Origin: Isurus oxyrinchus
Lineage: Eukaryota
Direction: 5' to 3'
DNA: 64,000 bases
Assembly (NCBI GenBank): GCA_026770705.1
Contig: JANJGN010000052.1
Coordinates: forward strand, 2,170,001 to 2,234,000
Both the position numbers and the translations under genes were made by a program. This document shows positions 1 through 64,000 of this stretch, one piece after another. Within the stretch, counting starts at the first letter, position 1; every line of letters begins with the position of its first letter. The notes below the pieces were generated by a model, which worked only from the letters and a program-made list of their open reading frames with translations, searched no databases and had not been told where the DNA came from.

Positions 1-60
1 CTGTGTTTTTTTCATTCTGGGTGTCTCTCGACTCTGTCTGTCCCTCTCTGTCCTTTTATT

Positions 61-404
61 TCATTCTTTCATGTGATGTGGACATCACTGCTTAGGCCAG
101 CATTTATTGCCCAACCCTAATTGCCCTTGTTCAGAGGCCACTTTTTAAAAGTCAACCACATTGCTGTGGGTCTGGAGTCACATGTAGGCCAGACCAGGTA
201 AGGACAGCAGATTTCCCTCCCTAAAGGGCATTTGTGACCCAAATACAAGAATCGGCAATGGTTTCCTGGTCATCATCGGACTTTTAATTCCAGGTTTTTA
301 TTGAATTGAAATTCCACCAACTGCTGTGGTGGGATTCTAACCAGGGTCCCAGGAGCATTACGCTGGGTCTCTGGATTACTGGTCCAGTGAAAATACCATC
401 AGGC
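61..404 (-). mobile_element. tRNA-derived SINE with LINE-derived 3' tail
   Basis: Minus strand begins GGCCTGATGGTATTTTCACTGG...GGTTAGAATCCCACC (A/B-box-like). The tail (plus strand GGCCAGCATTTATTGCCC..CCTAATTGCCCTTG) matches LINE 3' ends at ~26660-26730 and ~62400-62460. Confidence 0.75.
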
Positions 405-554
405 CCCCTCCTCCCCACTCTTCCCTTCCACCATCTTTCACACTTGTTCTCTCTCTCTCTCACTCTCCTTCTCTCTGCCCCCTCTCTCAGTCTCTGTCTG
501 TCTCTCAATCTCTCTATCGCTCTCTATCTCCTGGAGGCTCTCTCTCTGACTGTC

Positions 555-1290
555 TCCCTCCCTATATCTGTAACCTCCTCTCTCTGTCCCTTTCCTCCAG
601 CCCCTACAACCCTCCCTATCTCTGTAACCTCCACCAGCCCCTACAATCCTCCCCATCTCTGTAACCTCCTCCACCTCCCACAACCCTCCCTATATCTGTA
701 ACCTCCTCCACAAGCCCATACAATCCTCCCTATCCCTGTAACAACCTCCAGCCCGACAACACCCCTATACATGTCACCTCCTCTAGCCACTGTAACCCTA
801 ATAATCTCCCAAGCCTCCACCAGCCTTGACAATCCTGCCCATCTCTGTAAAATCCTCCAAACACCACAACCCTCCCTATTTCTGTAATCTCTTCCAGTCC
901 CTACAACCCTCCCTATCTCTACAACCTGCTCCACCCCCTGCAACTCGCCCTATCTCTGTGTCATCCTCCAGCCCCTACAACCCTCCCTATACCTGTAACC
1001 TCCTCCAGCCCCTACAACCCTCCCTATCTCTGGAACAGCTTCCAGCACCTACAACCCTCCCTATCTCTGTAACCTCCTCCAGCCCCTACAACACTCCCTA
1101 TCTCTGTAACCTCCTCCAGCCCCTACAACCCTCCCTATCTCTGTAACCTCCTCCAGCCCCTACAACACTCCTTTTCTCTGTAACCTCCTCCAGCCCCTAC
1201 AACCCTCCCTATCTCTGTAACCTCCTCCAGCCCCTACAACCCTCCCTATCTCTGTAACCTCCTCCAGCCCCTGTAACCCTCCCCATCTCT
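555..1290. repeat. ~37-bp minisatellite (TATCTCTGTAACCTCCTCCAGCCCCTACAACCCTCCC), L2-LINE derived
   Basis: Direct tandem copies; the same unit is expanded inside L2 fragments at 28435-28845 and, inverted, at 34860-35120. Confidence 0.9.
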
Positions 1291-1676
1291 TGAAGGGTTC
1301 TCAAAATTTCCAACTGTCAAGGAACCCTGGGTTGGTGAGCGTGACCCCTGACCTCTCCTAGTGCAATTTAGTTAGGGATGGGGGGTGGGACAAGGGTAAG
1401 GGCATTAGTAGCGTGATTCTCCCTCGTTATGCCGTGTGTTCCCCATTCTTAACTCAGTGTACTTTGTAAGTCTGTATAATCTCAGTGTCATCCTAATGTT
1501 AGAAGTTCATTTGTGACTTCAGTAAACTCAGTTTTTGTCTTGCACCAAAACCAGTTGTCTGCTGCACTTTGTGACAAGCCCCGAATAAGTCCAAGGTCTA
1601 GAACCCAGGGAGTGGGAGCGATTCAGACGGCTCAGAAGTCGCAGGTGAAGCTGACACACACCACCACACCCTACAA

Positions 1677-2005
1677 GGGGCTGAATGGCCTCCTCCTGTT
1701 CCTGTGTAATGGGCATCAGTGGCTGAATGGCCTCCTCCTGTTCCTGTATAACGGACATAAGTGGCAGAATGGCCTCCTCCTGTTTCTGTGTAACAGTCTT
1801 GAGGGGGCTGAATGGCCTCCTCCTGTTCCTGTGTAACAGTCTCGAGGGGGCTGAATGGGCCTCTTCCTGTTCCTGTGTAACAGGCTCGAGGGGACTGAAT
1901 GGCCTCCTCCTGTTCCTGTGTAACAGGCTTGAGGGGGCTGAATGGCCTTTTCCTGTATCTGTGTAACAGGCTCAATGGGCTGAATGGCCTCCTTCTGCTC
2001 TGTAA
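1677..2005. repeat. ~40-bp minisatellite (GGGCTGAATGGCCTCCTCCTGTTCCTGTGTAACAG..), CR1 3'-tail derived
   Basis: About 8 tandem units; the unit resembles the CR1 3' end at ~33915-33960 (CAAGGGGCCGAATGGCCTGCTCCTGTCCCTAT). Confidence 0.85.
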
Positions 2006-2014
2006 ACTTGTTGT

Positions 2015-2260
2015 GATACTGTAACTGCCTCTTTGGTTTCATTCAGCTGAATCTTCAGCTCTTCAGTCTCTTCCTTGTATCTCTTGCCTTCCTCCTGGAA
2101 CATTGGACATGGTTGGGTCTTCCCTGCCAACTGTTTCTTCAGTTTGCTCAGAGCGGCACAGAATTCGCTTTCTTTCTCTTCAGGATTTTCCAGTGGAACC
2201 AACTCTGACCTGAGGGACACTTGCAGCCTGTGAGGATGCTTCAATTCTTCAAACTCATTC
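2015..2260 (-). pseudogene. Coiled-coil fragment resembling UACA/ankycorbin-family proteins
   Basis: LQVSLRSELVPLENPEEKESEFCAALSKLKKQLAGKTQ..EEGKRYKEETEELK is heptad-like and resembles the UACA coiled coil as recalled from memory; not database-verified. Confidence 0.4.
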
Positions 2261-2289
2261 CGAGATACACTCTCATATTCCCCCAGCAA

Positions 2290-2938
2290 CTCAGCAACTC
2301 CTCCAGTGAAACATTTCAGAGCAGCTGAGCTTGGTTTTCTGGAACCAGTCTCGGCCCAGAAGACTAGGGCCCTCACCTGTCGCTATGATCACTGGAAGCT
2401 GGGCTGTCTGCTGCCTGTAGGACACAGGTACTGGGATGAGGTCCTTTCCCTGTATGGATTCTCCAGTGTGTGTCTTCAGCTGATCCATTGTTGGCTCTAA
2501 ATTCAGCGTCTGGGTTCCTTCATTTAGCTGTTTAAATGTGGGCTCTTCCACCACTGTGTCTGAGGCTCCCGTATCTGCCCCATTACTAGTGGCTGCCCAT
2601 TTACTTGGGTTGTGATGGTTATAGGTTCAGTTTTTACCACTGTGACATTGGACAGGGAATAGACATCGGTATCAGCAGCTTCAGGCTCTGTGATATTATT
2701 CACTTCCATCATGTTGGTGCACTGCCTGGTGGGCTGTCTCGATTTCACCCTGCATTGCTTTATTACCCACCCCTTTCTTGTGGCAGTGATGGCATTCTGC
2801 CCCCTTGAACCTGCAGGTGTCCAGTACGTGCTCAATGCCCCCCACATCGAGAACAGGCCAACTTCGGAGTTGCTGCTGAAATACTCCCACGAAGCCTTTT
2901 AGTTTCTGGAGCGGCAGAGACTGTCTCTCGCTTGGCGG

Positions 2939-2973
<35 letters not shown>

Positions 2974-3375
2974 GTTTGAGCCTCACGCCCGGTGGTTGGT
3001 TCCTGTCCCAGCTGAGGACTGGTGCCATGTTGTACATCCTGTAAATCCCGCCAGTCTCTCCCAGCACTTTCCATGCCTGGCGCTATTTCCATGGTGCGCT
3101 TCAAATCGATGTCGGCTTCTGCGAGTAAACGGCTCTGAATGGCGTTGGGGTGAACGACACAAACCAATCGGCCCCGCAACATGTCATTGAGTGTGTCTCC
3201 GAGGTCCCAGTGCTCAGTCACCTGCTTCCACTTCACTGTATAAGTTGTGATGGACTCTCCCTGGGCCCTTACTCTGGAGTTAAACTTAAACTTCTGCATT
3301 ATTACCCACGGCTTCAGCTGAAAACACATCTTCATGAGGTCGACTAATTGGTGAAAAGATTTAGAATTGGGTGCA
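2290..3375 (-). mobile_element. Degenerate Gypsy LTR-retrotransposon gag-protease remnant
   Basis: Gag-like KSFHQLVDLMK..KFKFNSRVRAQGESITTY..LNDMLRGRLVC..IQSRLLAE, zinc knuckles CSRCGGH and CHHCHKKG, protease end GPSLLGRDW; several frameshifts. Confidence 0.85.
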
Positions 3376-3662
3376 ATACACGTCACTGTCTTCAGCTCTG
3401 AGACTGTCAATCCTCACCAAACAATTCTTCCCTTCCAAGTCGCCGATTATTTTAGCACGTCCCACGAATGTGGCCACCCCATAATTGGGATCTTTGGTGT
3501 ATGTGATGGTATATTTCCATCTATACCAATATTTATACCAAGCTCCGTGCAGTGCTGTGTAAGAGTGGGAAGGAAAGTCAAAGCTACACGGAATAACCAC
3601 ACAAGAGCTGCTGATGGCCCTCCGAGGCAGCGCCTTCATAGACCATCCCTCTGACGTCACTC
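3376..3662 (-). pseudogene. Gene A: Siglec-like V-set exon truncated in strand F
   Basis: Acceptor cctttcag|GA (phase 1); VTSEGW..SSCVVIPCSFDFP..GAWYK..FVGRAKIIGDLEGKNCLVRIDSLRAEDSDVY then runs into gag and stops at 3361-3363; no FR motif, G strand or donor. Confidence 0.85.
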
Positions 3663-3737
3663 CTGAAAGGCAACAAGGGAGGGGACTGAACATCAAAAAG
3701 CAGAATATTACTTCAATGGAGAGAGTCTACAGAATGC

Positions 3738-4170
3738 GGTACAGAGGGATCTGGGTGTCCTTGTACATGAATCACAGAAAGTCAGCATTCAGGAACACCA
3801 CGGAATGAGGAAGGCAAGTGGAATGTTGGCCTTTATTGCAAAGGGATGGAGTATAAAAGGAGGGGAGTCTTGCTACAACTGTACAGGGCGTTGGTGAGAT
3901 TGTATCAGGAGCAGTGTGTACAGTTCTGGTCTCCTTACTTAGGGAGGGATAGACTCTGCATTGGAGGCAGTTCAGAGGAGGTTCACTGGGCTGATTCCTG
4001 GGATGAAGGGGGTTTGTCTTATGAGGAAATGTTGAGCAGGTTGGGCCCTGTATCCATTGGAGTTTAGAAGAATGAGAGGTGATCTTATTGAAACATATAA
4101 GATTCTGAGGTGGTGGGGGGTTTGACAGGGTGGATGCTGAGGGGATGTTACCCCTTGTGGGGGAATCCTG
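3738..4170 (+). mobile_element. CR1 LINE ORF2 C-terminal fragment
   Basis: MEYKRRGVLLQLYRALVRLYQEQCVQFWSPYL; close to the copy at 33260-33620. Confidence 0.85.
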
Positions 4171-4249
4171 TGAAGCAATAAGGATGTTTTACTGCATTAA
4201 AGGTGCTATATAAATGCACTGTCATTCCTATTGAAACAAGCTCTCTGAT

Positions 4250-4340
4250 GCACAAACAGAAAATGCTGGAAAAACTCAGCAGGTCTGACAGCATCTGTGG
4301 AGAGAGAAACAGAGTTGGTGTTTCGAGTCCGTATGAGGCT
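4250..4340 (-). mobile_element. Penelope-like terminal fragment
   Basis: Reverse complement CATACGGACTCGAAAC..CTCTCCACAGATGCTG matches the end of the Penelope copy at 30960-31012. Confidence 0.65.
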
Positions 4341-4482
4341 TTTGCTTTTGCTATATTCTCTGACTCGCTAATCACTCACTCTCTGTGTGATCACTAACCC
4401 TGTTCTCTAAAATTAAATGTTCACTTCCTCACTCCAGGAAAGAATCCAATTCCCTGCGTTCCGATCAGTAATGAATTTGTAC

Positions 4483-4528
4483 CTTGCAGCAAGCTGATGA
4501 AGATCAATATCAGACCGACCTCTCCCAT
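4483..4528 (-). CDS. Gene A signal-peptide exon (coding part) MGEVGLILIFISLLQG
   Basis: ATG at 4528, hydrophobic leader, phase-1 donor CAAG|GTACAA, acceptor ccatttag at 4543; joins in frame to the V exon at 3662. Confidence 0.75.
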
Positions 4529-4794
4529 CTTCAGTTCCTCATCTAAATGGAAAATGATAAAGACAGAGACTTTTTCATAAATTGTCCCCAGTGTTTCTTC
4601 CTCAAACAACAACAACTTGTGTTTAAATGGCACCTTTCAGGGAATTAAACAGCCCCAGGGAATTATCTAATGTCAAGACAAGGAAGGAGAGATTGAGAAG
4701 GGACATCGCAAACCGATTCACCAAACACGGCAAAAATTCATTGTTCCCTCACTCCCTGTGCTGGGTGTCCAGCTTTTTCTCTCAGTGAGTTTAG

Positions 4795-6700
4795 TCCTCA
4801 CAATCTCTATCTATCGCACTCTTCTGCTCTATCTCTCTCTCTCACACACACATTCTCTCTCTAACACTCACAATCTCTCTCTATCACACTCTTCTGCTCT
4901 ATCTCTCTCTCACACACACACCTTCTCTCTAACACTCACAATCTCTCTCTATCACACTCTTCTGCTCTATCTCTCTCTCTCACACGCACACATTCTCTCT
5001 CTAGCACTCACAATCTCTCTCTATCGCACTCTTCTGCTCTATCTCTCTCTCACACACACACCTTCTCTCTAACACTCACAATCTCTCTCTATCACACTCT
5101 TCTGCTCTATCTCTCTCTCTCTCACACACATTCTCTCTCTAACACTCACAATCTCTCTCTATCACACTCCTCTGCTCTATCTCTCTCTCACACACACACA
5201 CACACCTTCTCTCTAACACTCACAATCTCTCTCTATCACACTCTTCTGCTCTATCTCTCTCTCTCTCACACACATTCTCTCTCTAACACTCACAATCTCT
5301 CTCTATCACACTCTTCTGCTCTATCTCTCTCTCACACACACACATTCTCTCTCTAACAAGCACAATCTCTCTCTATCGCTCTCTTCTGCTCTCTCTCTCT
5401 CTCACAAACACACACATTCTCTCTCTAACACTCACAATCTCTCTCTATCGCACTCCTCTGCTCTATCTCTCTCTCTCTCACACACACACATTCTCTCTCT
5501 CTCACAAACACAATCTCTCTCTATCACACTCTTCTGCTCTATCTCTCTCTCTCACAAACACAATCTCTCTCTATCGCACTCTTCTGCTCTATCTCTCTCT
5601 CTCACACACACACATTCTCTCTCTAACACTCACAATCTCTCTCTATCGCACTCTTCTGCTCTATCTCTCTCTCTATCGCACACACATTCTCTCTCTAACA
5701 CTCACAATCTCTCTCTATCACACTCCTCTGCTCTATCTCTCTCTCACACACACACACTTTCTCTCTCTAACACTCACAATCTCTCTCTATCGCTCTCTTC
5801 TGCTCTCTCTCTCTCTCTCTCACACACACATTCTCTCTCTAACACTCACAATCTCTCTCTATCGCACTCTTCTGCTCTCTCTCTCTCTCTCTCACACACA
5901 CGTTCTCTCTATAACACTCAGTCTCTCTCTATCACTCTCTTCTGCTCTATCTCTCTCTCTCTCACACACACATTCTCTCTCTAACATTCACAGTCTCTCT
6001 CTATCACACTCTTCTGCTCTCTCTCTCTCTCTCACACACACACATTCTCTCTCTAACACTCACAATCTCTCTCTATCGCACTCTTCTGCTCTATCTCTCT
6101 CTCTCTCTCTTTCACACACACATATTCTCTCTCTAACACTCACAATCTCTCTCTATCGCACTCTTCTGCTCTATCTCTCTCTCACACACACACATACATT
6201 CTCTCTCCAACACTCACAATCTCTCTCTATCGCACTCTTCTGCTCTCTCTCTCTCTCACACACACACATTCTCTCTCTAACACTCACAATCTCTCTCTAT
6301 CACACTCCTCTGCTCTATCTCTCTCTCACACACACACTTTCTCTCTCTAACACTCACAATCTCTCTCTATCACACTCTTCTGCTCTCTCTCTGTCTCTCA
6401 CACACACACATTCTCTCTCTAACACTCACAATCTCTCTCTATCACACTCCTCTGCTCTCTCTCTCTCTCTCACACACACACATTCTCTCTCTAACACTCA
6501 CAATCTCTCTCTTTCACACTCCTCTGCTCTCTCTCTCTCTCTATCACACATGCATTCTCTCTCTAACACTCACAATCTCTCTCTATCACACTCCTCTGCT
6601 CTATCTCTCTCTCACACACACACACTTTCTCTCTCTAACACTCACAATCTCTCTCTATCGCACTCTTCTGCTCTATCTCTCTCTCTCTCACACACACATT
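4795..6700. repeat. ~70-bp compound CT/CA minisatellite
   Basis: Repeated CTAACACTCACAATCTCTCTCTATCACACTCTTCTGCTCTAT(CT)n(CA)nTT units. Confidence 0.95.
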
Positions 6701-7117
6701 CTCTCTGTCTCCCTCCCTCAAATACATTCTCTCTCTCTCTCTCAGACACAAACACTCTCTCACACACTCACACACTTTCCCTAAAACTAACACAATCTCT
6801 CTTTCTGTCAAGCACACACTCTCTCTCACACACACACACACACTCTCTCAGACACACACATTCTCTCTCTCACAAACATTTAACATTTCACTTCATCTCG
6901 CTCTTCTGCTGTCTCCCTCTTTCTCTCCCTCGCACACACACACACTCTCTGTCACAAACACACGCTCTCTCCCACACACTCTCTCTCACACACTCATTTG
7001 GGGGAAAATATATTTTCCCCCAAATGCAATTTCCAAAACAATTAAACCACGTTTGGTTGAGTCAAAGAAAGAGTAATTTTACTAGTTACCTAACTGGAGA
7101 AAAAGTAATAAAACTGT

Positions 7118-7535
7118 GACAAAACACACACAAACGTACACACGCTCACACACACAGGCACACACACACACCCATACACACACTCACACACCCATATACA
7201 CACACACACACACACACACTCATGCACACTGGCACACATGCATACACAATCAAACGCACACACGCACACACACACTCACACACACACACACACACACAGA
7301 CAGGTACACAGACACGCATAGTCATACACAAATGCACACACACAGAGACACACAGACAGGCTCACACACACACAGACAAACGCATGCACACACACACAAG
7401 CTCACACAGACAAGTACAAAGACACACTACGCATACACACAGACAGGCACAGACACACACACACACGCTCACACAGGAAGGCACACATACACACACACAT
7501 ACACAAACACACACACACTCACAAACACACACAGA
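7118..7535. repeat. Degenerate (CA)n microsatellite
   Basis: Direct reading. Confidence 0.9.
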
Positions 7536-8417
7536 TATCAGAGGTCATATAATTATAGAGTGCAATAAAAATTTAAAAGAGGATATGATTAAATTGTTTG
7601 CTTGTCTTTGAGGTGTAGGTTGTGAATGTTGAAGCTGTTTTAAATTAGTTGGTTAGCTCTAGAATCCTGTAGTTCATCTAGCTCAGACTTGGACGTGTTT
7701 GAAGACATTCTGTTAGCTTCAGACAGAGAGAGAGAGAAAGCGAAAGAGGGACAGAGAGAGAGAGAGAGAGAAGGAAAAATCATTTCTGTTCTTTTCTAGC
7801 AGGGTTTTTAGATGACTGCCATATTTCTTTTTCCCCTCCTTTTTCTTATAACTGCTTGGCAGAACCATTTGTTAAACTTCTGTCTGTATATTCCTGAGAG
7901 GGAATTCGATCAACATGTTTTACATTCATTGTTATAGTCCAAGTATTCCCATTTTTTATCTTTGCATCTCCAAAACATTTGATGCATTTCAAGATATAAA
8001 TCAACAAGAGACGGGGGTATTGCATCCTCCACAGGGGGTTTTGAATGGCTGATGATTATCCGCTTGGTGAGCAGTTCCCACTGTTTTGATAGAACTACAG
8101 CTGATCAAAGTCCAGCACTTTGCATTTTAATGCCTTCCTTTTAAGAGTGTTCCTGTTTGAAGTGGACCCTGACACAAGCCAGGCATGAACTTCCATGCAA
8201 CAGGTCTGCAGTGCAATTCATTTGAACCTTTCCAGAGAAGTGATCAACTTCACAGTATCAGCAATCAGATGACTTGTGTCAGCCATTTTTCATCTGAGTA
8301 CAATCTTGTATTTCTTTGAAAAACAGGTCACTTTCAGACAGTTCAATATATCTTTGGTCTGTTAGTTAAGTTGTAGGAAGCTCTTAATCGCAGTTTGCTG
8401 TTGTTGGGATATTGTCT

Positions 8418-8722
8418 TTGTGTGTGTTTTTGTGCATGTGTGTGTGAGTGTGTGAGTGAATGTGTGCATGTGAGAATGTGAGTGTGATTGTGTCTGTCTG
8501 TAAGTGTGTGAGCGTTTGTATGTGTGTTTGTGTATGTGTGTGTGCGTGTCTGTATGTGTGTGAGTGTGAGTGTGCGTGTATGTGTGTGTCTGTGTGCCTG
8601 TGTGTCTGTGTGTGTGAGTGAGTGTATGAGTATGTCTGTGTGTGTCTGTGTGTGTCTGTGTGTGCCTGTGTGTGTCTGTATGTGTGTGTGTCTTTGTGTG
8701 TGTTTGTGAGAGAGAGAGTGAG
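8418..8722. repeat. Degenerate (TG)n microsatellite
   Basis: Direct reading. Confidence 0.9.
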
Positions 8723-8779
8723 TGATTCACAGAGTGAAACCTCCCTGAGTGTGTCCGGTGTGTTTAACATTTAAGGCAC

Positions 8780-8890
8780 ACAGACAGGATGTGGTTAAAA
8801 GGTGAAACCACAAGGAGTGAGTGTGTATCCCAGTGACTGTCTCTCTGTGGGTTTCCTGTGGGTTTCTGTGAACTGCCTGTGGTTTTAAAA
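8780..8890. promoter_or_regulatory. Putative haematopoietic enhancer: ETS:RUNX composite plus extra RUNX/ETS sites
   Basis: ACAGGATGTGGT at 8784-8795, AAACCACA at 8805-8812, TTTCCTGT at ~8852, TGTGGTTT at 8878-8885; about 4.3 kb upstream of the gene A leader. Confidence 0.5.
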
Positions 8891-9179
8891 AGAATCTTCC
8901 AACCCCACATGCACGGCATCAAATAAGGAATTGGAAGCTGCAGCTCAGAGAGTAACTAGTCCCCCGAGAATTCACAGCCCCTCAAACACAGATTAACAGC
9001 ATTAATCCTGGCCGTCAGCCCACTCACTCATTGCCTCTTGTCTCAGACACTAGAAAGTGGAAGTTAAGGCCGGATTTTAACTCCCGGGTCGGGGGTCACA
9101 GAGACGGCAAAATTCACGGCTCCGCCAACACCACCTCTAAACATGTCAGTCCCAGATTCCGATGTGTGGTCCAGGGGTC

Positions 9180-9877
9180 GGGGGGTGTGGGTGGGTTGGT
9201 CATGGTGGTGGGGGTGGGGGTGAGGGTGGGGGTGGTGGTGGTGGTGGTGTTGGGGTGGTGGGGGTGGTGGTGTTGGGGGTGGTGGGGGTGGTGGTGTTGG
9301 GGGTGGTGGGGGTGGTGGTGGTGGTGGTGTTGGGGGTGGGGTGGATGGTGGTGTTGGGGGTAGTGGGGGTGGTGGTGTTGGGGGTGGGGGGGGGTGGAGG
9401 TGTTGGGGGTGTTGGGGGTGGGGTGGATGGTGGTAGGGGTGGGGGTGGGGTTGTTGGTGGGGGTGGGATGGGGTTCGGGGTGGGTGTGGAGGTGGTGGGG
9501 GTGGTGGGGGGGTGATGGGGGGTGTGGTTGGGGAAGGGGGTGGGTTGGGGGAGGGTGTGGTGGTGGTGGGGGTGGGGGAGGGGGTGGTGGTGTGGGGGTG
9601 GGGGAGGGGGTGATGGTGGTGTTGGGGGTGGAGGTGGGGTTGGTGGGGGTGGGGATGGAGGTGGGGTTCGGGGAGGTGGGGTTGGTGGGGGTGGGGATGG
9701 TGTTGGGTGTGGGGGAGGGTGTGGTGGTGGGGGTGGGGGAGGTAGGGTTGGTGGGGGTGGGGGAGGGAGTGGGAGTGGTGGTGGTGGTGAGGGTGGGGGA
9801 GGGTGTGGGGGTGGGGGTGGGGATGAGGGTGGGGAGGGGGTGGGGGAGGGGGGGTGGAGGTAGGGGTGGTGGGGGTG
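9180..9877 (+). repeat. G-rich low-complexity tract (GGGGT/GGT), G-quadruplex prone
   Basis: Dozens of G3-G6 runs separated by T/A. Confidence 0.9.
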
Positions 9878-9965
9878 CAGGTCAGGTCCCTCGGGCACCG
9901 ATAAAAAGCGGGGCCTTCAGAAAGGCCCATTTGAGAGGTGGGTGGTCAATGGTGAAGACCCTGTG

Positions 9966-12900
9966 CCTCCTCCCCCGCCTCATCCCCCTCCTCATCATCC
10001 TCCTGACCCCCCTCCTCATCCCCTCCTAATCCCCCTCCTCATCCCCTCCTCATCCCCCTGCTCATCCTCATCCCCTCCTCATCCCCACCTCATCCCTTCC
10101 TCATCCTCCTCCTCATCTCCCTCCTCATCACCTCTTCATCCCCCTCCTCATCCCCCTCCTCATCCACTTCTCATCCCCTCCTCATCCCCCTCCTCATCTC
10201 CCTCCTCATCACCTCTTCATCCCCCTCCTCATCACCCTCCTCATCCCCTCGTCATCCCCTCTTCATCCCCCTCCTCATCCCCTCCTCATCCTTCTACTCA
10301 TCTCCCTCCTCATCCCCCTCCTCATCCCTTCCTCCTCCTCCTCCTCATCTCCCTCCTCATCTCCCTCCTCATCCCCCACCTCGTCCCCTCCTCATTCCCT
10401 CCTCATCCCCTCCTCATCCCCTCGTCATCCCCTCCTCATCCCCCTCCCTATCCCTCTCCTCATCCCCCTCCTCATCCCCTCCTCATCCTCCTCCTCATCT
10501 CCCTCCTCATCCCCCTCCTCATCCCCTCCTCATCCCCTCCTCATCTCCCTCCTCATCTACCTCCTCATCAACCTCCTCATCCCCCTCCTCATCCCCCTCC
10601 TCACTTCACTCCTTATCTCCCTCCTCATCCCCCTCCTCATCCCCTCCTCATCCCCCTCCTCATCCCCTTCTCATCCTCTCCTCATCCCCCTCCCTATCCC
10701 TCTCCTCATCCCCCTCCTCATCTCCCTCCTCATCCCCTCCTCATCCCCCTCCTCATCCCCTCCTCATCCTCCTCCTCATCTCCCTCCTCATCCCCCTCCT
10801 CATCCCCTCCTCATCTCCTCATCACTCTCCTCATCCCCCTCCTCATCCCCTCCTCATCCTCCTCCTCATATCCCTCCTCATCCCCCTCCTCATATCCCTC
10901 CTCATCCCTATCCTCATCCCCTCATCATCCCCTCCTCATCCCCCTCCTCATCCCCTTCTCATCCTCCTCCTCAACTCCCTCCTCATCACCCTCCTCATCC
11001 CCCTCCTCATCGCCTCCTCATCCTCCTCCTCATCTCCCTCCTCATTCCACTCCTCATCCCCTCCTTCTCCCCTCCTCATCTCCCTTCTCATCCCGCTCCT
11101 CATTCCCTCGTCATCCCCTCCTCATCCCCTCCTCATCCTCCTCCTCATCTCCCTCCTCATCCCCCTCCTCATCCCCTCCTCATCCTCCTCCTCATCGCCC
11201 TCCTCATCCCCCTCCTCATCCCCTCCTCATCCTCCTCCTCATCTCCCTCCTAATCCCCCTCCTCATCCCCTCCACATCCTCCTCCTCATCTCCCTCCTCA
11301 TCCCCTCCTCATCCCCCTCCTCATTTTCCTCCTCATCCCCCTCCACCTCCCCCTCCCCCTCCTCTTCCCCTCCTCATCTCCCTCCTCATCACCTCCTCAT
11401 CCCCCTCCCCCTCCCACTCCTTGTCCCCCTCCTCATCTCCCTCCTCATTCCCCCCCTCATTCCCCTCCTCATCCTCCTCTTCATCCCCTCGTCATCCACT
11501 CCTCATCTACCTCCTCATCTCCCTCCTCTTCCCCTCCTCATCCCCCTCCTCATTCCCCTCCTCATCCTCCTCTTCATCCCCTCCTCATCTACCTCCCCAT
11601 CTCCCTCCTCTTCTTCCTCCTCTTCCCCCTCCGCATCATCTCCCTCCTCATCTCCCTCCTCATCCCCCTCCTCATCCCCTCCTCATCCCCTCCTCATCTC
11701 CCTCCTCATCTACCTCCTCATCAACCTCCTCATCCCCCTCCTCATCCCCCTCCTCACCTCACTCCTTATCTCCCTCCTCATCCCCCTCCTCATCCCCTCC
11801 TCATCCCCCTCCTCATCCCCTTCTCATCCTCTCCTCATCCCCCTCCCTATCCCTCTCCTCATCCCCCTCCTCATCTCCCTCCTCATCCCCTCCTCATCCC
11901 CCTCCTCATCCCCTCCTCATCCTCCTCCTCATCTCCCTCCTCATCCCCCTCCTCATCCCCTCCTCATCTCCTCATCACTCTCCTCATCCCCTTCCTCATC
12001 CCCTCCTCATCCTCCTCCTCATATCCCTCCTCATCCCCCTCCTCATATCCCTCCTCATCCCTATCCTCATCCCCTCATCATCCCCTCCTCATCCCCCTCC
12101 TCATCCCCTTCTCATCCTCCTCCTCAACTCCCTCCTCATCACCCTCCTCATCCCCTCCTCATCATCCTCCTCATCTCCCTCCTCATCCCCTCCTCATCCT
12201 CCTCCTCATCTCCCTCCTCATCCCCCTCCTCATCCCCTCCTCATCCTCCTCCTCATCTCCCTCCTCATCCCCCTCCTCATCTCCTCCTCATCCTCCTCCT
12301 CATCTCCCTCCTCATCCCCTCCTCTTCCCCCTCCTCATTTCCCTCCTCATCCCCCTCCACCTCCCCCTCCCCCTCCTCTTCCCCTCCTCATCTCCCTCCC
12401 CATCACCTCCTCATCCCCCTCCCCCTCCCACTCCTTGTCCCCCTCCTCATCTCCCTCCTCATTCCCCCCCTCATTCCCCTCCTCATCCTCCTCTTCATCC
12501 CCTCGTCATCCACTCCTCATCTACCTCCTCATCTCCCTCCTCTTCCCCTCCTCATCCCCCTCCTCATTCCCCTCCTCATCCTCCTCTTCATCCCCTCCTC
12601 ATCTACCTCCTCATCTCCCTCCTCTTCCTCCTCCTCTTCCCCCTCCGCATCATCTCCCTCCTCATCTCCCTCCTCATCCCCCTCCTCATCCCCCTCCTCA
12701 TCCCCTCCTCATTGCCCTCCTCATCTACCTCCTCATCAACCTCCTCATCCCCCTCCTCATCCCCATCCTCACCTCACTCCTTATCTCCCTCCTCATCCCC
12801 TCCTCATCCCATCCTCATCCCCCTCCTCATCCCCTTCTCTTCCTCTCCTCATCCCCCTCCCTATCCCTCTCCTCATCCCCCTCCTCATCTCCCTCCTCCT

Positions 12901-15900
12901 CCCCTCCTCATCCCCCTCCTCATCCCCTCCTCATCCTCCTCCTCATCTCCCTCCTCATCCCCCTCCTCATCCCCTCCTCATCCTCCTCCTCATATCCCTC
13001 CTCATCCCCCTCCTCATATCCCTCCTCATCCCTATCCTCATCCCCTCATCATCCCCTCCTCATTCCCCTCCTCATCCCCTTCTCATCCTCCTCCTCATCT
13101 CCCTCCTCATCACCCTCCTCATCCCCTCCTCATCCTCCTCCTCATCTCCCTCCTCATCCCCCTCCTCATCCCCTCCTCATCCTCCTCCTCATCTCCCTCC
13201 TCATCCCCCTCCTCATCTCCTCCTCATCCTCCTCATCTCCCTCCTCATCCCCTCCTCTTCCCCTTCCTCATTCCCCTCCTCATCCCCCTTCACCTCCCCC
13301 CCCCTCCTCGTCCCCCTCCTCATCTCGCTCCTCATCCCCCTCCTCATTCCCCTCCTCATCCTCCTCTTCATCCCCTCATCATCCCCTCCGCTTCCCCCCT
13401 CATCTCCCTCCTCTTCCCCCTCCTCATCCCCCTCCTCATTCCCCTCCTCATTCTCCTCCTCATCCCCACTCATCTACCTCCTCATCTCCTTCCTCTTCCT
13501 CCTCCTCTTCCCCCTCCTCATCCCCCTCCTCATCCCCCTCCTCATGCTCATCCCCTCCTCATCTCCCTCCTCATCCCCCTCCTCTTCCCCTCGTCATCCC
13601 CTCTTCATCCCCCTCCTCATCCACTTCTCATCTTCCTCCTCATCTCCCTCCTCATCCCCCTCCTCATCCCCTCCTCATCCTCCTCCTCATCTCCCTCCTC
13701 ATCCCCCTCCTCATGCCCTCCACATTCTTCTCTTCATCTCCCTCCTCATCCCCCTCCTCATCCCCTCCTCATCCCCTCCTCATCCCCCTCCTCATCCCCC
13801 TCCTCATCCCCTCCTCATCGCCCTCCTCATCCACCTCCTCATCCCGTCCTCAACTCCCTCCTCATCCCCCTCCTCATCCCCTCCTCATCCTCCTCCTCAT
13901 CTCCCTCCTCATCCCCTCCTCATCCCCCTCCCTATCCCTCTCCTCATCCCCCTCCTCATCTCCCTCCTCATCCCCTCCTCATCCCCCTCCTTATCCCCTC
14001 CTCATCCTCCTCCTCATCTCCCTCCTCATCCCCCTCCTCATCCCCTCCTTATCTCCCTCCTCATCCCCCTCCTCATCCCCCTCCTCATCCCCTCCTCATC
14101 CCCTCCTCATCTCCCTCCTCATCCCCTCCTCATTCCCTCATCATCCCCTCCTCATCCCCCTCCTCATCCCCTCCTCAGCTCCCTCCTCATCCCCCTCCTC
14201 ATCCTCTCCTCATCCCCTCCTTATCCTCTCCTCATCCTCCTCCTCATCTCCCTCCTCATCCCCCTCCTCATCCTCCTCCTCATCACCCTCCTCATCCCTC
14301 TCCTCATCCCATCCTCATCCTCCTCCTCATCTCCCTCCTCATCCTCCTCATCTCCCTCCTCATCCCCCTCCTCATCCTCCTCCTCATCACCCTCCTCATC
14401 CCTCTCCTCATCCCATCCTCATCCTCCTCCTCATCTTCCACCTCATCTCCCTCCTCATCCCCCTCCTCATCCCCTCCTCATCCTCCTCCTCATCTCCCTC
14501 CTCATTCCCTCCTCATCCTCCTCCTCATCTCCCTCCTCATCCCCCTCCTCATCCCCTCCTCCTCATCTCCCTCCTCATCCCCTCCTCATCCCCCTCCTCA
14601 TTCCCCTCCTCATCCCCCTCCACCTCCCCCTCCCCCTCCTCGTCCCCTCCTCATCTCGCTTCTCATCCCCCTCCTCATTCCCCTCCTCATCCTCCTCTTC
14701 ATCCCCTCATCATCCCCTCTGCTTCCCCCTCCTCATCTACCTCCTCATCTCCCTCCTCTTCCCCCTCCTCATCCCCCTCCTCATTCCCCTCCTCATCCTC
14801 CTCCTCATCCCACCCATCTACCTCCTCATCTCCCTCCTCTTCCTCCTCCTCTTCCCCCTCCTCATCCCCCTCCTCATCCCCCTCCTCATGCTCATCCCCT
14901 CCTCATCTCCCTCCTCAGCCCCCTCCTCTTCCCCTCCTCATCCCCCTCCTCATCCCCCTCCTCATCGCCCTCCTCATCCCGTCCTCAACTCGCTCCTCAT
15001 CCCCCTCCTCATCCCCTCCTCATCCTCCTCCTCATCTCCCTCCTCATCCCCTCAACTCCCTCCTCATCCCCCTCCTCATCCCCTTCTCATCCCCTCCTCA
15101 TCCCCCTCCCTATCCCACTCCTCATTCCCCTCCTCATCTCCCTCCACATCCCCTCCTCATCCCCCTCCTTATCCCCTCCTCATTCTCCTCCTCATCTCCC
15201 TCCTCATCCCCCTCCTCATCCCCTCCTCCTCTCCCTCCTCATCTCCCTCCTCATCCCCTCCTCATCCCCTCATCATCCCCTTCTCATCCCCCTCCTCATC
15301 CCCTCCTCATCCTCCTCCTCATCTCCCTCCTCATCCCCCTCCTCATCCCCTCCTCATCCCCTCCTCATCTCCCTCCTCATCCCCCTCCTCATCCGCTCCT
15401 CATCCTCCTCCTCATCTCCCTCCTCATCCCCCCAACTCCCTCCTCATCCCCCTCCTCATCCCCTTCTCATCCCCTCCTCATCCCCCTCCCTATCCCACTC
15501 CTCATCCTCCTCCTCATCTCCCTCCTCATCCCCCTCCTCATCCCCTCCTCATCCTCCTCCTCATCACCCTCCTCATCCCCCTCCTCATCCCCCTCCTCAT
15601 CCCCCTCCTCATCCCCTTCCTCATCCCCTCCCCCTCCTCATCCCCCTCCTCATCCCCTTCCTCATCCCCTCACCCTCCTCCTCCCCTCCTCATCTCCCTC
15701 CTCATCCCCGTACTCATCTCCCTCCCTATCTCCCTCCTCATCCCCCTCTTCATCCCCCTGCTCATTTCTTCCTCATCTCCCTCCTTATCCCCTCCTCATC
15801 CCCCTCTTCATCGTCCTCCTCACTCCGCTCCTCATCCCCCTCCTCATCTCCCTCCTCATCCCCCACCTCATCCCCTCCTCATTCCCTCCTCATCCCCCTC

Positions 15901-18900
15901 CTCATCATCCTCATGACCCCCCTCCTCATCCCCTCCTAATCCCCCTCCTCATCCCCTCCTCATCCCCCTCCTCATCCTCATCCCCTCCTCATCCCCACCT
16001 CATCCCCTCCTCATCCTCCTCCTCATCTCCCTCCTCATCACCTCTTCATCCCCCTCCTCATCCCCCTCCTCATCCCCTTCTCATCCCCTCCTCATCCCCC
16101 TCCCTATCCCACTCCTCATCCCCCTCCTCATCTCCCTCCACATCCCCTCCTCATCCCCCTCCTTATCCCCTCCTCATTCTCCTCCTCATCTCCCTCCTCA
16201 TCCCCCTCCTCATCCCCTCCTCCTCTCCCTCCTCATCTCCCTCCTCATCCCCTCCTCATCCCCTCATCATCCCCTCCTCATCACCCTCCTCATCCCCTCC
16301 TCATCCTCCTCCTCATCTCCCTCCTCATCCCCCTCCTCATCCCCTCCTCATCCCCTCCTCATCTCCCTCCTCATCCCCCTCCTCATCCCCTCCTCATCCT
16401 CCTCCTCATCTCCCTCCTCATCCCCCCAACTCCCTCCTCATCCCCCTCCTCATCCCCTTCTCATCCCCTCCTCATCCCCCTCCCTATCCCACTCCTCATC
16501 CCCCTCCTCATCTCCCTCCACATCCCCTCCTCATCCCCCTCCTTATCCCCTCCTCATTCTCCTCCTCATCTCCCTCCTCATCCCCCTCCTCATCCCCTCC
16601 TCCTCTCCCTCCTCATCTCCCTCCTCATCCCCTCCTCATCCCCTCATCATCCCCTCCTCATCCCCCTCCTCATCCCCTCCTCATCCTCCTCCTCATCTCC
16701 CTCCTCATCCCCCTCCTCATCCCCTCCTCATCCCCTCCTCATCTCCCTCCTCATCCCCCTCCTCATCCCCTCCTCATCCTCCTCCTCATCTCCCTCCTCA
16801 TCCCCCCAACTCCCTCCTCATCCCCCTCCTCATCCCCTTCTCATCCCCTCCTCATCCCCCTCCCTATCCCACTCCTCATCCTCCTCCTCATCTCCCTCCT
16901 CATCCCCCTCCTCATCCCCTCCTCATCCTCCTCCTCATCACCCTCCTCATCCCCCTCCTCATCCCCCTCCTCATCCCCCTCCTCATCCCCTTCCTCATCC
17001 CCTCCCCCTCCTCATCCCCCTCCTCATCCCCTTCCTCATCCCCTCACCCTCCTCCTCCCCTCCTCATCCCCCTCCTCATCCCCGTACTCATCTCCCTCCC
17101 TATCTCCCTCCTCATCCCCCTCTTCATCCCCCTGCTCATTTCTTCCTCATCTCCCTCCTTATCCCCTCCTCATCCCCCTCTTCATCGTCCTCCTCACTCC
17201 GCTCCTCATCCCCCTCCTCATCTCCCTCCTCATCCCCCACCTCATCCCCTCCTCATTCCCTCCTCATCCCCCTCCTCATCATCCTCCTGACCCCCCTCCT
17301 CATCCCCTCCTAATCCCCCTCCTCATCCCCTCCTCATCCCCCTCCTCATCCTCATCCCCTCCTCATCCCCACCTCATCCCCTCCTCATCCTCCTCCTCAT
17401 CCCCCTCCTCATCCCCCTCCTCATCCACTTCTCATCCCCTCCTCATCCTCCTCCTCATCTCCCTCCTCATCCTCCTCCTCATCTCCCTCCTCATCCCCCT
17501 CCTCATCCCCTCCTCATCCACTTCTCATCCCCTCCTCATCCTCCTCCTCATCTCCCTCCTCATCCTCCTCCTCATCTCCCTCCTCATCCCCCTCCTCATC
17601 CCCTCATCATCCCCTCCTCATTCCCCTCCTCATCCACTCCTCATCCTCCTCCTCATCTCCCTCCTCATCCCCTCCTCATCCTCCACCTCATCTCCCTCCT
17701 CATCCCCCTCCTCGTCCCCTCCTCATCCTCCTCCTCATCTCCCTCCTCATCCCCGCCTCATCCCCCTCCTCATTCCCCTCCTCATCCCCCTCCACCTCCC
17801 CCTCCCCCTCCTCGTCCCCTCCTCATCTCGCTCCTCATCCCCCTCCTCATTCCCCTCCTCATCCTCCTCTTCATCCCCTCATCATCCCCTCTGCTTCCCC
17901 CTCCTCATCTACCTCCTCATCTCCCTCCTCTTCCCACTCCTCATCCCCCTCCTCATTCCCCTCCTCATCCTCCTCCTCATCCCACCCATCTACCTCCTCA
18001 TCTCCCTCCTCTTCCTCCTCCTCTTCCCCCTCCTCATCCCCCTCCTCATCCCCCTCCTCATGCTCATCCCCTCCTCATCCCCCTCCTCTTCCCCTCCTCA
18101 TCCCCCTCCTCATCCCCCTCCTCATCGCCCTCCTCATCCCGTCCTCAACTCGCTCCTCATCCCCCTCCTCATCCCCTCCTCATCCTCCTCCTCATCTCCC
18201 TCCTCATCCCCTCAACTCCCTCCTCATCTCCCTCCACATCCCCTCATCATCCCCTCCTCATCCCCCTCCTCATCCCCCCCTCATCCTCCTCCTCATCTCC
18301 CTCCTCATCCCCCTCCTCATCCCCTCCACATCCCCTCCTCATCTCCCTCCTTATCCCCCTCCTCATCCCCCTCCTCATCTCCCTCCTCATCACCTCTTCA
18401 TCCCCCTCCTCATCGCCCTCCTCTTCCCCTCGTCATCCCCTCTTCATCCCCCTCCTCATCCCCTCCTCATCCTCCTCCTCATCTCCCTCCTCATCCCCCT
18501 CCTCTTCCCCTCCTCATCCTCCTCCTCATCTCCCTCCTCATCCCCCTCCTCATCCCCTCCTCATCTCCCTCCTCACCTCCCTCCTCATCCCCCTCCTCAT
18601 CCCCCCCTCATCGCCCTCCTCATCCCATCCTCAACTCGCTCCTCATCCCCCTCCTCATCCCCTCCTCATCCTCCTCCTCATCTCCCTCCTCATCCCCTCA
18701 ACTCCCTCCTCATCCCCCTCCTCATCCCCTTCTCATCCCCTCCTCATCCCCCTCCCTATCCCACTCCTCATCCCCCTCCTCATCTCCCTCCTCATCCCCT
18801 CCTCATCCCCCTCCTTATCCCCTCCTCATCCTCCTCCTCATCTCCCTCCTCATCCCCCTCCTCATCCCCTCCTCATGCTCCTCCTCATCTCCTTCCTCAT

Positions 18901-19425
18901 CCCCCTCTTCATCCCCCGCTCATCCCCTCCTCCTCTCCCTCCTCATCTCCCTCCTCATCCCCTCCTCATCCCCTCATCATCCCCTCCTCATCCCCCTCCT
19001 CATCCCCCCTCATCCTCCTCCTCATCTCCCTCCTCATCCCCCTCCTCATCCCCTCCTCATCCCCTCCTCATCTCCCTCCTCATCCCCCTCCTCATCCCCT
19101 CCTCATCCTCCTCCTTATCTCCCTCCTCATCCCCTCAACTCCCTCCTCATCCCCCTCCTCATCTCCTTCTCATCCCCTCTTCATCCCCCTCCCTATCCCA
19201 CTCCTCATCCTCCTCCTCATCTCCCTCCTCATCCCCCTCCTCATCCCCCCTCATCCTCCTCCTCATCACCCTCCTCATCCCTCTCCTCATCCCATCCTCA
19301 TCCTCCTCCTCCTCTCCCTCCTCATCCCCCTCCTCATCTCCCTCCTCATCCCCCTCCTCATCCCCTCCTCATCTCCCTCCTCATCCCCCTCCTCATCCCC
19401 CTCCTCATCCCTTTCCTCATCCCCC
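9966..19425. repeat. ~9.5-kb pyrimidine-rich CCTCATC(C)n array with internal block duplications
   Basis: Continuous CCTCCTCATCCCC/CCTCATCTCC units; rare marker variants such as GACCCCCCTCCTCATCCCCTCCTAAT recur at ~10005, ~15915 and ~17290. Confidence 0.95.
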
Positions 19426-19656
19426 TTTGTGTGAAGAAGTGCTTCCTGACATCACCCCCTGAACGGCCTGGCTCCAATTTTAAGGTTCTGCCCCCTTGTT
19501 CTGGAACCCCCCTCACCTCACCCCCACCCCCACCCCCACCCCCACCCCCACCCTCACCCTCACCCCCACCCCCACACCCACCCTCACCCCCACCCCCACT
19601 CTCACCCCCACCCCCACCCTCACCCCCACCCCCACCCCCACCCTCACCCCCACCCT
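19422..19656 (-). mobile_element. CR1 fragment with (ACCCCC)n expansion
   Basis: Encodes DVRKHFFTQRG; the same fragment occurs at 27565-27650 and 49130-49400. Confidence 0.75.
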
Positions 19657-19814
19657 TTTTTTTTTTCTTTTCTTTTTCTTTTGATAATCTCAAACTTGCA
19701 GTCTACCTGACTCCAGATGTAATTAAGCCACACAGACAGACCCATCTACACTCACACCCATAAACCTAGTTTACAACAAAACAGGAAAATATTAAGCAAA
19801 TTATAAAAAATATA

Positions 19815-21320
19815 AACAGTGTTTATATGGCTAGTCCAGTTCAGTTTCTGGTCAATGGTAATCCCCAGGATGTTGATAGTGGGGGATTCAGCAATGGTAA
19901 TGCCATTGAACATTAAAGGGCGATGGTTAGATTCTCTCTTATTGGAGATGGTCATTGCCTGACACTTGTCAGCGCAAGCCTGGATATTGTCCAGCTCTTG
20001 CTGCATTTGGACAAGGACTGCTTCAGTATCTGAGGAGCCGTGAACGGTGCTGAACATTGTGCAATCATCAGTGAACATCCACACTTCTGTCCTTATGATG
20101 GAAGGAAGGTCATTGATGAAGCAGCTGAAGATGGTTGGGCCGAGGACACTACCCTGAGTAACTCCTGCAGTGAAGTCTTGGAACTGAGATGATTGACCTC
20201 CAACATCCACAACTATCTTCCTTTGTGCTGGGTATGGCTCCAACCAGTGGAGAGTTTTCCCTCTGTTATGATGTGGTAGATGATGTGTGCCAGGGGGACA
20301 AAATCCACAAGGGAAACTTGGTCACACTATTACAACGGTTTTGCAATTTGTATTTATTATGAGATGTGTGCACTGAATTCAGGAGTAATGTGTCAACCAA
20401 GACATTTAGAGATCTTAAAAATTAAATTTCAATATTTATTAACAAAATACAAGATTTCAAGCACACACATAAGGATACGGTTACTACTATAACAAATCCT
20501 AAACTTCCTAATTAACCTTAAAGATGGTGGACAGGCATTGGGAAGTCTGGAGATGAGTAGTACAACCCCATTTAAGGCAACAGTCCAAAATAGATTTTAG
20601 ATTTAAAAACAAAACCAGCAAGTTAACACAGAACACACTTGAGAGTGGAATTCCAAATGGCTTTCTCAATCTATAGTCACTGAACATAACAGACCTATGG
20701 ACAAATGCCTGGAGGCTTCTTCAAGGCTGATTCACACACTCTTGTTAGATTTTACATGGTCCCCAAAATAGCCTTTCATTCTCCTTTGTTTATGTTCCTC
20801 TCTCTTTGATATGTAAATTTCATTGTTCCATATGTCTTTGGAATGATACATTTCCCATAATATAAAAACTTTCATGTTGCCAATGTTGTCAATAACCTTT
20901 GGGAAAAATAAACACACTCCTTTGCCTTGCATATCGGTCTCGTTGTAAACAGACCAACAGCCCTTTGAAATCCAAACAATCCCGTCACTTATCTAAAAAT
21001 GCAAATTCCCCTCACACCTTACATGCTAAGTCAGCCTCCATGTTCACTCACTAGCATTTCAAGTACATTTCTACATCTAGCTTCTTTTGATAATCTCAAA
21101 CTTGCAGTCTACCTGACTCCAGATGTAATTAAGCCACACAGACAGACCCATCTACACTCACACCCATAAACCTAGTTTACAACAAACCAGGAAAATATTA
21201 AGTAAATTATTATACTTTCGTACCACCCCTGATTCCCATTGATTCCAGTTTTGCTCGGGCTCCTAGATGCCACACTCGGTCAAATGCAGCCTTGATGTCA
21301 AAGGCAGTCACTCTCACCTC
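19815..21320 (-). mobile_element. CR1-group LINE reverse-transcriptase fragment interrupted by a solo LTR
   Basis: GVTQGSVLGPTIFSCFINDLP..MFTDDC..ILGITIDQKLNWTSHIN (19815-20263); LINE sequence resumes at 21226. Confidence 0.85.
20264..21225 (-). mobile_element. Solo LTR (~960 bp)
   Basis: TGTTATGA...TCGTACCA termini (TG..CA, imperfect inverted repeat) splitting the LINE at a C-run (CCTC/CCCC imperfect 4-bp TSD); AATAAA on the minus strand. Confidence 0.7.
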
Positions 21321-21503
21321 AAATTGTATTAACAGATGTAACATTATACATAATTCATAAGCTTCTCACAATCTTTTACAGCATGGAAAAAGGTGCAGCA
21401 TTCAGAAAGCTCACTCAGAACCAATAAAAAAAAGTTGAGCAACATCATACTATTTGGCCATGTTGGCTGCACACACCCCACAGCCCCGCTCCCTGTTTCA
21501 CAC

Positions 21504-21752
21504 TCAGTTTTTCTGGAACCTGATCTGTGCGTATTCCGTGTCCTCGCTCCTGTGCACAGTCCTGTCACCGCCGGGCAGCTTTGAAAAGTTGATGTTGGCG
21601 TAGAAAAGCTCGTCGGGTTTGTCGGGGTTCCCATGTCCAACATCGCCTCCCACTGGACCTTCAGAGAGATCCCGGGGAGCTGGGGTCTCCCCCTCGCTAG
21701 TTGTGTTTCTGGTTGTGTTCCGGGGCTCAGTAATCAGCACGTTCTGTTTACC
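21504..21752 (-). CDS. Gene B distal terminal exon with ITIM (LFYANI) and ITIM-like/ITSM (TEYAQI)
   Basis: Acceptor ctctgtag|GGT phase 0, 82 codons plus TGA; typical Siglec twin-tyrosine tail. Confidence 0.85.
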   Translation of the reverse strand, partial: GKQNVLITEPRNTTRNTTSEGETPAPRDLSEGPVGGDVGHGNPDKPDELFYANINFSKLPGGDRTVHRSEDTEYAQIRFQKN

Positions 21753-21869
21753 CTACAGAGAAATGGAAACAGAAGACATCCTCACATCATTTACTGGCAC
21801 TGATAGGGTTAAATTATTGTGCAGACTTGTTTAATTCTCTCTCTCCTGTCGGATAAAAGGCACCATCTA

Positions 21870-22055
21870 TGGCAGTGCAGCACTCCCTCAGTACTGACCC
21901 TCCAACAGTGCAGAACTCCCTCAGTGCTGACCCTCCGACAATACAGCGCTCCCTCAGTACTGACCCTCTGTCAGTGCAGCACTCCCTCAGTACTGACCCT
22001 CCGACAGTGCAGCACTCCTTCAGTACTGACCCGCTGTCAGTCCCGCACTCCCTCG
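21870..22055. repeat. 33-bp minisatellite (CAGTACTGACCCTCCGACAGTGCAGCACTCCCT)
   Basis: Tandem units; the family recurs across the window. Confidence 0.9.
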
Positions 22056-22509
22056 GTAATGGCTCTGGTGAGTGACGGCTTGGATTCTGCACTCAGGTGC
22101 CTGGTGTGAGGCTCAATAACATGAACCTTGTAATCAGAGAGAGGATGAGAGAGAGAGATAGAGGAGGGATAGAGACAGAGTGTTATTAATCTATTAATGT
22201 TTGTATTGTAATTGCAAACTGTCTTTTTAAACAGAGGTTTAGTCTGTGTGTGTGCCTGTGTGTATTTAAATTGGATTAAAGACAGCCAGTCTGTGTGCTT
22301 TGATGTATAGTAGTTTTGAGATGTCAACAAAGAGGTAAAGTGGTAATTTGCATTTTTAAATAAAACATTCAAAGTCTGAGAGTGAAATCTTAAACCAATC
22401 AACGTTTATATTACTAATAAAATTGATACGATGAAAGGGGATTTATTATTGGAAGAGATGGAGTTCAAAGGTCCTGATGATACATTGCGAATTTACCTTC
22501 AAACAGAAG

Positions 22510-22680
22510 CCATAAGACCATAAGACATAGGAGGAGAAATTAGACCATTCGGTCCATCGAGTCTGCTCCACCATTCATACATGGCTGATATGTTTCACAA
22601 ACCCAATTCTCCAACCTTCTCTCCTAACCATTGATCCCCTTACCAATCAAGAGCGTATCAATCTCCGTCTTCTTTACACT
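22510..22680 (-). mobile_element. CR1 LINE 3' end
   Basis: CATAAGACCATAAGACATAGGAG short-repeat tail followed by GACCATTCGGTCCATCGAGTCTGCTCC. Confidence 0.7.
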
Positions 22681-22684
22681 CAAG

Positions 22685-23114
22685 AGCTGGGTATAACTTG
22701 AGCAGTTTTGTGTGTGCAGAGCAGACGCTTGTAACAGCAAAGCAGCTGTAAGCCTACACCTGTCTGCAAAGGAACCAAAGTGAAAGGAACCTCATTTGGA
22801 ATTTGTGAGGTGAAAATGCTTTGCCTGGGTGTCTGCTTAAAGATAATGGGTTGTCTTAGAGGAGATTAGTTTGAGAATTTGTTATAAAGTTATGATAATA
22901 CTAGTTTGTAGCCATGTGCATATGTTTAACTTGTGAAAATTAATAAATGTCTCATTTAGATTGATATAAAATCATCTTGAGAACTGGTGGTCTTATTCCT
23001 GAATTTAGAGCTGCATCTCAAACATTTCACTGGGAAATATAGGTTACGACAGCTGTTTAAAGTTTCCCTCTGGGATTTTAAACAACAGCCTTTACCAGTT
23101 GCTGTGTATTAACA
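22685..23114 (+). mobile_element. LTR 3' fragment (partial copy at 25608-25917; related to 60080-60700)
   Basis: AATAAA and ..TAACA end; shared TTTCCCTCTGGGATTT..CAGCCTTTACC block. Confidence 0.55.
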
Positions 23115-23249
23115 GAGAGACAGCATGATACTGAACCATTGCTGACTCCACAGGTACAAATCAGTGGGTAACTGGGCTGGGAATCTGGGACATATGTTGT
23201 CTACACACTGAAATTGAAGCTTTGGAGTGAGTGTAAACAGCTCCTGTAC

Positions 23250-23331
23250 CTGGTGTTTCACAGAGAGTGGACTGGGGGTCAATGCAATGTCACTGGTCCC
23301 TGAAACTCTCTCCTCCATCGCTGTCTTTCTC
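23250..23331 (-). CDS. Gene B juxtamembrane cytoplasmic exon, distal copy
   Basis: ttattgcag|G..CAG|GTACAG, 82 nt, phase 2 to 0, RKTAMEERVSGTSDIALTPSPLSVKHQ. Confidence 0.8.
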
Positions 23332-23461
23332 CTGCAATAACACAATATCACACTGTGGTTATCATATAGCAGAGAGTCAGTGCAGCACAGACACAGAGCC
23401 CACTGTAACCTTACACCAATGACTGGACTCTCTCCTTAAATCACCTCTGCACAAAGCACAG

Positions 23462-23930
23462 AATCAAGACGCTCGACACCATCCAGGACAAAGCAGCCCG
23501 ATTGATCCATACCCCATCCACCACATTAAACATTCACTCCCTCCACCACGAACACACAGTGGCAGCAGTGTGTGTACCATCTACAAGATGCACTGCAGCA
23601 ACTCAGCAAGGCTCCTTCAACAGCACCTTCCAAATACGCGACCTCTACCATCTAGAAGGACAAGGACAGCAGACACATGGGAACACCACCACCTGGAAGT
23701 TCCCCTCCAAGTCACTCACCATCCTGACTTGGAAATATATCACCGTTCCTTCACTGTCGCTGGGTCAAAATCCTGGAATTCCCTCTCTAACAGCACTGTG
23801 GGTGTACCTACACCACATGCACTGCAGCGGGTGAAGAAGGCAGCTCACCACCACCTTCTCAAGGGTAGTTAGAGATTGGCATCAATGCGGACATCACCAG
23901 TGACAGCCACATTCGATGTAAGAATTAAAA
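23462..23930 (+). mobile_element. LINE 3' fragment (duplicated at 26265-26737)
   Basis: LDTIQDKAARLI..NIHSLHH..CTIYKMHCSNSARLLQQHLP motif and 3' tail. Confidence 0.8.
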
Positions 23931-23948
23931 ATCTCACAGCTCAATGTA

Positions 23949-23954
23949 TTTATT
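23949..23954 (-). terminator. Polyadenylation signal candidate for the proximal terminal exon
   Basis: AATAAA on the minus strand ~530 nt after the stop at 24487, at the duplication junction. Confidence 0.45.
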
Positions 23955-24254
23955 GTGACCCTGCTGCACACACGCCCTGTCAAAGGAACCTCTGTGGTTC
24001 CATTATTAATCGAAGCAGATCAGAGTTACTGCAACAACTTGCATTTATATAGCACCTTCAATGTAGCAAAATGTCCCAAGGCTCATCCGGGGATTGTTAG
24101 TCACATTTCACCTGTCTCTGAGGCACATGAGGAGATATTAGGGACAGGAGACCAACAGCTGAGTCAACAAAGTCAGTCATTAACGGGCATCTTAAAGGAG
24201 GAGCTGGAGATAGAGAATGAGAGACAGACACAGAAAGAAAGAGAGAGACAGAGA

Positions 24255-24289
<35 letters not shown>

Positions 24290-24486
24290 TGAATCTCACT
24301 CCCCAATGGCTCAGCATCCAGTCCTCTCTGGAGAAGCATTTCATTCCAAACCACACCAACCGTAGCCCAATTGCATCCCTTCCTCCCTCTCTCCCCCTCT
24401 CCCCCAGTGGGTTGTTTCCTGTTCCCAGGAATCTCAATCCCTACCCGCACACGCACATCTCCTCACTCCCACTCCCCATTTCTCAT

Positions 24487-24735
24487 TCAGTTATGCTCAA
24501 ACCTGATCTGTGCGTATTCCGTCTCCTCTTCCCTGTGGACAGACCCATCACCACTGGGCACCCTCAAAACTTGGGGATTGGCGTAGAGAAACTCTTCAGG
24601 TTTGCCGGGGTTCCCATGTCCAACATCGCCTCCCACTGGACCTTCAGAGAGACCCCGGGGAGCTGGGGTCTCCCCCTCGCCAGTTGTGTCTCTGGTTGTG
24701 TTCCGGGGCTCAGTAATCAGCACGTTCTGTTTACC
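24487..24735 (-). CDS. Gene B proximal terminal exon with disrupted ITIM (FLYANP) and intact TEYAQI
   Basis: Same acceptor and 249-nt length as the distal copy; open frame to TGA. Confidence 0.85.
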   Translation of the reverse strand, partial: GKQNVLITEPRNTTRDTTGEGETPAPRGLSEGPVGGDVGHGNPGKPEEFLYANPQVLRVPSGDGSVHREEETEYAQIRFEHN

Positions 24736-24879
24736 CTACAGAGAAATGGAAACAGAAGACATCCTCACATCATTTACTGGCACTGATAGGGTTAAGTTAT
24801 TGAGCAGCCTCATTAGTGTAAGTCTTGTCTCAGTGGGTTTAACCCTCTCTCTCATGTCATCTGAAAGAAACCACCTATG

Positions 24880-25462
24880 GCAGTGCAGTGCTCCCTCAGT
24901 ACTGACCCCCCCGACTGTGCAGCACATCCTCAATAGTGACCCTCTGTCAGTCTCACACTCCCTCATTACTGACCCTCTGTCAGTCTCGCACTCCCTCATT
25001 ACTGACCCTCTGTCAGTCTCACACTCCCTCAGTACTGACCCTCTGTCAGTCTCACACTCCCTCAGTACTGACCCTCTGACAGCACAGCAAAAACCTCAGT
25101 ACTGACCCTCTGACAGTGCTGCGCTCCCTCAGTACTGACCCTCCGACAGTGCCGCGCTTCCTCAGTACTGACCCTCCGACAGTGCCGCGCTTCCTCAGTA
25201 CTGACCCTCCGACAGTGCCGCGCTTCCTCAGTACTGACCCTCCGACAGTGCCGCGCTTCATCAGTACTGACCCTCCGACAGTGCAGCGCTTCCTCAGTAC
25301 TGACCCTCCGACAGTACAGCGCTTCCTCAGTACTGACCCTCCGACAGTGCCGCGCTTCCTCAGTACTGACCCTCCGACAGTGCAGCGTTCCCTCAGTACT
25401 GACACTCCGACGGTGCAACTCTCCCTCAGTACTGACCCTCTGTCAGTCTCGCACTCCCTCGG
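24880..25462. repeat. 33-bp minisatellite
   Basis: Tandem CAGTACTGACCCTCCGACAGTGCCGCGCTTCCT units. Confidence 0.9.
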
Positions 25463-26052
25463 TAATGGCTCTGGTGAGTGACGGCTTGGATTCTTCACTC
25501 AAGTATCTGGTGTGAGGCTCAATAACATGAATCTTGTAATCAGAGAGAGGATGAGAGAGAGAGAAAGAGAGAGAAAGAAAGGGAGGTTGAGATAGAGAGA
25601 GAGACTGGAATTTGTGAGGTGAAAATGCCTGGAATCTGCTTAAAGTCTATGGGTTGTCTTAGAGGAGATTAGTTTGAGAATTTGTTAAAAAGTTATGATA
25701 ATACTAGTTTGTAGCCATGTGCATATGTTTAACTTGTGTAAATTAATATATGTCTCATTTAGTTTGATATAAACCCATCTCCAGAACTGGTGGTATTATT
25801 CCTGAATTTAGAGCTGCATCTCAAACATTCCACTGGGAAATATAGGTTATGACAGTTGTTTAAAGTTTCCCTCTGGGATTTTAAACAACAGCCTTTACCA
25901 GTTTCCTTGTCATAACAGAGAGACAGCATGATACTGAACCATTGCTGACTCCACAGGTACAAATCAGTGGGTAACTGGGCAGGGAATCTGGGACATATGT
26001 TGTCTACACACTGAGATTGAAGCTTTGGAGTGAGTGTAAACAGCTCCTGTAC

Positions 26053-26134
26053 CTGGTGGTTCACAGAGAGTGGACTGGGGGTCAATGCAATGTCACTGGT
26101 CCCTGAAACTCTCTCCTCCATCGCTGTCTTTCTC
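26053..26134 (-). CDS. Gene B juxtamembrane cytoplasmic exon, proximal copy
   Basis: 82 nt, phase 2 to 0; differs from the distal copy by K>N near the end. Confidence 0.85.
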
Positions 26135-26857
26135 CTGCAATAACACAATATCACACTGTGGTTATCATATAGCAGAGAGTCAGTGCAGCACAGACACAGA
26201 GCCCACTGAAACCTTACACCAACGACTGGGACTGTCTCTTTAAATCAGTTCTGCACAAAGCACAGAATCAAGAAGCTTGACACCATCCAGGACAAAGCAG
26301 CCCGATTGATCCACACCCCATCCCCCACATTAAACATTCACTCCCTCCACCACGAACACACAGTGGCAGCAGTGTGTGTACCATCTACAAGATGCACTGC
26401 AGCAACTCAGCAAGGCTCCTTCAACAGCACCTTCCAAACCCACGACCTCTACCATCTAGAAGGACAAGGGCAGCAGACACATGGGAACACCACCACCTGG
26501 AAGTTCCCCTCCAAGTCACTCACCATCCTGACTTGGAAATATATCATCGTTCCTTCACTGTCGCTGGGTCAAAATCCTGGAACTCCCTCTCTAACAGCAC
26601 TTTGGGTGTACCTACACCACATGGACTGCAGCGGGTCAAGAAGGCAGCTCACTACCTCCTTCTCAAGGGGCAATTAGAGATGGGCAATTAATATCGGCCA
26701 CGCCAGTGACAGCCACATTCGATGAAAGAATTTAAAATCTCACAGCTCAGGAGTAAGCCACTCAGCCCATCGTGCCTGTGCTGGCCCTTTGTAAAAACTG
26801 TCCAATTAGTCCTAAACAAATGTTTATATTAAAATCAAGTTAAATCTTCAGACTTAC

Positions 26858-26954
26858 TTTCTCACACAGATGAAGATGAAGATTCCAGCCAGGAAAACAC
26901 TCAACATGATCCCAGCCGTGAACAATCCTACTGTCCATTTACTGGAGTCTCTAC
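26858..26954 (-). CDS. Gene B transmembrane exon GRDSSKWTVGLFTAGIMLSVFLAGIFIFICVRK
   Basis: tttttacag|GT..AA|GTAAGT, 97 nt, phase 1 to 2; uncharged hydrophobic helix with basic stop-transfer. Confidence 0.9.
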
Positions 26955-27826
26955 CTGTAAAAACAGCCATTAATTACTGCACTACAGGTTTACAATGATG
27001 CTCCGATGTATCTCGAGAAGCGATACACTCACTCAGTGTTTAAATACTCATTCTCGGGCAATGCTGACATTTATTGTCCATCCCTAGTTTCCCCTTGAGA
27101 AGGTGGTGGGGGGTCTTCCTCCTGAACCACTGGTTTGTCCCAAACTGGGAGACCAGTTCAGAGGGCAGGTAAGAGTTAACCATGTTGGTGTCTGAGACTG
27201 GAGTCACTTATACACCCAGACCTGTTAAAATGGACAGGTTTCCCTCACTAAATGTGTAATTATATCTTTAATTTCTATATATATGTATCAACTAACCTCA
27301 CTAAAATAATCAATTATCACGCTGTTGTTTGTGGGATCTTGCTGTGCACAAATCAGCTGTTGCGTTTCTCAACGTAATCTATGTAACATTTATATATAAT
27401 ATTTATCAATGTAATCTATGTAACATTTATATATAATGTTTCTCGATGTAATCTATGTAATGTTTATATATAATATTTTATCGTTTGGGAGGAGAACCTG
27501 AGTATTGCTGAGAAAGGACATTTTGTCAAAGCTTTCTGTCTTGCACCCAATGAAGCAGCTTATCTGGGGGAGAGGGTTCCAGATTTCCACTCCCCTTTGT
27601 GTGAAGAAGTGCTTCCTGACATCACCCCCTGAATGGCCTGGCTCCAATTTGACCAAGTGTTGCCATTGTCACATGAGGTCAGGTGATTCAAAGCTTGGTC
27701 AAAGGGGTCAGTTGTAAAGAGCATCTTAGAGGAGGTAGAGAGAGAGGTGGAGAGGTTGAGGGAGGGAATTCTCGAGTTTAGGGATCAATCCAGCTGAGTG
27801 GAGATCGATCCTGAGCGAGTTCTCAC

Positions 27827-28120
27827 CTTTGACCCACAGATACACCTTGAACATGGCTTCCCCATGTGGGTTTTGAACCGAGCAGGATGCAATCACTCCC
27901 CCCTCATCCTGGGGTCTCATCAGGGTGAGGGAACCAGTCACCAGATGCCCATCTCTGACCTGCCACGACACAAAACCTCCGTGTGTTTGGTTACCACTGA
28001 TGTTGGCACTGGGCAGGTGCCAGGTGAGGTCTCCGGGTGGGTTGGAGGTGGCCACACAGACGCAGGTGACCCCCTCTGACCTCCGAGTGCACTCCGACTG
28101 CTGGGAAATCTCCGGCTTAT
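27827..28120 (-). CDS. Gene B membrane-proximal Ig exon (MAG domain-5-like)
   Basis: 294 nt, phase 1-1; YKPEISQQSECTRRSEGVTCVCVATSNPP..SCSVQNPHG has the extra-Cys CxC pattern of MAG-type last domains. Confidence 0.9.
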
Positions 28121-28194
28121 CTGAGGAGGGAAGGACAACAATGAGACAACGTCATAGCAAAGTTAGAGCGTAAGATAGAATCTTCACACTGAAA

Positions 28195-29060
28195 CACTCA
28201 TTCCTGCCTTTGTTACCTCCACACTCGACTATCCCAACACTCTCCTGCCCGACCTCCCATCTTCCATTCTCCGTAAACATCAGCTCATCCCAAACTCTGC
28301 TGTCCCCATGTCCTAACTCACACCGAGTCCCGTTCACACATCACTCCATGTTGGTCACTGAGCTACACTGGCTCCCGGTCCGACAATGCCACAATTTTAA
28401 AATTAACATCGTTTCAAATCCCTCCTTACCCCCTCCCTATCTCTGTTACCTCCTCCAGCCCCTACAACCCTCCGTATCTCTGTAACCTCCTCCAGCCATC
28501 ACAACCCTCCCTATCTCTGTTACCTCCTCCAGACCCCACAACCCTCCCTATCTCTGTAACCTCCTCCAGCCATCACAACCCTCCCTATCTCTGTTACCTC
28601 CTCCAGACCCTACAACCCTCCCTATCTCTGTAACCTCCTCCAGCCTCTACACCCCTCCCTATCTCTGTAACCTCCTCCAGCCTCTACACCCCTCCCTATC
28701 TCTGTAACCTCCTCCAGTCCCTACACCCCTCCCTATCTCTGTAACCTCCTCCAGCCCCTACAGCGTTCCCTATCTCTGTTACCTCCTCCAGACCCCACAA
28801 CCCTCCCTATCTCTGTAACCTCCTCCAGCATCTACAACCCTCCGAGGTCTCTGTGTTCCTCCAATTCCGGCCTCTTGACCATCCCCCGATTCCTATCGCT
28901 CCACCATTGGCGGCCGTGTCTTCAGCTGCCTGGGCCCCGAGCTCTAGAATTCCCACCGTAAACCTCTCCATGTCTATCTCTCTCCTCATTTCAGACACTC
29001 CTTAAAATCTGGCCTCTTTCTCTGAGCTTTCAGTCCCTGTTCTAATATCTCCTTATGTAT
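28195..29060 (+). mobile_element. L2 LINE 3' fragment with internal 37-bp tandem expansion
   Basis: LHWLPV motif; tandem array at 28435-28845. Confidence 0.8.
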
Positions 29061-29187
29061 CTCGGAGAGGCACAGGGTGAAAAAAGCAGGGACGTGATGC
29101 TAGTTATGCTAAACAACAGCAAGGAAGCTGCCCTCAGACAGAAAGTGTTTGAGTTTTAAGCAGAGACAGGGGGAGTAAAATGCTTAC

Positions 29188-29463
29188 ATTGTACGTTCAG
29201 GTGGGTGATGTTGGAGGTGCTGTTACCCACCGGGTTCCTCGCTGTGCAGTAGAAACCTGCATCATTCTCCCGTGTTACAGGAGTGAAGGAGAGAGTGCGG
29301 CTACTTGTGTTTAACTGGGTGCTGGTGTTCCCCTCGATCCTGAACCAGGTGTAATGAGATATCGGTGGGACACTTTCACTGGAGCAGGTTAATGTGATAT
29401 TGCTTCCCTCTCTTATCCCACCTGAGGATCTGCTGATGGACACCATCGTCTCCTGTGGGGGAT
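29188..29463 (-). CDS. Gene B C2-set Ig exon (CD22/sialoadhesin-like)
   Basis: 276 nt, phase 1-1; PPQETMVSIS..EGSNITLTCSSESVPPISHYTWF..DAGFYCTARNPVG. Confidence 0.9.
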
Positions 29464-29784
29464 CTGGAACAAAGACAGAGAACAATCAGCAGGTAATCCC
29501 CACACCCCACAGCTCTCCGAAATCTCTGCGCTCCTCCAATTCCGACCTCTTGCACATTCTCCCATTCCCATCTCTCCACCATTGGCGGCCGTGCCTTCAG
29601 CTGCCTGGACCCTAACCTCTGGAATTCCCTCCATCATTTCTCACCTCCTTCGGACAAAATCTGACCCCGAGTCACATTAGGAGATATTAGGAAAGGTGAG
29701 CAAAAGCTCGCTGAAAGCAGGAGGTTTTAACAGTGTGTCTTAATGGTTTTAAGGAGCATCTTAATGGTTGAGAAAGAGTTGGAG

Positions 29785-31012
29785 ATTGTGTATCTCCCGC
29801 GCATCCCCCCTTGCAAATTCCTCTCCCTCCCAGTGCAATGTAAGGGTCCCTCCTGTCTTCACTTTTCACCCCACCAGCCTCCTCATTCAAAGGATCATTC
29901 TCCGCCATTTCAGCCAACTCCAGCATGATGCCACCACCAAACACATCTTCCCTTCACCACATCCGCCCCCCCCCCCCCCCACCCCCCCCCCACGTTGGCA
30001 TTCCATAGGGATCATTCCCTCGAGGTCACTCTGGTCCACTCCTCCATCACCCCTAGCACCTCAACCCTCTCCGATGACATCTTCCCATGTATTTACAGAA
30101 GGTGTAACACCTGCCACTTTACTTCCTCTCCCCTCACTGTCCAATGACCCAAACACTCCTTCCAGGTGAAGCAGCGCTTCATGCAGACTTCCTTCAATTT
30201 AATCTACTGCATTCACTGCTCCCAGTGTGGTCTCCTCTACATTGGAGACACCAAACACAGACTGGGTGATCGCTCTGATGAACACCTTCAGCCTGTCTGC
30301 AAGCATGACCCAGACCTCCCTGTTGCTTGCCATTTTAACACCCCACCCTGCTCTCATGCCCACATGTCCGTCCTTGGCCTGCTGCATTGTTCCAGTGAAG
30401 CCCAACGCAAACTGGAGGAACAGCACCTCATCTTCCGACCTGGCACTTTTCAGCCTTCCCGACTGAATATTGAGATCAACACTTTCAGATCATGAACTCT
30501 CTCCTCGATCTTCACTGTTTTTTGAACCCTTTTTTATGTATTCATTTTAATTGTTTTATTTGTTGACTGTTTTCCACTTATTTTTATTATTATTATTTGA
30601 AATTCATTTCCATTTTATTGATTGTGTTAAACCGCAGATTTTAGTCTATTTTCGATCTTTATTCCCTCCACCGTCCCCTCTCCCTGCCACACCCCCACGA
30701 GGGCCATCTGTCTCTTTCCAGAGTGCTTACCCTGGTCCGCCCATTATCACACTCTGCTTAATGTCACCATTAGCACCTCCTTTATCCAATACCACCACTG
30801 TTAACAACCCTTTGACCTTTTGTTTATGACATCTTCCACAATCTCTCCATTGCCTCCACCTATCGCTGGTTTTCTATCCAGCTCCACCTGTCCCATCGCC
30901 CCCCCTTAGACAGGATATATTTCACCACATGTCTACTTCCCTTTAGCTCTGAAGAAGAGTCATACAGACTCCAAACGCTAACCCTGTCTTTCTCTCCACA
31001 GATGCTGCCAGA
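29785..31012 (+). mobile_element. Penelope-like retroelement 3' part with GIY-YIG endonuclease
   Basis: NLIYCIHCSQCGLLYIGDTKHRLGDR..EH..PVACHFN..RKLEEQHLIFR; terminal hammerhead-like motif. Confidence 0.85.
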
Positions 31013-31322
31013 TGCTCAGAATCAGCTGGATGGACAGAAAGACCAATGAGTGGCTTAGATCAAGAGGAGACGTTCAGCAATTAAAAGGGTTGTTCAGGAC
31101 AGTTAGAGAGAGAAAGGTCATCAAGTACGGAGATTGGAAACGAAGACCTGACAGCCTTGTCCTCACAACCATTGAAGGAGAAACTGAGAGCAAAAACAGA
31201 AAGGGAGAGGAAAAATTGGATGTGTGGATAACGTGGACTGAGCGAGGATTGAAGAAAACTGGATTAAAAACAACACGATCCCAATGGCTCCACGGAGACC
31301 ACGGAGACAACAACCAAACAAA
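31012..31322 (+). mobile_element. RTE-type LINE 3' fragment
   Basis: MLRISWMDRKTNEW..IEGETESKNRKG resembles the RTE ORF C-terminus. Confidence 0.65.
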
Positions 31323-31339
31323 TGTATCTCCACACTCAC

Positions 31340-31406
31340 ATTCCACAGTGATGGTTATGAACCCCTCCACTGCTCCATGTTCATTCTCTGCCACACACTG
31401 ATAGTC
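31340..31406 (-). pseudogene. Gene B truncated C2-set exon remnant (DYQCVAENEHGAVEGFITITVE)
   Basis: Matches the last 67 nt of the intact exon at 53148-53429; donor GTGAGT kept, 5' ~215 nt missing. Confidence 0.85.
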
Positions 31407-31603
31407 ACAACCTGGGCCCCCTCTGCCCTATCAGGTTGGGATAAACAATCCCAAGGGTCAATACAAGGAACAGCTCTCCCTGCTCAATATCACTCATTAA
31501 AAAAGGACCAGTTTTGTCTTCAACCCAGTGAAGTTTGTGGGATCTTGCCCAGCACATTATATCCTAATACCGCTAATATAGAATGAAAGGTGTATGTACT
31601 TAC

Positions 31604-31900
31604 CTTGCACAGTTAGTACGAGGGTCCGCTCCGATGAAACAGATGGATATCTCACTCTGCAGCTGAGAGTGTGTCCGTGGTGTTTGAGTGATGGGATCAG
31701 GGTCAGAACAGAAGTATAGGTCAGAGTGACACCATGCTGAGTTACAGTGTTTGAGACTGATCCAGGCACATCAGTGGGAGTGTCCCAGGTTAAGACAGGT
31801 GCTGCTGTTCCATTGCACGTTGTGTTGAAGGTGCAGCTTACATCCACACGCTTTCCTGCAATAATTTCCGCAGGGAATATCGTGGGTTTATCTGTGAAAT
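31604..31900 (-). CDS. Gene B first C2-set exon (Siglec domain-2 type)
   Basis: 297 nt, phase 1-1; DFTDKPTIFP..VSCTFNTTC..PVLTW..PSLKHHGHTLSCRVRYP with the interdomain Cys. Confidence 0.9.
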
Positions 31901-32713
31901 CTAACAGACAGAGAATGGATCCTTTCAGAGAAATATAATGTGAAGCATCAGTTCAAATAGAAATCACAGTCCCACAAGAGAAAGCACTTTTACAAGGATG
32001 ATATCAGAACTGAGAGGTTACAACGATCAGGAGAGAATTTCCTATTTTCAGACTTAGTGGAGTTTCTGTCACTCAGATGAATTCATTTCCACTTTGAGAC
32101 AATTGAATTGACAATCCCAGGTGAGGGTGGGGGAGCAGCTCACAGTTCCTGGCACACTGGCTTGTTACTTTCTCCGAAATCTGCCAGATTTAAATTCTAT
32201 CCTGTCCCCAGCAGGAGAGAATCCATTTGAACCAATCACTGAACCGGCATCAAAAGCAGATGATCAGGTTATTGATCACATAGCTGTTTCTGGGAGCTTG
32301 CTGTGAATAAATTGGCTGCTGTGTTTCCCATATTACAACAAGGGCTACATTTCAAGAATTATTTCATTGGTTGTGAATCCATTTATGACGTACAGAGATG
32401 TTGAAAGGTGCTATAGAAATGCGAATCTTTCTTTTGTCGATATGTAAGACTGTCAAACAGGGTTACGGAGATCGATGGGAGTGGATATCCTGATAACATT
32501 GATGGACACAGTCAATACATTTAATCATTGATATTAAAGTGAGTATTAAAGGTTGCTTTAGGACTGAACTGGAAGCTATCACCAGGTTATTGAGAATCAG
32601 ACAGTGTGTTATAATAAGCTGTGTTTTGTGTTAATATGTAAACATCACAGTTTGTGTTATTTCCCATTGAGTGTTGAATGTGAATTGTTGAGTAATTATA
32701 ACACAGCACTTAC

Positions 32714-33082
32714 CAGAAACGTAAAGCTGGGTTACAGGGTAATAGTTATGGCTCGGACCATTGTCAAATTCTATCTTGAAAAAATAAGGTCCTGCATCTT
32801 CCCATCTGATGTTGTTTATAATCAGGGAACAGTCGCCATCTTTCAGGTCTCCAGACAGCAGGGTCCGATGGCGGAACCGTGGTAACTCGTGACTGTGATC
32901 CTTGGAGTGAAAGGCAATGGGAGCCCAGGGAATCTGTTTCTCATTATTAAACCAGACTCCACCTCGCGGTTGGTTTTCCAGACACGATGGATAACTGTAA
33001 TGACATGGAATCTGTACACACGAACCTTCCTGCGCTGTCACCTCTCGTGGAATGTCACCTTTCCACTCTTGTGAGGGTTCAT
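32714..33082 (-). CDS. Gene B second V-set exon (V2; essential Arg replaced by Lys)
   Basis: 369 nt, phase 1-1; QEGSCVQIPC..GDLKDGDCSLIINNI..DAGPYFFKIE. Confidence 0.9.
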
Positions 33083-33159
33083 CTGGGGAGAGAAATCTCA
33101 ATATTTAACTCTGGATGGTTTGTGGATCCACTGAAACCGATATTTACAGATGAGGCTGA

Positions 33160-33975
33160 ATTGGGGGGATGGTCAATACTGAGGAGAATGGCAACAAATT
33201 ATTTTGGCAGGAAGAATAGAAAAACAGGATATTATTTAAATGGAGACAGGCTGCAGAATGCAGTACAGAGGGATCTGGGTGTCCTTGTACATGAATCACA
33301 GAAAGTCAGCATTCAGGAACACCACGGAATGAGGAAGGCAAGTGGAATGTTGGCCTTTATTGCAAAGGGATGGAGTATAAAAGGAGGGAAGACTTGCAAC
33401 AGCTGCACAGGGTAAGATTGTATCAGGAGCAGTGTGTACAGTTCTGGTCTCCTTACTTAGGGAGGGATAGACTCTGCATTGAACGCAGTCCAGAGGAGGT
33501 TCACTGGGCTGATTCCTGGGATTAAAGGGTTTGTCCTGTGAGGAAATGTTGAGCAGGTTGGGCCTGTATCCATTGGAGTTTAGAAGAATGAGTGGTGACC
33601 TTATTGAAACATATCCGATTCCGAGGGGGCTTGACATGGTGGATGCTGGGAGGATGTTTCCCCCTCGTGGGGGAATCTAGAACCAGGGAGCACAGTTTCG
33701 GAATGAGGGCTCTCCCATTTAAGACTGAGATGAGGAGGAATTTCCTCTCTCAGAGGGGCGCTAGCCTGTGGAATTCTCTTCCCCAGAGAGCAGTGGAGGC
33801 TGGGCCATTGAATAGACTCAAGGCTGAGTGAGGCAGGTTTTTGATCGACAAGGGAGTCAAGGGTTTGTGTCAGGCAGGAAAATGGAGTTAAGGCCACAAC
33901 CAGATCAGTGAGAGCAGGCTCAAGGGGCCGAATGGCCTGCTCCTGTCCCTATTTCTTATGTTCCTACATTCTTAC
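33160..33975 (+). mobile_element. CR1 LINE 3' fragment
   Basis: FGRKNRKTGYYLNG..QRDLGVLVH..MRRNFLSQRGASLWNSLPQRAVEA and 3' tail. Confidence 0.9.
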
Positions 33976-34519
33976 CTTCTTAAAATATTAAAGCTGCAGA
34001 ATAAACATGAAGTGAATGACCCGCTCGACCCACCTTCCATCTGGGGGTCCCATGGGGAGGACCCTTCCTGAGCCAGATCCACCAGCCAACATGGTCTGGA
34101 TCCGAGCACAGGAGACACGGGGGGGGAGTGACTAACAGGCTCCTTGTGACAGACCCCGTCTGTCCAATGGCTGGCTTTCAGCTGCCAAGGCCAGAGTGGT
34201 CCTTGCTAAAACCAGCTCAGGACAGGCCAGGACCCCTGTGCAGACCCCCTCCAGCGCTGCAGCCTCTGTACAAACCCCTCATGCGCTTGTGGAGAGACAC
34301 AAACAAGGCTGCACATTACCGAGGAGAATCCCTTCTACGGACTAAGGGGCTGACTCATCACCTTAAACTCAGCAAATGAGGAGGCTCTCGCTCGGTATCG
34401 GGTCTTGGCATTCGCTCAATAAAAATAATCAAATGACATTTTGGTCAGAAATCTAAGGAGGATGTACATTCCGTCAAAAATAAGACTCAAGCTGGGGTCA
34501 AGGGTCAAAGGGCAACAAC

Positions 34520-36100
34520 TTATATTTACACAACAACTTGAACATGACAAATCACCCCAAGTTGCTACACAGGAGCGTCATAAAACAAAGTATGTCACCC
34601 AGACACATGTGGAGATATTAGCGACAGCTGGCCAGAAGAGTTCGGTGTTATGGAGAGACAGAGAGAAAGAGACAAAGAGACAGAGAGAGAGAGATAGAGA
34701 GAGTGAGAGAGAGGGATGGAGAGGGGTTGAGGGAGGGTATTACAGAGCTCGGGCCCCAGGCAGCTGAAGGCATGGACGCTGATGTTGGAGTGATGTGCTC
34801 GGGGGATGGTCAAGAGGCTGGAATTGGAGGAGTGCAGAGACATCAGAGGGTTGGAGGGGCTGGTGGAGGTTACAGAGGTAGGGAAAGTTGTCGGGACTGG
34901 AGCAGGCTACAGAGATAGGGAAGCTTTTAGGGGCAGGAGGAAGTTACAGAAATAGGGAGGGTTGTAGTGGCTGGAGGAGGTTGCAGAGATTGGTAGGTTT
35001 GTTGGGCAGGATGAATTTACAGCTATAGGGAAGTGATAGGAGCTTGAAGAGGTTACAGAGATAGGGATGGTTGTAGACAATTGAAGAGGTTACAGAGATA
35101 GGGAGTGTTGTAGGTACTGTAGGAGGATGAGGAGATTACAGGGATAGTGCGGAAACAAAGATGAAAATTTGGACATTGCGACTTTGCTTGACCAGGAGCC
35201 AGTCTCGGTCATCGAGCAGAGTGGGTGATAAGGGAACGGGACTTGGTGTGAGTAAGGACGTGGTCAGCAGTTTTGGATGGCCTCAAGTTTATGGAGTGTA
35301 GAGCGTGTGTTGGAACAGTCGAGTCTGGAGGTAATGAAGGCGTGGATGAGGGTTTCAGCAGCAGATGAGCTGAGACAGGGTGACGTCGTGCGATGTTACG
35401 CAGGTGGAAATAGACGGTGTTAGTGAGGGTGCAGATATGAGGCCGGAAGCTCATCTCAGGATCAAATGGGACAACAAAGCTGTGAACAGATTGGCTTCAA
35501 TCTCAGAGAGCTGCCAGGGAGTGGAATGGAGTTGGTAGCGAGGGAACAGAGTTTGGAGCGGGGAATGAAGACAATGGCCTCAGTCTTTCCAATATTTAAT
35601 TGGAGGGAATTTCTGCCCATCCAGTACTGGATGTCGGATAAGCAGCCTGATAATTTAGCAGCAGTGGAGGAGTCGAGAGAGGTGGTGGTGAGGTAGAGCT
35701 GGGGATCCTCAGTGGACAGGTGAAAAGTAACGCTGTTCAGATGATGCTGCAAAGCCATTGCAAGTGATTCTCTGGCTACGATGAGATGGATAAGAATGGA
35801 GCCAGGGGAGAGCAGTCCCACCCAGCTGGACCACAGTGGAGAGGGGTTGGAGGAGGATGGTGTGGTCGAGCGTGTCAAAGGCTGCAGACAGATCGAGAAG
35901 GACGAGGAGGGAAAGTTGACCTTTGTCACAGTCACACAGGATGCCATTTGTGACCTTGATAAGAGCTGTTTCAGCACAGTGGCTGGGGTGGGAACCTGAT
36001 TGGAGGGATTCAAACATGGAGTTCCGGGAAAGATGGGAATGGATTCGGGAAATGGAAACACGTTCAAGGACTTTGGAGGGGAACGAGAGGCTGGAGATGG
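34520..36100 (-). mobile_element. L2 LINE remnant with RT fragment
   Basis: RPISSLSFPSKVLERV..ETALIKVTN..LLVLLDLSAAFDTLDH..LQLNIGKTEAIVF. Confidence 0.9.
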
Positions 36101-36381
36101 GACGGGGGTTTACACGGACAGTGTGAGGGGTGGAAGGTGTAGTGGGGAGGAGACACTTCACTCAGGGGGGAAGTGTCATCATCCCTCAGCTCGGTTTACG
36201 TTACAGCTATGATGTGGATTCAATCACACACAATAAGCTCATGGATCTGGGAGCAGAAATAGACAAATCATTAAAAATAGTGAAGCTGGTTAACACGGCC
36301 AAAAAACAAGCAAATCAAACACTATTATTTCCCATTGAGTGTTGGATGTGAATTGTTGAGTAATTATAACACAGCACTTAC

Positions 36382-36759
36382 CAGAAACGTGAAGCTGGGT
36401 TGCAGGATAGTAGCTGTAACTATTGCTGCTGTCAAATTCTATTCTGAAATAATAATAATGTGCATCTTCCCGTCTGATGTTGTTTATAATCAGGGAACAG
36501 TCGCCATCTTTCAGGTCTCCAGACAGCCGTGTCCTATTGCGGAACCGTGTTAACTCGCGATTGTGATCCTTGGAGTGAAAAGCTATAGTCCCTCTAGACC
36601 TTGTATTCCATGTGTACCATTTCACGTACCAGATTCCGACACGTGCTCTCCCTACTACACGTGCTGGATAACTGTAGTTACATGGAATCTGGACACACGA
36701 ACCTTCCTGCGCTATCACCTGTCGTGGAGTTTCACCTTTCCACTCTTGTGACAGTCCAA
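36382..36759 (-). CDS. Gene B first V-set exon (V1; sialic-acid-binding Arg intact)
   Basis: 378 nt, phase 1-1; VGLSQEW..GSCVQIPC..DCSLII..YYYFRIEFDSSNSYSYYP. Confidence 0.9.
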
Positions 36760-36979
36760 CTGGGGAGAGAAATATCAATATTTAACTCTGGATGGTTTGT
36801 AGATCTACTAGACTCGATATCCACCCCCTCCTTCACGGGGTCAGAGTGGCTGCAGTGTGGACCATCTACAGGACACACAGGGATCTCCCCAGTGTTTCAC
36901 AATGGATAGAAGAGAATCCTGGACACAAAAGCGGAAATATTCATGCTACATTGGCTCATGGTCCTCAGGACCCTGTTTG

Positions 36980-38692
36980 TGTACAAACCTGCTCTGCAAC
37001 AGAACTGAAGTTGGGGAAAATCCATTTGGAATTCCACTGTCCAGGGCATTGTGTTAACTTGCTGAGTTTGTTTTAAATCTAACATTTATTTTTGGTCTGT
37101 TGCCTTAAAGGAAGTGTAACTGGGAGTCAGGTTAATTAGGAATTTTAGGAGTTATTATAGCAGTCATTGTAGTCTTATGTATGTGCTTGAAATCTTTTAT
37201 TTTGATGACAAATATTTTAATTTATTGTTTTAAATCTCTAAATGTCTTGATGGAGTTATTGCTTCTGAATTCAGTGCACAATCATAACAAATACCAATTG
37301 CAAAATCATTATGATAGTGAGACCAAGTTCCTCTCATGGACTTGGTCTGCCTGGCACACATCACCTGCCAAGTGATAACACTGTTGTAATATGCCTTTCA
37401 GGGACAGCAGCATGACATCACTCGAGGGGAAGTGTGTCATGTGATTTTTAGGAACTGGAGTTCGCTTAAGTAAGTTCGATGCATATTTGTGTGTGTTAGG
37501 CATAAGGTCTATCTTTAAGTTCAAGTTTAGTTTGTATTTCTGTATTTGGGTGTTTAGAAAAGGGGGAACTTGACGTAAGAAGAAGCCAGCATTCCATTGA
37601 GGTTTTATGTCTGTTGAAGGGAAGTCAAAACAAATACAAGGTGTAAGAAACTGTGCTGTTGCCTAGCAACAATGATCCAGAGGGAAAGACCCACAGAGAC
37701 ACAGAAAAACAGAAAAGTACTTTCAGTTCTGTTGAAAGGAGTTGCCAGGAGAAGCAGCAAAGGAGCGGGACAGATAGTCAGTCCCAAAGTAAAGAAGAAG
37801 CCAAAACTATCGAGTGGAACAGGAGAAAGGGCCCAAGAAAACCTTCTAGTCAAATCTGGAAAAGGCCCTGTTAAGTGAAGTTAAGAGTGAGGAGCGGACA
37901 AAGGCTTCAAGCATAAAGGAAGAAGCAGCAGGACACAGACCTAAAGCAAAATAGGCTTGTGAGAAGCCAGAAGATCCTAGGAGACACCACAGGTTGGTGA
38001 CTCATTACTACGGCCATGTGAAGCCATGGTGTTCCATTGACACGGCTGAGCATTGGAGAGACAGGGCGTGGAAGGAAGGCTGAATGCACGTGGCGATCCA
38101 GGGAACAGGAACATGGGAAGGAGAGTTTGAAATAGTGAAAGTGGTCCCTTGTGGAAGGTGTCTGAGTGAAAGTGTCATGTTGGAGAAGATTCCAAAGTGT
38201 GTTCTTGGAGAGTGGAGATTGGAAACCCTCAAATGGATATGTCAGTTCAGTGAGACTGGTTGGCTCACAGTGTAACAAGCGTCTGGGGACAGCTGAGGAG
38301 AGAACCATAGCATTTGTTTCAAGTGGGCTCTGTCACTTGGTTGAAGAGTGTGGTGTCCCTGACCACAGGTCGTCTATTGGTTTACATGGACTGTGTACTT
38401 AGTGTGAACATGATAGTATAAGATAGTTATTGTAACTTGTGTTATCTTTGTGAATCTGTATATATCTGCAAAGATATAGGTCTGGGTGAAGGAGTAATTT
38501 CATATAGTTTGTCTTTCCTAGTTTAATAAATGTTTTATTCTTTTGTTAGACGTTCATCAGATGACTCCTGTGACTCTGTTCAGTAGCCGCACTCCACATT
38601 CCTAAATAAAAAATAAAAGTTAGGACCTATCAAGCTGAGTTCCACCCTGGGATCTGACTTGCCCAGTAGTAACATCAGCTGGGATGATAACA
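36980..38692 (+). mobile_element. Two adjacent LTR-like elements (36980-37380 partial; 37382-38692 probable solo LTR)
   Basis: TG...ATAACA termini, AATAAA near the 3' end; absent from the paralogous intron of gene C. Confidence 0.55.
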
Positions 38693-38879
38693 CCATCCAG
38701 TCCAAGTTTCACTTTGGCCTGTGAGCAGAACACAGCTCACACAGTTTGGCTGCAGGTGTCTCCCAGCTTTCTATCCTTGTATATCTGTTCTCATGTCCCT
38801 GTTCTAAATAACTGAACCCACAATGTATTTACCCAATTCCGTATCAGTGGCTGGTGCCTTTATATCATCATAAAAACAC

Positions 38880-40680
38880 AACATGGTGATCAGTGGTGGC
38901 AAAACATTCTGGCAGCAAGATTCAGTACAGGTATGACGTGGTGAACAGCCTGAGATCGAGCTACATGACATGAGACGACCCTCGACGCTTTGGTCAGACC
39001 ACAACAGAGACACAGCATCAGAGAGGGTTGAAATCGCAGTGTACTGACTGCTCAGGAAACCTTTGAAGACACAGTGACGGGAAAGAGCTCAAGTAAAGAG
39101 CTGGGGAGCAGACGGATCCCTCGTGGTGAGATTACAGCACACGGCCTGTAGGTCAGTGAGTGGGACAGTGTGTATCGCCAGGACCAGCAGCGGGTTAGCT
39201 CAGTCAGGGAAGGCGAGTGACCAGGGTGTGGGCTGGATCGATAGTGAGCGAGGGAGAGTCAAACACACAAAAACCATTATAAAAATCAGCCCAGAGAAGT
39301 TAGTGATTATAACGGGCGGCTTCGAGATTGCTGAACAGCAAATTGAATAAAAAACAAAGACTCCATTACTCCGTGGTGTGTTCCTGCCACAACCCGTCTT
39401 CGTGGGCGGAGCTTCGGAAAAGCACACGAAAGGGGCTAAAGCGACACTCATCCCAGATCCTGTAGGAGAAGGAAGGTCAAAGGAATATTGTCAGAATGTC
39501 CACGAAATTCCCCAGTTTGAACTGGGATGTAGCTGACCGACTATCTGAATTCAGAATGTTTAAACAGCGTACAGAGCTCTGGTTTCCTGATTCAGGTGTG
39601 ACTGAACCAGACGAGCCACCCATAAAAATTCACCTCGCGATTGGGAATGAAGGTCTACACAGGCTGAGCACATCAGGATTAACAGCAGAAGAGCGAAAAG
39701 ATCCCCAATAGATACGGACGATATTGGAAGACAGGTTCAGAATCAGGTGAAACTCCATATTCATCAACTAGAGTTTATGTCATTTCATCAGCCTACACAA
39801 TCCATAGACCACTTCATCAGCCGATGTAGAGAAAAGGGTACGCACTGTGATTTCAAACACAGAGCCTGCAGACACAGTTGTTGAGTTGGTGATTACATCC
39901 ACTCCCATGGAAGCCTTCCAGAAAGATCTGCTAGATAAGACCAAAACCTATAGCATTGAAGAGCTACTCAAGGATGGACATAAATACGAAGTGATCCTCG
40001 CAGGTCAACGAAGCTTACAGGTCCTCAGTACAACATCAATTGTTGACACACTCACTAGAACATCCAAACCTAGTGAGACGTGTGGAAGGTGTGGCCTTCT
40101 GCAGGCACCAAGGAAATGCCCAGCTTTCCACCAATCCTGCAAGGCTTGTGGCAGAAAGGGCCATTGACAGCGGCAGGGCACGAGAGCAAAGGCTGATGCA
40201 GCTACAAAGAGCCGTGCGCTGATCCAATCAAACCCTGCACAACGGGGAACCTTCAAGCAATAAGAATGACCATCCGCTATCCCATCAGGAACATATACAT
40301 GTGGTGACTGACAAACCAGGAAATGGCGATGATGTACACGACGAGACTAGGAGCGGTGATCGAAATTCCACCTCTCACACATATCCTGACGTGGCTTGCC
40401 AATAAATTGTGGATTGTGGTCTTTATTGATCTCTCTGGGCACATCAAATTAACTGAAAATGTTCCCATAGGGGTGGGATTTTCTGGCCCCACCCACTTCC
40501 ATGATTGTCCGGTCCGGCCGAAAGCCAATGGATTTATGTCTGTCCCAGTCTCAGAAACTATCCCATCAGCTCAGTTCATGACATAACATTGAAATATGCA
40601 GACAGATTCAACAATATTGGCAGGTTCAAGGGAGCTGCAACATTACACCTGCAGGAGAATGCAAGTCTGTCAGACTCCTT
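38880..40680 (+). mobile_element. Degenerate Gypsy internal region (gag, zinc knuckles, start of pol)
   Basis: EFRMFKQRTELWF..AIGNEGL; CGRCG..CPAFHQSCKACGRKGH; stops and frameshifts. Confidence 0.75.
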
Positions 40681-42058
40681 GCATTAAAATTAATACAATC
40701 CAACTTTGCCACACTATCTTGAGCCTTAAATGGTCAATAATTTCTATGCCTTCCAGTTTCATTTGCTCTCTCTTCTAATTTTGGCCGTGCATCTCTCTCT
40801 GTTGAACCTCCTCTCGGGATCCGATCCCCTGCCATATTAGTTTAAAGCCTCCTCAGTTGCATCAAGGGTGTAATGTCAATTGAAACCAGGGACAACATCG
40901 AAGAATGACAATCCCACAGATCAATGTGAGCAATTAAAGAAACCTCCAGACAATTTTGCCACCACATGATCTCGATATAACAGCAGATTACCTCTACGCT
41001 TTAGAGACTCAAATATTCAACAGATCTATACACTTATATAATTGTCAAGAAATATGAAAATGATACCAGGAACCTCTTGTTCCCTGTCCTTCTCAAAGAT
41101 CCATCCCTGCAGCAGGAGCCTGAAGAGTTACTGATGTGGGGCTTAATTTATCAGATTGTAGAATGATCCGGAAATGAAGGATGCCATTTGGCCCATCGAG
41201 CCTGTGCTGGGCCTTTGAAAGATCTGTCCAATTAGTCCCACTCTAACCTCTGCTCTCTCCCCCAAAGCCCTGCAAAATGTCCCCTTCAAGTATTTATCCA
41301 GTTCCCCTTCTGAAAGTTCCTGTTGAATCTGCTTCCACCGGCCTTTCAGGCAGTGAGTCAATGGTCTCTCTCTGAGCTGCAAAGTGCTCAGATTCTGTGA
41401 AATTTAAACTCTGCAGCAGATCAGAGACAATCATGATAACTCAGAATATTTGACAGTTTTCATACAGACAGCTTTACCTTCCTTCTCTCTTTCAGTTATC
41501 TTGCTCCCTTATTGAAGTATCTAGCAAGGTGAGAATGGACAGGAAGTGTGACACTGAACAGCCTGTCTATTCTAGGAGCTGCTGTGTTGTCTTCATGGGA
41601 AATTCTGACAAAATCAGCAAAAGACACAAAATTTCAGGGCATTGTTATCCGAGTCCCAGCATCAGGATAGACCTCATCCCCCAGTTGGTATTCCTGATTC
41701 TCTATTCAGCCGATCGCTCCCCTGTCACTGGCTGAACTACACTGACTCCCAGTCCAGCAATGACTCAAATTTCAAATTCTCATCATAGATTTCTTACCCC
41801 ACCATCCCCCCTCTACACTCTCTATCTGTGTAACCTCCTCCAACCCTAAAACCCTCTGAGATCTCTGCTCTCCTCCAATTCTGCTGTCAGACAGGGAGTC
41901 AGTGTATATCAGTGAGCACAGGGGTGATGGGTGAATGGGACTTGGTGTGAGTTTGTACACTGGCTCACTGCTGAATCGGTTCCCAATCACACTCAATAAG
42001 AATGATCTTTTACAAAGACTATTAGCCATAAACCTGTCCGAGCTGACGACGTTATTAT

Positions 42059-42098
42059 CTTGGAGAAGTGACAGGAGGAAGTAGGATTTCCCGATCAT
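42059..42098 (-). CDS. Gene B signal-peptide exon MIGKSYFLLSLLQ with mutated donor (G|ATAATA)
   Basis: Same peptide as the gene C leader; acceptor at 42141; +1 G>A at 42058. Confidence 0.75.
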
Positions 42099-42548
42099 TG
42101 TCCACTCCCAGATATTTCATAAGCTTCTGACTCTCAAACTCTGAAAGAGAAAGGAGTTAATGAGACCTCACCTCTTGTCCGACAGCTCTCAAGAGATCAG
42201 AACTGTTTTTGGACAATGTCTTGACAGACTAATTTGATTCTCTGTGGGATGATAGGTGCTCTGCAGAGAGTTACAAGGCTTTAAGAAAGAAAAACATTAA
42301 AGGATTTGCATTTCTATAGCACCTTTCACCACCTCAAGACGTCCCAAAGCTCATGTCTCTGCACTTCCCTCATCCCTTGAGCTAGAAAGATGTTCTGTAC
42401 AACAGACTTGAGTCTCACACCCAGATCTCAATAACCAGTAGAAATCTTTCAAAGGCATCAATCATTGGAATCTGTCTTAAAAAAGTCACAACATCAACAA
42501 AGGACGGTGTTGGTGGTGGAAGTGAATTCCAATCGTTCCGTTACTTAC

Positions 42549-42690
42549 CCAGGACCTGTCCGACTGCTCGCCTGGGGAGGAACTGCCCACACGCTCTGCT
42601 TGGGCTGAATGACCTCTTCCCGTGCTGCTCCCTCTGTGTATTTAATTAGAAAGGGTGGATGTGTCACTGTGAGACAAAATGAGGAAGTGG
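42549..42690 (-). promoter_or_regulatory. Gene B putative promoter and non-coding exon 1
   Basis: Donor GG|GTAAGT at 42548, TTAAATA TATA-like at ~42640, PU.1-like AAAATGAGGAAGTG at 42676-42689; conserved with 59911-60050. Confidence 0.55.
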
Positions 42691-42914
42691 GTAACCAGTG
42701 AGAAGATCGAGGATGTTTTGTGCTCTCAGCAAAACGTTTACCATGTGATGATCTGTCAGCTCATATTTGGGCAGCTGTAGTCATGAAGCTTCTCCATTGG
42801 CTCCATGGGATTAGACTCCTCCCCCTCATCTCAGAGGCTGAAACTCAGGCGATAGAGTTCCCAATACAGGTCTCTGGCCTTATGATACATTTCAACGATC
42901 CCTGTTATCATTAC

Positions 42915-44640
42915 GGAGGGAGTGCTGCACTGTCAGCGGGACTTTACTGTGGGAGTGCTGCACTATCAGAGGGTCAGTAATGTGGGAGGGCTGCACTGTC
43001 AGAGGGTCAGTAATGTGGGAGTGCTGCAACATCAGAGGGTCAGTAATGAGGGAGTGCTGCACTATCAGAGGGTAAGTAATGTGGGAGGGCTGCACTGTCA
43101 GAGGGTCAGTACTGAGGGAGTGCTGCACTGTCACAGGGTCAGCAATGTGGGAGTGCTGAACTGTCGGTGGGTCTGTACTGAGTGAGTACTGCACAGTTGG
43201 AGGGTCAGTATTGAGGGGGTGCCGGACTGTGGGAGGGTTAGTACTGAGGTAGAGTGGAGTGTGAGGAGATATCCTTTCATGGCAAAGTTTAACTGGAATT
43301 TATTTAAACACAATTCTTGTACTGTGTGTTATTGCAAAAGAAGGGATTTGAGGAACTATGTCTTGTTCCCGTAAGCCTAAAAATAATTTTCACTGATTTC
43401 AATGAGTTAGCATTGAAACCTCCCTCTTTGGGCACCAGTCTTGATTGAAACAACTCGCACAGCACAGTGGGAGAGTGAGTACTGAGTGAGTGCTGCACTG
43501 TGGGAGGGTGAGTACTGAGGGAGTGCTGCACTGTGGGAGGGTGAGTACTGAGGGGTTGCTGCACTGTGGGAGTGTGAGTACTGAGGGAGTGCTGCACTGT
43601 GGGAGAGTGAGTACTGAGGGAGTGCTGCACTGTCAGAGGGTCAGTAATGAGGGAGTGCTGCACTGTCAGAGGGTCAGTAATGTGTGAGGGCTGCACTGTC
43701 AGAGGGTCAGTAATGTGGGAGGTCTGCACTGTCAGTTGGTCAGTAATGAGGGAGTGCTGCACTATCAGAGGGTCAGTAATGAGGGAGTGCTGCACTGTCA
43801 GAGGGTCAGTAATGTGGGAGGGCTGCACTGTCAGAGGGTCAGTAATGTGGGAGGTCTGCACTGTCAGATGGTCAGTAATGAGGGAGTGCTGCACTGTCAG
43901 AGGGTCAGTAATGTGGGAGGGCCGCACTGTCAGAGGGTCAGTAATGTGGGAGTGCTGCACTGTCGGAGGGTCTGTACTGAGTGAGTTCCGCACAGTTGGA
44001 GGGTCAGTATTGAGGGGGTGCCGGACTGTGGGAGGGTTAGTACTGAGGTAGAGCGGAGCGTGAGGAGATATCCTTTCATGGCAAAGTTTACCTGGAATTT
44101 ATTGAAACAGAGATTCTTGTACTGTGTGTTATTGCAAAAGAAAGGATTTGAGGAACTAAGTCTTGTTCCCGTAAGCCTAAAAATAATTTTCACGGATTTC
44201 AATGATTTAGCAATGAAACCTCCCTCTTTGGGCATCAGTCTTGATTGAAACAACTCGCACAGCACTGTGGGAGGGTGAGTACTGAGGGAGTGCTGCACTG
44301 TGGGAGGGTGAGAATTGAGGGAGTGCTGCACTGTGGGATCGTCAGTACTGAGGGAGTGCTGAACTGTCGGAAGGTCAGTAGTGAGGGAGGGATACAGTGT
44401 CAGAGGGTCAGTACTGAGGGAATGCTGCACTGTGGGTGGGTGAGTACTGAGGGAGTGCTGCACTGTCAGATTGTCAGCCATGAGGGAGTGCTGCACTGTC
44501 AGAAGGTCAGTGCTGACCGGGTGCTGCACTTGAAAAGGGTCAATAATGAGGTAGTGCAGCACTGTCAGAGGGACAGTAATGAGGGAGCGCTGCACTGACA
44601 GAGGGTCAGCACTGAGGAAACGCTGCACTGTCAGTTCTGA
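42915..44640. repeat. 33-bp minisatellite arrays with an internal ~800-bp-offset duplication
   Basis: Reverse-orientation units; the unique block 43255-43460 is repeated at 44050-44262. Confidence 0.9.
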
Positions 44641-46474
44641 GTGTGGTCTGCACTGTCCTAAGTGCATTCTAGGCACTGCCCAAGGTTCCGCCTGATGTCT
44701 GTGTAACAAGAACATCATGTACACGTCGAGAATATTTCTCACTGTGTCGGTGCAGCAAGACAGCTTTGGAATGGCACCACCACTGACAGGAGTGTGAAAC
44801 TACAATGTGACATGTTTACATGGGAAATTTCTATTATAAAGATGGGCACACGAATTCATATGATAGAGAAAATGTGACAACATGAAGTAATGTCTTTGAG
44901 CCAAAAATTTGGCTTCAAACTAAGAATTTTAATCTATAAATATCTATAGAAAAGGCTGAGCATTTTAATCACTTGAGTAAATCAATGTAATTTTATTCAT
45001 AAGCCAAATGCTTCTTACAATCTATCGCAGCATGAAAAAGGTGCAGCATTCAGAAAGCACATTCCAATCAGAGAACAGAGTTTAGCAACGTCACATTTCT
45101 GTTCATTCCTATTCGACCATGTTGGCTGCACACAGCCAGACAATGCCGTGGTTATGATGTGTCCACACAGCAGGACTGGGGAGCACCAGGTATAAGGAAA
45201 AGTTTCAGCTTGCTGAGGAGAAGAAGGAGAATCTCTCGTTCCAGGTTTCTCTCCGTACATTAAGAAGCAGGCATGCCGATGTTTCATTGCACTCTGTCTG
45301 CTGATGGGAGTCCGCTTGGAAATTGCTGTTTGTGCTGATGGAAAGAATAAGCTTTTCATAAATCGAGGGATTGAGAACAAACACAGGGAGGATATGCTGA
45401 ACATTTATAAAGCTCTGGTTAGGTCACAACTAAACTAATGCATGTGTCTGATTTTGGACATGGAACCCAATTCTGTCCTCAGGACATTGACAGATGGAGA
45501 GACCAGATACAGATCAATGCAGGAGGATTATTTATTTTCCCAATCTTTGATCCAAGCATCTCATCAAACACAGAGCGGAACCAGGATCAAGGATGTTGGT
45601 CTCTGTAATCTGTAACACATCGCACAGTCCACCCATCCACTCAGCCTTCAGAATGGATGCTAATTGTACTCTCCAAGTGTGAAAGACTAAAATGATGGTT
45701 TATTGCAGCTGTATCTCATTCTGTTATCAAAGCTGTCTCATCCATCCATGACATATTGAAGAAGATAAACCTGCAACCAATTTTTCACATCATAATTTCC
45801 AATTGTTCATTGGCTATATCAATGTAAACATGTCACATTGTACTGATGAACTCCCATCATTGCTGGCACTGTAGCACATGTTATCCTCTAAGCTGCAGAG
45901 AATTTCTCAAATCTCGAATCAAATTGTTTCCCTGTTTCCCAGATTGTTGTTCGTTTCGCTGTTTAACGATGAAGTGTTAAATCCAAATATATTTCTGAAA
46001 ATACATTTGACTACAAAATGGTGAGTAAATTTTGCCAATCTCCTCTGCTCCAATTATCCACCGATGCTGCATTTCCTGAAGTCTACACTGGCTGATGAAT
46101 ATTCTAAACACTGACAGACAGCAAGGTGAATAACAGAATGAAAATTAACTCATAATCACGGACACGGGATTGAATTTGTCCGTTCTGTCCTGGTACATCA
46201 TCGAACGATATCTAAAGACATTTACAATCAGAATGGAGAGAAGGATGTTTCCAACAGTGAGGGACAATTCTGAAGGAGGATGTTCGAATTGAAACCCACA
46301 GACAATCATCCTGGATAGATCATTCCAAAGAAATTCCATCAGATTGTAACAAGAGGTTTAAATCTATTTCCTGGGAGTGAGTTCCTGTGGATATTAGGAA
46401 GGTAAATTGGAGTTTTGAATGATTCTCCCGTTCTGTATTCTCCCCACACTGTGTGTGTCTCATTCTTGCTCAGT

Positions 46475-46591
46475 TTATAAATTCCCATAAACAGAATCCT
46501 CAGCAAATTCACAGTTTGCGTAAAGATCATCATCTGTATCAGGATTGACTCCGCGGTTAGATTTCATTTCCAGAACCTTCTCATCTTTCTT
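46475..46591 (-). CDS. Gene C terminal exon KKDEKVLEMKSNRGVNPDTDDDLYANCEFAEDSVYGNL*
   Basis: Strong acceptor tttctgtttctattacag, 117 nt in phase 0, acidic tyrosine motifs; not in the supplied ORF track in this frame. Confidence 0.7.
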   Translation of the reverse strand, partial: KKDEKVLEMKSNRGVNPDTDDDLYANCEFAEDSVYGNL

Positions 46592-46686
46592 CTGTAATAG
46601 AAACAGAAATGATCAGAGTGACAATCAGAGTGATCAGTGTTTAGTATTATTGATCCAAATCAAAAATTCCACCCACAATAGATACA

Positions 46687-48822
46687 TTAATTATTGATAC
46701 TGAACAGGGTTTGATTATTGATTCTGAACGGGGTTTGATTATTGATTCTGAACGGGGTTTGATTATTGATACTGAACAGGGTTTGATTATTGATACTGAA
46801 TGCGGTTTGATTATTGATTCTGAACAGTGTTTGATTATTGATACTGAACGGGGTTTGATTATTGATTCTGAACGGGGTTTGATTATTGATACTGAACGGG
46901 GTTTGATTATTGATTCTGAACGGGGTTTGATTATTGATTCTGAACGAGGTTTGAATATTGACACTGAATGGGGTTTGATTATTGATCCTGAACAGGGTTT
47001 GATTATTGATCCTGAAAGGGGTTTGATTATTGATACTGAACAGTGTTTGATTATTGATACTGAACAGGGTTTGATTATTGATCCTGAACAGGGTTTGATT
47101 ATTGATCCTGAAAGGGGTTTGATTATTGATACTGAATAGTGTTTGATTATTGATACTGAACAGGGTTTGATTATTGATTCTGAACAGTGTTTGATTATTG
47201 ATACTGAACGGGGTTTGATTATTGATTCTGAACAGGGTTTGATTATTGATTCTGAATGGGGTTTGATTATTGATACTGAACGGGGTTTGATTATGGATTC
47301 TGAATGGGGTTTGATTATTGATTCTGAACGGGGTTTGATTATTGATCCTGAATGGGGTTTGATTATTGATTCTGAACGGGGTTTGATTATTGATACTGAA
47401 CGGGGTGTGATTATTGATACTGAACGGGGTTTGATTATTGATACTGAACGGGGTTTGATTATTGATTCTGAAAGGGGTTTGATTATTGATTCTGAAAGGG
47501 GTTTGATTATGGATTCTGAACGGGGTTTGATTATTGATCTTGAACGGGGTTTGATTATGGATTCTGAAAGGGGTTTGATTATGGATTCTGAACGGTGTTT
47601 GATTATTGATCCTGAACGGGGTTTGATTATGGATTCTGAAAGGGGTTTGATTATGGATTCTGAATGGGGTTTGATTATTGATTCTGAACGGGGTTTGATT
47701 ATTGATTCTGAAAGGGGTTTGATTATTGATTCTGAACGGGGTTTGATTATTGATACTGAACGGGGTTTGATTATTGATTCTGAACGGCGTTTGATTATTG
47801 ATACTGAACGGGGTTTGATTATTGATTCTGAACGGCGTTTGATTATTGATACTGAACGGGGTTTGATTATTGATTCTGAACGGCGTTTGATTATTGATAC
47901 TGAACGGGGTTTGATTATTGACATTGAATGGGGTTTGATTATTGATTCTAAACGGTGTTTGATTATTGATTCTAAACGTTGTTTGATTATTGAACCTGAA
48001 TGGAGTTTGATTATTGATTCTGAACTGGGGTTGATTATTGATACTGAACGGGGTTTGATTATTGATTCTGAACGGCGTTTGATTATTGATACTGAATGGG
48101 GTTTGATTATTGATTCTGAACGGCGTTTGATTATTGATACTGAACAGTGTTTCATTATTGATACTGAACGGGGTTTGATTATTGATTCTAAACGATGTTT
48201 GATTATTGAACCTGAACGGAGTTTGATTATTAATTCTGAACAGTGTTTGATTATTGATTCTGAAAGGGGGTTGATTTTTGATACTGAATGGGGTTTGATT
48301 ATTAATTCTGAATGGGGTTTGATTATTGATACTGAATGATGTTTGATCATTGATTCTGAACGGGGTTTGATTATTGATTCTGAACGGGGTTTGAGTATTG
48401 ATACTGAACGGGGTTTGATTATTGATACTGAACGGAATTTGATTATTGATACTGAATGGTGTTTGATTAATGATACTGAACGGGGTTTGATTATTGATTC
48501 TGAACGGGGTTTGATTATTGATACTGAACAGGGTTTGATTATTGATACTGAACGGGGTTTGATTATTGATTCTGAATGGGGTTTGATTATTGATTCTGAA
48601 TGGGGTTTGATTATTGATACTGAACGGGGTTTGATTATTGATTCTGAACGGGGTTTGATTATTGATACTGAACGGGGTGTGATTATTGATTATGAACGGG
48701 GTTTGATTATTGTTACTGAACGGGGTTTGATTATTGATACTGAACGGGGTTTGATTATTGATTCTGAACGGGGTTTGATTATTGATACTGAACGGGATTT
48801 GATTATTGATTCTGAACGGTGT
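46687..48822. repeat. 24-bp tandem array (TTGATTATTGATWCTGAACGGGGT), ~89 copies, intronic
   Basis: Direct reading; length divided by 24. Confidence 0.95.
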
Positions 48823-48952
48823 TGGGTGTGAGTTTGGTTGGGTTTGGGAGTGACTGTATAAAAAATTGCAGATACAGGACTGGAGCAGCCATATCAATAA
48901 CCAGGCTACTGGAGCAGCTGAGAGGCTGGGGATCCTGTGGTGTGTGACTCAC

Positions 48953-49057
48953 CTGATTCCTCAAAGCCCAACCACGCTCACAGTTTTCATAAACAGGACC
49001 TCGATATTCATCAACACGGTGGCTCGATTTGATTCCTGCTTTCCCCTCGCCTCTCTT
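48953..49057 (-). CDS. Gene C cytoplasmic exon KRGEGKAGIKSSHRVDEYRGPVYENCERGWALRNQ
   Basis: ctctattacag|AAG..CAG|GTGAGT, 105 nt, phase 0-0; paralogous to the terminal exon including its acceptor. Confidence 0.6.
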
Positions 49058-49402
49058 CTGTAATAGAGATGGAAATGGACAAAGTGACAATCAACATGAT
49101 GTGTATTCGGTGTTGGGTTTGATTATTGGGGAGAGAGTTCCAGATTTCCACTCCCCTTTGTGTGAAGAAGTGCTTCCTGACATCACCCCTGAACGGCCTG
49201 GCTCCAATCTGAAGTTCCAGCCCCCTTGTTCTGGACTCCACCCGACCCCCACCACCCACCCCCACCCGAGGGAATAGCTTCTCTCTATCGACCCTATCGA
49301 GTGTTTAATCAGTTTGAACCCCTCAATTAGATCACTCCTTAATCTTCTAGACCCGAGGGAATATAATCGTAGACTATGTGTAACCTGTCTGCATAATTTA
49401 AC

Positions 49403-49705
49403 CAGAAAGATGTTCTGTACAACAAACCTGAGCCTCACACCCAGATCTCAATAATCAGTAGAAATCTTTCAAAGGCATCAATCATTGCAATCTGTCTTTA
49501 TAAAGTCACAACATCAACAAAGGACGGTGTTGGTGGTGGAAGTGAATTCCAATCGTTCCGTTACTTACCCGTACCTTTCCGACTGCTCGCCTGGGGAGGA
49601 ACTGCCCACACGCTCTGCTTGGGCTGAATGACCTCTTCCTGTGCTGCTTCCTCTGTGTATTTAATGAGAAAGGGTGGATGTGTCTCTGTGAGTCAAATCA
49701 GGAAT
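49403..49705 (-). other. Third copy of the promoter/exon-1 block, inside gene C
   Basis: Near-identical to 42385-42690 and 59745-60050; donor kept, GAGGAAGT changed to CAGGAATT. Confidence 0.85.
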
Positions 49706-50407
49706 TGGGGAACAATTGTGAAAACCGTTTCACTGAAACGTAGGCCTTAGTGTTGTGTTGTAAGCAAACTGTTAACCCTTTGTGTCCTGACTCTGTGACG
49801 TGATTCCTGTGTAAAGCTGAGCAGTTGGTGAGCGACTTTCAATTCACTGCTCAGTCCAGATGTTGAGGTGGATCTTCTGAAGGAGCAGATGTTGCTCAGC
49901 GCTCCTTAAAAATGTGAGATACTGAACATTGTGTAAGAGGATGAGAGAGAGAATGAGAAGGAGAGCATTAGTGGAGATTGGAGACAGAGTGAATGAGAGA
50001 GAGAATGAGATGTAGAGCATTAGTGGAGATAAGAGAGAGAGTGAATGAGGGAGAAAATGAGAAGGAGAGCATTAGTGGAGATAAGAGAGAGTGAATGAAA
50101 CATGGAAAAAGGAAAGAGATTGCATTCACTAACAAAAGAAAGGTTTTCATTTATATAGCACCTTTCACATCCTCAGGAGGTCACAAGGTATCTTATGGTC
50201 CAGGTCAACACTGCCTGTTACAGGACTGAGTTGTGAAACAGTGAAAGGTGGATGAGATGTTAAACAGTAGGTGAACATCAAAACTCTTCAGGGGTTGTGA
50301 AGGGTTTTGGATTGTAAAAGGTGCTTTTGAAATGCAAGTTCTTTCTATAAGGAGAGAAGTTTGAAGAAAAAATGTTTGAAATCAACCAATTAAACCTTCG
50401 CACTTAC

Positions 50408-50504
50408 TTTCTCACACACTTGAAGATGAAGAATCCACTCAGTCCAACACTCAAACAGATTCCAGCTCCAAGCAATCCTGCTTTCCATTCATTGGAATCT
50501 CGCC
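50408..50504 (-). CDS. Gene C transmembrane exon RRDSNEWKAGLLGAGICLSVGLSGFFIFKCVRK
   Basis: ttttacag|GG..AA|GTAAGT, 97 nt, same phases as the gene B TM exon. Confidence 0.85.
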
Positions 50505-50744
50505 CTGTAAAATCAGCCAATGAATGACTCCGGTACAGTTTGAGAATGGTTCCCTATGTACATGTAGTAATTCTGAACTTGTGAAGTGATATTGTCTATG
50601 CATGAAAGGTCTATACAAATAACATTTATCTATGTAATATTTATTGATAATATCCATGTACATGCAGGTTTCTATAAGGAGGATTCACATATAACAGAGG
50701 TGCCAAGCTGCTGAGGTGACACACAGGAATACATACACACCAAA

Positions 50745-51745
50745 CAGCGGAAACAACATGCTATAGACAGAGCAAAGCGATCCCACAACCAACGGGTCAG
50801 ATCTAAGCTCTGCAGTCCTGCCACATCCAGTCATGAATGGTGATGGACAATTAAAGATCTAACAGGAGGAGGATGTTCCACAAATATCCCCATCCTTAAC
50901 GATGGGGGAGCTCAGCACATCAGTGCAAACGACAAGGCTGAAGCATTGGCAACCATGTTCAGCCAGAAGTGCTGCGTGGATGCTCCATCTCGGCCTCCTC
51001 CAGAGGGTCCCAGCATCACAGATGTCAGCTTTCAGACAATTCAATTGACTCCACGTGACATCAGGAATCAGCTGATGATACTGGATACAGCAAAGGCTAT
51101 TGGCCCTGGCAACAACCCGGCAACAGGAAATAATGTGGCTACAAGAGCGGGTAAGAGGCTGGGAACTCTGCGGTGAGTAATTCAACTCCTGACCCCCCAA
51201 AGCCTGTCCACCATCGGACAAGGCACAAGTCAGGAGTGTGATGGAATAATCTCCAATTGCCTGAATAAGTGCAGCTCCAACAACACTCAAGAAGCTCGAC
51301 ACCATCCAGGAGCAGCTTGTTTGATCGACAGCCCATCCACCAGCATAAACATTCATACCCTCCACCACTGGCACACAATGGCCGCAGTGTGCACCATCTA
51401 CAAAATGTGCTGCAGCAACTCACCAAGGCTCCTTCGACAGCACCTTCCAAACCCTTAACCTCTTCCACCAAGACAGTTCCAAGTCAGTGTGGTGTGTGAC
51501 TTGGAGGCGAACTTGTGGTGTTGGTCTTCCATGAGATTTGGAAATATATCGGCCGTACCTTCACCGTCGATTGGACAAAATCATAGAACTCCCTCCCTAA
51601 CAGCACAGTGGGTGTACCTACACCACATGGACTGCAGTAGTTAAAGAAGGCAGCTCACCACCACCTTCTCAAGGGGCAGTTACAGATGGGCAATAATTTC
51701 TGGCCTTGTCAACAATGCCCATATCCCATGAGCTAATAAAAACAG
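50745..51745 (+). mobile_element. Internally deleted CR1-group LINE
   Basis: MFSQKC..LDTAKAIGP; 3' tail AAGGCAGCTCACCACCACCTTCTCAAGGG..AATAAA. Confidence 0.8.
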
Positions 51746-51769
51746 AATGTTCAATTCTGTGTAACTCAC

Positions 51770-52051
51770 GTTCCACAGTGATGGTTATGAATCCCTCCAC
51801 TGCTCCATGTTCATTCTCTGCCACACACTGATAGTCTCCAGTGTCCCTGGATGTAACGTGAGGAATCACCAACCACAGCTCATTGTTGGAACTTGTTCTG
51901 TTCATTGGGACATTAAGATGTCGCCACGTCAGGTTAGAAGCTGGGAAGCTCTCGACAGAGCAGATTATCACTGCAGAATTCCCCTCAATTATATTGATCG
52001 ATAAAGCGTTAATCACACCAAGAGAAGTAATTGATAGGTTCCGTGGTGCAT
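51770..52051 (-). CDS. Gene C C2-set exon (third C2)
   Basis: 282 nt, phase 1-1; APRNLSI..EGNSAVIICSVESFPASNLTW..DTGDYQCVAENEHG. Confidence 0.9.
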
Positions 52052-52962
52052 CTAAATACAAATAAAGGTTTCATTGTGAGCAAACACAGTGCACAGCAAG
52101 ACTCCATGATACATCTCCCTCTATTTGGTGCCTATGTGCATTTCAAGGTTTCTGTCCTGTTTTAAGTTCCTATGTCAACTTTTATAATGGTCACTGCCGG
52201 CGTTTTTCTTTTTGTACATTCATGGGAAGTGGATGTATCTATCTAGACCAGCATTTATTACCCATCCCTAATTGCCCTTGAGGAGGTGGTGGTGAGTTTT
52301 TCACCCCCACAGAATTCCCAGCCTCTGACCGGCTCCTGTAGCCACAGTATTTATGGCCGGTCCAGTTAGTTGTTTGGGTAACATCCCCCAGGATGTTGAT
52401 TGTGGGGGATTCAGTGATGGGAAAGTGATTGAATATCAAGGGGAGATGGTTAGATTCTCTCTTGTTGGAGATGATCACTGCCTGGTGCTTGTGTGGTGTG
52501 AACATTACTTGTCATTTCTCAGTCCAAGCTGAGTGTTGTTCAGCTCTTGCTGCGTGTGGATATGTAAACTGTCACGCTGTAATTACAGCCTTCCACCAGA
52601 GGAGACACTGTCGGGCTAGGAGAAAAGAAAATGTCTTTCACATCATCAGGATGTTCACAGGGATTTGACAGCGGAGGAATTGCTTTAGAATAATGGGGTA
52701 TTGAGTGATAAACCTACAATTCTCTGTGCAGGGGGCTGCTCGTCCAATACAGGGTCTTGTTCAGCTGATGTCGTCAGTGTTTCAGAGCAGAATCTGGAGC
52801 AACACTCCAGTGCAGCACAGGGAGAACAGACAACTCACACATGTCTGTGTGTGTGTGAGCAAGCACACGTGTGATTCTGTGTATGTTTCCTTCTGTGTGT
52901 GTGCATGCAGGTGTACACACCTGTGCACATGTGGGATTCAACATGAATGCTTGTTTGTGTGC

Positions 52963-53132
52963 NNNNNNNNNNNNNNNNNNNNNNNNNNNNNNNNNNNNNN
53001 NNNNNNNNNNNNNNNNNNNNNNNNNNNNNNNNNNNNNNNNNNNNNNNNNNNNNNNNNNNNNNNNNNNNNNNNNNNNNNNNNNNNNNNNNNNNNNNNNNNN
53101 NNNNNNNNNNNNNNNNNNNNNNNNNNNNNNNN
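52963..53132. other. Assembly gap (170 N)
   Basis: Run of N. Confidence 1.
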
Positions 53133-53147
53133 TTTGCAGTAACTCAC

Positions 53148-53429
53148 ATTCCACAGTGATGGTTATGAACCCCTCCACTGCTCCATGTTCATTCTCTGCC
53201 ACACACTGATAGTCTCCAGTGTCCCTGGATGCAACGTGAGGAATCACCAACCACAGCTCATTGTTGGAACTTGTTCTGTTCATTGGGACATTAAGATGTC
53301 GCCACGTCAGGTTAGAAGCTGGGAAGCTCTCGACAGAGCAGATTATCACTGCAGAATTCCCCTCAATTATATTGATCGATGAAGCATTAATCATATCAAG
53401 AGAAGTAATTGAGAGATTCTGTGGTCCAT
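53148..53429 (-). CDS. Gene C C2-set exon (second C2)
   Basis: 282 nt, phase 1-1; GPQNLSI.. otherwise near-identical to 51770-52051. Confidence 0.9.
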
Positions 53430-53557
53430 CTAAAAACAAATAAACATCAATTAAGTTACACTGACTGTGAAGCACTTTGAAAGACACTGAGAATGTGAAA
53501 GGTTTGATATCAATATAGGTTCTTTCACCACAAAGCCCATAATCCAGCCAGACACCT

Positions 53558-54152
53558 CAGTTCAGTACTGAGGGTGTGCTGCACTGTGGGAGGGTCAGTA
53601 CTGAGGGAGTGCTGCACTGTCAGAGGGTCAGTACTGAGGGAGTGCTGTACTGTCGGTGGGTAAGTACTGAGGGAGTGCTGCACTGTCAGAGAGTCAGTAC
53701 TGAGGGAGTGCTGCACTGTCAGAGGTTCAGTACATAGGGACTGCTGCACTGTCTGATGGTCAGTACAGAGGGGTTGCTGCACTGTCGGAGGGTCAGAAAT
53801 GAGGATGTGCTGCACTCTCAGAAGGTCAGTACTGAGTGGGTGCTGCACTGTCGAAGAGTCATTACTGAGGGGGTGCTGCACTATGGGAGGGTCAGTACTG
53901 AGGGAGCACTGCACTGTTGAAGGGTCAGTACTGAGGGAGTGCTGCACTGTCGAAGGGTCAGTACTGAGGGAGTGCTGCACTGTTAGAGGGTCAGTACAGA
54001 GGGAGTGCTGCACTGTCAGAGGGTCAGTACTGAGGGAGCACTGCACTGTTGAAGGGTCAGTACTGAGGGAGTGCTGCACTGTCAAAGGGTCAGTACTGAG
54101 GGAGTGCTGCAGTGTTGGAGAGTCAGTATTCAAGGACTGCTGCAGTGTCAGA
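53558..54152. repeat. 33-bp minisatellite (reverse orientation)
   Basis: AGGGTCAGTACTGAGGGAGTGCTGCACTGTC units. Confidence 0.9.
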
Positions 54153-54273
54153 GGCGGATTTGTATCAGTTAAAGACTATTGATTTGTTGCTAAACACAAT
54201 GCAGTTGTGGGATCTTGCAGTGTACTATGTAGAGCATTCTAGCTAATGTAGATGGAAGGGTGTCTGTTCTTAC

Positions 54274-54558
54274 CTTGCACAGTTAGTACGAGGGTCTTCT
54301 CCGATGAAACAGATGGATATCTCACTCTGCAGCTTAGAGTGTGTCCGTGGTGTTTGAGTGATGGGATCAGGGTCAGAACAGAAGTATAGGTCAGAGTGAC
54401 ACCATGATGAGTTACAGTGTTTGAGACTGATCCAGGTACGTCAGTGGGAATGTCCCAGGATAAGACAGGTGCTGCTGTTCCACTGCACGTTGTGTTGAAG
54501 GTGCAGCTTACATCCACACGCTCTCCTGCATTAATTTCAGCAGGGAATATCGTGAAAT
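54274..54558 (-). CDS. Gene C first C2-set exon (12-nt in-frame deletion relative to gene B)
   Basis: 285 nt, phase 1-1; DFTIFPAEINAG..SCTFNTTC..HHGHTLSCRVRYP. Confidence 0.9.
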
Positions 54559-55588
54559 CTAACAGACAGAGAATGGATCCTTTTAGAGAAATATAACGTG
54601 AAGCATCAGTTCAAATAGAAACCACAGTCCCACAAGAGAAAGCACTTTTACAAGGATGATATCAGAACTGAGATGTTTTAACGATCCTGATAGACTGTTA
54701 GACACGATTCGAGAGATCGATGGGAGTGGAATACATTTAATCATTGATATTAAAGTGAGTTTTAAATGTTGCTTTAGGACTGAACTGGAAGCTATCACCA
54801 GGTTATTGAGAATCAGACATTGTGTTACAATAAGCTGTGTTTTGTGTTAATATGTAAACGTCACAGTTTCACTTCATTGGCTGTGAATCAGTTTAGGATC
54901 GTCCTGAGGTGGTGAAAGGCGCTATGGAAATGTGAGACTTGCTTTTGTATTTTGAAAGCAGGTTTCCAAGGATGAGATGGGAACTGAGAGGTAACAACAA
55001 TCAGCAGCAACTTTCCTATTTTCAAACTTGGTGGGGAATGTGTCACTGAGCTGAATACACTTTCACTCCCAGACCCTTGAATTGCCAACACTGGGGTGTG
55101 GGTGATGGAGCAGTCCACAGCTCATGGAACCCTGGCTCATCATTCTCTCAGAGATCTGGGTCACTGATCCCATTGCTCTCTGTGGGAGCTTCCTGTGAAC
55201 AAACTCACTGCCACGTTAGACAGTGACTATACTTCAAGAATTTCTTCATTGTCTGTGAAGTGATTTGGTACATGGTGAAAGGTGCTATAGAAATGCAAGT
55301 CTTTACTTTGTCAATTTGCCAGACTTTTAAATAGGGATTAGAGAGTTCTATGTGAGTGGATAACCTGATAACATTGATGGACACAGTCAATACATTTAAT
55401 CATTGATATTAAAGTGAGTATTAGAGGTTGCTTTAGGACTGAACTGGAAGCTATCACCAGGTCGTTGAGAATCAGACAGTGTGTTATAATAAGCTGTGTT
55501 TTGTGTTAATATGTAAACGTCACAGTTTGTGTTATTTCCCACTGAGTGTTGAATGTGAATTGTTGAGTAATTATAACACAGCACTTAC

Positions 55589-55954
55589 CAGAAATGTGAA
55601 GCCGGGTTACAGGGTAATAGTTATAGCGCGGACCATTGTCAAATTCTATTCTGAAAAAATAAGGTCCTGCATCTTCCCGTCTGATGTTGTTTATAATCAG
55701 GGAACAGTTGCCATCTTTCAGGTCTCCAGACAGCCGGGTCCGATGGCGGAACCGTGGTAACTCGTGACGGTGATCCTTGGAGTGAAAGGCTATGGACAAT
55801 CTTCTCCGTTCCTCATTATTAAACCAGACTCCACCTCGTGGTTGGCTGTCCAAATGTGCTGGATAACTGTAATGACATGGAATCTGTACACACGAACCTT
55901 CCTGCGCTGTCACCTCTCGTGGAGTATCACCTTTCCACTCTTGTGACAGTCCAA
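55589..55954 (-). CDS. Gene C V-set exon (Arg intact)
   Basis: 366 nt, phase 1-1; VGLSQEW..GSCVQIPC..DAGPYFFRIEFDNGPRYNYYP. Confidence 0.9.
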
Positions 55955-56184
55955 CTGGGGAGAGAAAAATCAATATTTAACTCTGGATGTTTTTTCGATC
56001 CATAATTCTTGATATCCACTCCCTCCATCACTGGGACACAGTGGCTGCAGTTTGGACCATCTACAGGACACACAAGTAACTCCCCAAGGTTTCACAATGG
56101 ATCGATGAGAGTCCTGGACACAGGAGTGGACAAGTTCATTCTACCTTGGCTCCTGGTCCTCAGGACTCTATTTAGTTTTTTCAA

Positions 56185-56440
56185 ATTATTCATTCATGGG
56201 ATTTATTACCCATCCCATGTCCATCAGAGGCATTTAATAGTCAACCACATTGCGGTGGGATTGGAGTGACATGTAGGGCACACTGGGTAAGGGTCGCAGA
56301 TTTCCTTCCCTTATGGTGATCAGTGAACCAGGCTTTTTAATCCCATTCATCTGCCGTGATGGAATTCACACCCAGGGCCCCAGAGCATCACCCTTGGTCT
56401 CTGGAATACTAGCCCAGTGACAATACCTCTCTGCTACCGC
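56185..56440 (-). mobile_element. tRNA-derived SINE, same family as 61-404
   Basis: GTCAACCACATTGC..GAGTGACATGTAGG..AGATTTCCTTCCCT blocks shared; further pieces at 57610-57980 and 27040-27250. Confidence 0.7.
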
Positions 56441-57321
56441 TTCCCCTTAGTGAAGCCAGTCTTCTACCCAACACAGTGTCTACAAGACGCACTAATTGAG
56501 ATCCATTCAGTGCTGATTTACAAGACAGGACAATGGATTAGGAGCCCTCAGAACTCCCCCCATTATCACCGTCATGAATCACTAATTAGCCTAACATTCC
56601 TGTCTGCTCTTCAACACAGCTGATTGAATCAGATTAGCCAATCTGATTGGTGTTCATTCCCTCTTCAATGTTTAAGGAATCACCAATCACTCGGCCTCTA
56701 GTTATTCTCCTTCCCACAAGAGGGAACATTCTCTGTCTACCCAGTCAATCAAAACATTTCATCTAAACCTAGTGGTGCTTGAGTATATAGTCGGGAATCC
56801 AGGGCAATGGAGCCTCAGGAGAAGAGATGGAAACCCTGTGAGGTGGAACGTCACTGAGGCCATCCGAGTTGAAGCAACTTTTGGAGAGAATTCCAAGGCA
56901 AGATCTTCGAAGTTGAAGATTGGAATCCCTCATGAGAGAAACAGAGTTTCAGTGAGATTGGTTGACTGACAGTGTTCACTGATGTCCGGGTGGGTTGTTG
57001 TGAAATCCATGGGCTCTATCTTGGTCGCGTTTACAATTTAATGAGTAATGTGGCTGTGAGACCACAGTTTGCCTGTTAATTCACATGAGCTCATGTTAAT
57101 CCAGAATGTTAGGGTATAAGGTGGATATTGTGAATTATTTTATCTTTCTGAACTGGGGCAGTCAAGTTTATTTTTGTTTGTTTAAAATCCATGGAATCTT
57201 GTAGCTTTATTCTCTTTGCAAGCATCTTAAATCTCAAACCTCGTCTACTTGAAACAAAATATTATTGGTTCCTAACTATAAATTTTCAAAAAAATTGGGT
57301 GCCTGTTCCTCCATCAGCAAC

Positions 57322-58558
57322 TCTTCAGAATCCTGCTGAAGTCACGGATATTTCAGAAGGACAGGGAACAAGAAGTTTCTGGTATCAGCGTTTTGTGTGG
57401 GGCCCAGTTCAGTTTGAACAAATAAACAACACCATCTTTGAAAGTCATGAACCCACCACAGCGGCACCTCCGACACATGCAGAGCTCAGGCGAGAGGCGC
57501 TTTGTTAGTGTGTTTCACAGGGTCTGCTGGAGTAGGGTCAGTGCTGAGAGGGTCTGCTCAAGGATCATAACAACCTGCACTTGCACCTTCCAAGTAATAA
57601 GATTTTGTAAATGTATTCATTCATGGGATGTGGGCGTCGCTGCCAAGGCCAGCATTTGCTGCCCATCTCTAATGTCCCGTGACATAATCTCTGTAGCAGA
57701 GTAGAGACAATCATGATCACTCAGGATATTTGACATCTATCCACATGAGCAGCTTTGCCTTCCTTCTCTCTTTCAGTTATCTTACTCCCTTATTGAAGTT
57801 TCTAGCATGGTGAGAACTGGATGGTTTGCTCGGACATTTCAGAGGAACCACGTTGCTATGAGTCTGGAGTCACATGTAGGCCAGACCAGATATAGACGGC
57901 AGATTTCCTTCCCTAAAGGCCATTAGTGAACCAGATGGGTGTGTATGACAATCGATGATAGTTTCATGGTCTCCATTACTGAGACTGACTCCCATTAGTG
58001 TAAACAGAGTGAACAGTTTTCCATTGATCCCACCTTTCCCGTTCTCTCCGGTGTTTTACACACTATTGCTCGATAATTTGATTCTGCCAAGGACCCCTTG
58101 GAAAATCATGGACCCCAGTTAGACAACCAATGGAATAAGGAATCTCTTGGATTCTCACTGCCAAAGGAATCTCTTTGGATCCTCATTGTCTAAGGAATCT
58201 CTTTGGATCCTCATTGTCTGAGGAATCTCTTTGGATTCTCATTGTCTAAGGGATTATTTCTGATCCAAACCCCATATTGTTGTATTGTTGATTCTGATGC
58301 AGCATTGTAGACTGACTTGTCCCCAAGCTCAGCACTGACCCTACTCCAGCAGACACTGTGAAACACACTAACAAAGCGCCTCTAGCCTGAGCTCTGCATG
58401 TGTCGGAGGTGCCGCTGCGGTGGGTTCATGACTTTCAAAGGCGCTGTTGTCATTTTTTTTGTTCAAACTGAACTGGCCCCCACATGAAACGCTGATACCA
58501 GAAACCTCTTGTTCCCTGTCCATCTGAAACATCTGTGATTCAGCAGGATTCTGAAGAT
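57322..58558. repeat. Inverted repeat, ~230-bp arms (57322-57550 and 58328-58558)
   Basis: CATGAACCCACCACAGCGGCACCTCCGACACATGCAGAGCTCAGG matches the reverse complement of CCTGAGCTCTGCATGTGTCGGAGGTGCCGCTGCGGTGGGTTCATG with one mismatch. Confidence 0.9.
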
Positions 58559-59438
58559 TTGGTGACAAGGGTCTTAAATTGTCTGATTGTTGAATGAAAC
58601 AACATAGGAGGAGCTCATTTGACCCATCATGCATGTGCTGGCTCTTTCCCAATTCCTCTCCAGCACCTTTCGCACATCCCTGCAAATTTCCCTTCAAGTA
58701 TTTATCCAGTTCCCCTTCTGAAAGTTCCTGTTGAATCTGCTTCCACCGCCCTTTCAGGCAGTGAGTCAATGGTCTCTCTCTGAGCTGCAAAGTGCCCAGA
58801 TTCTGTGAAATTTAAACTCTGCAGCAGGTCAGAGACAATCATGATAACTCAGAATATTTGACAGTTTTACACACAGACAGCTTTGCCTTCCTTCTCTCTT
58901 TCAGTTATCTTGTTCCCTTATTGAAGTATCTAGCATGGTGAGAATGGACAGGAAGTGTGACACTGAACAGCCTGTCTATTCTAGGAGCTGCTGTGCTGTC
59001 TTCATGGGCAATTTTGAATAAAGGCAGCAAAAGACACAAATTTCAGGTCATTGCTATCGGAGACCTAACATTAGGATAGGCTTCACCCCCAAGGTTTTAT
59101 CCCTGCTTCTCTACTCAACCCATCAATCCCCATCGCTCACTGACCAACGTCTGACAGCACCTGAATTTTAAGATTCTGCTCTCGCTGCTACAAACCTGCC
59201 TATCCCTGTACACTCCTCCAGCCCCTACAACCCTCCAAGGCCTCTGCTCTCCTCCAATTCTGCTGTCAGACAGGGAGTCAGTGTATATCAGTGAGCACAG
59301 GGGTGATGGGTGAATGGGACATGGTGTGAGTATGTACACTGGCTCACTGCTGAATCGGTTCCCTATCAGAGCTCAATAAGAATGATCTTTTACAAAGACT
59401 ATTAACCATAAATCTGTCCGAGCTGACAATGGTATTAC

Positions 59439-59478
59439 CTTGGAGAAGTGACAGGAGGAAGTATGATTTACCGATCAT
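59439..59478 (-). CDS. Gene C signal-peptide exon MIGKSYFLLSLLQ
   Basis: ATG at 59478, phase-1 donor G|GTAATA, acceptor tctctttcag at 59521; joins VGLS|QEW in frame. Confidence 0.85.
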
Positions 59479-59910
59479 TGTCCACTCCCAGATATTTCCT
59501 CAGCTTATAACTCTGAAGATCTGAAAGAGAAAGGAGTTAATGAGACTTCACCTCTTGTCCGACAGCTCTCGAGAGATCAGAACTGCTTTTAGACAATATC
59601 TTCACAGACTAATTTGATTCTTTGTGGGATGATAGGTGCTCTGCAGAGAGGTACAAGGCTTTCAGAAAGAAAAACAATGAAGGACTTGCATTTCTATAGC
59701 ACCTTTCACCACCTCAGAATGTCCCCAAGCTCATGTCCCTTGAGCTAGAAAGATGTTTGTACAACAGACTTGAGCCTCACACCCAGATCTCAATAATCAG
59801 TAGAAATCTTTCAAAGGCATCAATCATTGGAATCTGTCTTTATAAAGTCACAACATCAACAAAGGACGGTGTTGGTGGTGGAAGTGAATTCCAATCGTTC
59901 CGTTACTTAC

Positions 59911-60050
59911 CCAGGACCTGTCCGACTGCTCGCCTTGGGAGGAACTGCCCACACGCTCTGCTTGGGCTGAATGACCTCTTCCTGTGCTGCTCCCTCTGTG
60001 TATTTAATGAGAAAGAGCTGATGTATCTCTGTGAGACAAAATGAGGAAGT
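59911..60050 (-). promoter_or_regulatory. Gene C putative promoter and non-coding exon 1
   Basis: GG|GTAAGT donor, TTAAATA, AAAATGAGGAAGT PU.1-like site. Confidence 0.55.
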
Positions 60051-60699
60051 TGGAACAAAGTGACAGAACAGCACTTTGCTGTGCACTGACAGTAAACCTT
60101 GTGTCTGTATAAGAATATAAGAACATTACAAGTAGGATGTGTTTTTTCTTGAACTTACTAATGAAATTGGTGCAATGAAAGGGGCTTTTATTGTTCGAAG
60201 AGCTGGAGTTCAGAAGACCGAGTGATACAATGGAAAATTTACATTCAAAGGGAAAGCTAGCTATATAAAGGAAGGAGCTTGTGTGTGTGAGGCAGGAGCA
60301 TTTCAGACCTAACCAGCCTGTAGCCTCCAACCAACTAGCAAAGGAACCTCATTCAGAACTCGTATTGTCAAATGTGCTTTGCCTGGTGTCTATATTATGT
60401 CAATGGTTCATTGTTGCCTTAGTAGAGATTTACGTCGGGGTGATTAATTGGGGATTTGTTAAAAATTTATTATAGTAGTTACTTGTAGCCAATGTGTATG
60501 TGTTAAATTTGTTGTTAAATTAATAAATGGTTTATTTAGTTTTATATAAAAAAACTCAAAAGCCTCGGTCGTCTTATTCCTGCTGAATTCAAAGTCTTCA
60601 TCTCAAAATTACAATCAGCAAAATTGGGTTATGACAGTTGTTTCAATTTTCCCTCTGGGATTTGAACAACTCAGCCTTTACCCTTGGCTGTGTCATAGT

Positions 60700-62360
60700 C
60701 CCTAATACACCACGTCTACAGGTTCCACTTTATCCAATCCACTTGTTACATCCTCGAGGAAATCTAATTATTTTTTCAAACATGATATCCCTTTCACAAA
60801 CCCATGTTGACTCTGTCTGATTGAATTATGGATTTCTAAATGTCCTGCTGCTCCCTCCTTCATAATGAATTCTGGTATTTTCCCAATGACAGATATTAGA
60901 CTATCTGACCTGTAGTTTCTTGCTTTCTGCCTCCTCCCTTTATTGAACAGAGGTGTTTCATTTATGTTTTTCCAATCCACTGGGACCTTCCCATAATCTA
61001 AGGAATTCTGGAAGATTACAACCAATGCATCCACTGTCTCTGCAGCCATTTCCTTTCAGACCCTCACATTCAGGCCGTCTGCTCCATGGGACTTGTCAGC
61101 ATCTGTCTCATTAGTTTTCTTAATACTTTTTCTCTGGTGATAGTGATTGTTTTATGTTCCTCCCTCCTTGTTGCACCGTGACTTTCTCCTGCTATTGGGA
61201 TGGTTTTAGAGATTTTTACTGTGAAGACAGACACAAAATTCTTGTTGAAAGTCTCTGTCATTTCCTTGTTTCCCATTATTAATTCCCCAGTCTGATTTTC
61301 TATGTGTCCCATTATTACTGTAGCTTCTCTCTTATTTTAATGTACAACATCTCACAGACATTGTTTATGGTTCTTGCTAGTTTACTCTCATATCATCATT
61401 TCTGCCTCCTTATATTTCTCCCCTCACTTTTCTGGTTTCTCAAATATTCCCAATCTCCAGCCTATCACTCAGCATCCCAACATTGCCGGCTTTATCTCAC
61501 AATTGGATACCGTCCTTAGCTTCCTGAGTTAGCCGCCGATGCTCCATCCTTTTTATAGATTCTTTCTTTCTTACTGGAAAATATCTTCATTGGAATTTAT
61601 GAAAGATCTCTTTAGATGCCTGTTACTCCTCATCTACACGCCCCCCCCCCCCCCCCACTTTAACCTGCTGTCCCACTCTACTTGGGCCGACTCTACTTTT
61701 AACCCTTGTAATTGTCTTTAGATAAGTTTATGACACTAGTTTCAGACCCAAGTTTCTAATTTGAATATTAAATTTCAACACCGTAGGATTACTCTTCCCT
61801 TGAGGGTCCTTTACAATGAGATGTTAATTAGTCTTGTCTCAGTAACATTGCCTGGTCTAAAACAGCCTCTTCGCTGCTTTGTTCCATGTTGGATTGTTCT
61901 CAAATACTGTCCTGAATACAATCTGTATAATCTCGCTGAAAGCTACATTTGCTAATCTGATTTGTCTAATCTATACGACGATTGAAAACTCCCATGGTTA
62001 ATGTGGTGCCTTTCTCATAAACCTCCTCATGTATTGATTTACAATCTATCCCTGCAGTGTAACCACTGTCAGGGGGGAGTATAAACCAAGCCATCAGAGA
62101 TTTCTTTCCCTTGCAATTCCTTATATTCACCCAAACTGACTGTGCATCTTGACATCTGAGCCAAAATCATTTCTCACTACTTTACAGGTCTCATCTTTTA
62201 TTGAGAGAGCTACCCCACCTCCTTTTCATTTTTCCTATACTTTCAAAGATTCCAAATATCCTTCAATTTTCAATTTCCAACCTTGGTCACTTTGCAACCA
62301 ACTCTCTGCAGTGTCCATCTTATCGTACCCATTAATCTCTATTTGTGCTATAACTTCATT
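60700..62360 (-). mobile_element. Old CR1 LINE fragments
   Basis: IFQNSLDYGKVPVDWK..PLFNKG..NYR..SQHGFVKGISCL; MTETFNKNFVSVFT. Confidence 0.8.
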
Positions 62361-62389
62361 CATTTGTTCCAAATTTATGTTTTATATAT

Positions 62390-63128
62390 TCATTCTTCCA
62401 TGGGAAGTGGGCATCACTGGCTAGGCCAGCATTTATGGCCCATCCCTAATTACCTTGAGAAGGTGGTGGTGAGCTGCCTTCCTGAACCTCTGCACTCCAT
62501 GTGGTGTAGGTACACCCACAATGCTGTTAGAGAAGGAAGTCCAAGATTTTGACCCAGTGGCAGTGAAGGGACGGCGATATATTTCAAAATCAGGATGATG
62601 TGTGGCTTGGAGGGGAACTTCCAGGTGGTGGTGTTCCCCTATGTCTGCTGCCCTTGTCCTTCTCAATGGTAGAGGTCGTGGGTTTGGAAGGTGCTGTTGA
62701 AGGAACCTTGCTGAGTTGCTGAAGTTCATGTTGTAGATGGGACACACTGCTGCCACTGTGCATTGACGATGGAGGGAGTGAGTGTTGCTGTGGTTGAGGG
62801 GGAGCCAATCAAGCGGGGCTGTTTTGTCCAGGGTGGTGTCGAGCTTCTTGAGTGTTGTTGGAACTGCACTCATCCAGGCAAGTGGAGAGTATTCCATTCA
62901 CACTCCTGCCTTGTGCTATGTCAATGAAGGACAGGATTTGAGGAGTCAGGAGGTGAGTTACTCACCGCAGGATTCCCAGCCTCTGAGCTGCTCTTGTAGC
63001 CACAATGTTTATGTGGCTGACCCAGTTCAGATTCTCGTCAATGGTAACCCCCAGGCTGTTAACAGTGGGGGATCCAATGATGGTGCTGCCATTGAATGTC
63101 AAGGGGAGATGGTTAGATTCTCTCTTGT
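62390..63128 (-). mobile_element. CR1-group LINE 3' end
   Basis: MEYSPLAWMSAVPTTLKKLDT..LQQHLPNPRPLP and a tail shared with the SINE. Confidence 0.85.
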
Positions 63129-64000
63129 GTGCATTCAGATTAAGAACCTTTCTGTCTTTTCCCCATTTCCCCTACTCTGACCTTATTTGCTGGGACACTG
63201 GTTGATGCTGGTTTCAGTCTCAGTTTGTCTCAGTTGATCACACTCTGGCCTCCGTCTCAAGACTGATGTTCCCTGTTGGTAGTGACAGTGATGGGGGTGT
63301 TGGGGAGGGTGTGGATATTGACCCCACTGCTCCCCCTCCCCTGCTCCGCCATTCTGTCCTGGGAGACCCGCCAGGATCCTTGTTCCAGCTGTGATGGGCA
63401 GCCCTTCCACACTTTCCTCTGGGCCCCGCACTTCATGTGTAAAAGCATTAAGTTAGAGAAGGGATGGAGAAATGAACAGGGGGCATGGGATAAGTCTGGG
63501 GGTCTCACAGCCAGAACTGACCCTGCCCACAACTCTGTGGAGGGGGAGAGGTTTCACCAGCTCTCTGTCTTTGCAACATCATAACCGCAGTGTGAAGATT
63601 GTCCCCATTCCCTGTATCTTAATAATATTGTAAAGACAACTGGGAGATAGCCTGCAGTCTCTGAAAAAGAATTTGGTGTGCCTACAGCACCACCACTGGC
63701 AAGAGAGTGTAAGTACAGTGTGAGATGTTTACATGGGAAATTTTCATGATAAATGTGGACACAGGAATTTACATAATTTGGTGGAGGAAATGCAATGACA
63801 TGAATTAACAGATTGGAGCAGGAAGGTTGTCCCAGAGTAAGATGTTTAATAAAAATATATCTGTACAGAGTTGTCTGGGCATTTCAATCCCTTGTGACAA
63901 TAAATGTAATATTATAGAAAATGCAAAAGCTTCTTGTAATCTATCACAGAATAAACAAGTTGCAGAATTCAGAAAGCACATTCTGAAATGTTAACAAAGT

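Follow-up and report, generated by a model that had tools for sequence, protein, structure and literature searches.

Gene B of Isurus oxyrinchus, a probably broken member of a large family of tandem-V Siglec-like genes in sharks and rays, and the extra cysteine of its inner V domain

When two Siglec-type V domains follow each other in one receptor, what links the outer domain to the inner one, and does the inner one remain a sugar-binding domain? The question is raised by gene B, encoded on the minus strand of a 64,000-nucleotide stretch of the Isurus oxyrinchus assembly GCA_026770705.1 (contig JANJGN010000052.1, positions 2,170,001 to 2,234,000; hereafter the window). The initial annotation proposed that its inner domain, V2, had lost sugar-binding residues, had become a stalk and had gained a cysteine in this gene that compensates for the partner missing from the outer domain, V1. 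The residues on which this proposal was built are correct by translation: V1 reads YFRIE and SYSYY and contains three Cys, and V2 reads FFKIE and SHNYY, starts with (D)EPS and contains four Cys, the extra one having no counterpart in V1 or in the V domain of the neighbouring gene C, where His occupies the site. The features are as follows, in window positions.

42549..42640, minus strand: non-coding first exon of gene B (5' end approximate; donor GG/GTAAGT; from sequence)
42059..42140, minus strand: leader exon of gene B (ATG at 42098; MIGKSYFLLSLLQ; donor AT at 42058-42057 in place of GT)
36382..36759, minus strand: V1, outer Siglec-type V exon (378 nt; long aromatic/basic C-C' loop)
36695..36697, minus strand: V1 A'-B Cys (GSC), the Siglec inter-domain Cys, aligning with CD33/Siglec-5 GLC
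36445-36443, minus strand: V1 Arg codon
32714..33082, minus strand: V2, inner V exon with DEPS start (369 nt)
32982..32984, minus strand: V2 extra Cys in the B-C loop, seven residues beyond the B-strand Cys (B+7); would likely pair with the V1 A'-B Cys
32775..32777, minus strand: V2 Lys on the essential-Arg position (alignment to Siglec-5)
31604..31900, minus strand: first C2-set exon (Pfam; V-to-C2 joint present in RNA-like contigs)
31817-31815, minus strand: C2 B-C-loop Cys (SCTFNTTC), which would likely pair with the V2 A'-B Cys
31334..31406, minus strand: 3' remnant of a C2 exon, the third Ig exon (73 nt, without acceptor; presumably skipped)
29188..29463, minus strand: Ig exon, missing from the three near-copies of gene B
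27827..28120, minus strand: membrane-proximal Ig exon
26858..26954, minus strand: transmembrane exon (helix without charged residue)
26053..26134, minus strand: cytoplasmic exon 1
24487..24735, minus strand: last exon, carrying ITIM/ITSM-like tyrosine motifs (FLYANP, TEYAQI)
21504..23331, minus strand: second copy of the two tail exons (LFYANI, TEYAQI)
55589..55954, minus strand: single V exon of gene C (His at B+7; Arg retained)

Considered by its domains, gene B has the layout of a Siglec: an N-terminal Siglec-type V-set domain is followed by C2-set domains, a membrane helix and a tail (Pfam V-set, Ig_CD22, C2-set_2; exon map), V1 and V2 each score above the Pfam cut-off for V-set and Ig_CD22, and the closest PDB matches of its domains are Siglecs. 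Alignment with CD33 recovers the Siglec cysteine pattern, namely an A'-B Cys, Cys on the B and E strands, none on the F strand and a B-C-loop Cys in the first C2 domain. The essential F-strand Arg is present in V1, whereas V2, when aligned to Siglec-5, has Lys in its place and His in place of the G-strand Tyr; the A-strand Trp is kept in both, and the G-strand site is Tyr in V1 and His in V2 and most family members. Both V exons are open, flanked by AG and GT and in phase 1. No leader-like exon was found between V1 and V2, and their assignment to two separate genes was rejected on that ground; a false duplication was likewise rejected, since they are only 79% identical and the layout was found again in eight of eight relatives compared. 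At the DNA level the gene C V exon is 90% identical to V2 and 81% to V1, and the first of these values upholds the suggestion that this V-V arrangement arose independently of primate Siglec-12. Elsewhere in the cluster, the same type of non-coding first exon recurs upstream of leaders throughout, and the 73-nt C2 remnant is also found in the three near-copies of gene B and in other family genes.

The leader exon of gene B ends in CCAAG followed by AT, in contrast to the intact CCAAG/GT of the gene C leader (at 59478). Such an AT donor occurs in one of 42 leaders within 1.064 Mb and, genome-wide, in five leaders as against 504 with GT. Because two further copies have the AT donor with identical flanks, it is not a lone assembly error, and an assembly error is unlikely on the evidence of assembled sequence rather than raw reads. 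Cryptic in-frame GT donors lie at 41968 and 41797, upstream of the first stop. Since the canonical leader donor is missing, gene B is probably a broken copy, or pseudogene. It is thus of little weight in itself, and its three near-copies, whose leaders are intact, matter more.

People have about 15 Siglec genes; the genome of this shark holds about 500 Siglec-like genes (504 intact leader exons counted), the tandem V arrays among them having two to ten V exons. Among the full-length V exons of 1.56 Mb of mapped sequence, the A'-B Cys is found in all 97 scored. The extra B-C-loop Cys is carried by all 42 inner V exons and by four of the 55 outer or single ones (33/33 against 3/38 in stretch C52, 9/9 against 1/17 in stretch C71). 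The inner exons are near-identical kin (93-100% alike) and therefore do not represent 42 independent events; Fisher p values are given no weight for this reason. The four Cys-bearing exons that are not inner belong to genes that contain a stop, have lost their ATG or lack a membrane exon. The replacement of VGLS noticed in V2 is also specific to inner V exons, 28 of 42 being altered there and none of the 55 others.

Named shark and ray proteins follow the same pattern, with the Cys in 34 of 45 inner V domains and in 1 of 74 first V domains, the lone case being a leaderless model that starts with inner-type AEPS. Inner V domains with this Cys come from 11 species that range from rays to lamniform sharks; the Cys is a rule of the family, and the claim that V2 gained it in this gene is not supported. 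Inner V domains without it make up 11 of the 45, including four of six ray domains. In frogs, turtles, teleosts and mammals, too, the tandem-V Siglec-like proteins mostly do without it, so V-V proteins can exist without the extra Cys.

What could the extra Cys do? Every V domain keeps the A'-B Cys, and a V domain preceding another V would leave it unpaired; the B-C-loop Cys of the inner V would then supply the partner, a part that falls to the C2 domain in ordinary Siglecs, for which inter-domain disulfides are described in MAG (C37-C165, PMC5150538) and CD22 (C39-C167, PMC5624926). Judged by sequence and models, a disulfide between the A'-B Cys of V1 and the extra Cys of V2 is likely, and chained V1-V2-...-Vn-C2 disulfides would give a stiff rod. 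The structure prediction suggested at the outset was run on two named V-V relatives, P0013 (pLDDT 68.7) and P0017 from basking shark (AlphaFold, pLDDT 75.0). In the P0017 model, V1-V2 taken as a unit superposes on domains 1-2 of Siglec-10, Siglec-5 and CD33 over 197-212 residues at an rmsd of 5.2-6.0, compared with about 14 for Fab pairs, and the inner V matches the sialoadhesin V domain (Z 18.7, rmsd 1.7, 115 residues). The predicted stacking is thus roughly that of Siglec domains 1-2, although the V1-V2 fit (rmsd 5-6) is looser than that of the V2-C2 control (3.6-4.9) and the fit to MAG is poorer (about 9); a Foldseek ranking, filled by antibody fragments, added nothing. Together with the two distributions of the Cys, this stacking speaks for the compensating role that had been proposed.

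The expected joining of V1 to V2 (36382->33082) is borne out at the level of the family, where RNA-like contigs X15 (depth 169.5) and X16 (with 13 loose letters) join a V end to a V start; both come from one sample, and the runs, which also cover intron, are only guessed to be RNA. The exact joint of gene B was not among the matches listed in these contigs, which cannot show absence. X17, X18 and X19 gave no V-to-V joint among the matches listed, those of X19 and X17 being V-to-C2 and C2 pieces only.

The proposal that V2 of gene B turned into a non-binding stalk and newly acquired a Cys to hold V1 draws on its Lys and His at binding positions, on the same changes in the three near-copies with intact leaders, and on the loss of Arg from ape Siglec-12 V2. 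In whale shark, epaulette shark and rays, too, there are inner V domains with Lys or Ser at the Arg site. Across species, Lys or Ser stands there in 7 of 45 inner and 2 of 74 first V domains, and His at the G-strand site in 26 of 45 and 11 of 74, respectively; five of six ray inner V domains lack the Arg, and their sequences favour weaker binding there. However, the Cys, with its 11 species, is older than gene B, and it is independent of Arg loss: genome-wide, the exons with the Cys motif have Arg in 174 cases and Lys in four (n=178), these four being gene B V2 and its three near-copies. Moreover, Arg is kept in 41 of 42 inner V exons and 28 of 30 single ones, but in only 15 of 25 outer V exons of multi-V genes, so its loss is more frequent in outer than in inner exons, and His is the majority state of the outer or single V exons of this genome (34/55). 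A stalk that arose together with the Cys is therefore unlikely, and to say that V2 lost its sugar-binding residues was an overstatement, as Arg to Lys is a conservative change, the Trp is kept and the His is common. A change of Arg to Lys in a Siglec would be expected to weaken binding; a literature search for Siglec mutants of this kind found nothing. The Lys of gene B V2 is a recent change limited to four near-identical copies, which would at most weaken one predicted site. In these sharks the outer V domains are the more variable ones and have dropped Arg more frequently, whereas the inner ones keep Arg, Trp and a His/Tyr at the G-strand site; the inner domains are therefore more likely to be additional predicted sialic-acid sites than mere stalks. 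Against this reading, the retention of Arg could stem from gene conversion instead of selection.

Two other readings concern the Cys itself. It could form bonds between chains, giving receptor dimers or oligomers, rather than a V-V link within one chain: the B-C loop of Ig domains is surface-exposed, and the two extra Cys of chimpanzee Siglec-12 V2 leave an odd count if pairing is within the chain. Yet in this genome, bar the four exceptions among 55, the Cys is confined to V domains preceded by another V whose A'-B Cys would be unpaired; a dimer Cys would suit single-V genes too, and each V-V junction has exactly two free Cys, all of which makes the inter-chain bond quite improbable. Alternatively, the Cys might be a neutral marker of one inner-V lineage, spread by tandem duplication, the V exons being mostly skipped or used singly. 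The close likeness of the inner exons would agree with this, as would the 20 of 38 sampled outer or single V exons that sit in damaged or truncated genes, the many V-V proteins elsewhere that lack the Cys, and the phase of the exons, all in phase 1, so that skipping preserves the frame. Against it, a single clade of Cys-bearing V domains is rejected with the Cys columns dropped (35 against 52 rows; p-AU 6e-8; at least four changes), which means that the Cys either arose more than once or has persisted through exchange with outer V exons. The association with inner position, in addition, peaks sharply on the S-C-L codons (phi 0.82-0.89, compared with at most 0.42 in the 3' half of the exon), and neither the retention of the Cys from rays to lamniform sharks nor the V-to-V joints in RNA-like contigs suit a neutral marker, which we regard as very improbable indeed. 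The pN/pS ratio is 0.62 for 34 distinct inner exons and 0.85 for 41 other exons. We thus consider it probable that gene B is one, probably broken, member of a large family of tandem-V Siglec-like genes in sharks and rays, in which the Cys of the inner V likely bonds the A'-B Cys of the preceding V.

Among known systems, primate Siglec-12 (human Siglec-XII) is like the shark genes in having two tandem Siglec V domains with an A'-B Cys in each, and it is described as the sole Siglec with two V domains, the others having one (PMC7876704). However, Siglec-12 is one gene with two V domains, whereas the sharks have hundreds of genes, the longest arrays reaching ten V exons, and the inner domains that these encode, unlike ape V2, mostly keep Arg. 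Gene B is not a Siglec-12 orthologue, the shark V domains being closer to their own paralogues and shark proteins topping both searches. In chimpanzee, four of five Siglec-12 entries with V2 show a Cys at the exact B+7 site; because bonobo, gorilla, orangutan, human and macaque have Tyr there, this is a recent change and not a family rule. The best matches among solved structures, by sequence and fold, are CD33-related Siglecs and MAG (CD33, Siglec-5, -7, -8, -10), which have in common with the sharks the V-C2 Cys pattern, the F-strand Arg, the tail tyrosine motifs and a fast-changing tandem cluster, but which have a single V and only about 30% identity; a putative placement in the CD33-related subfamily would reflect best-match similarity, with MAG scoring about equally. 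Tandem-V Siglec-like proteins annotated automatically in Xenopus, Pelobates, turtles, Seriola, Scleropages, Lynx and other mammals have two or three V domains and the A'-B Cys, but in these gene models the B+7 Cys is found in no inner V scored, chimpanzee excepted. Finally, polymeric Ig receptor and CD300-like proteins also have several tandem V domains, and one shark model is auto-named pIgR-like; their matches are nevertheless far weaker (E about 1e-7, one short stretch), and the shark V domains keep the Siglec pattern of Cys and Arg. Inhibitory CD33-related Siglecs are said to be missing from teleost genomes, sharks going unmentioned in the accessible text (PMC7226832); in the text accessible to us, a whale-shark paper mentions Siglecs once (PMC8455134), and the words 'shark' and 'cartilaginous' are absent from a Siglec review (PMC13358205). 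No paper on a shark Siglec expansion or a V-V disulfide was found in a search of freely accessible articles, and a prior description may exist.

The roughly 500 leader exons and the arrays of up to ten V exons alter the picture of the age and plasticity of inhibitory Siglec clusters. As a tentative proposal, which we hold to be somewhat less than an even chance, the family may constitute a multivalent predicted sialic-acid sensor: hundreds of genes would encode rods that are locked by disulfides and contain as many as ten V domains, each inner V binding and the outer V, often without Arg, free to diversify toward other ligands, with the Cys of chimpanzee Siglec-12 having arisen independently. 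If the inner domains bind, avidity would be achieved inside one chain and not via clustering, and the one-residue staple, if true, would lend itself to tandem Siglec probes of a simple and testable design.

Gene B, the tandem-V Siglec-like gene on the minus strand, encodes an outer, most N-terminal V domain (V1) and an inner V domain downstream of it (V2), each on its own exon:

36759-36382, minus strand: V1 exon, open, phase 1, AG/GT ends
33082-32714, minus strand: V2 exon, open, phase 1, AG/GT ends

All residues named for the two domains by the initial annotation are present, both domains match Pfam V-set and Ig_CD22, and their best solved-structure relatives are Siglec-5, -7, -8, -10, MAG and CD33; in the alignment to solved Siglecs, V2 has its Lys opposite the essential Arg and its His opposite the G-strand Tyr. 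Located 3' of V2 are a C2 exon, an exon remnant of 73 nt, two further Ig exons, a membrane exon without charge and a tail with the motifs FLYANP and TEYAQI, and the nearest named proteins are from lamniform sharks (identity 90-94%). The cytoplasmic exon pair is duplicated at window positions 21504-23331, and the white-shark model P0028 splices both copies, giving a doubled tail.

Passages of PMC5150538 and PMC5624926 describe inter-domain bonds in MAG (C37-C165) and CD22 (C39-C167), respectively, which join the GSC Cys of the V domain (A'-B Cys) to the B-C loop of the next domain. When one V follows another, the A'-B Cys of the first would be left without a C2 partner, and an extra B-C-loop Cys of the inner V, seven residues after the B-strand Cys (B+7, versus B+6 in C2), would bond with it. 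This compensating role, proposed by the initial annotation, is supported by a positional rule. Mapping of contig C52, around the window, over 1.064 Mb (74 V matches, 71 full length) and of contig C71 over 0.5 Mb (28 and 26) showed that, fragments excluded, the A'-B Cys is kept in 97/97 V exons and the B+7 Cys occurs in 42/42 inner versus 4/55 other V exons, the host genes of these four having a stop (two), a lost ATG (one) or no membrane exon (one). Scanned along the exon, association with inner position is highest at the S-C-L codons (phi 0.82-0.89), followed by the first two codons (0.74-0.77), and reaches at most 0.42 in the 3' half.

Among 119 distinct V domains of 90 named shark and ray proteins, the B+7 Cys is found in 34/45 inner versus 1/74 first domains, the single exception being a leaderless model that starts AEPS, and it spans 11 species of lamniform, carcharhiniform and orectolobiform sharks, saw sharks and rays. 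Some of the 11 inner domains lacking it may be fused gene models. Four of six ray inner domains lack the B+7 Cys and bear a different additional Cys in the C-C' region, possibly a second way of pairing the free A'-B Cys; V2 and V4 of P0011 and P0015 (Mobula, Hypanus) lack the B+7 Cys and carry theirs right after the C-strand Trp (KDEC). Siglec-12 V2 of Old World monkeys, chimpanzee and bonobo has a C-C' Cys too, and the second V of P0178 (Scleropages) has a B+4 Cys, absent from its first V, as another compensating candidate. A tree of 87 rows (all V domains of multi-V proteins and about one third of single ones; 119 columns, Cys columns dropped) requires eight changes of the B+7 label, at least four of them on strong branches, and rejects a single clade (p-AU 6e-8); inner domains of rays, saw shark and some Mustelus group beside their own first domains. 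The B+7 Cys is thus more than the passenger of a whole exon lineage, although the tree gives no count of its origins, because the columns are few and gene conversion is likely.

The bond itself is inferred. In a folded stand-in, the basking-shark leader-V-V-membrane protein P0017 (AlphaFold, pLDDT 75), the V1-V2 unit superposes on domains 1-2 of Siglec-10, Siglec-5 and CD33 with an rmsd of 5.2-6.0 over 197-212 residues, versus about 9 on MAG, about 14 on Fab pairs and 3.6-4.9 for a control V2-C2 superposition; as a superposition rather than a Cys-Cys distance, the model fits a Siglec-like stack.

The initial annotation had explained the Cys by conversion of V2 into a non-binding stalk. This may hold for rays, most of whose inner domains lack the Arg, and for V2 itself, and across named shark and ray proteins inner domains lean that way, with Lys or Ser at the Arg site in 7/45 versus 2/74 first domains and His at the G-strand site in 26/45 versus 11/74. 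As the reason for the Cys, however, it fails, since inner exons of the own genome retain the Arg (41/42, versus 15/25 outer exons of multi-V genes and 28/30 single ones); Cys-motif exons genome-wide carry Arg in 174 cases and Lys in four, namely gene B and its near-copies. Outer exons without Arg have Thr, Ser or Met and are confined to a few clades of kin. The G-strand His is found in 33/42 inner and 34/55 other exons, and the leader remnant VGLS is altered in 28/42 versus 0/55, one non-inner exon having VVLS. Constraint is stronger on inner exons (pN/pS 0.62 versus 0.85), and outer exons vary most between the B-C loop and C' (pN 0.31 versus 0.08). In five multi-V genes (G000:C52:1950143, 2439166, 2633307, 1871372, 2100861) the outer V combines Thr or Ser for Arg with a long aromatic/basic C-C' loop, and the inner V keeps Arg.

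Mutually exclusive use of V1 and V2 was considered by comparing runs guessed to be RNA with the window at 90%, then 95% likeness. At 90%, X15 gave a leader-to-V joint (36759/42059, two contigs) and a V-to-V joint, end to start (36758/36382, depth 169.5), and X15 and X16 gave the V-to-C2 joint 31900/32714; at 95%, a V 3' end in X16 continued into an inner start of the AEPS type (13 letters), and a V-to-C2 end was seen in X19. X15 and X16 are the same sample, both also cover intron, and the joints may stem from any paralogue. The V-to-V joints therefore make strict mutual exclusion unlikely at the family level, not assignably to gene B; the exact 33082/36382 joint was not among the matches listed at either likeness.

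The initial annotation overlooked that the leader exon of gene B (ATG 42098) ends CCAAG|AT where gene C, the single-V neighbour, has CCAAG|GT. This is the only AT donor among 42 leaders in the 1.064 Mb around the window; genome-wide, exact patterns, not quite identical for the two types, gave 5 AT versus 504 GT. Since two other AT copies have gene B's flanks, the change was inherited and is not an isolated error. Deeper in the intron, ahead of the first stop, the in-frame GTs at 41968 and 41797 are candidate cryptic donors whose use would spoil the signal peptide. Near-copies at C52:149920, C385:342607 and C323:190024 (identity 99.0, 99.1 and 96.2% across about 8 kb), some of which may be alleles, share V1 and the Lys-bearing V2 with gene B, and their leader donor is intact. 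The gene B copy is probably a pseudogene.

Damaged members are common in the family: on C52, genes of 18/38 outer or single V exons have leader, intact V and membrane exon. By protein search, candidate V exons in the genome numbered 1034 and 1064, and 150 from each set were scored; about 500 genes is an upper-side figure, because some contigs may be alternate haplotypes. Two or more V exons occur in 25/59 runs on C52 and C71, including one of ten (G000:C52:2280266-2299952, one exon frameshifted) and one of seven (1871372-1887051), spaced 1.5-3.4 kb. Three to four tandem copies of promoter exon plus leader exon precede one V exon at G000:C52:1790037-1794157 and C121:1352005-1357860, and a member on a 19.9-Mb contig (G000:C34:15129535-15143660) is a possible synteny anchor for the cluster. 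Gene C (46470-59538) has a single V, and its C2 exon is duplicated; its membrane exon is shorter and ends FIFKCVRK, and its tail differs from that of gene B, with the motifs DLYANC and SVYGNL. Its post-membrane intron carries a copy of the first, non-coding exon (49404-49722), as does that of every gene seen with this type of tail. The long open frames at 9364-19431 are spurious products of a low-complexity repeat of CCT/CAT type, some 10 kb in length.

According to passages of PMC7876704 and PMC6288428, no Siglec other than Siglec-12 has two V domains. When 1.84 billion representatives were searched with a profile, tandem-V Siglec-like models came up in frogs, turtles, teleosts and mammals (19/140 proteins examined, some being isoforms and one a non-Siglec), none of them with the B+7 Cys. 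Among 18 mammalian proteins examined, chimpanzee Siglec-12 alone has it, in 4/5 entries holding V2, where Tyr is found in entries from bonobo, gorilla, orangutan, human and macaque; this one-base change in one species may be chance. Gene B was considered and rejected as a Siglec-12 orthologue. Such shark proteins are already auto-named "Siglec-12-like" in databases, and no account of the shark Siglec-like expansion or of a V-V disulfide appeared in the literature search listings. New in this analysis are the counted Cys rule, the case against the stalk reading, the broken leader donor and the chimpanzee parallel; by likeness rather than subfamily assignment, gene B is predicted to work like an inhibitory CD33-related Siglec.

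What the first reader, a model, noticed from the sequence alone, without database searches (positions are those of the whole stretch)
46475..49057. Gene C tail carries three YxN motifs and ITAM-like spacing: possible activating partner of gene B
Seen: two paralogous phase-0 exons give ..PVYENCE.. and DDDLYANCEFAEDSVYGNL*, that is YxxC-x7-YxxL preceded by acidic residues, unlike gene B's tail although the ectodomains are near-identical. Established: YxN binds Grb2-family SH2; an ITAM is YxxL/I-x6-8-YxxL/I; mammalian activating Siglecs use DAP12 rather than their own tyrosines. Caveat: SVYGNL also fits the ITIM consensus.
Basis: partly seen in the sequence, partly recalled or inferred. Interest (0 to 1): 0.7.

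Follow-up and report, generated by a model that had tools for sequence, protein, structure and literature searches.

The report
Third tail type of shark Siglecs
These two exons belong to a tyrosine-bearing tail found on roughly a hundred copies of a shark immune sugar receptor and conserved from sharks to rays, where it likely signals through Grb2-type adaptor proteins, but in this particular gene copy an overlooked upstream exon is one base short, so the tail is predicted to be out of frame.

Summary
The two exons and their motifs are real (minus strand). RNA-type contigs and database proteins from 11 shark and ray genera support that frame. In gene C this exon is 84 nt, the only such copy in the assembly, so gene C as assembled loses the tail, while 45 of 52 complete sister copies keep it. 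The motif is no ITAM (residue +3 of the first Tyr is C/W/F in 19 of 19 homologues) and fits an ITIM in only 6 of 19. The conserved feature is YxN, pointing to Grb2-family adaptors; the sign of the signal is untested. Gene C is not a specific partner of B. The family has three tail classes, including a classical TM-Arg activating type, and about 670 V exons. The same 85-nt exon also precedes 24 of 24 leader exons, and contigs that skip it give a tyrosine-free tail. The scan noted this family, its TM-Arg class and V shuffling before on other DNA; no listed note described this tail.

The parts
59911..59995 (-). 85-nt 5' exon of gene C; same sequence family as the bridging exon
   Evidence: a copy lies within 1.3 kb upstream of 24 of 24 leader exons in 664 kb; a database model splices it to the leader (P0049)
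59439..59478 (-). Leader (signal peptide) coding part of gene C
   Evidence: matches N-termini of homologues
55589..55954 (-). Siglec-type V-set exon, essential Arg present
   Evidence: (Siglec-5 E 5e-17, Arg aligned)
54274..54558 (-). C2-set exon D2 (12-nt in-frame deletion relative to gene B)
53148..53429 (-). Ig exon D3
51770..52051 (-). Ig exon D4, tandem copy of D3
   Evidence: D4-TM joint in 4 of 4 runs
50408..50504 (-). TM exon, 97 nt, ends in phase 2; no central basic residue; juxtamembrane Cys
49569..49652 (-).
   Evidence: (tables 4, 7)
48953..49057 (-). Tail exon T1 (YEN motif in phase 0); symmetric 105-nt duplicate of the last exon, skippable
   Evidence: skipped in P0106
46690..48830 (.). 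Intronic 21-nt minisatellite; 3 to 276 motif hits in sister loci that keep T1
46475..46591 (-). Last exon T2 (YANC-x7-YGNL-stop in phase 0)
42549..42633 (-). 85-nt 5' exon copy upstream of gene B's leader (42098-42059)
21504..36759 (-). Gene B body for comparison: two V exons (Arg in the first, Lys in the second), D2, broken D3, two other Ig exons, TM, and two tandem tail-exon pairs ending in an ITSM-type motif

Best explanation
The two exons are the coding end of a third, conserved tail class of elasmobranch Siglec-like receptors that likely signals by recruiting Grb2-family adaptors to its own YxN tyrosines, and gene C is a copy in which a one-base-short bridging exon is predicted to put that tail out of frame. 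Shown: splice path TM > 85-nt bridge > T1 (optional) > T2 gives two or three YxN motifs. It is open in 45 of 52 complete sister copies and present in database proteins from sharks and rays. Inferred: ligand binding by the V domain clusters the receptor, Src-family kinases phosphorylate the acid-preceded tyrosines, and Grb2/Grap/Gads-type SH2 domains dock, giving a co-stimulatory or uptake signal without DAP12 or FcR-gamma (odds about 0.65 for Grb2-family docking, about 0.5 for an activating outcome). Inferred: gene C as assembled makes a receptor with an intact ectodomain and a tail without signalling motifs. Its stop lies 8 nt before the last junction, so by the usual 50-nt rule (recalled) it would escape decay.
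For: Frame: database proteins read TM-bridge-T1-T2 or TM-bridge-T2 in this frame (P0037, P0105, P0106, P0064, P0052 and others). A tail profile finds 27 proteins at E<=1 among 7,426 candidates, all shark or ray Siglec-like. Tyr24, Tyr35 and Asn37 are invariant in 12 chosen tails at 37-82% identity. RNA-type contigs show GT..AG joints TM>bridge (X6), bridge>T1 (X3; loose end in X1) and T1>T2 (X3; loose ends in X1). Sister copies: 18 of 22 complete loci in a sample chosen by last-exon similarity and 27 of 30 in a sample chosen by TM exon are in frame. Gene C defect: 84-nt bridge, 1 match in the genome against 608 matches for the 85-nt-type end. The contigs covering the site in X1 and X5 carry the extra base. 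No central basic TM residue in 21 of 21 TMs shown. YxN as Grb2 SH2 site: PMC2709368 and PMC4810170, passages.
Against: No binding or signalling test was run. Grb2 sites also mediate inhibition in TIGIT (PMC13539489 passages) and CD22 (PMC5302901 abstract). Gene B's inhibitory-type tail has YAN too. In organism A a direct TM>T1 joint (tyrosine-free frame) occurs in X1, X2 and X3, and no TM>bridge joint was listed there, so the full in-frame path is seen in one piece only by inference, from contigs of organism B. The runs are only guessed to be RNA. The filter for the 19-protein motif table required a terminal YxN, so that Asn is invariant there by construction. Two of those 19 lack Asn at the first Tyr. 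The one-base loss may be an assembly error.
Confidence: 0.58

Rival explanations
1. The last exon is a non-canonical ITAM that binds the tandem SH2 domains of Syk/ZAP-70.
For: Spacer of 7 residues in 18 of 19 homologues, acidic residues before the first Tyr, and V/I/L/M at +3 of the second Tyr in 17 of 19. CEACAM families use own ITAM-like tails (PMC2832619, PMC5112662 passages).
Against: Residue +3 of the first Tyr is Cys in 16, Trp in 2 and Phe in 1 of 19, never Leu/Ile. The spacer is 5 in one ray. No Pfam ITAM match for 4 tail queries at E<=10 and no PDB match for the tail profile; short queries make these weak tests.
Confidence: 0.15
2. The tail dampens signalling, through SHP-1/2 at the terminal motif or through Grb2-SHIP as in TIGIT.
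For: The window's terminal motif fits the ITIM consensus given in PMC7226832. Grb2 sites are inhibitory in TIGIT and CD22.
Against: The full ITIM consensus holds in only 6 of 19 homologues (7 if Ile counts at +3), and position -2 is Ala or Pro in 10. The family already has a distinct ITIM/ITSM class with 395 terminal-exon matches.
Confidence: 0.2
3. The 84-nt bridge is an assembly error and gene C is an ordinary intact member of the YxN class.
For: The variant is unique in the assembly. All other exons of gene C are open. Contigs covering the site carry the extra base.
Against: The lost base is not in a homopolymer, and the same exon carries two further substitutions. Real damage is common in this class: 7 of 52 complete sisters are broken, two of them by the same TM deletion. 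Contigs drop rare variants, and this one is diluted about 600-fold.
Confidence: 0.35
4. The main product of this gene class skips the bridge and is a tyrosine-free decoy or adhesion receptor; the YxN tail is a minor isoform.
For: Direct TM>T1 joint in X1, X2 and X3; in X1 its contig depth (1856) is close to that of the D4>TM joint (2229). The bridge acceptor scores 2.0 against 6.2-8.8 for T1, T2 and B's last exon in a crude matrix. P0053 (catshark) has the TM>T2 basic stub.
Against: Contig depth cannot rank isoforms (tool statement). X5, X6 and X7 of organism B show no direct joint and support the bridge. The YxN frame is conserved across sharks and rays. The skipped frame is itself cut early in some sisters. 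Gene B's accepted first tail exon scores as low (1.4).
Confidence: 0.15

Closest known systems
Paired Siglecs (Siglec-5/14, Siglec-11/16) and Siglec-15
   Same: Siglec V-set with essential Arg; inhibitory and non-inhibitory members share ectodomains within one cluster.
   Different: Known activating Siglecs use a charged TM residue and DAP10/DAP12 (PMC7226832, PMC2832619 passages). This class has none and carries its own tyrosines. The shark family has a separate TM-Arg class for that role.
CEACAM3 and marsupial/Xenopus ITAM-bearing CEACAMs
   Same: Paired receptors whose non-inhibitory member has its own tyrosine tail built from small exons, with conserved YxN Grb2 motifs (PMC2832619, PMC5112662 passages). 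This is the closest functional analogue.
   Different: Different Ig family. Those tails hold YxxL-type ITAM or ITAM-like motifs split by phase-0 introns; here both half-sites are YxN, the first ends in Cys, and the pair lies in one exon.
CD22 Grb2 site; ITT-like motifs of TIGIT and CD226; catfish LITR 1.1b; prolectin
   Same: Receptor-tail YxN motifs that recruit Grb2.
   Different: There YxN is a single site, usually beside ITIMs, with either sign of outcome. Here two or three YxN motifs are the whole conserved signal.
Transmembrane adaptors LAT/NTAL (recalled, no call)
   Same: Several YxN motifs and a juxtamembrane Cys.
   Different: They have no ligand-binding ectodomain; no sequence relationship was tested.

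Membership tests
Siglec family | N-terminal V-set domain most similar to Siglecs | tested here: met
   Top 17 PDB rows are Siglecs/MAG, E 5e-17 to 5e-12; Pfam V-set and Ig_CD22 above cut-off
Siglec family | Essential Arg on the F strand | tested here: met
   Aligned with the Siglec-5 Arg motif; Lys in gene B's second V
Siglec family | C2-set domains, TM, type I topology | tested here: met
Siglec family | Sialic-acid binding | not testable with these tools
   needs glycan array
CD33-related Siglecs | Orthology or synteny with the mammalian CD33r cluster | not tested
   no tree against bony-vertebrate Siglecs was built; database names are automatic
ITAM | YxxL/I at both half-sites | tested here: not met
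   first half-site YxxC in the window; C/W/F in 19 of 19 homologues
ITAM | 6-8 residue spacer with acidic residues upstream | tested here: met
   7 in the window and in 18 of 19 homologues
ITIM | [I/L/V/S]xYxx[L/V], conserved | tested here: inconclusive
   met in the window, but in only 6 of 19 homologues
DAP12/FcR-gamma-coupled activating receptor | Basic residue within the TM helix | tested here: not met
   no central basic residue in 21 of 21 TMs shown; met instead by the TM-Arg class, 9 genes in 664 kb
Grb2-recruiting (ITT-like) tail | YxN motif conserved | tested here: met
   17 of 19 at the first Tyr of the last exon
Grb2-recruiting (ITT-like) tail | Phosphorylation and Grb2 binding | not testable with these tools
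   needs pull-down
One-to-one paired receptor with gene B | Partner's ligand-binding domain is the closest relative | tested here: not met
   B's V exons rank 24 and 41 of 41
Paired-receptor family | Ectodomains do not sort by tail class | tested here: inconclusive
   label changes equal shuffled values (B 8 vs 8.0, C 4 vs 3.9, R 4 vs 4.7), but 18 of 29 branches are open and 7 of 40 rows were dropped after failed extraction

The most novel reading that the evidence does not exclude
Sharks carry a multi-megabase Siglec cluster with hundreds of V exons wired to three signalling outputs. One output is an adaptor-independent, LAT-like multi-YxN tail unknown in other Siglecs. That tail is switched on and off by an 85-nt exon which is also the family's 5' exon, reused inside the gene in both galeomorph and squalomorph sharks: inclusion gives a Grb2-recruiting activating receptor, skipping gives a silent decoy with the same ligand.
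Probability: 0.3. Interest if true: 0.75.

Novelty: new variant of a known kind. Interest (0 to 1): 0.52.

Why it matters
Fish are described as having four conserved Siglecs and no CD33-related ones (PMC7226832, teleost data). Here one shark assembly holds 668 V-exon matches with inhibitory, adaptor-coupled and self-signalling tails. If the YxN class activates, Siglecs reached activation by two routes at the base of jawed vertebrates, as CEACAMs did, and a splice switch could tune it. The claim is testable with chimeric receptors. Gene C itself is the wrong copy to test; in-frame sisters such as L020, L027 or L134 are the right ones.

Tried and rejected
A 22-nt micro-exon (49590-49569) would restore the frame in gene C only; no contig shows that acceptor, so it is kept as unlikely. 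The idea that T1/T2 are leader exons was dropped: homologues start with the leader at 59478. Pfam (4 tail queries) and PDB (profile A1) gave no match for the tail. The V-exon tree was poorly resolved and lost 7 of 40 rows. The search for a second 84-nt copy found none. X14 (organism C) gave no splice joint. The absence of a TM>bridge joint in X1/X3 is not evidence of absence. mis-placed exon ends and its tally is discarded (redone); only its printed skipped-frame text is cited. No within-species selection test was run, as copies are 94-100% alike. No complex prediction was sent, since phosphotyrosine binding cannot be modelled there. Literature searches listed no paper on shark Siglec tails or on this expansion. 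Most subscription journals are not in that library, and supplements (whale shark file 9, Xenopus file 1) were not opened.

Full report
Observation. The finding lies on the minus strand of a shark Siglec-like gene. Its V domain hits Siglec-5, sialoadhesin, Siglec-10, -7, -8, CD33 and MAG first, and its closest named relatives are Cetorhinus and Carcharodon proteins at up to 84%. Both have good acceptors and are duplicates of each other (score 85; shuffle maximum 31 of 500). A 2.1-kb array of 21-nt units separates them.

The frame. The TM exon (50504-50408) ends in phase 2, so T1 and T2 are in the YxN frame only if an exon of length 1 mod 3 lies between. Database proteins show it: Cetorhinus P0037 and Carcharodon P0105 read TM, a 28-residue bridge, T1 and T2, and P0106, P0064 and P0052 read TM, bridge and T2. 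That bridge is at 49652-49569. RNA-type contigs (RNA is the tool's guess; the joints have GT..AG ends) show TM>bridge in X6, bridge>T1 and T1>T2 in X3, and matching loose ends in X1 (one search was laid on sister locus L017). Contigs of X5 and X7 reach one base into T1's acceptor, as expected if the bridge precedes it (my inference). The same calls show a direct TM>T1 joint in X1, X2 and X3, which reads T1 in a tyrosine-free frame, and catshark P0053 has the TM>T2 basic stub. Both isoform types therefore exist; contig depth cannot say which dominates.

Gene C is defective as assembled. Its bridge is 84 nt. In sister loci it is 85 nt in 22 of 23 (the other is 72 nt) and in 37 of 37 measured (3 of 40 not measurable). 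The 84-nt end occurs once in the assembly against 608 matches of the 85-nt type. With it, none of the four canonical routes gives the YxN tail; the longest product stops in T1, 8 nt before the last junction. Leader to TM is open. Whether the lost base is a mutation or an assembly error is open; I put 0.65 on real.

The class. Of 39 loci picked by T2 similarity, 22 had TM through T2 and 18 of these were in frame (4 of the 18 have a damaged T1 acceptor, which would leave bridge>T2 in frame). One had T1 without TM in range and 16 were orphan T2 exons, 14 of them in one repeated arrangement. Of 40 further loci picked from the TM-exon list, 30 were complete and 27 in frame. Whole-genome counts of 26-mers with up to 2 mismatches are: T2 137, C-type TM 112, V exon 668 and inhibitory-type terminal exon 395; controls were 0. 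Some contigs may be alternative haplotypes, but 32 of the C-type TM rows listed lie on contig C52 alone. The window's own V site was not among the rows listed, so those listings are subsets. In 664 kb around the window there are 11 ITIM/ITSM-type, 9 TM-Arg short-tailed and 5 C-type TM exons. Among 102 V homologues my patterns classed 20 as YxN-tailed, 31 as ITIM/ITSM and 8 as TM-Arg, leaving 43 unclassed. A tail profile found 27 proteins, all from sharks and rays, including a second V subfamily and three proteins with a different TM; finding none in other vertebrates is weak evidence.

The motif. In 19 homologues the residue at +3 of the first Tyr of the last exon is Cys 16, Trp 2, Phe 1. The spacer is 7 in 18. 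Position -2 of the last Tyr is Ser 8, Ala 7, Pro 3, Val 1 (the filter demanded a terminal YxN). So it is not an ITAM by the definition in PMC2832619 (passages), and it is an ITIM in only 6 of 19. What is kept is YxN, the Grb2 SH2 target (PMC2709368 passages; PMC4810170 passages). The TM has no central basic residue. I infer Src-family phosphorylation and Grb2-family docking. The outcome is open because Grb2 sites activate in CD226 and inhibit in TIGIT (PMC13539489 passages) and CD22 (PMC5302901 abstract). I favour activation or uptake because a distinct inhibitory class already exists and because CEACAM paired receptors with their own tyrosine tails also carry YxN (PMC2832619, PMC5112662 passages).

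Pairing with gene B. B has two V exons, 68% and 80% identical to C's in protein, a broken D3, different membrane-proximal domains and two tandem tail pairs that also contain YAN. B's V exons rank 24th and 41st of 41 by identity to C's. V exons do not sort by tail class, though the tree is weak. The pairing is family-wide, not B-C, and the TM-Arg class is the classical activating candidate, as earlier notes e1-9340811 and e1-9572213 also read it.

Dual use of the bridge. A copy of the same 85-nt exon lies within 1.3 kb upstream of 24 of 24 leader exons in the 664 kb; 5 of its 34 copies sit between TM and T1. Carcharodon model P0049 splices it to the leader, and Heptranchias P0081 has it both at the N-terminus (score 89 against shuffle maximum 34) and in the tail. 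So the double role is shared by distant sharks. That the 5' copy carries the transcription start is inferred; contigs cannot show starts.

Novelty and verdict. Nine searches of the held library listed nothing on this tail or expansion. PMC8455134 (one passage) only names Siglecs among jawed-vertebrate families, PMC7226832 (passages) covers teleosts, and PMC4079198 (passages) covers CEACAMs. Subscription reviews and supplements were not seen. Four look-ups of earlier scan notes showed none on the YxN tail. Verdict: a real, conserved, apparently undescribed tail variant of a known receptor kind, wrongly assigned to an intact gene C and to an ITAM. Interest 0.52.

Noticed in passing
G000 contigs C52, C71, C121, C150, C189, C323 and others: Very large Siglec-like cluster: 668 V-exon, 608 5'/bridge-exon and 395 inhibitory-tail matches; haplotype redundancy not resolved.
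   Followed up: partly
window 21504-26134 (-): What looks like a separate gene A is a second copy of gene B's two tail exons with no TM of its own. The first copy has lost the ITIM (+3 Pro) and the second keeps it, so the choice of last exon could change inhibition. Tandem tail pairs recur elsewhere in the region.
   Followed up: partly
window 32714-33082 (-): Gene B's second V domain has Lys at the essential-Arg position; its first V keeps Arg.
   Followed up: no
G000:C52:2280275-2299574: One inhibitory-type gene has ten tandem V exons, nine of them open.
   Followed up: no
L013, L015, L016 and 11 more loci: Orphan last exons without T1, copied together with an opposite-strand gene start about 4 kb away.
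   Followed up: partly
P0109-P0111 (bamboo and epaulette sharks): A T2-like last exon ends receptors with a different TM and V subfamily, suggesting that the tail exon is an old, reusable module.
   Followed up: no
window 46475-46591, 48953-49057: A cytoplasmic Cys at Tyr+3 is conserved in 16 of 19 homologues; unexplained (lipidation or redox control are guesses).
   Followed up: no
L110 (G000:C34:15127700-15134900): A C-type TM exon and T2 exon on a 19.9-Mb contig away from the main cluster, without a nearby bridge or T1.
   Followed up: no
window 3364-3726 (-): V exon of a second Siglec subfamily, similar to the N-terminus of P0105.
   Followed up: no
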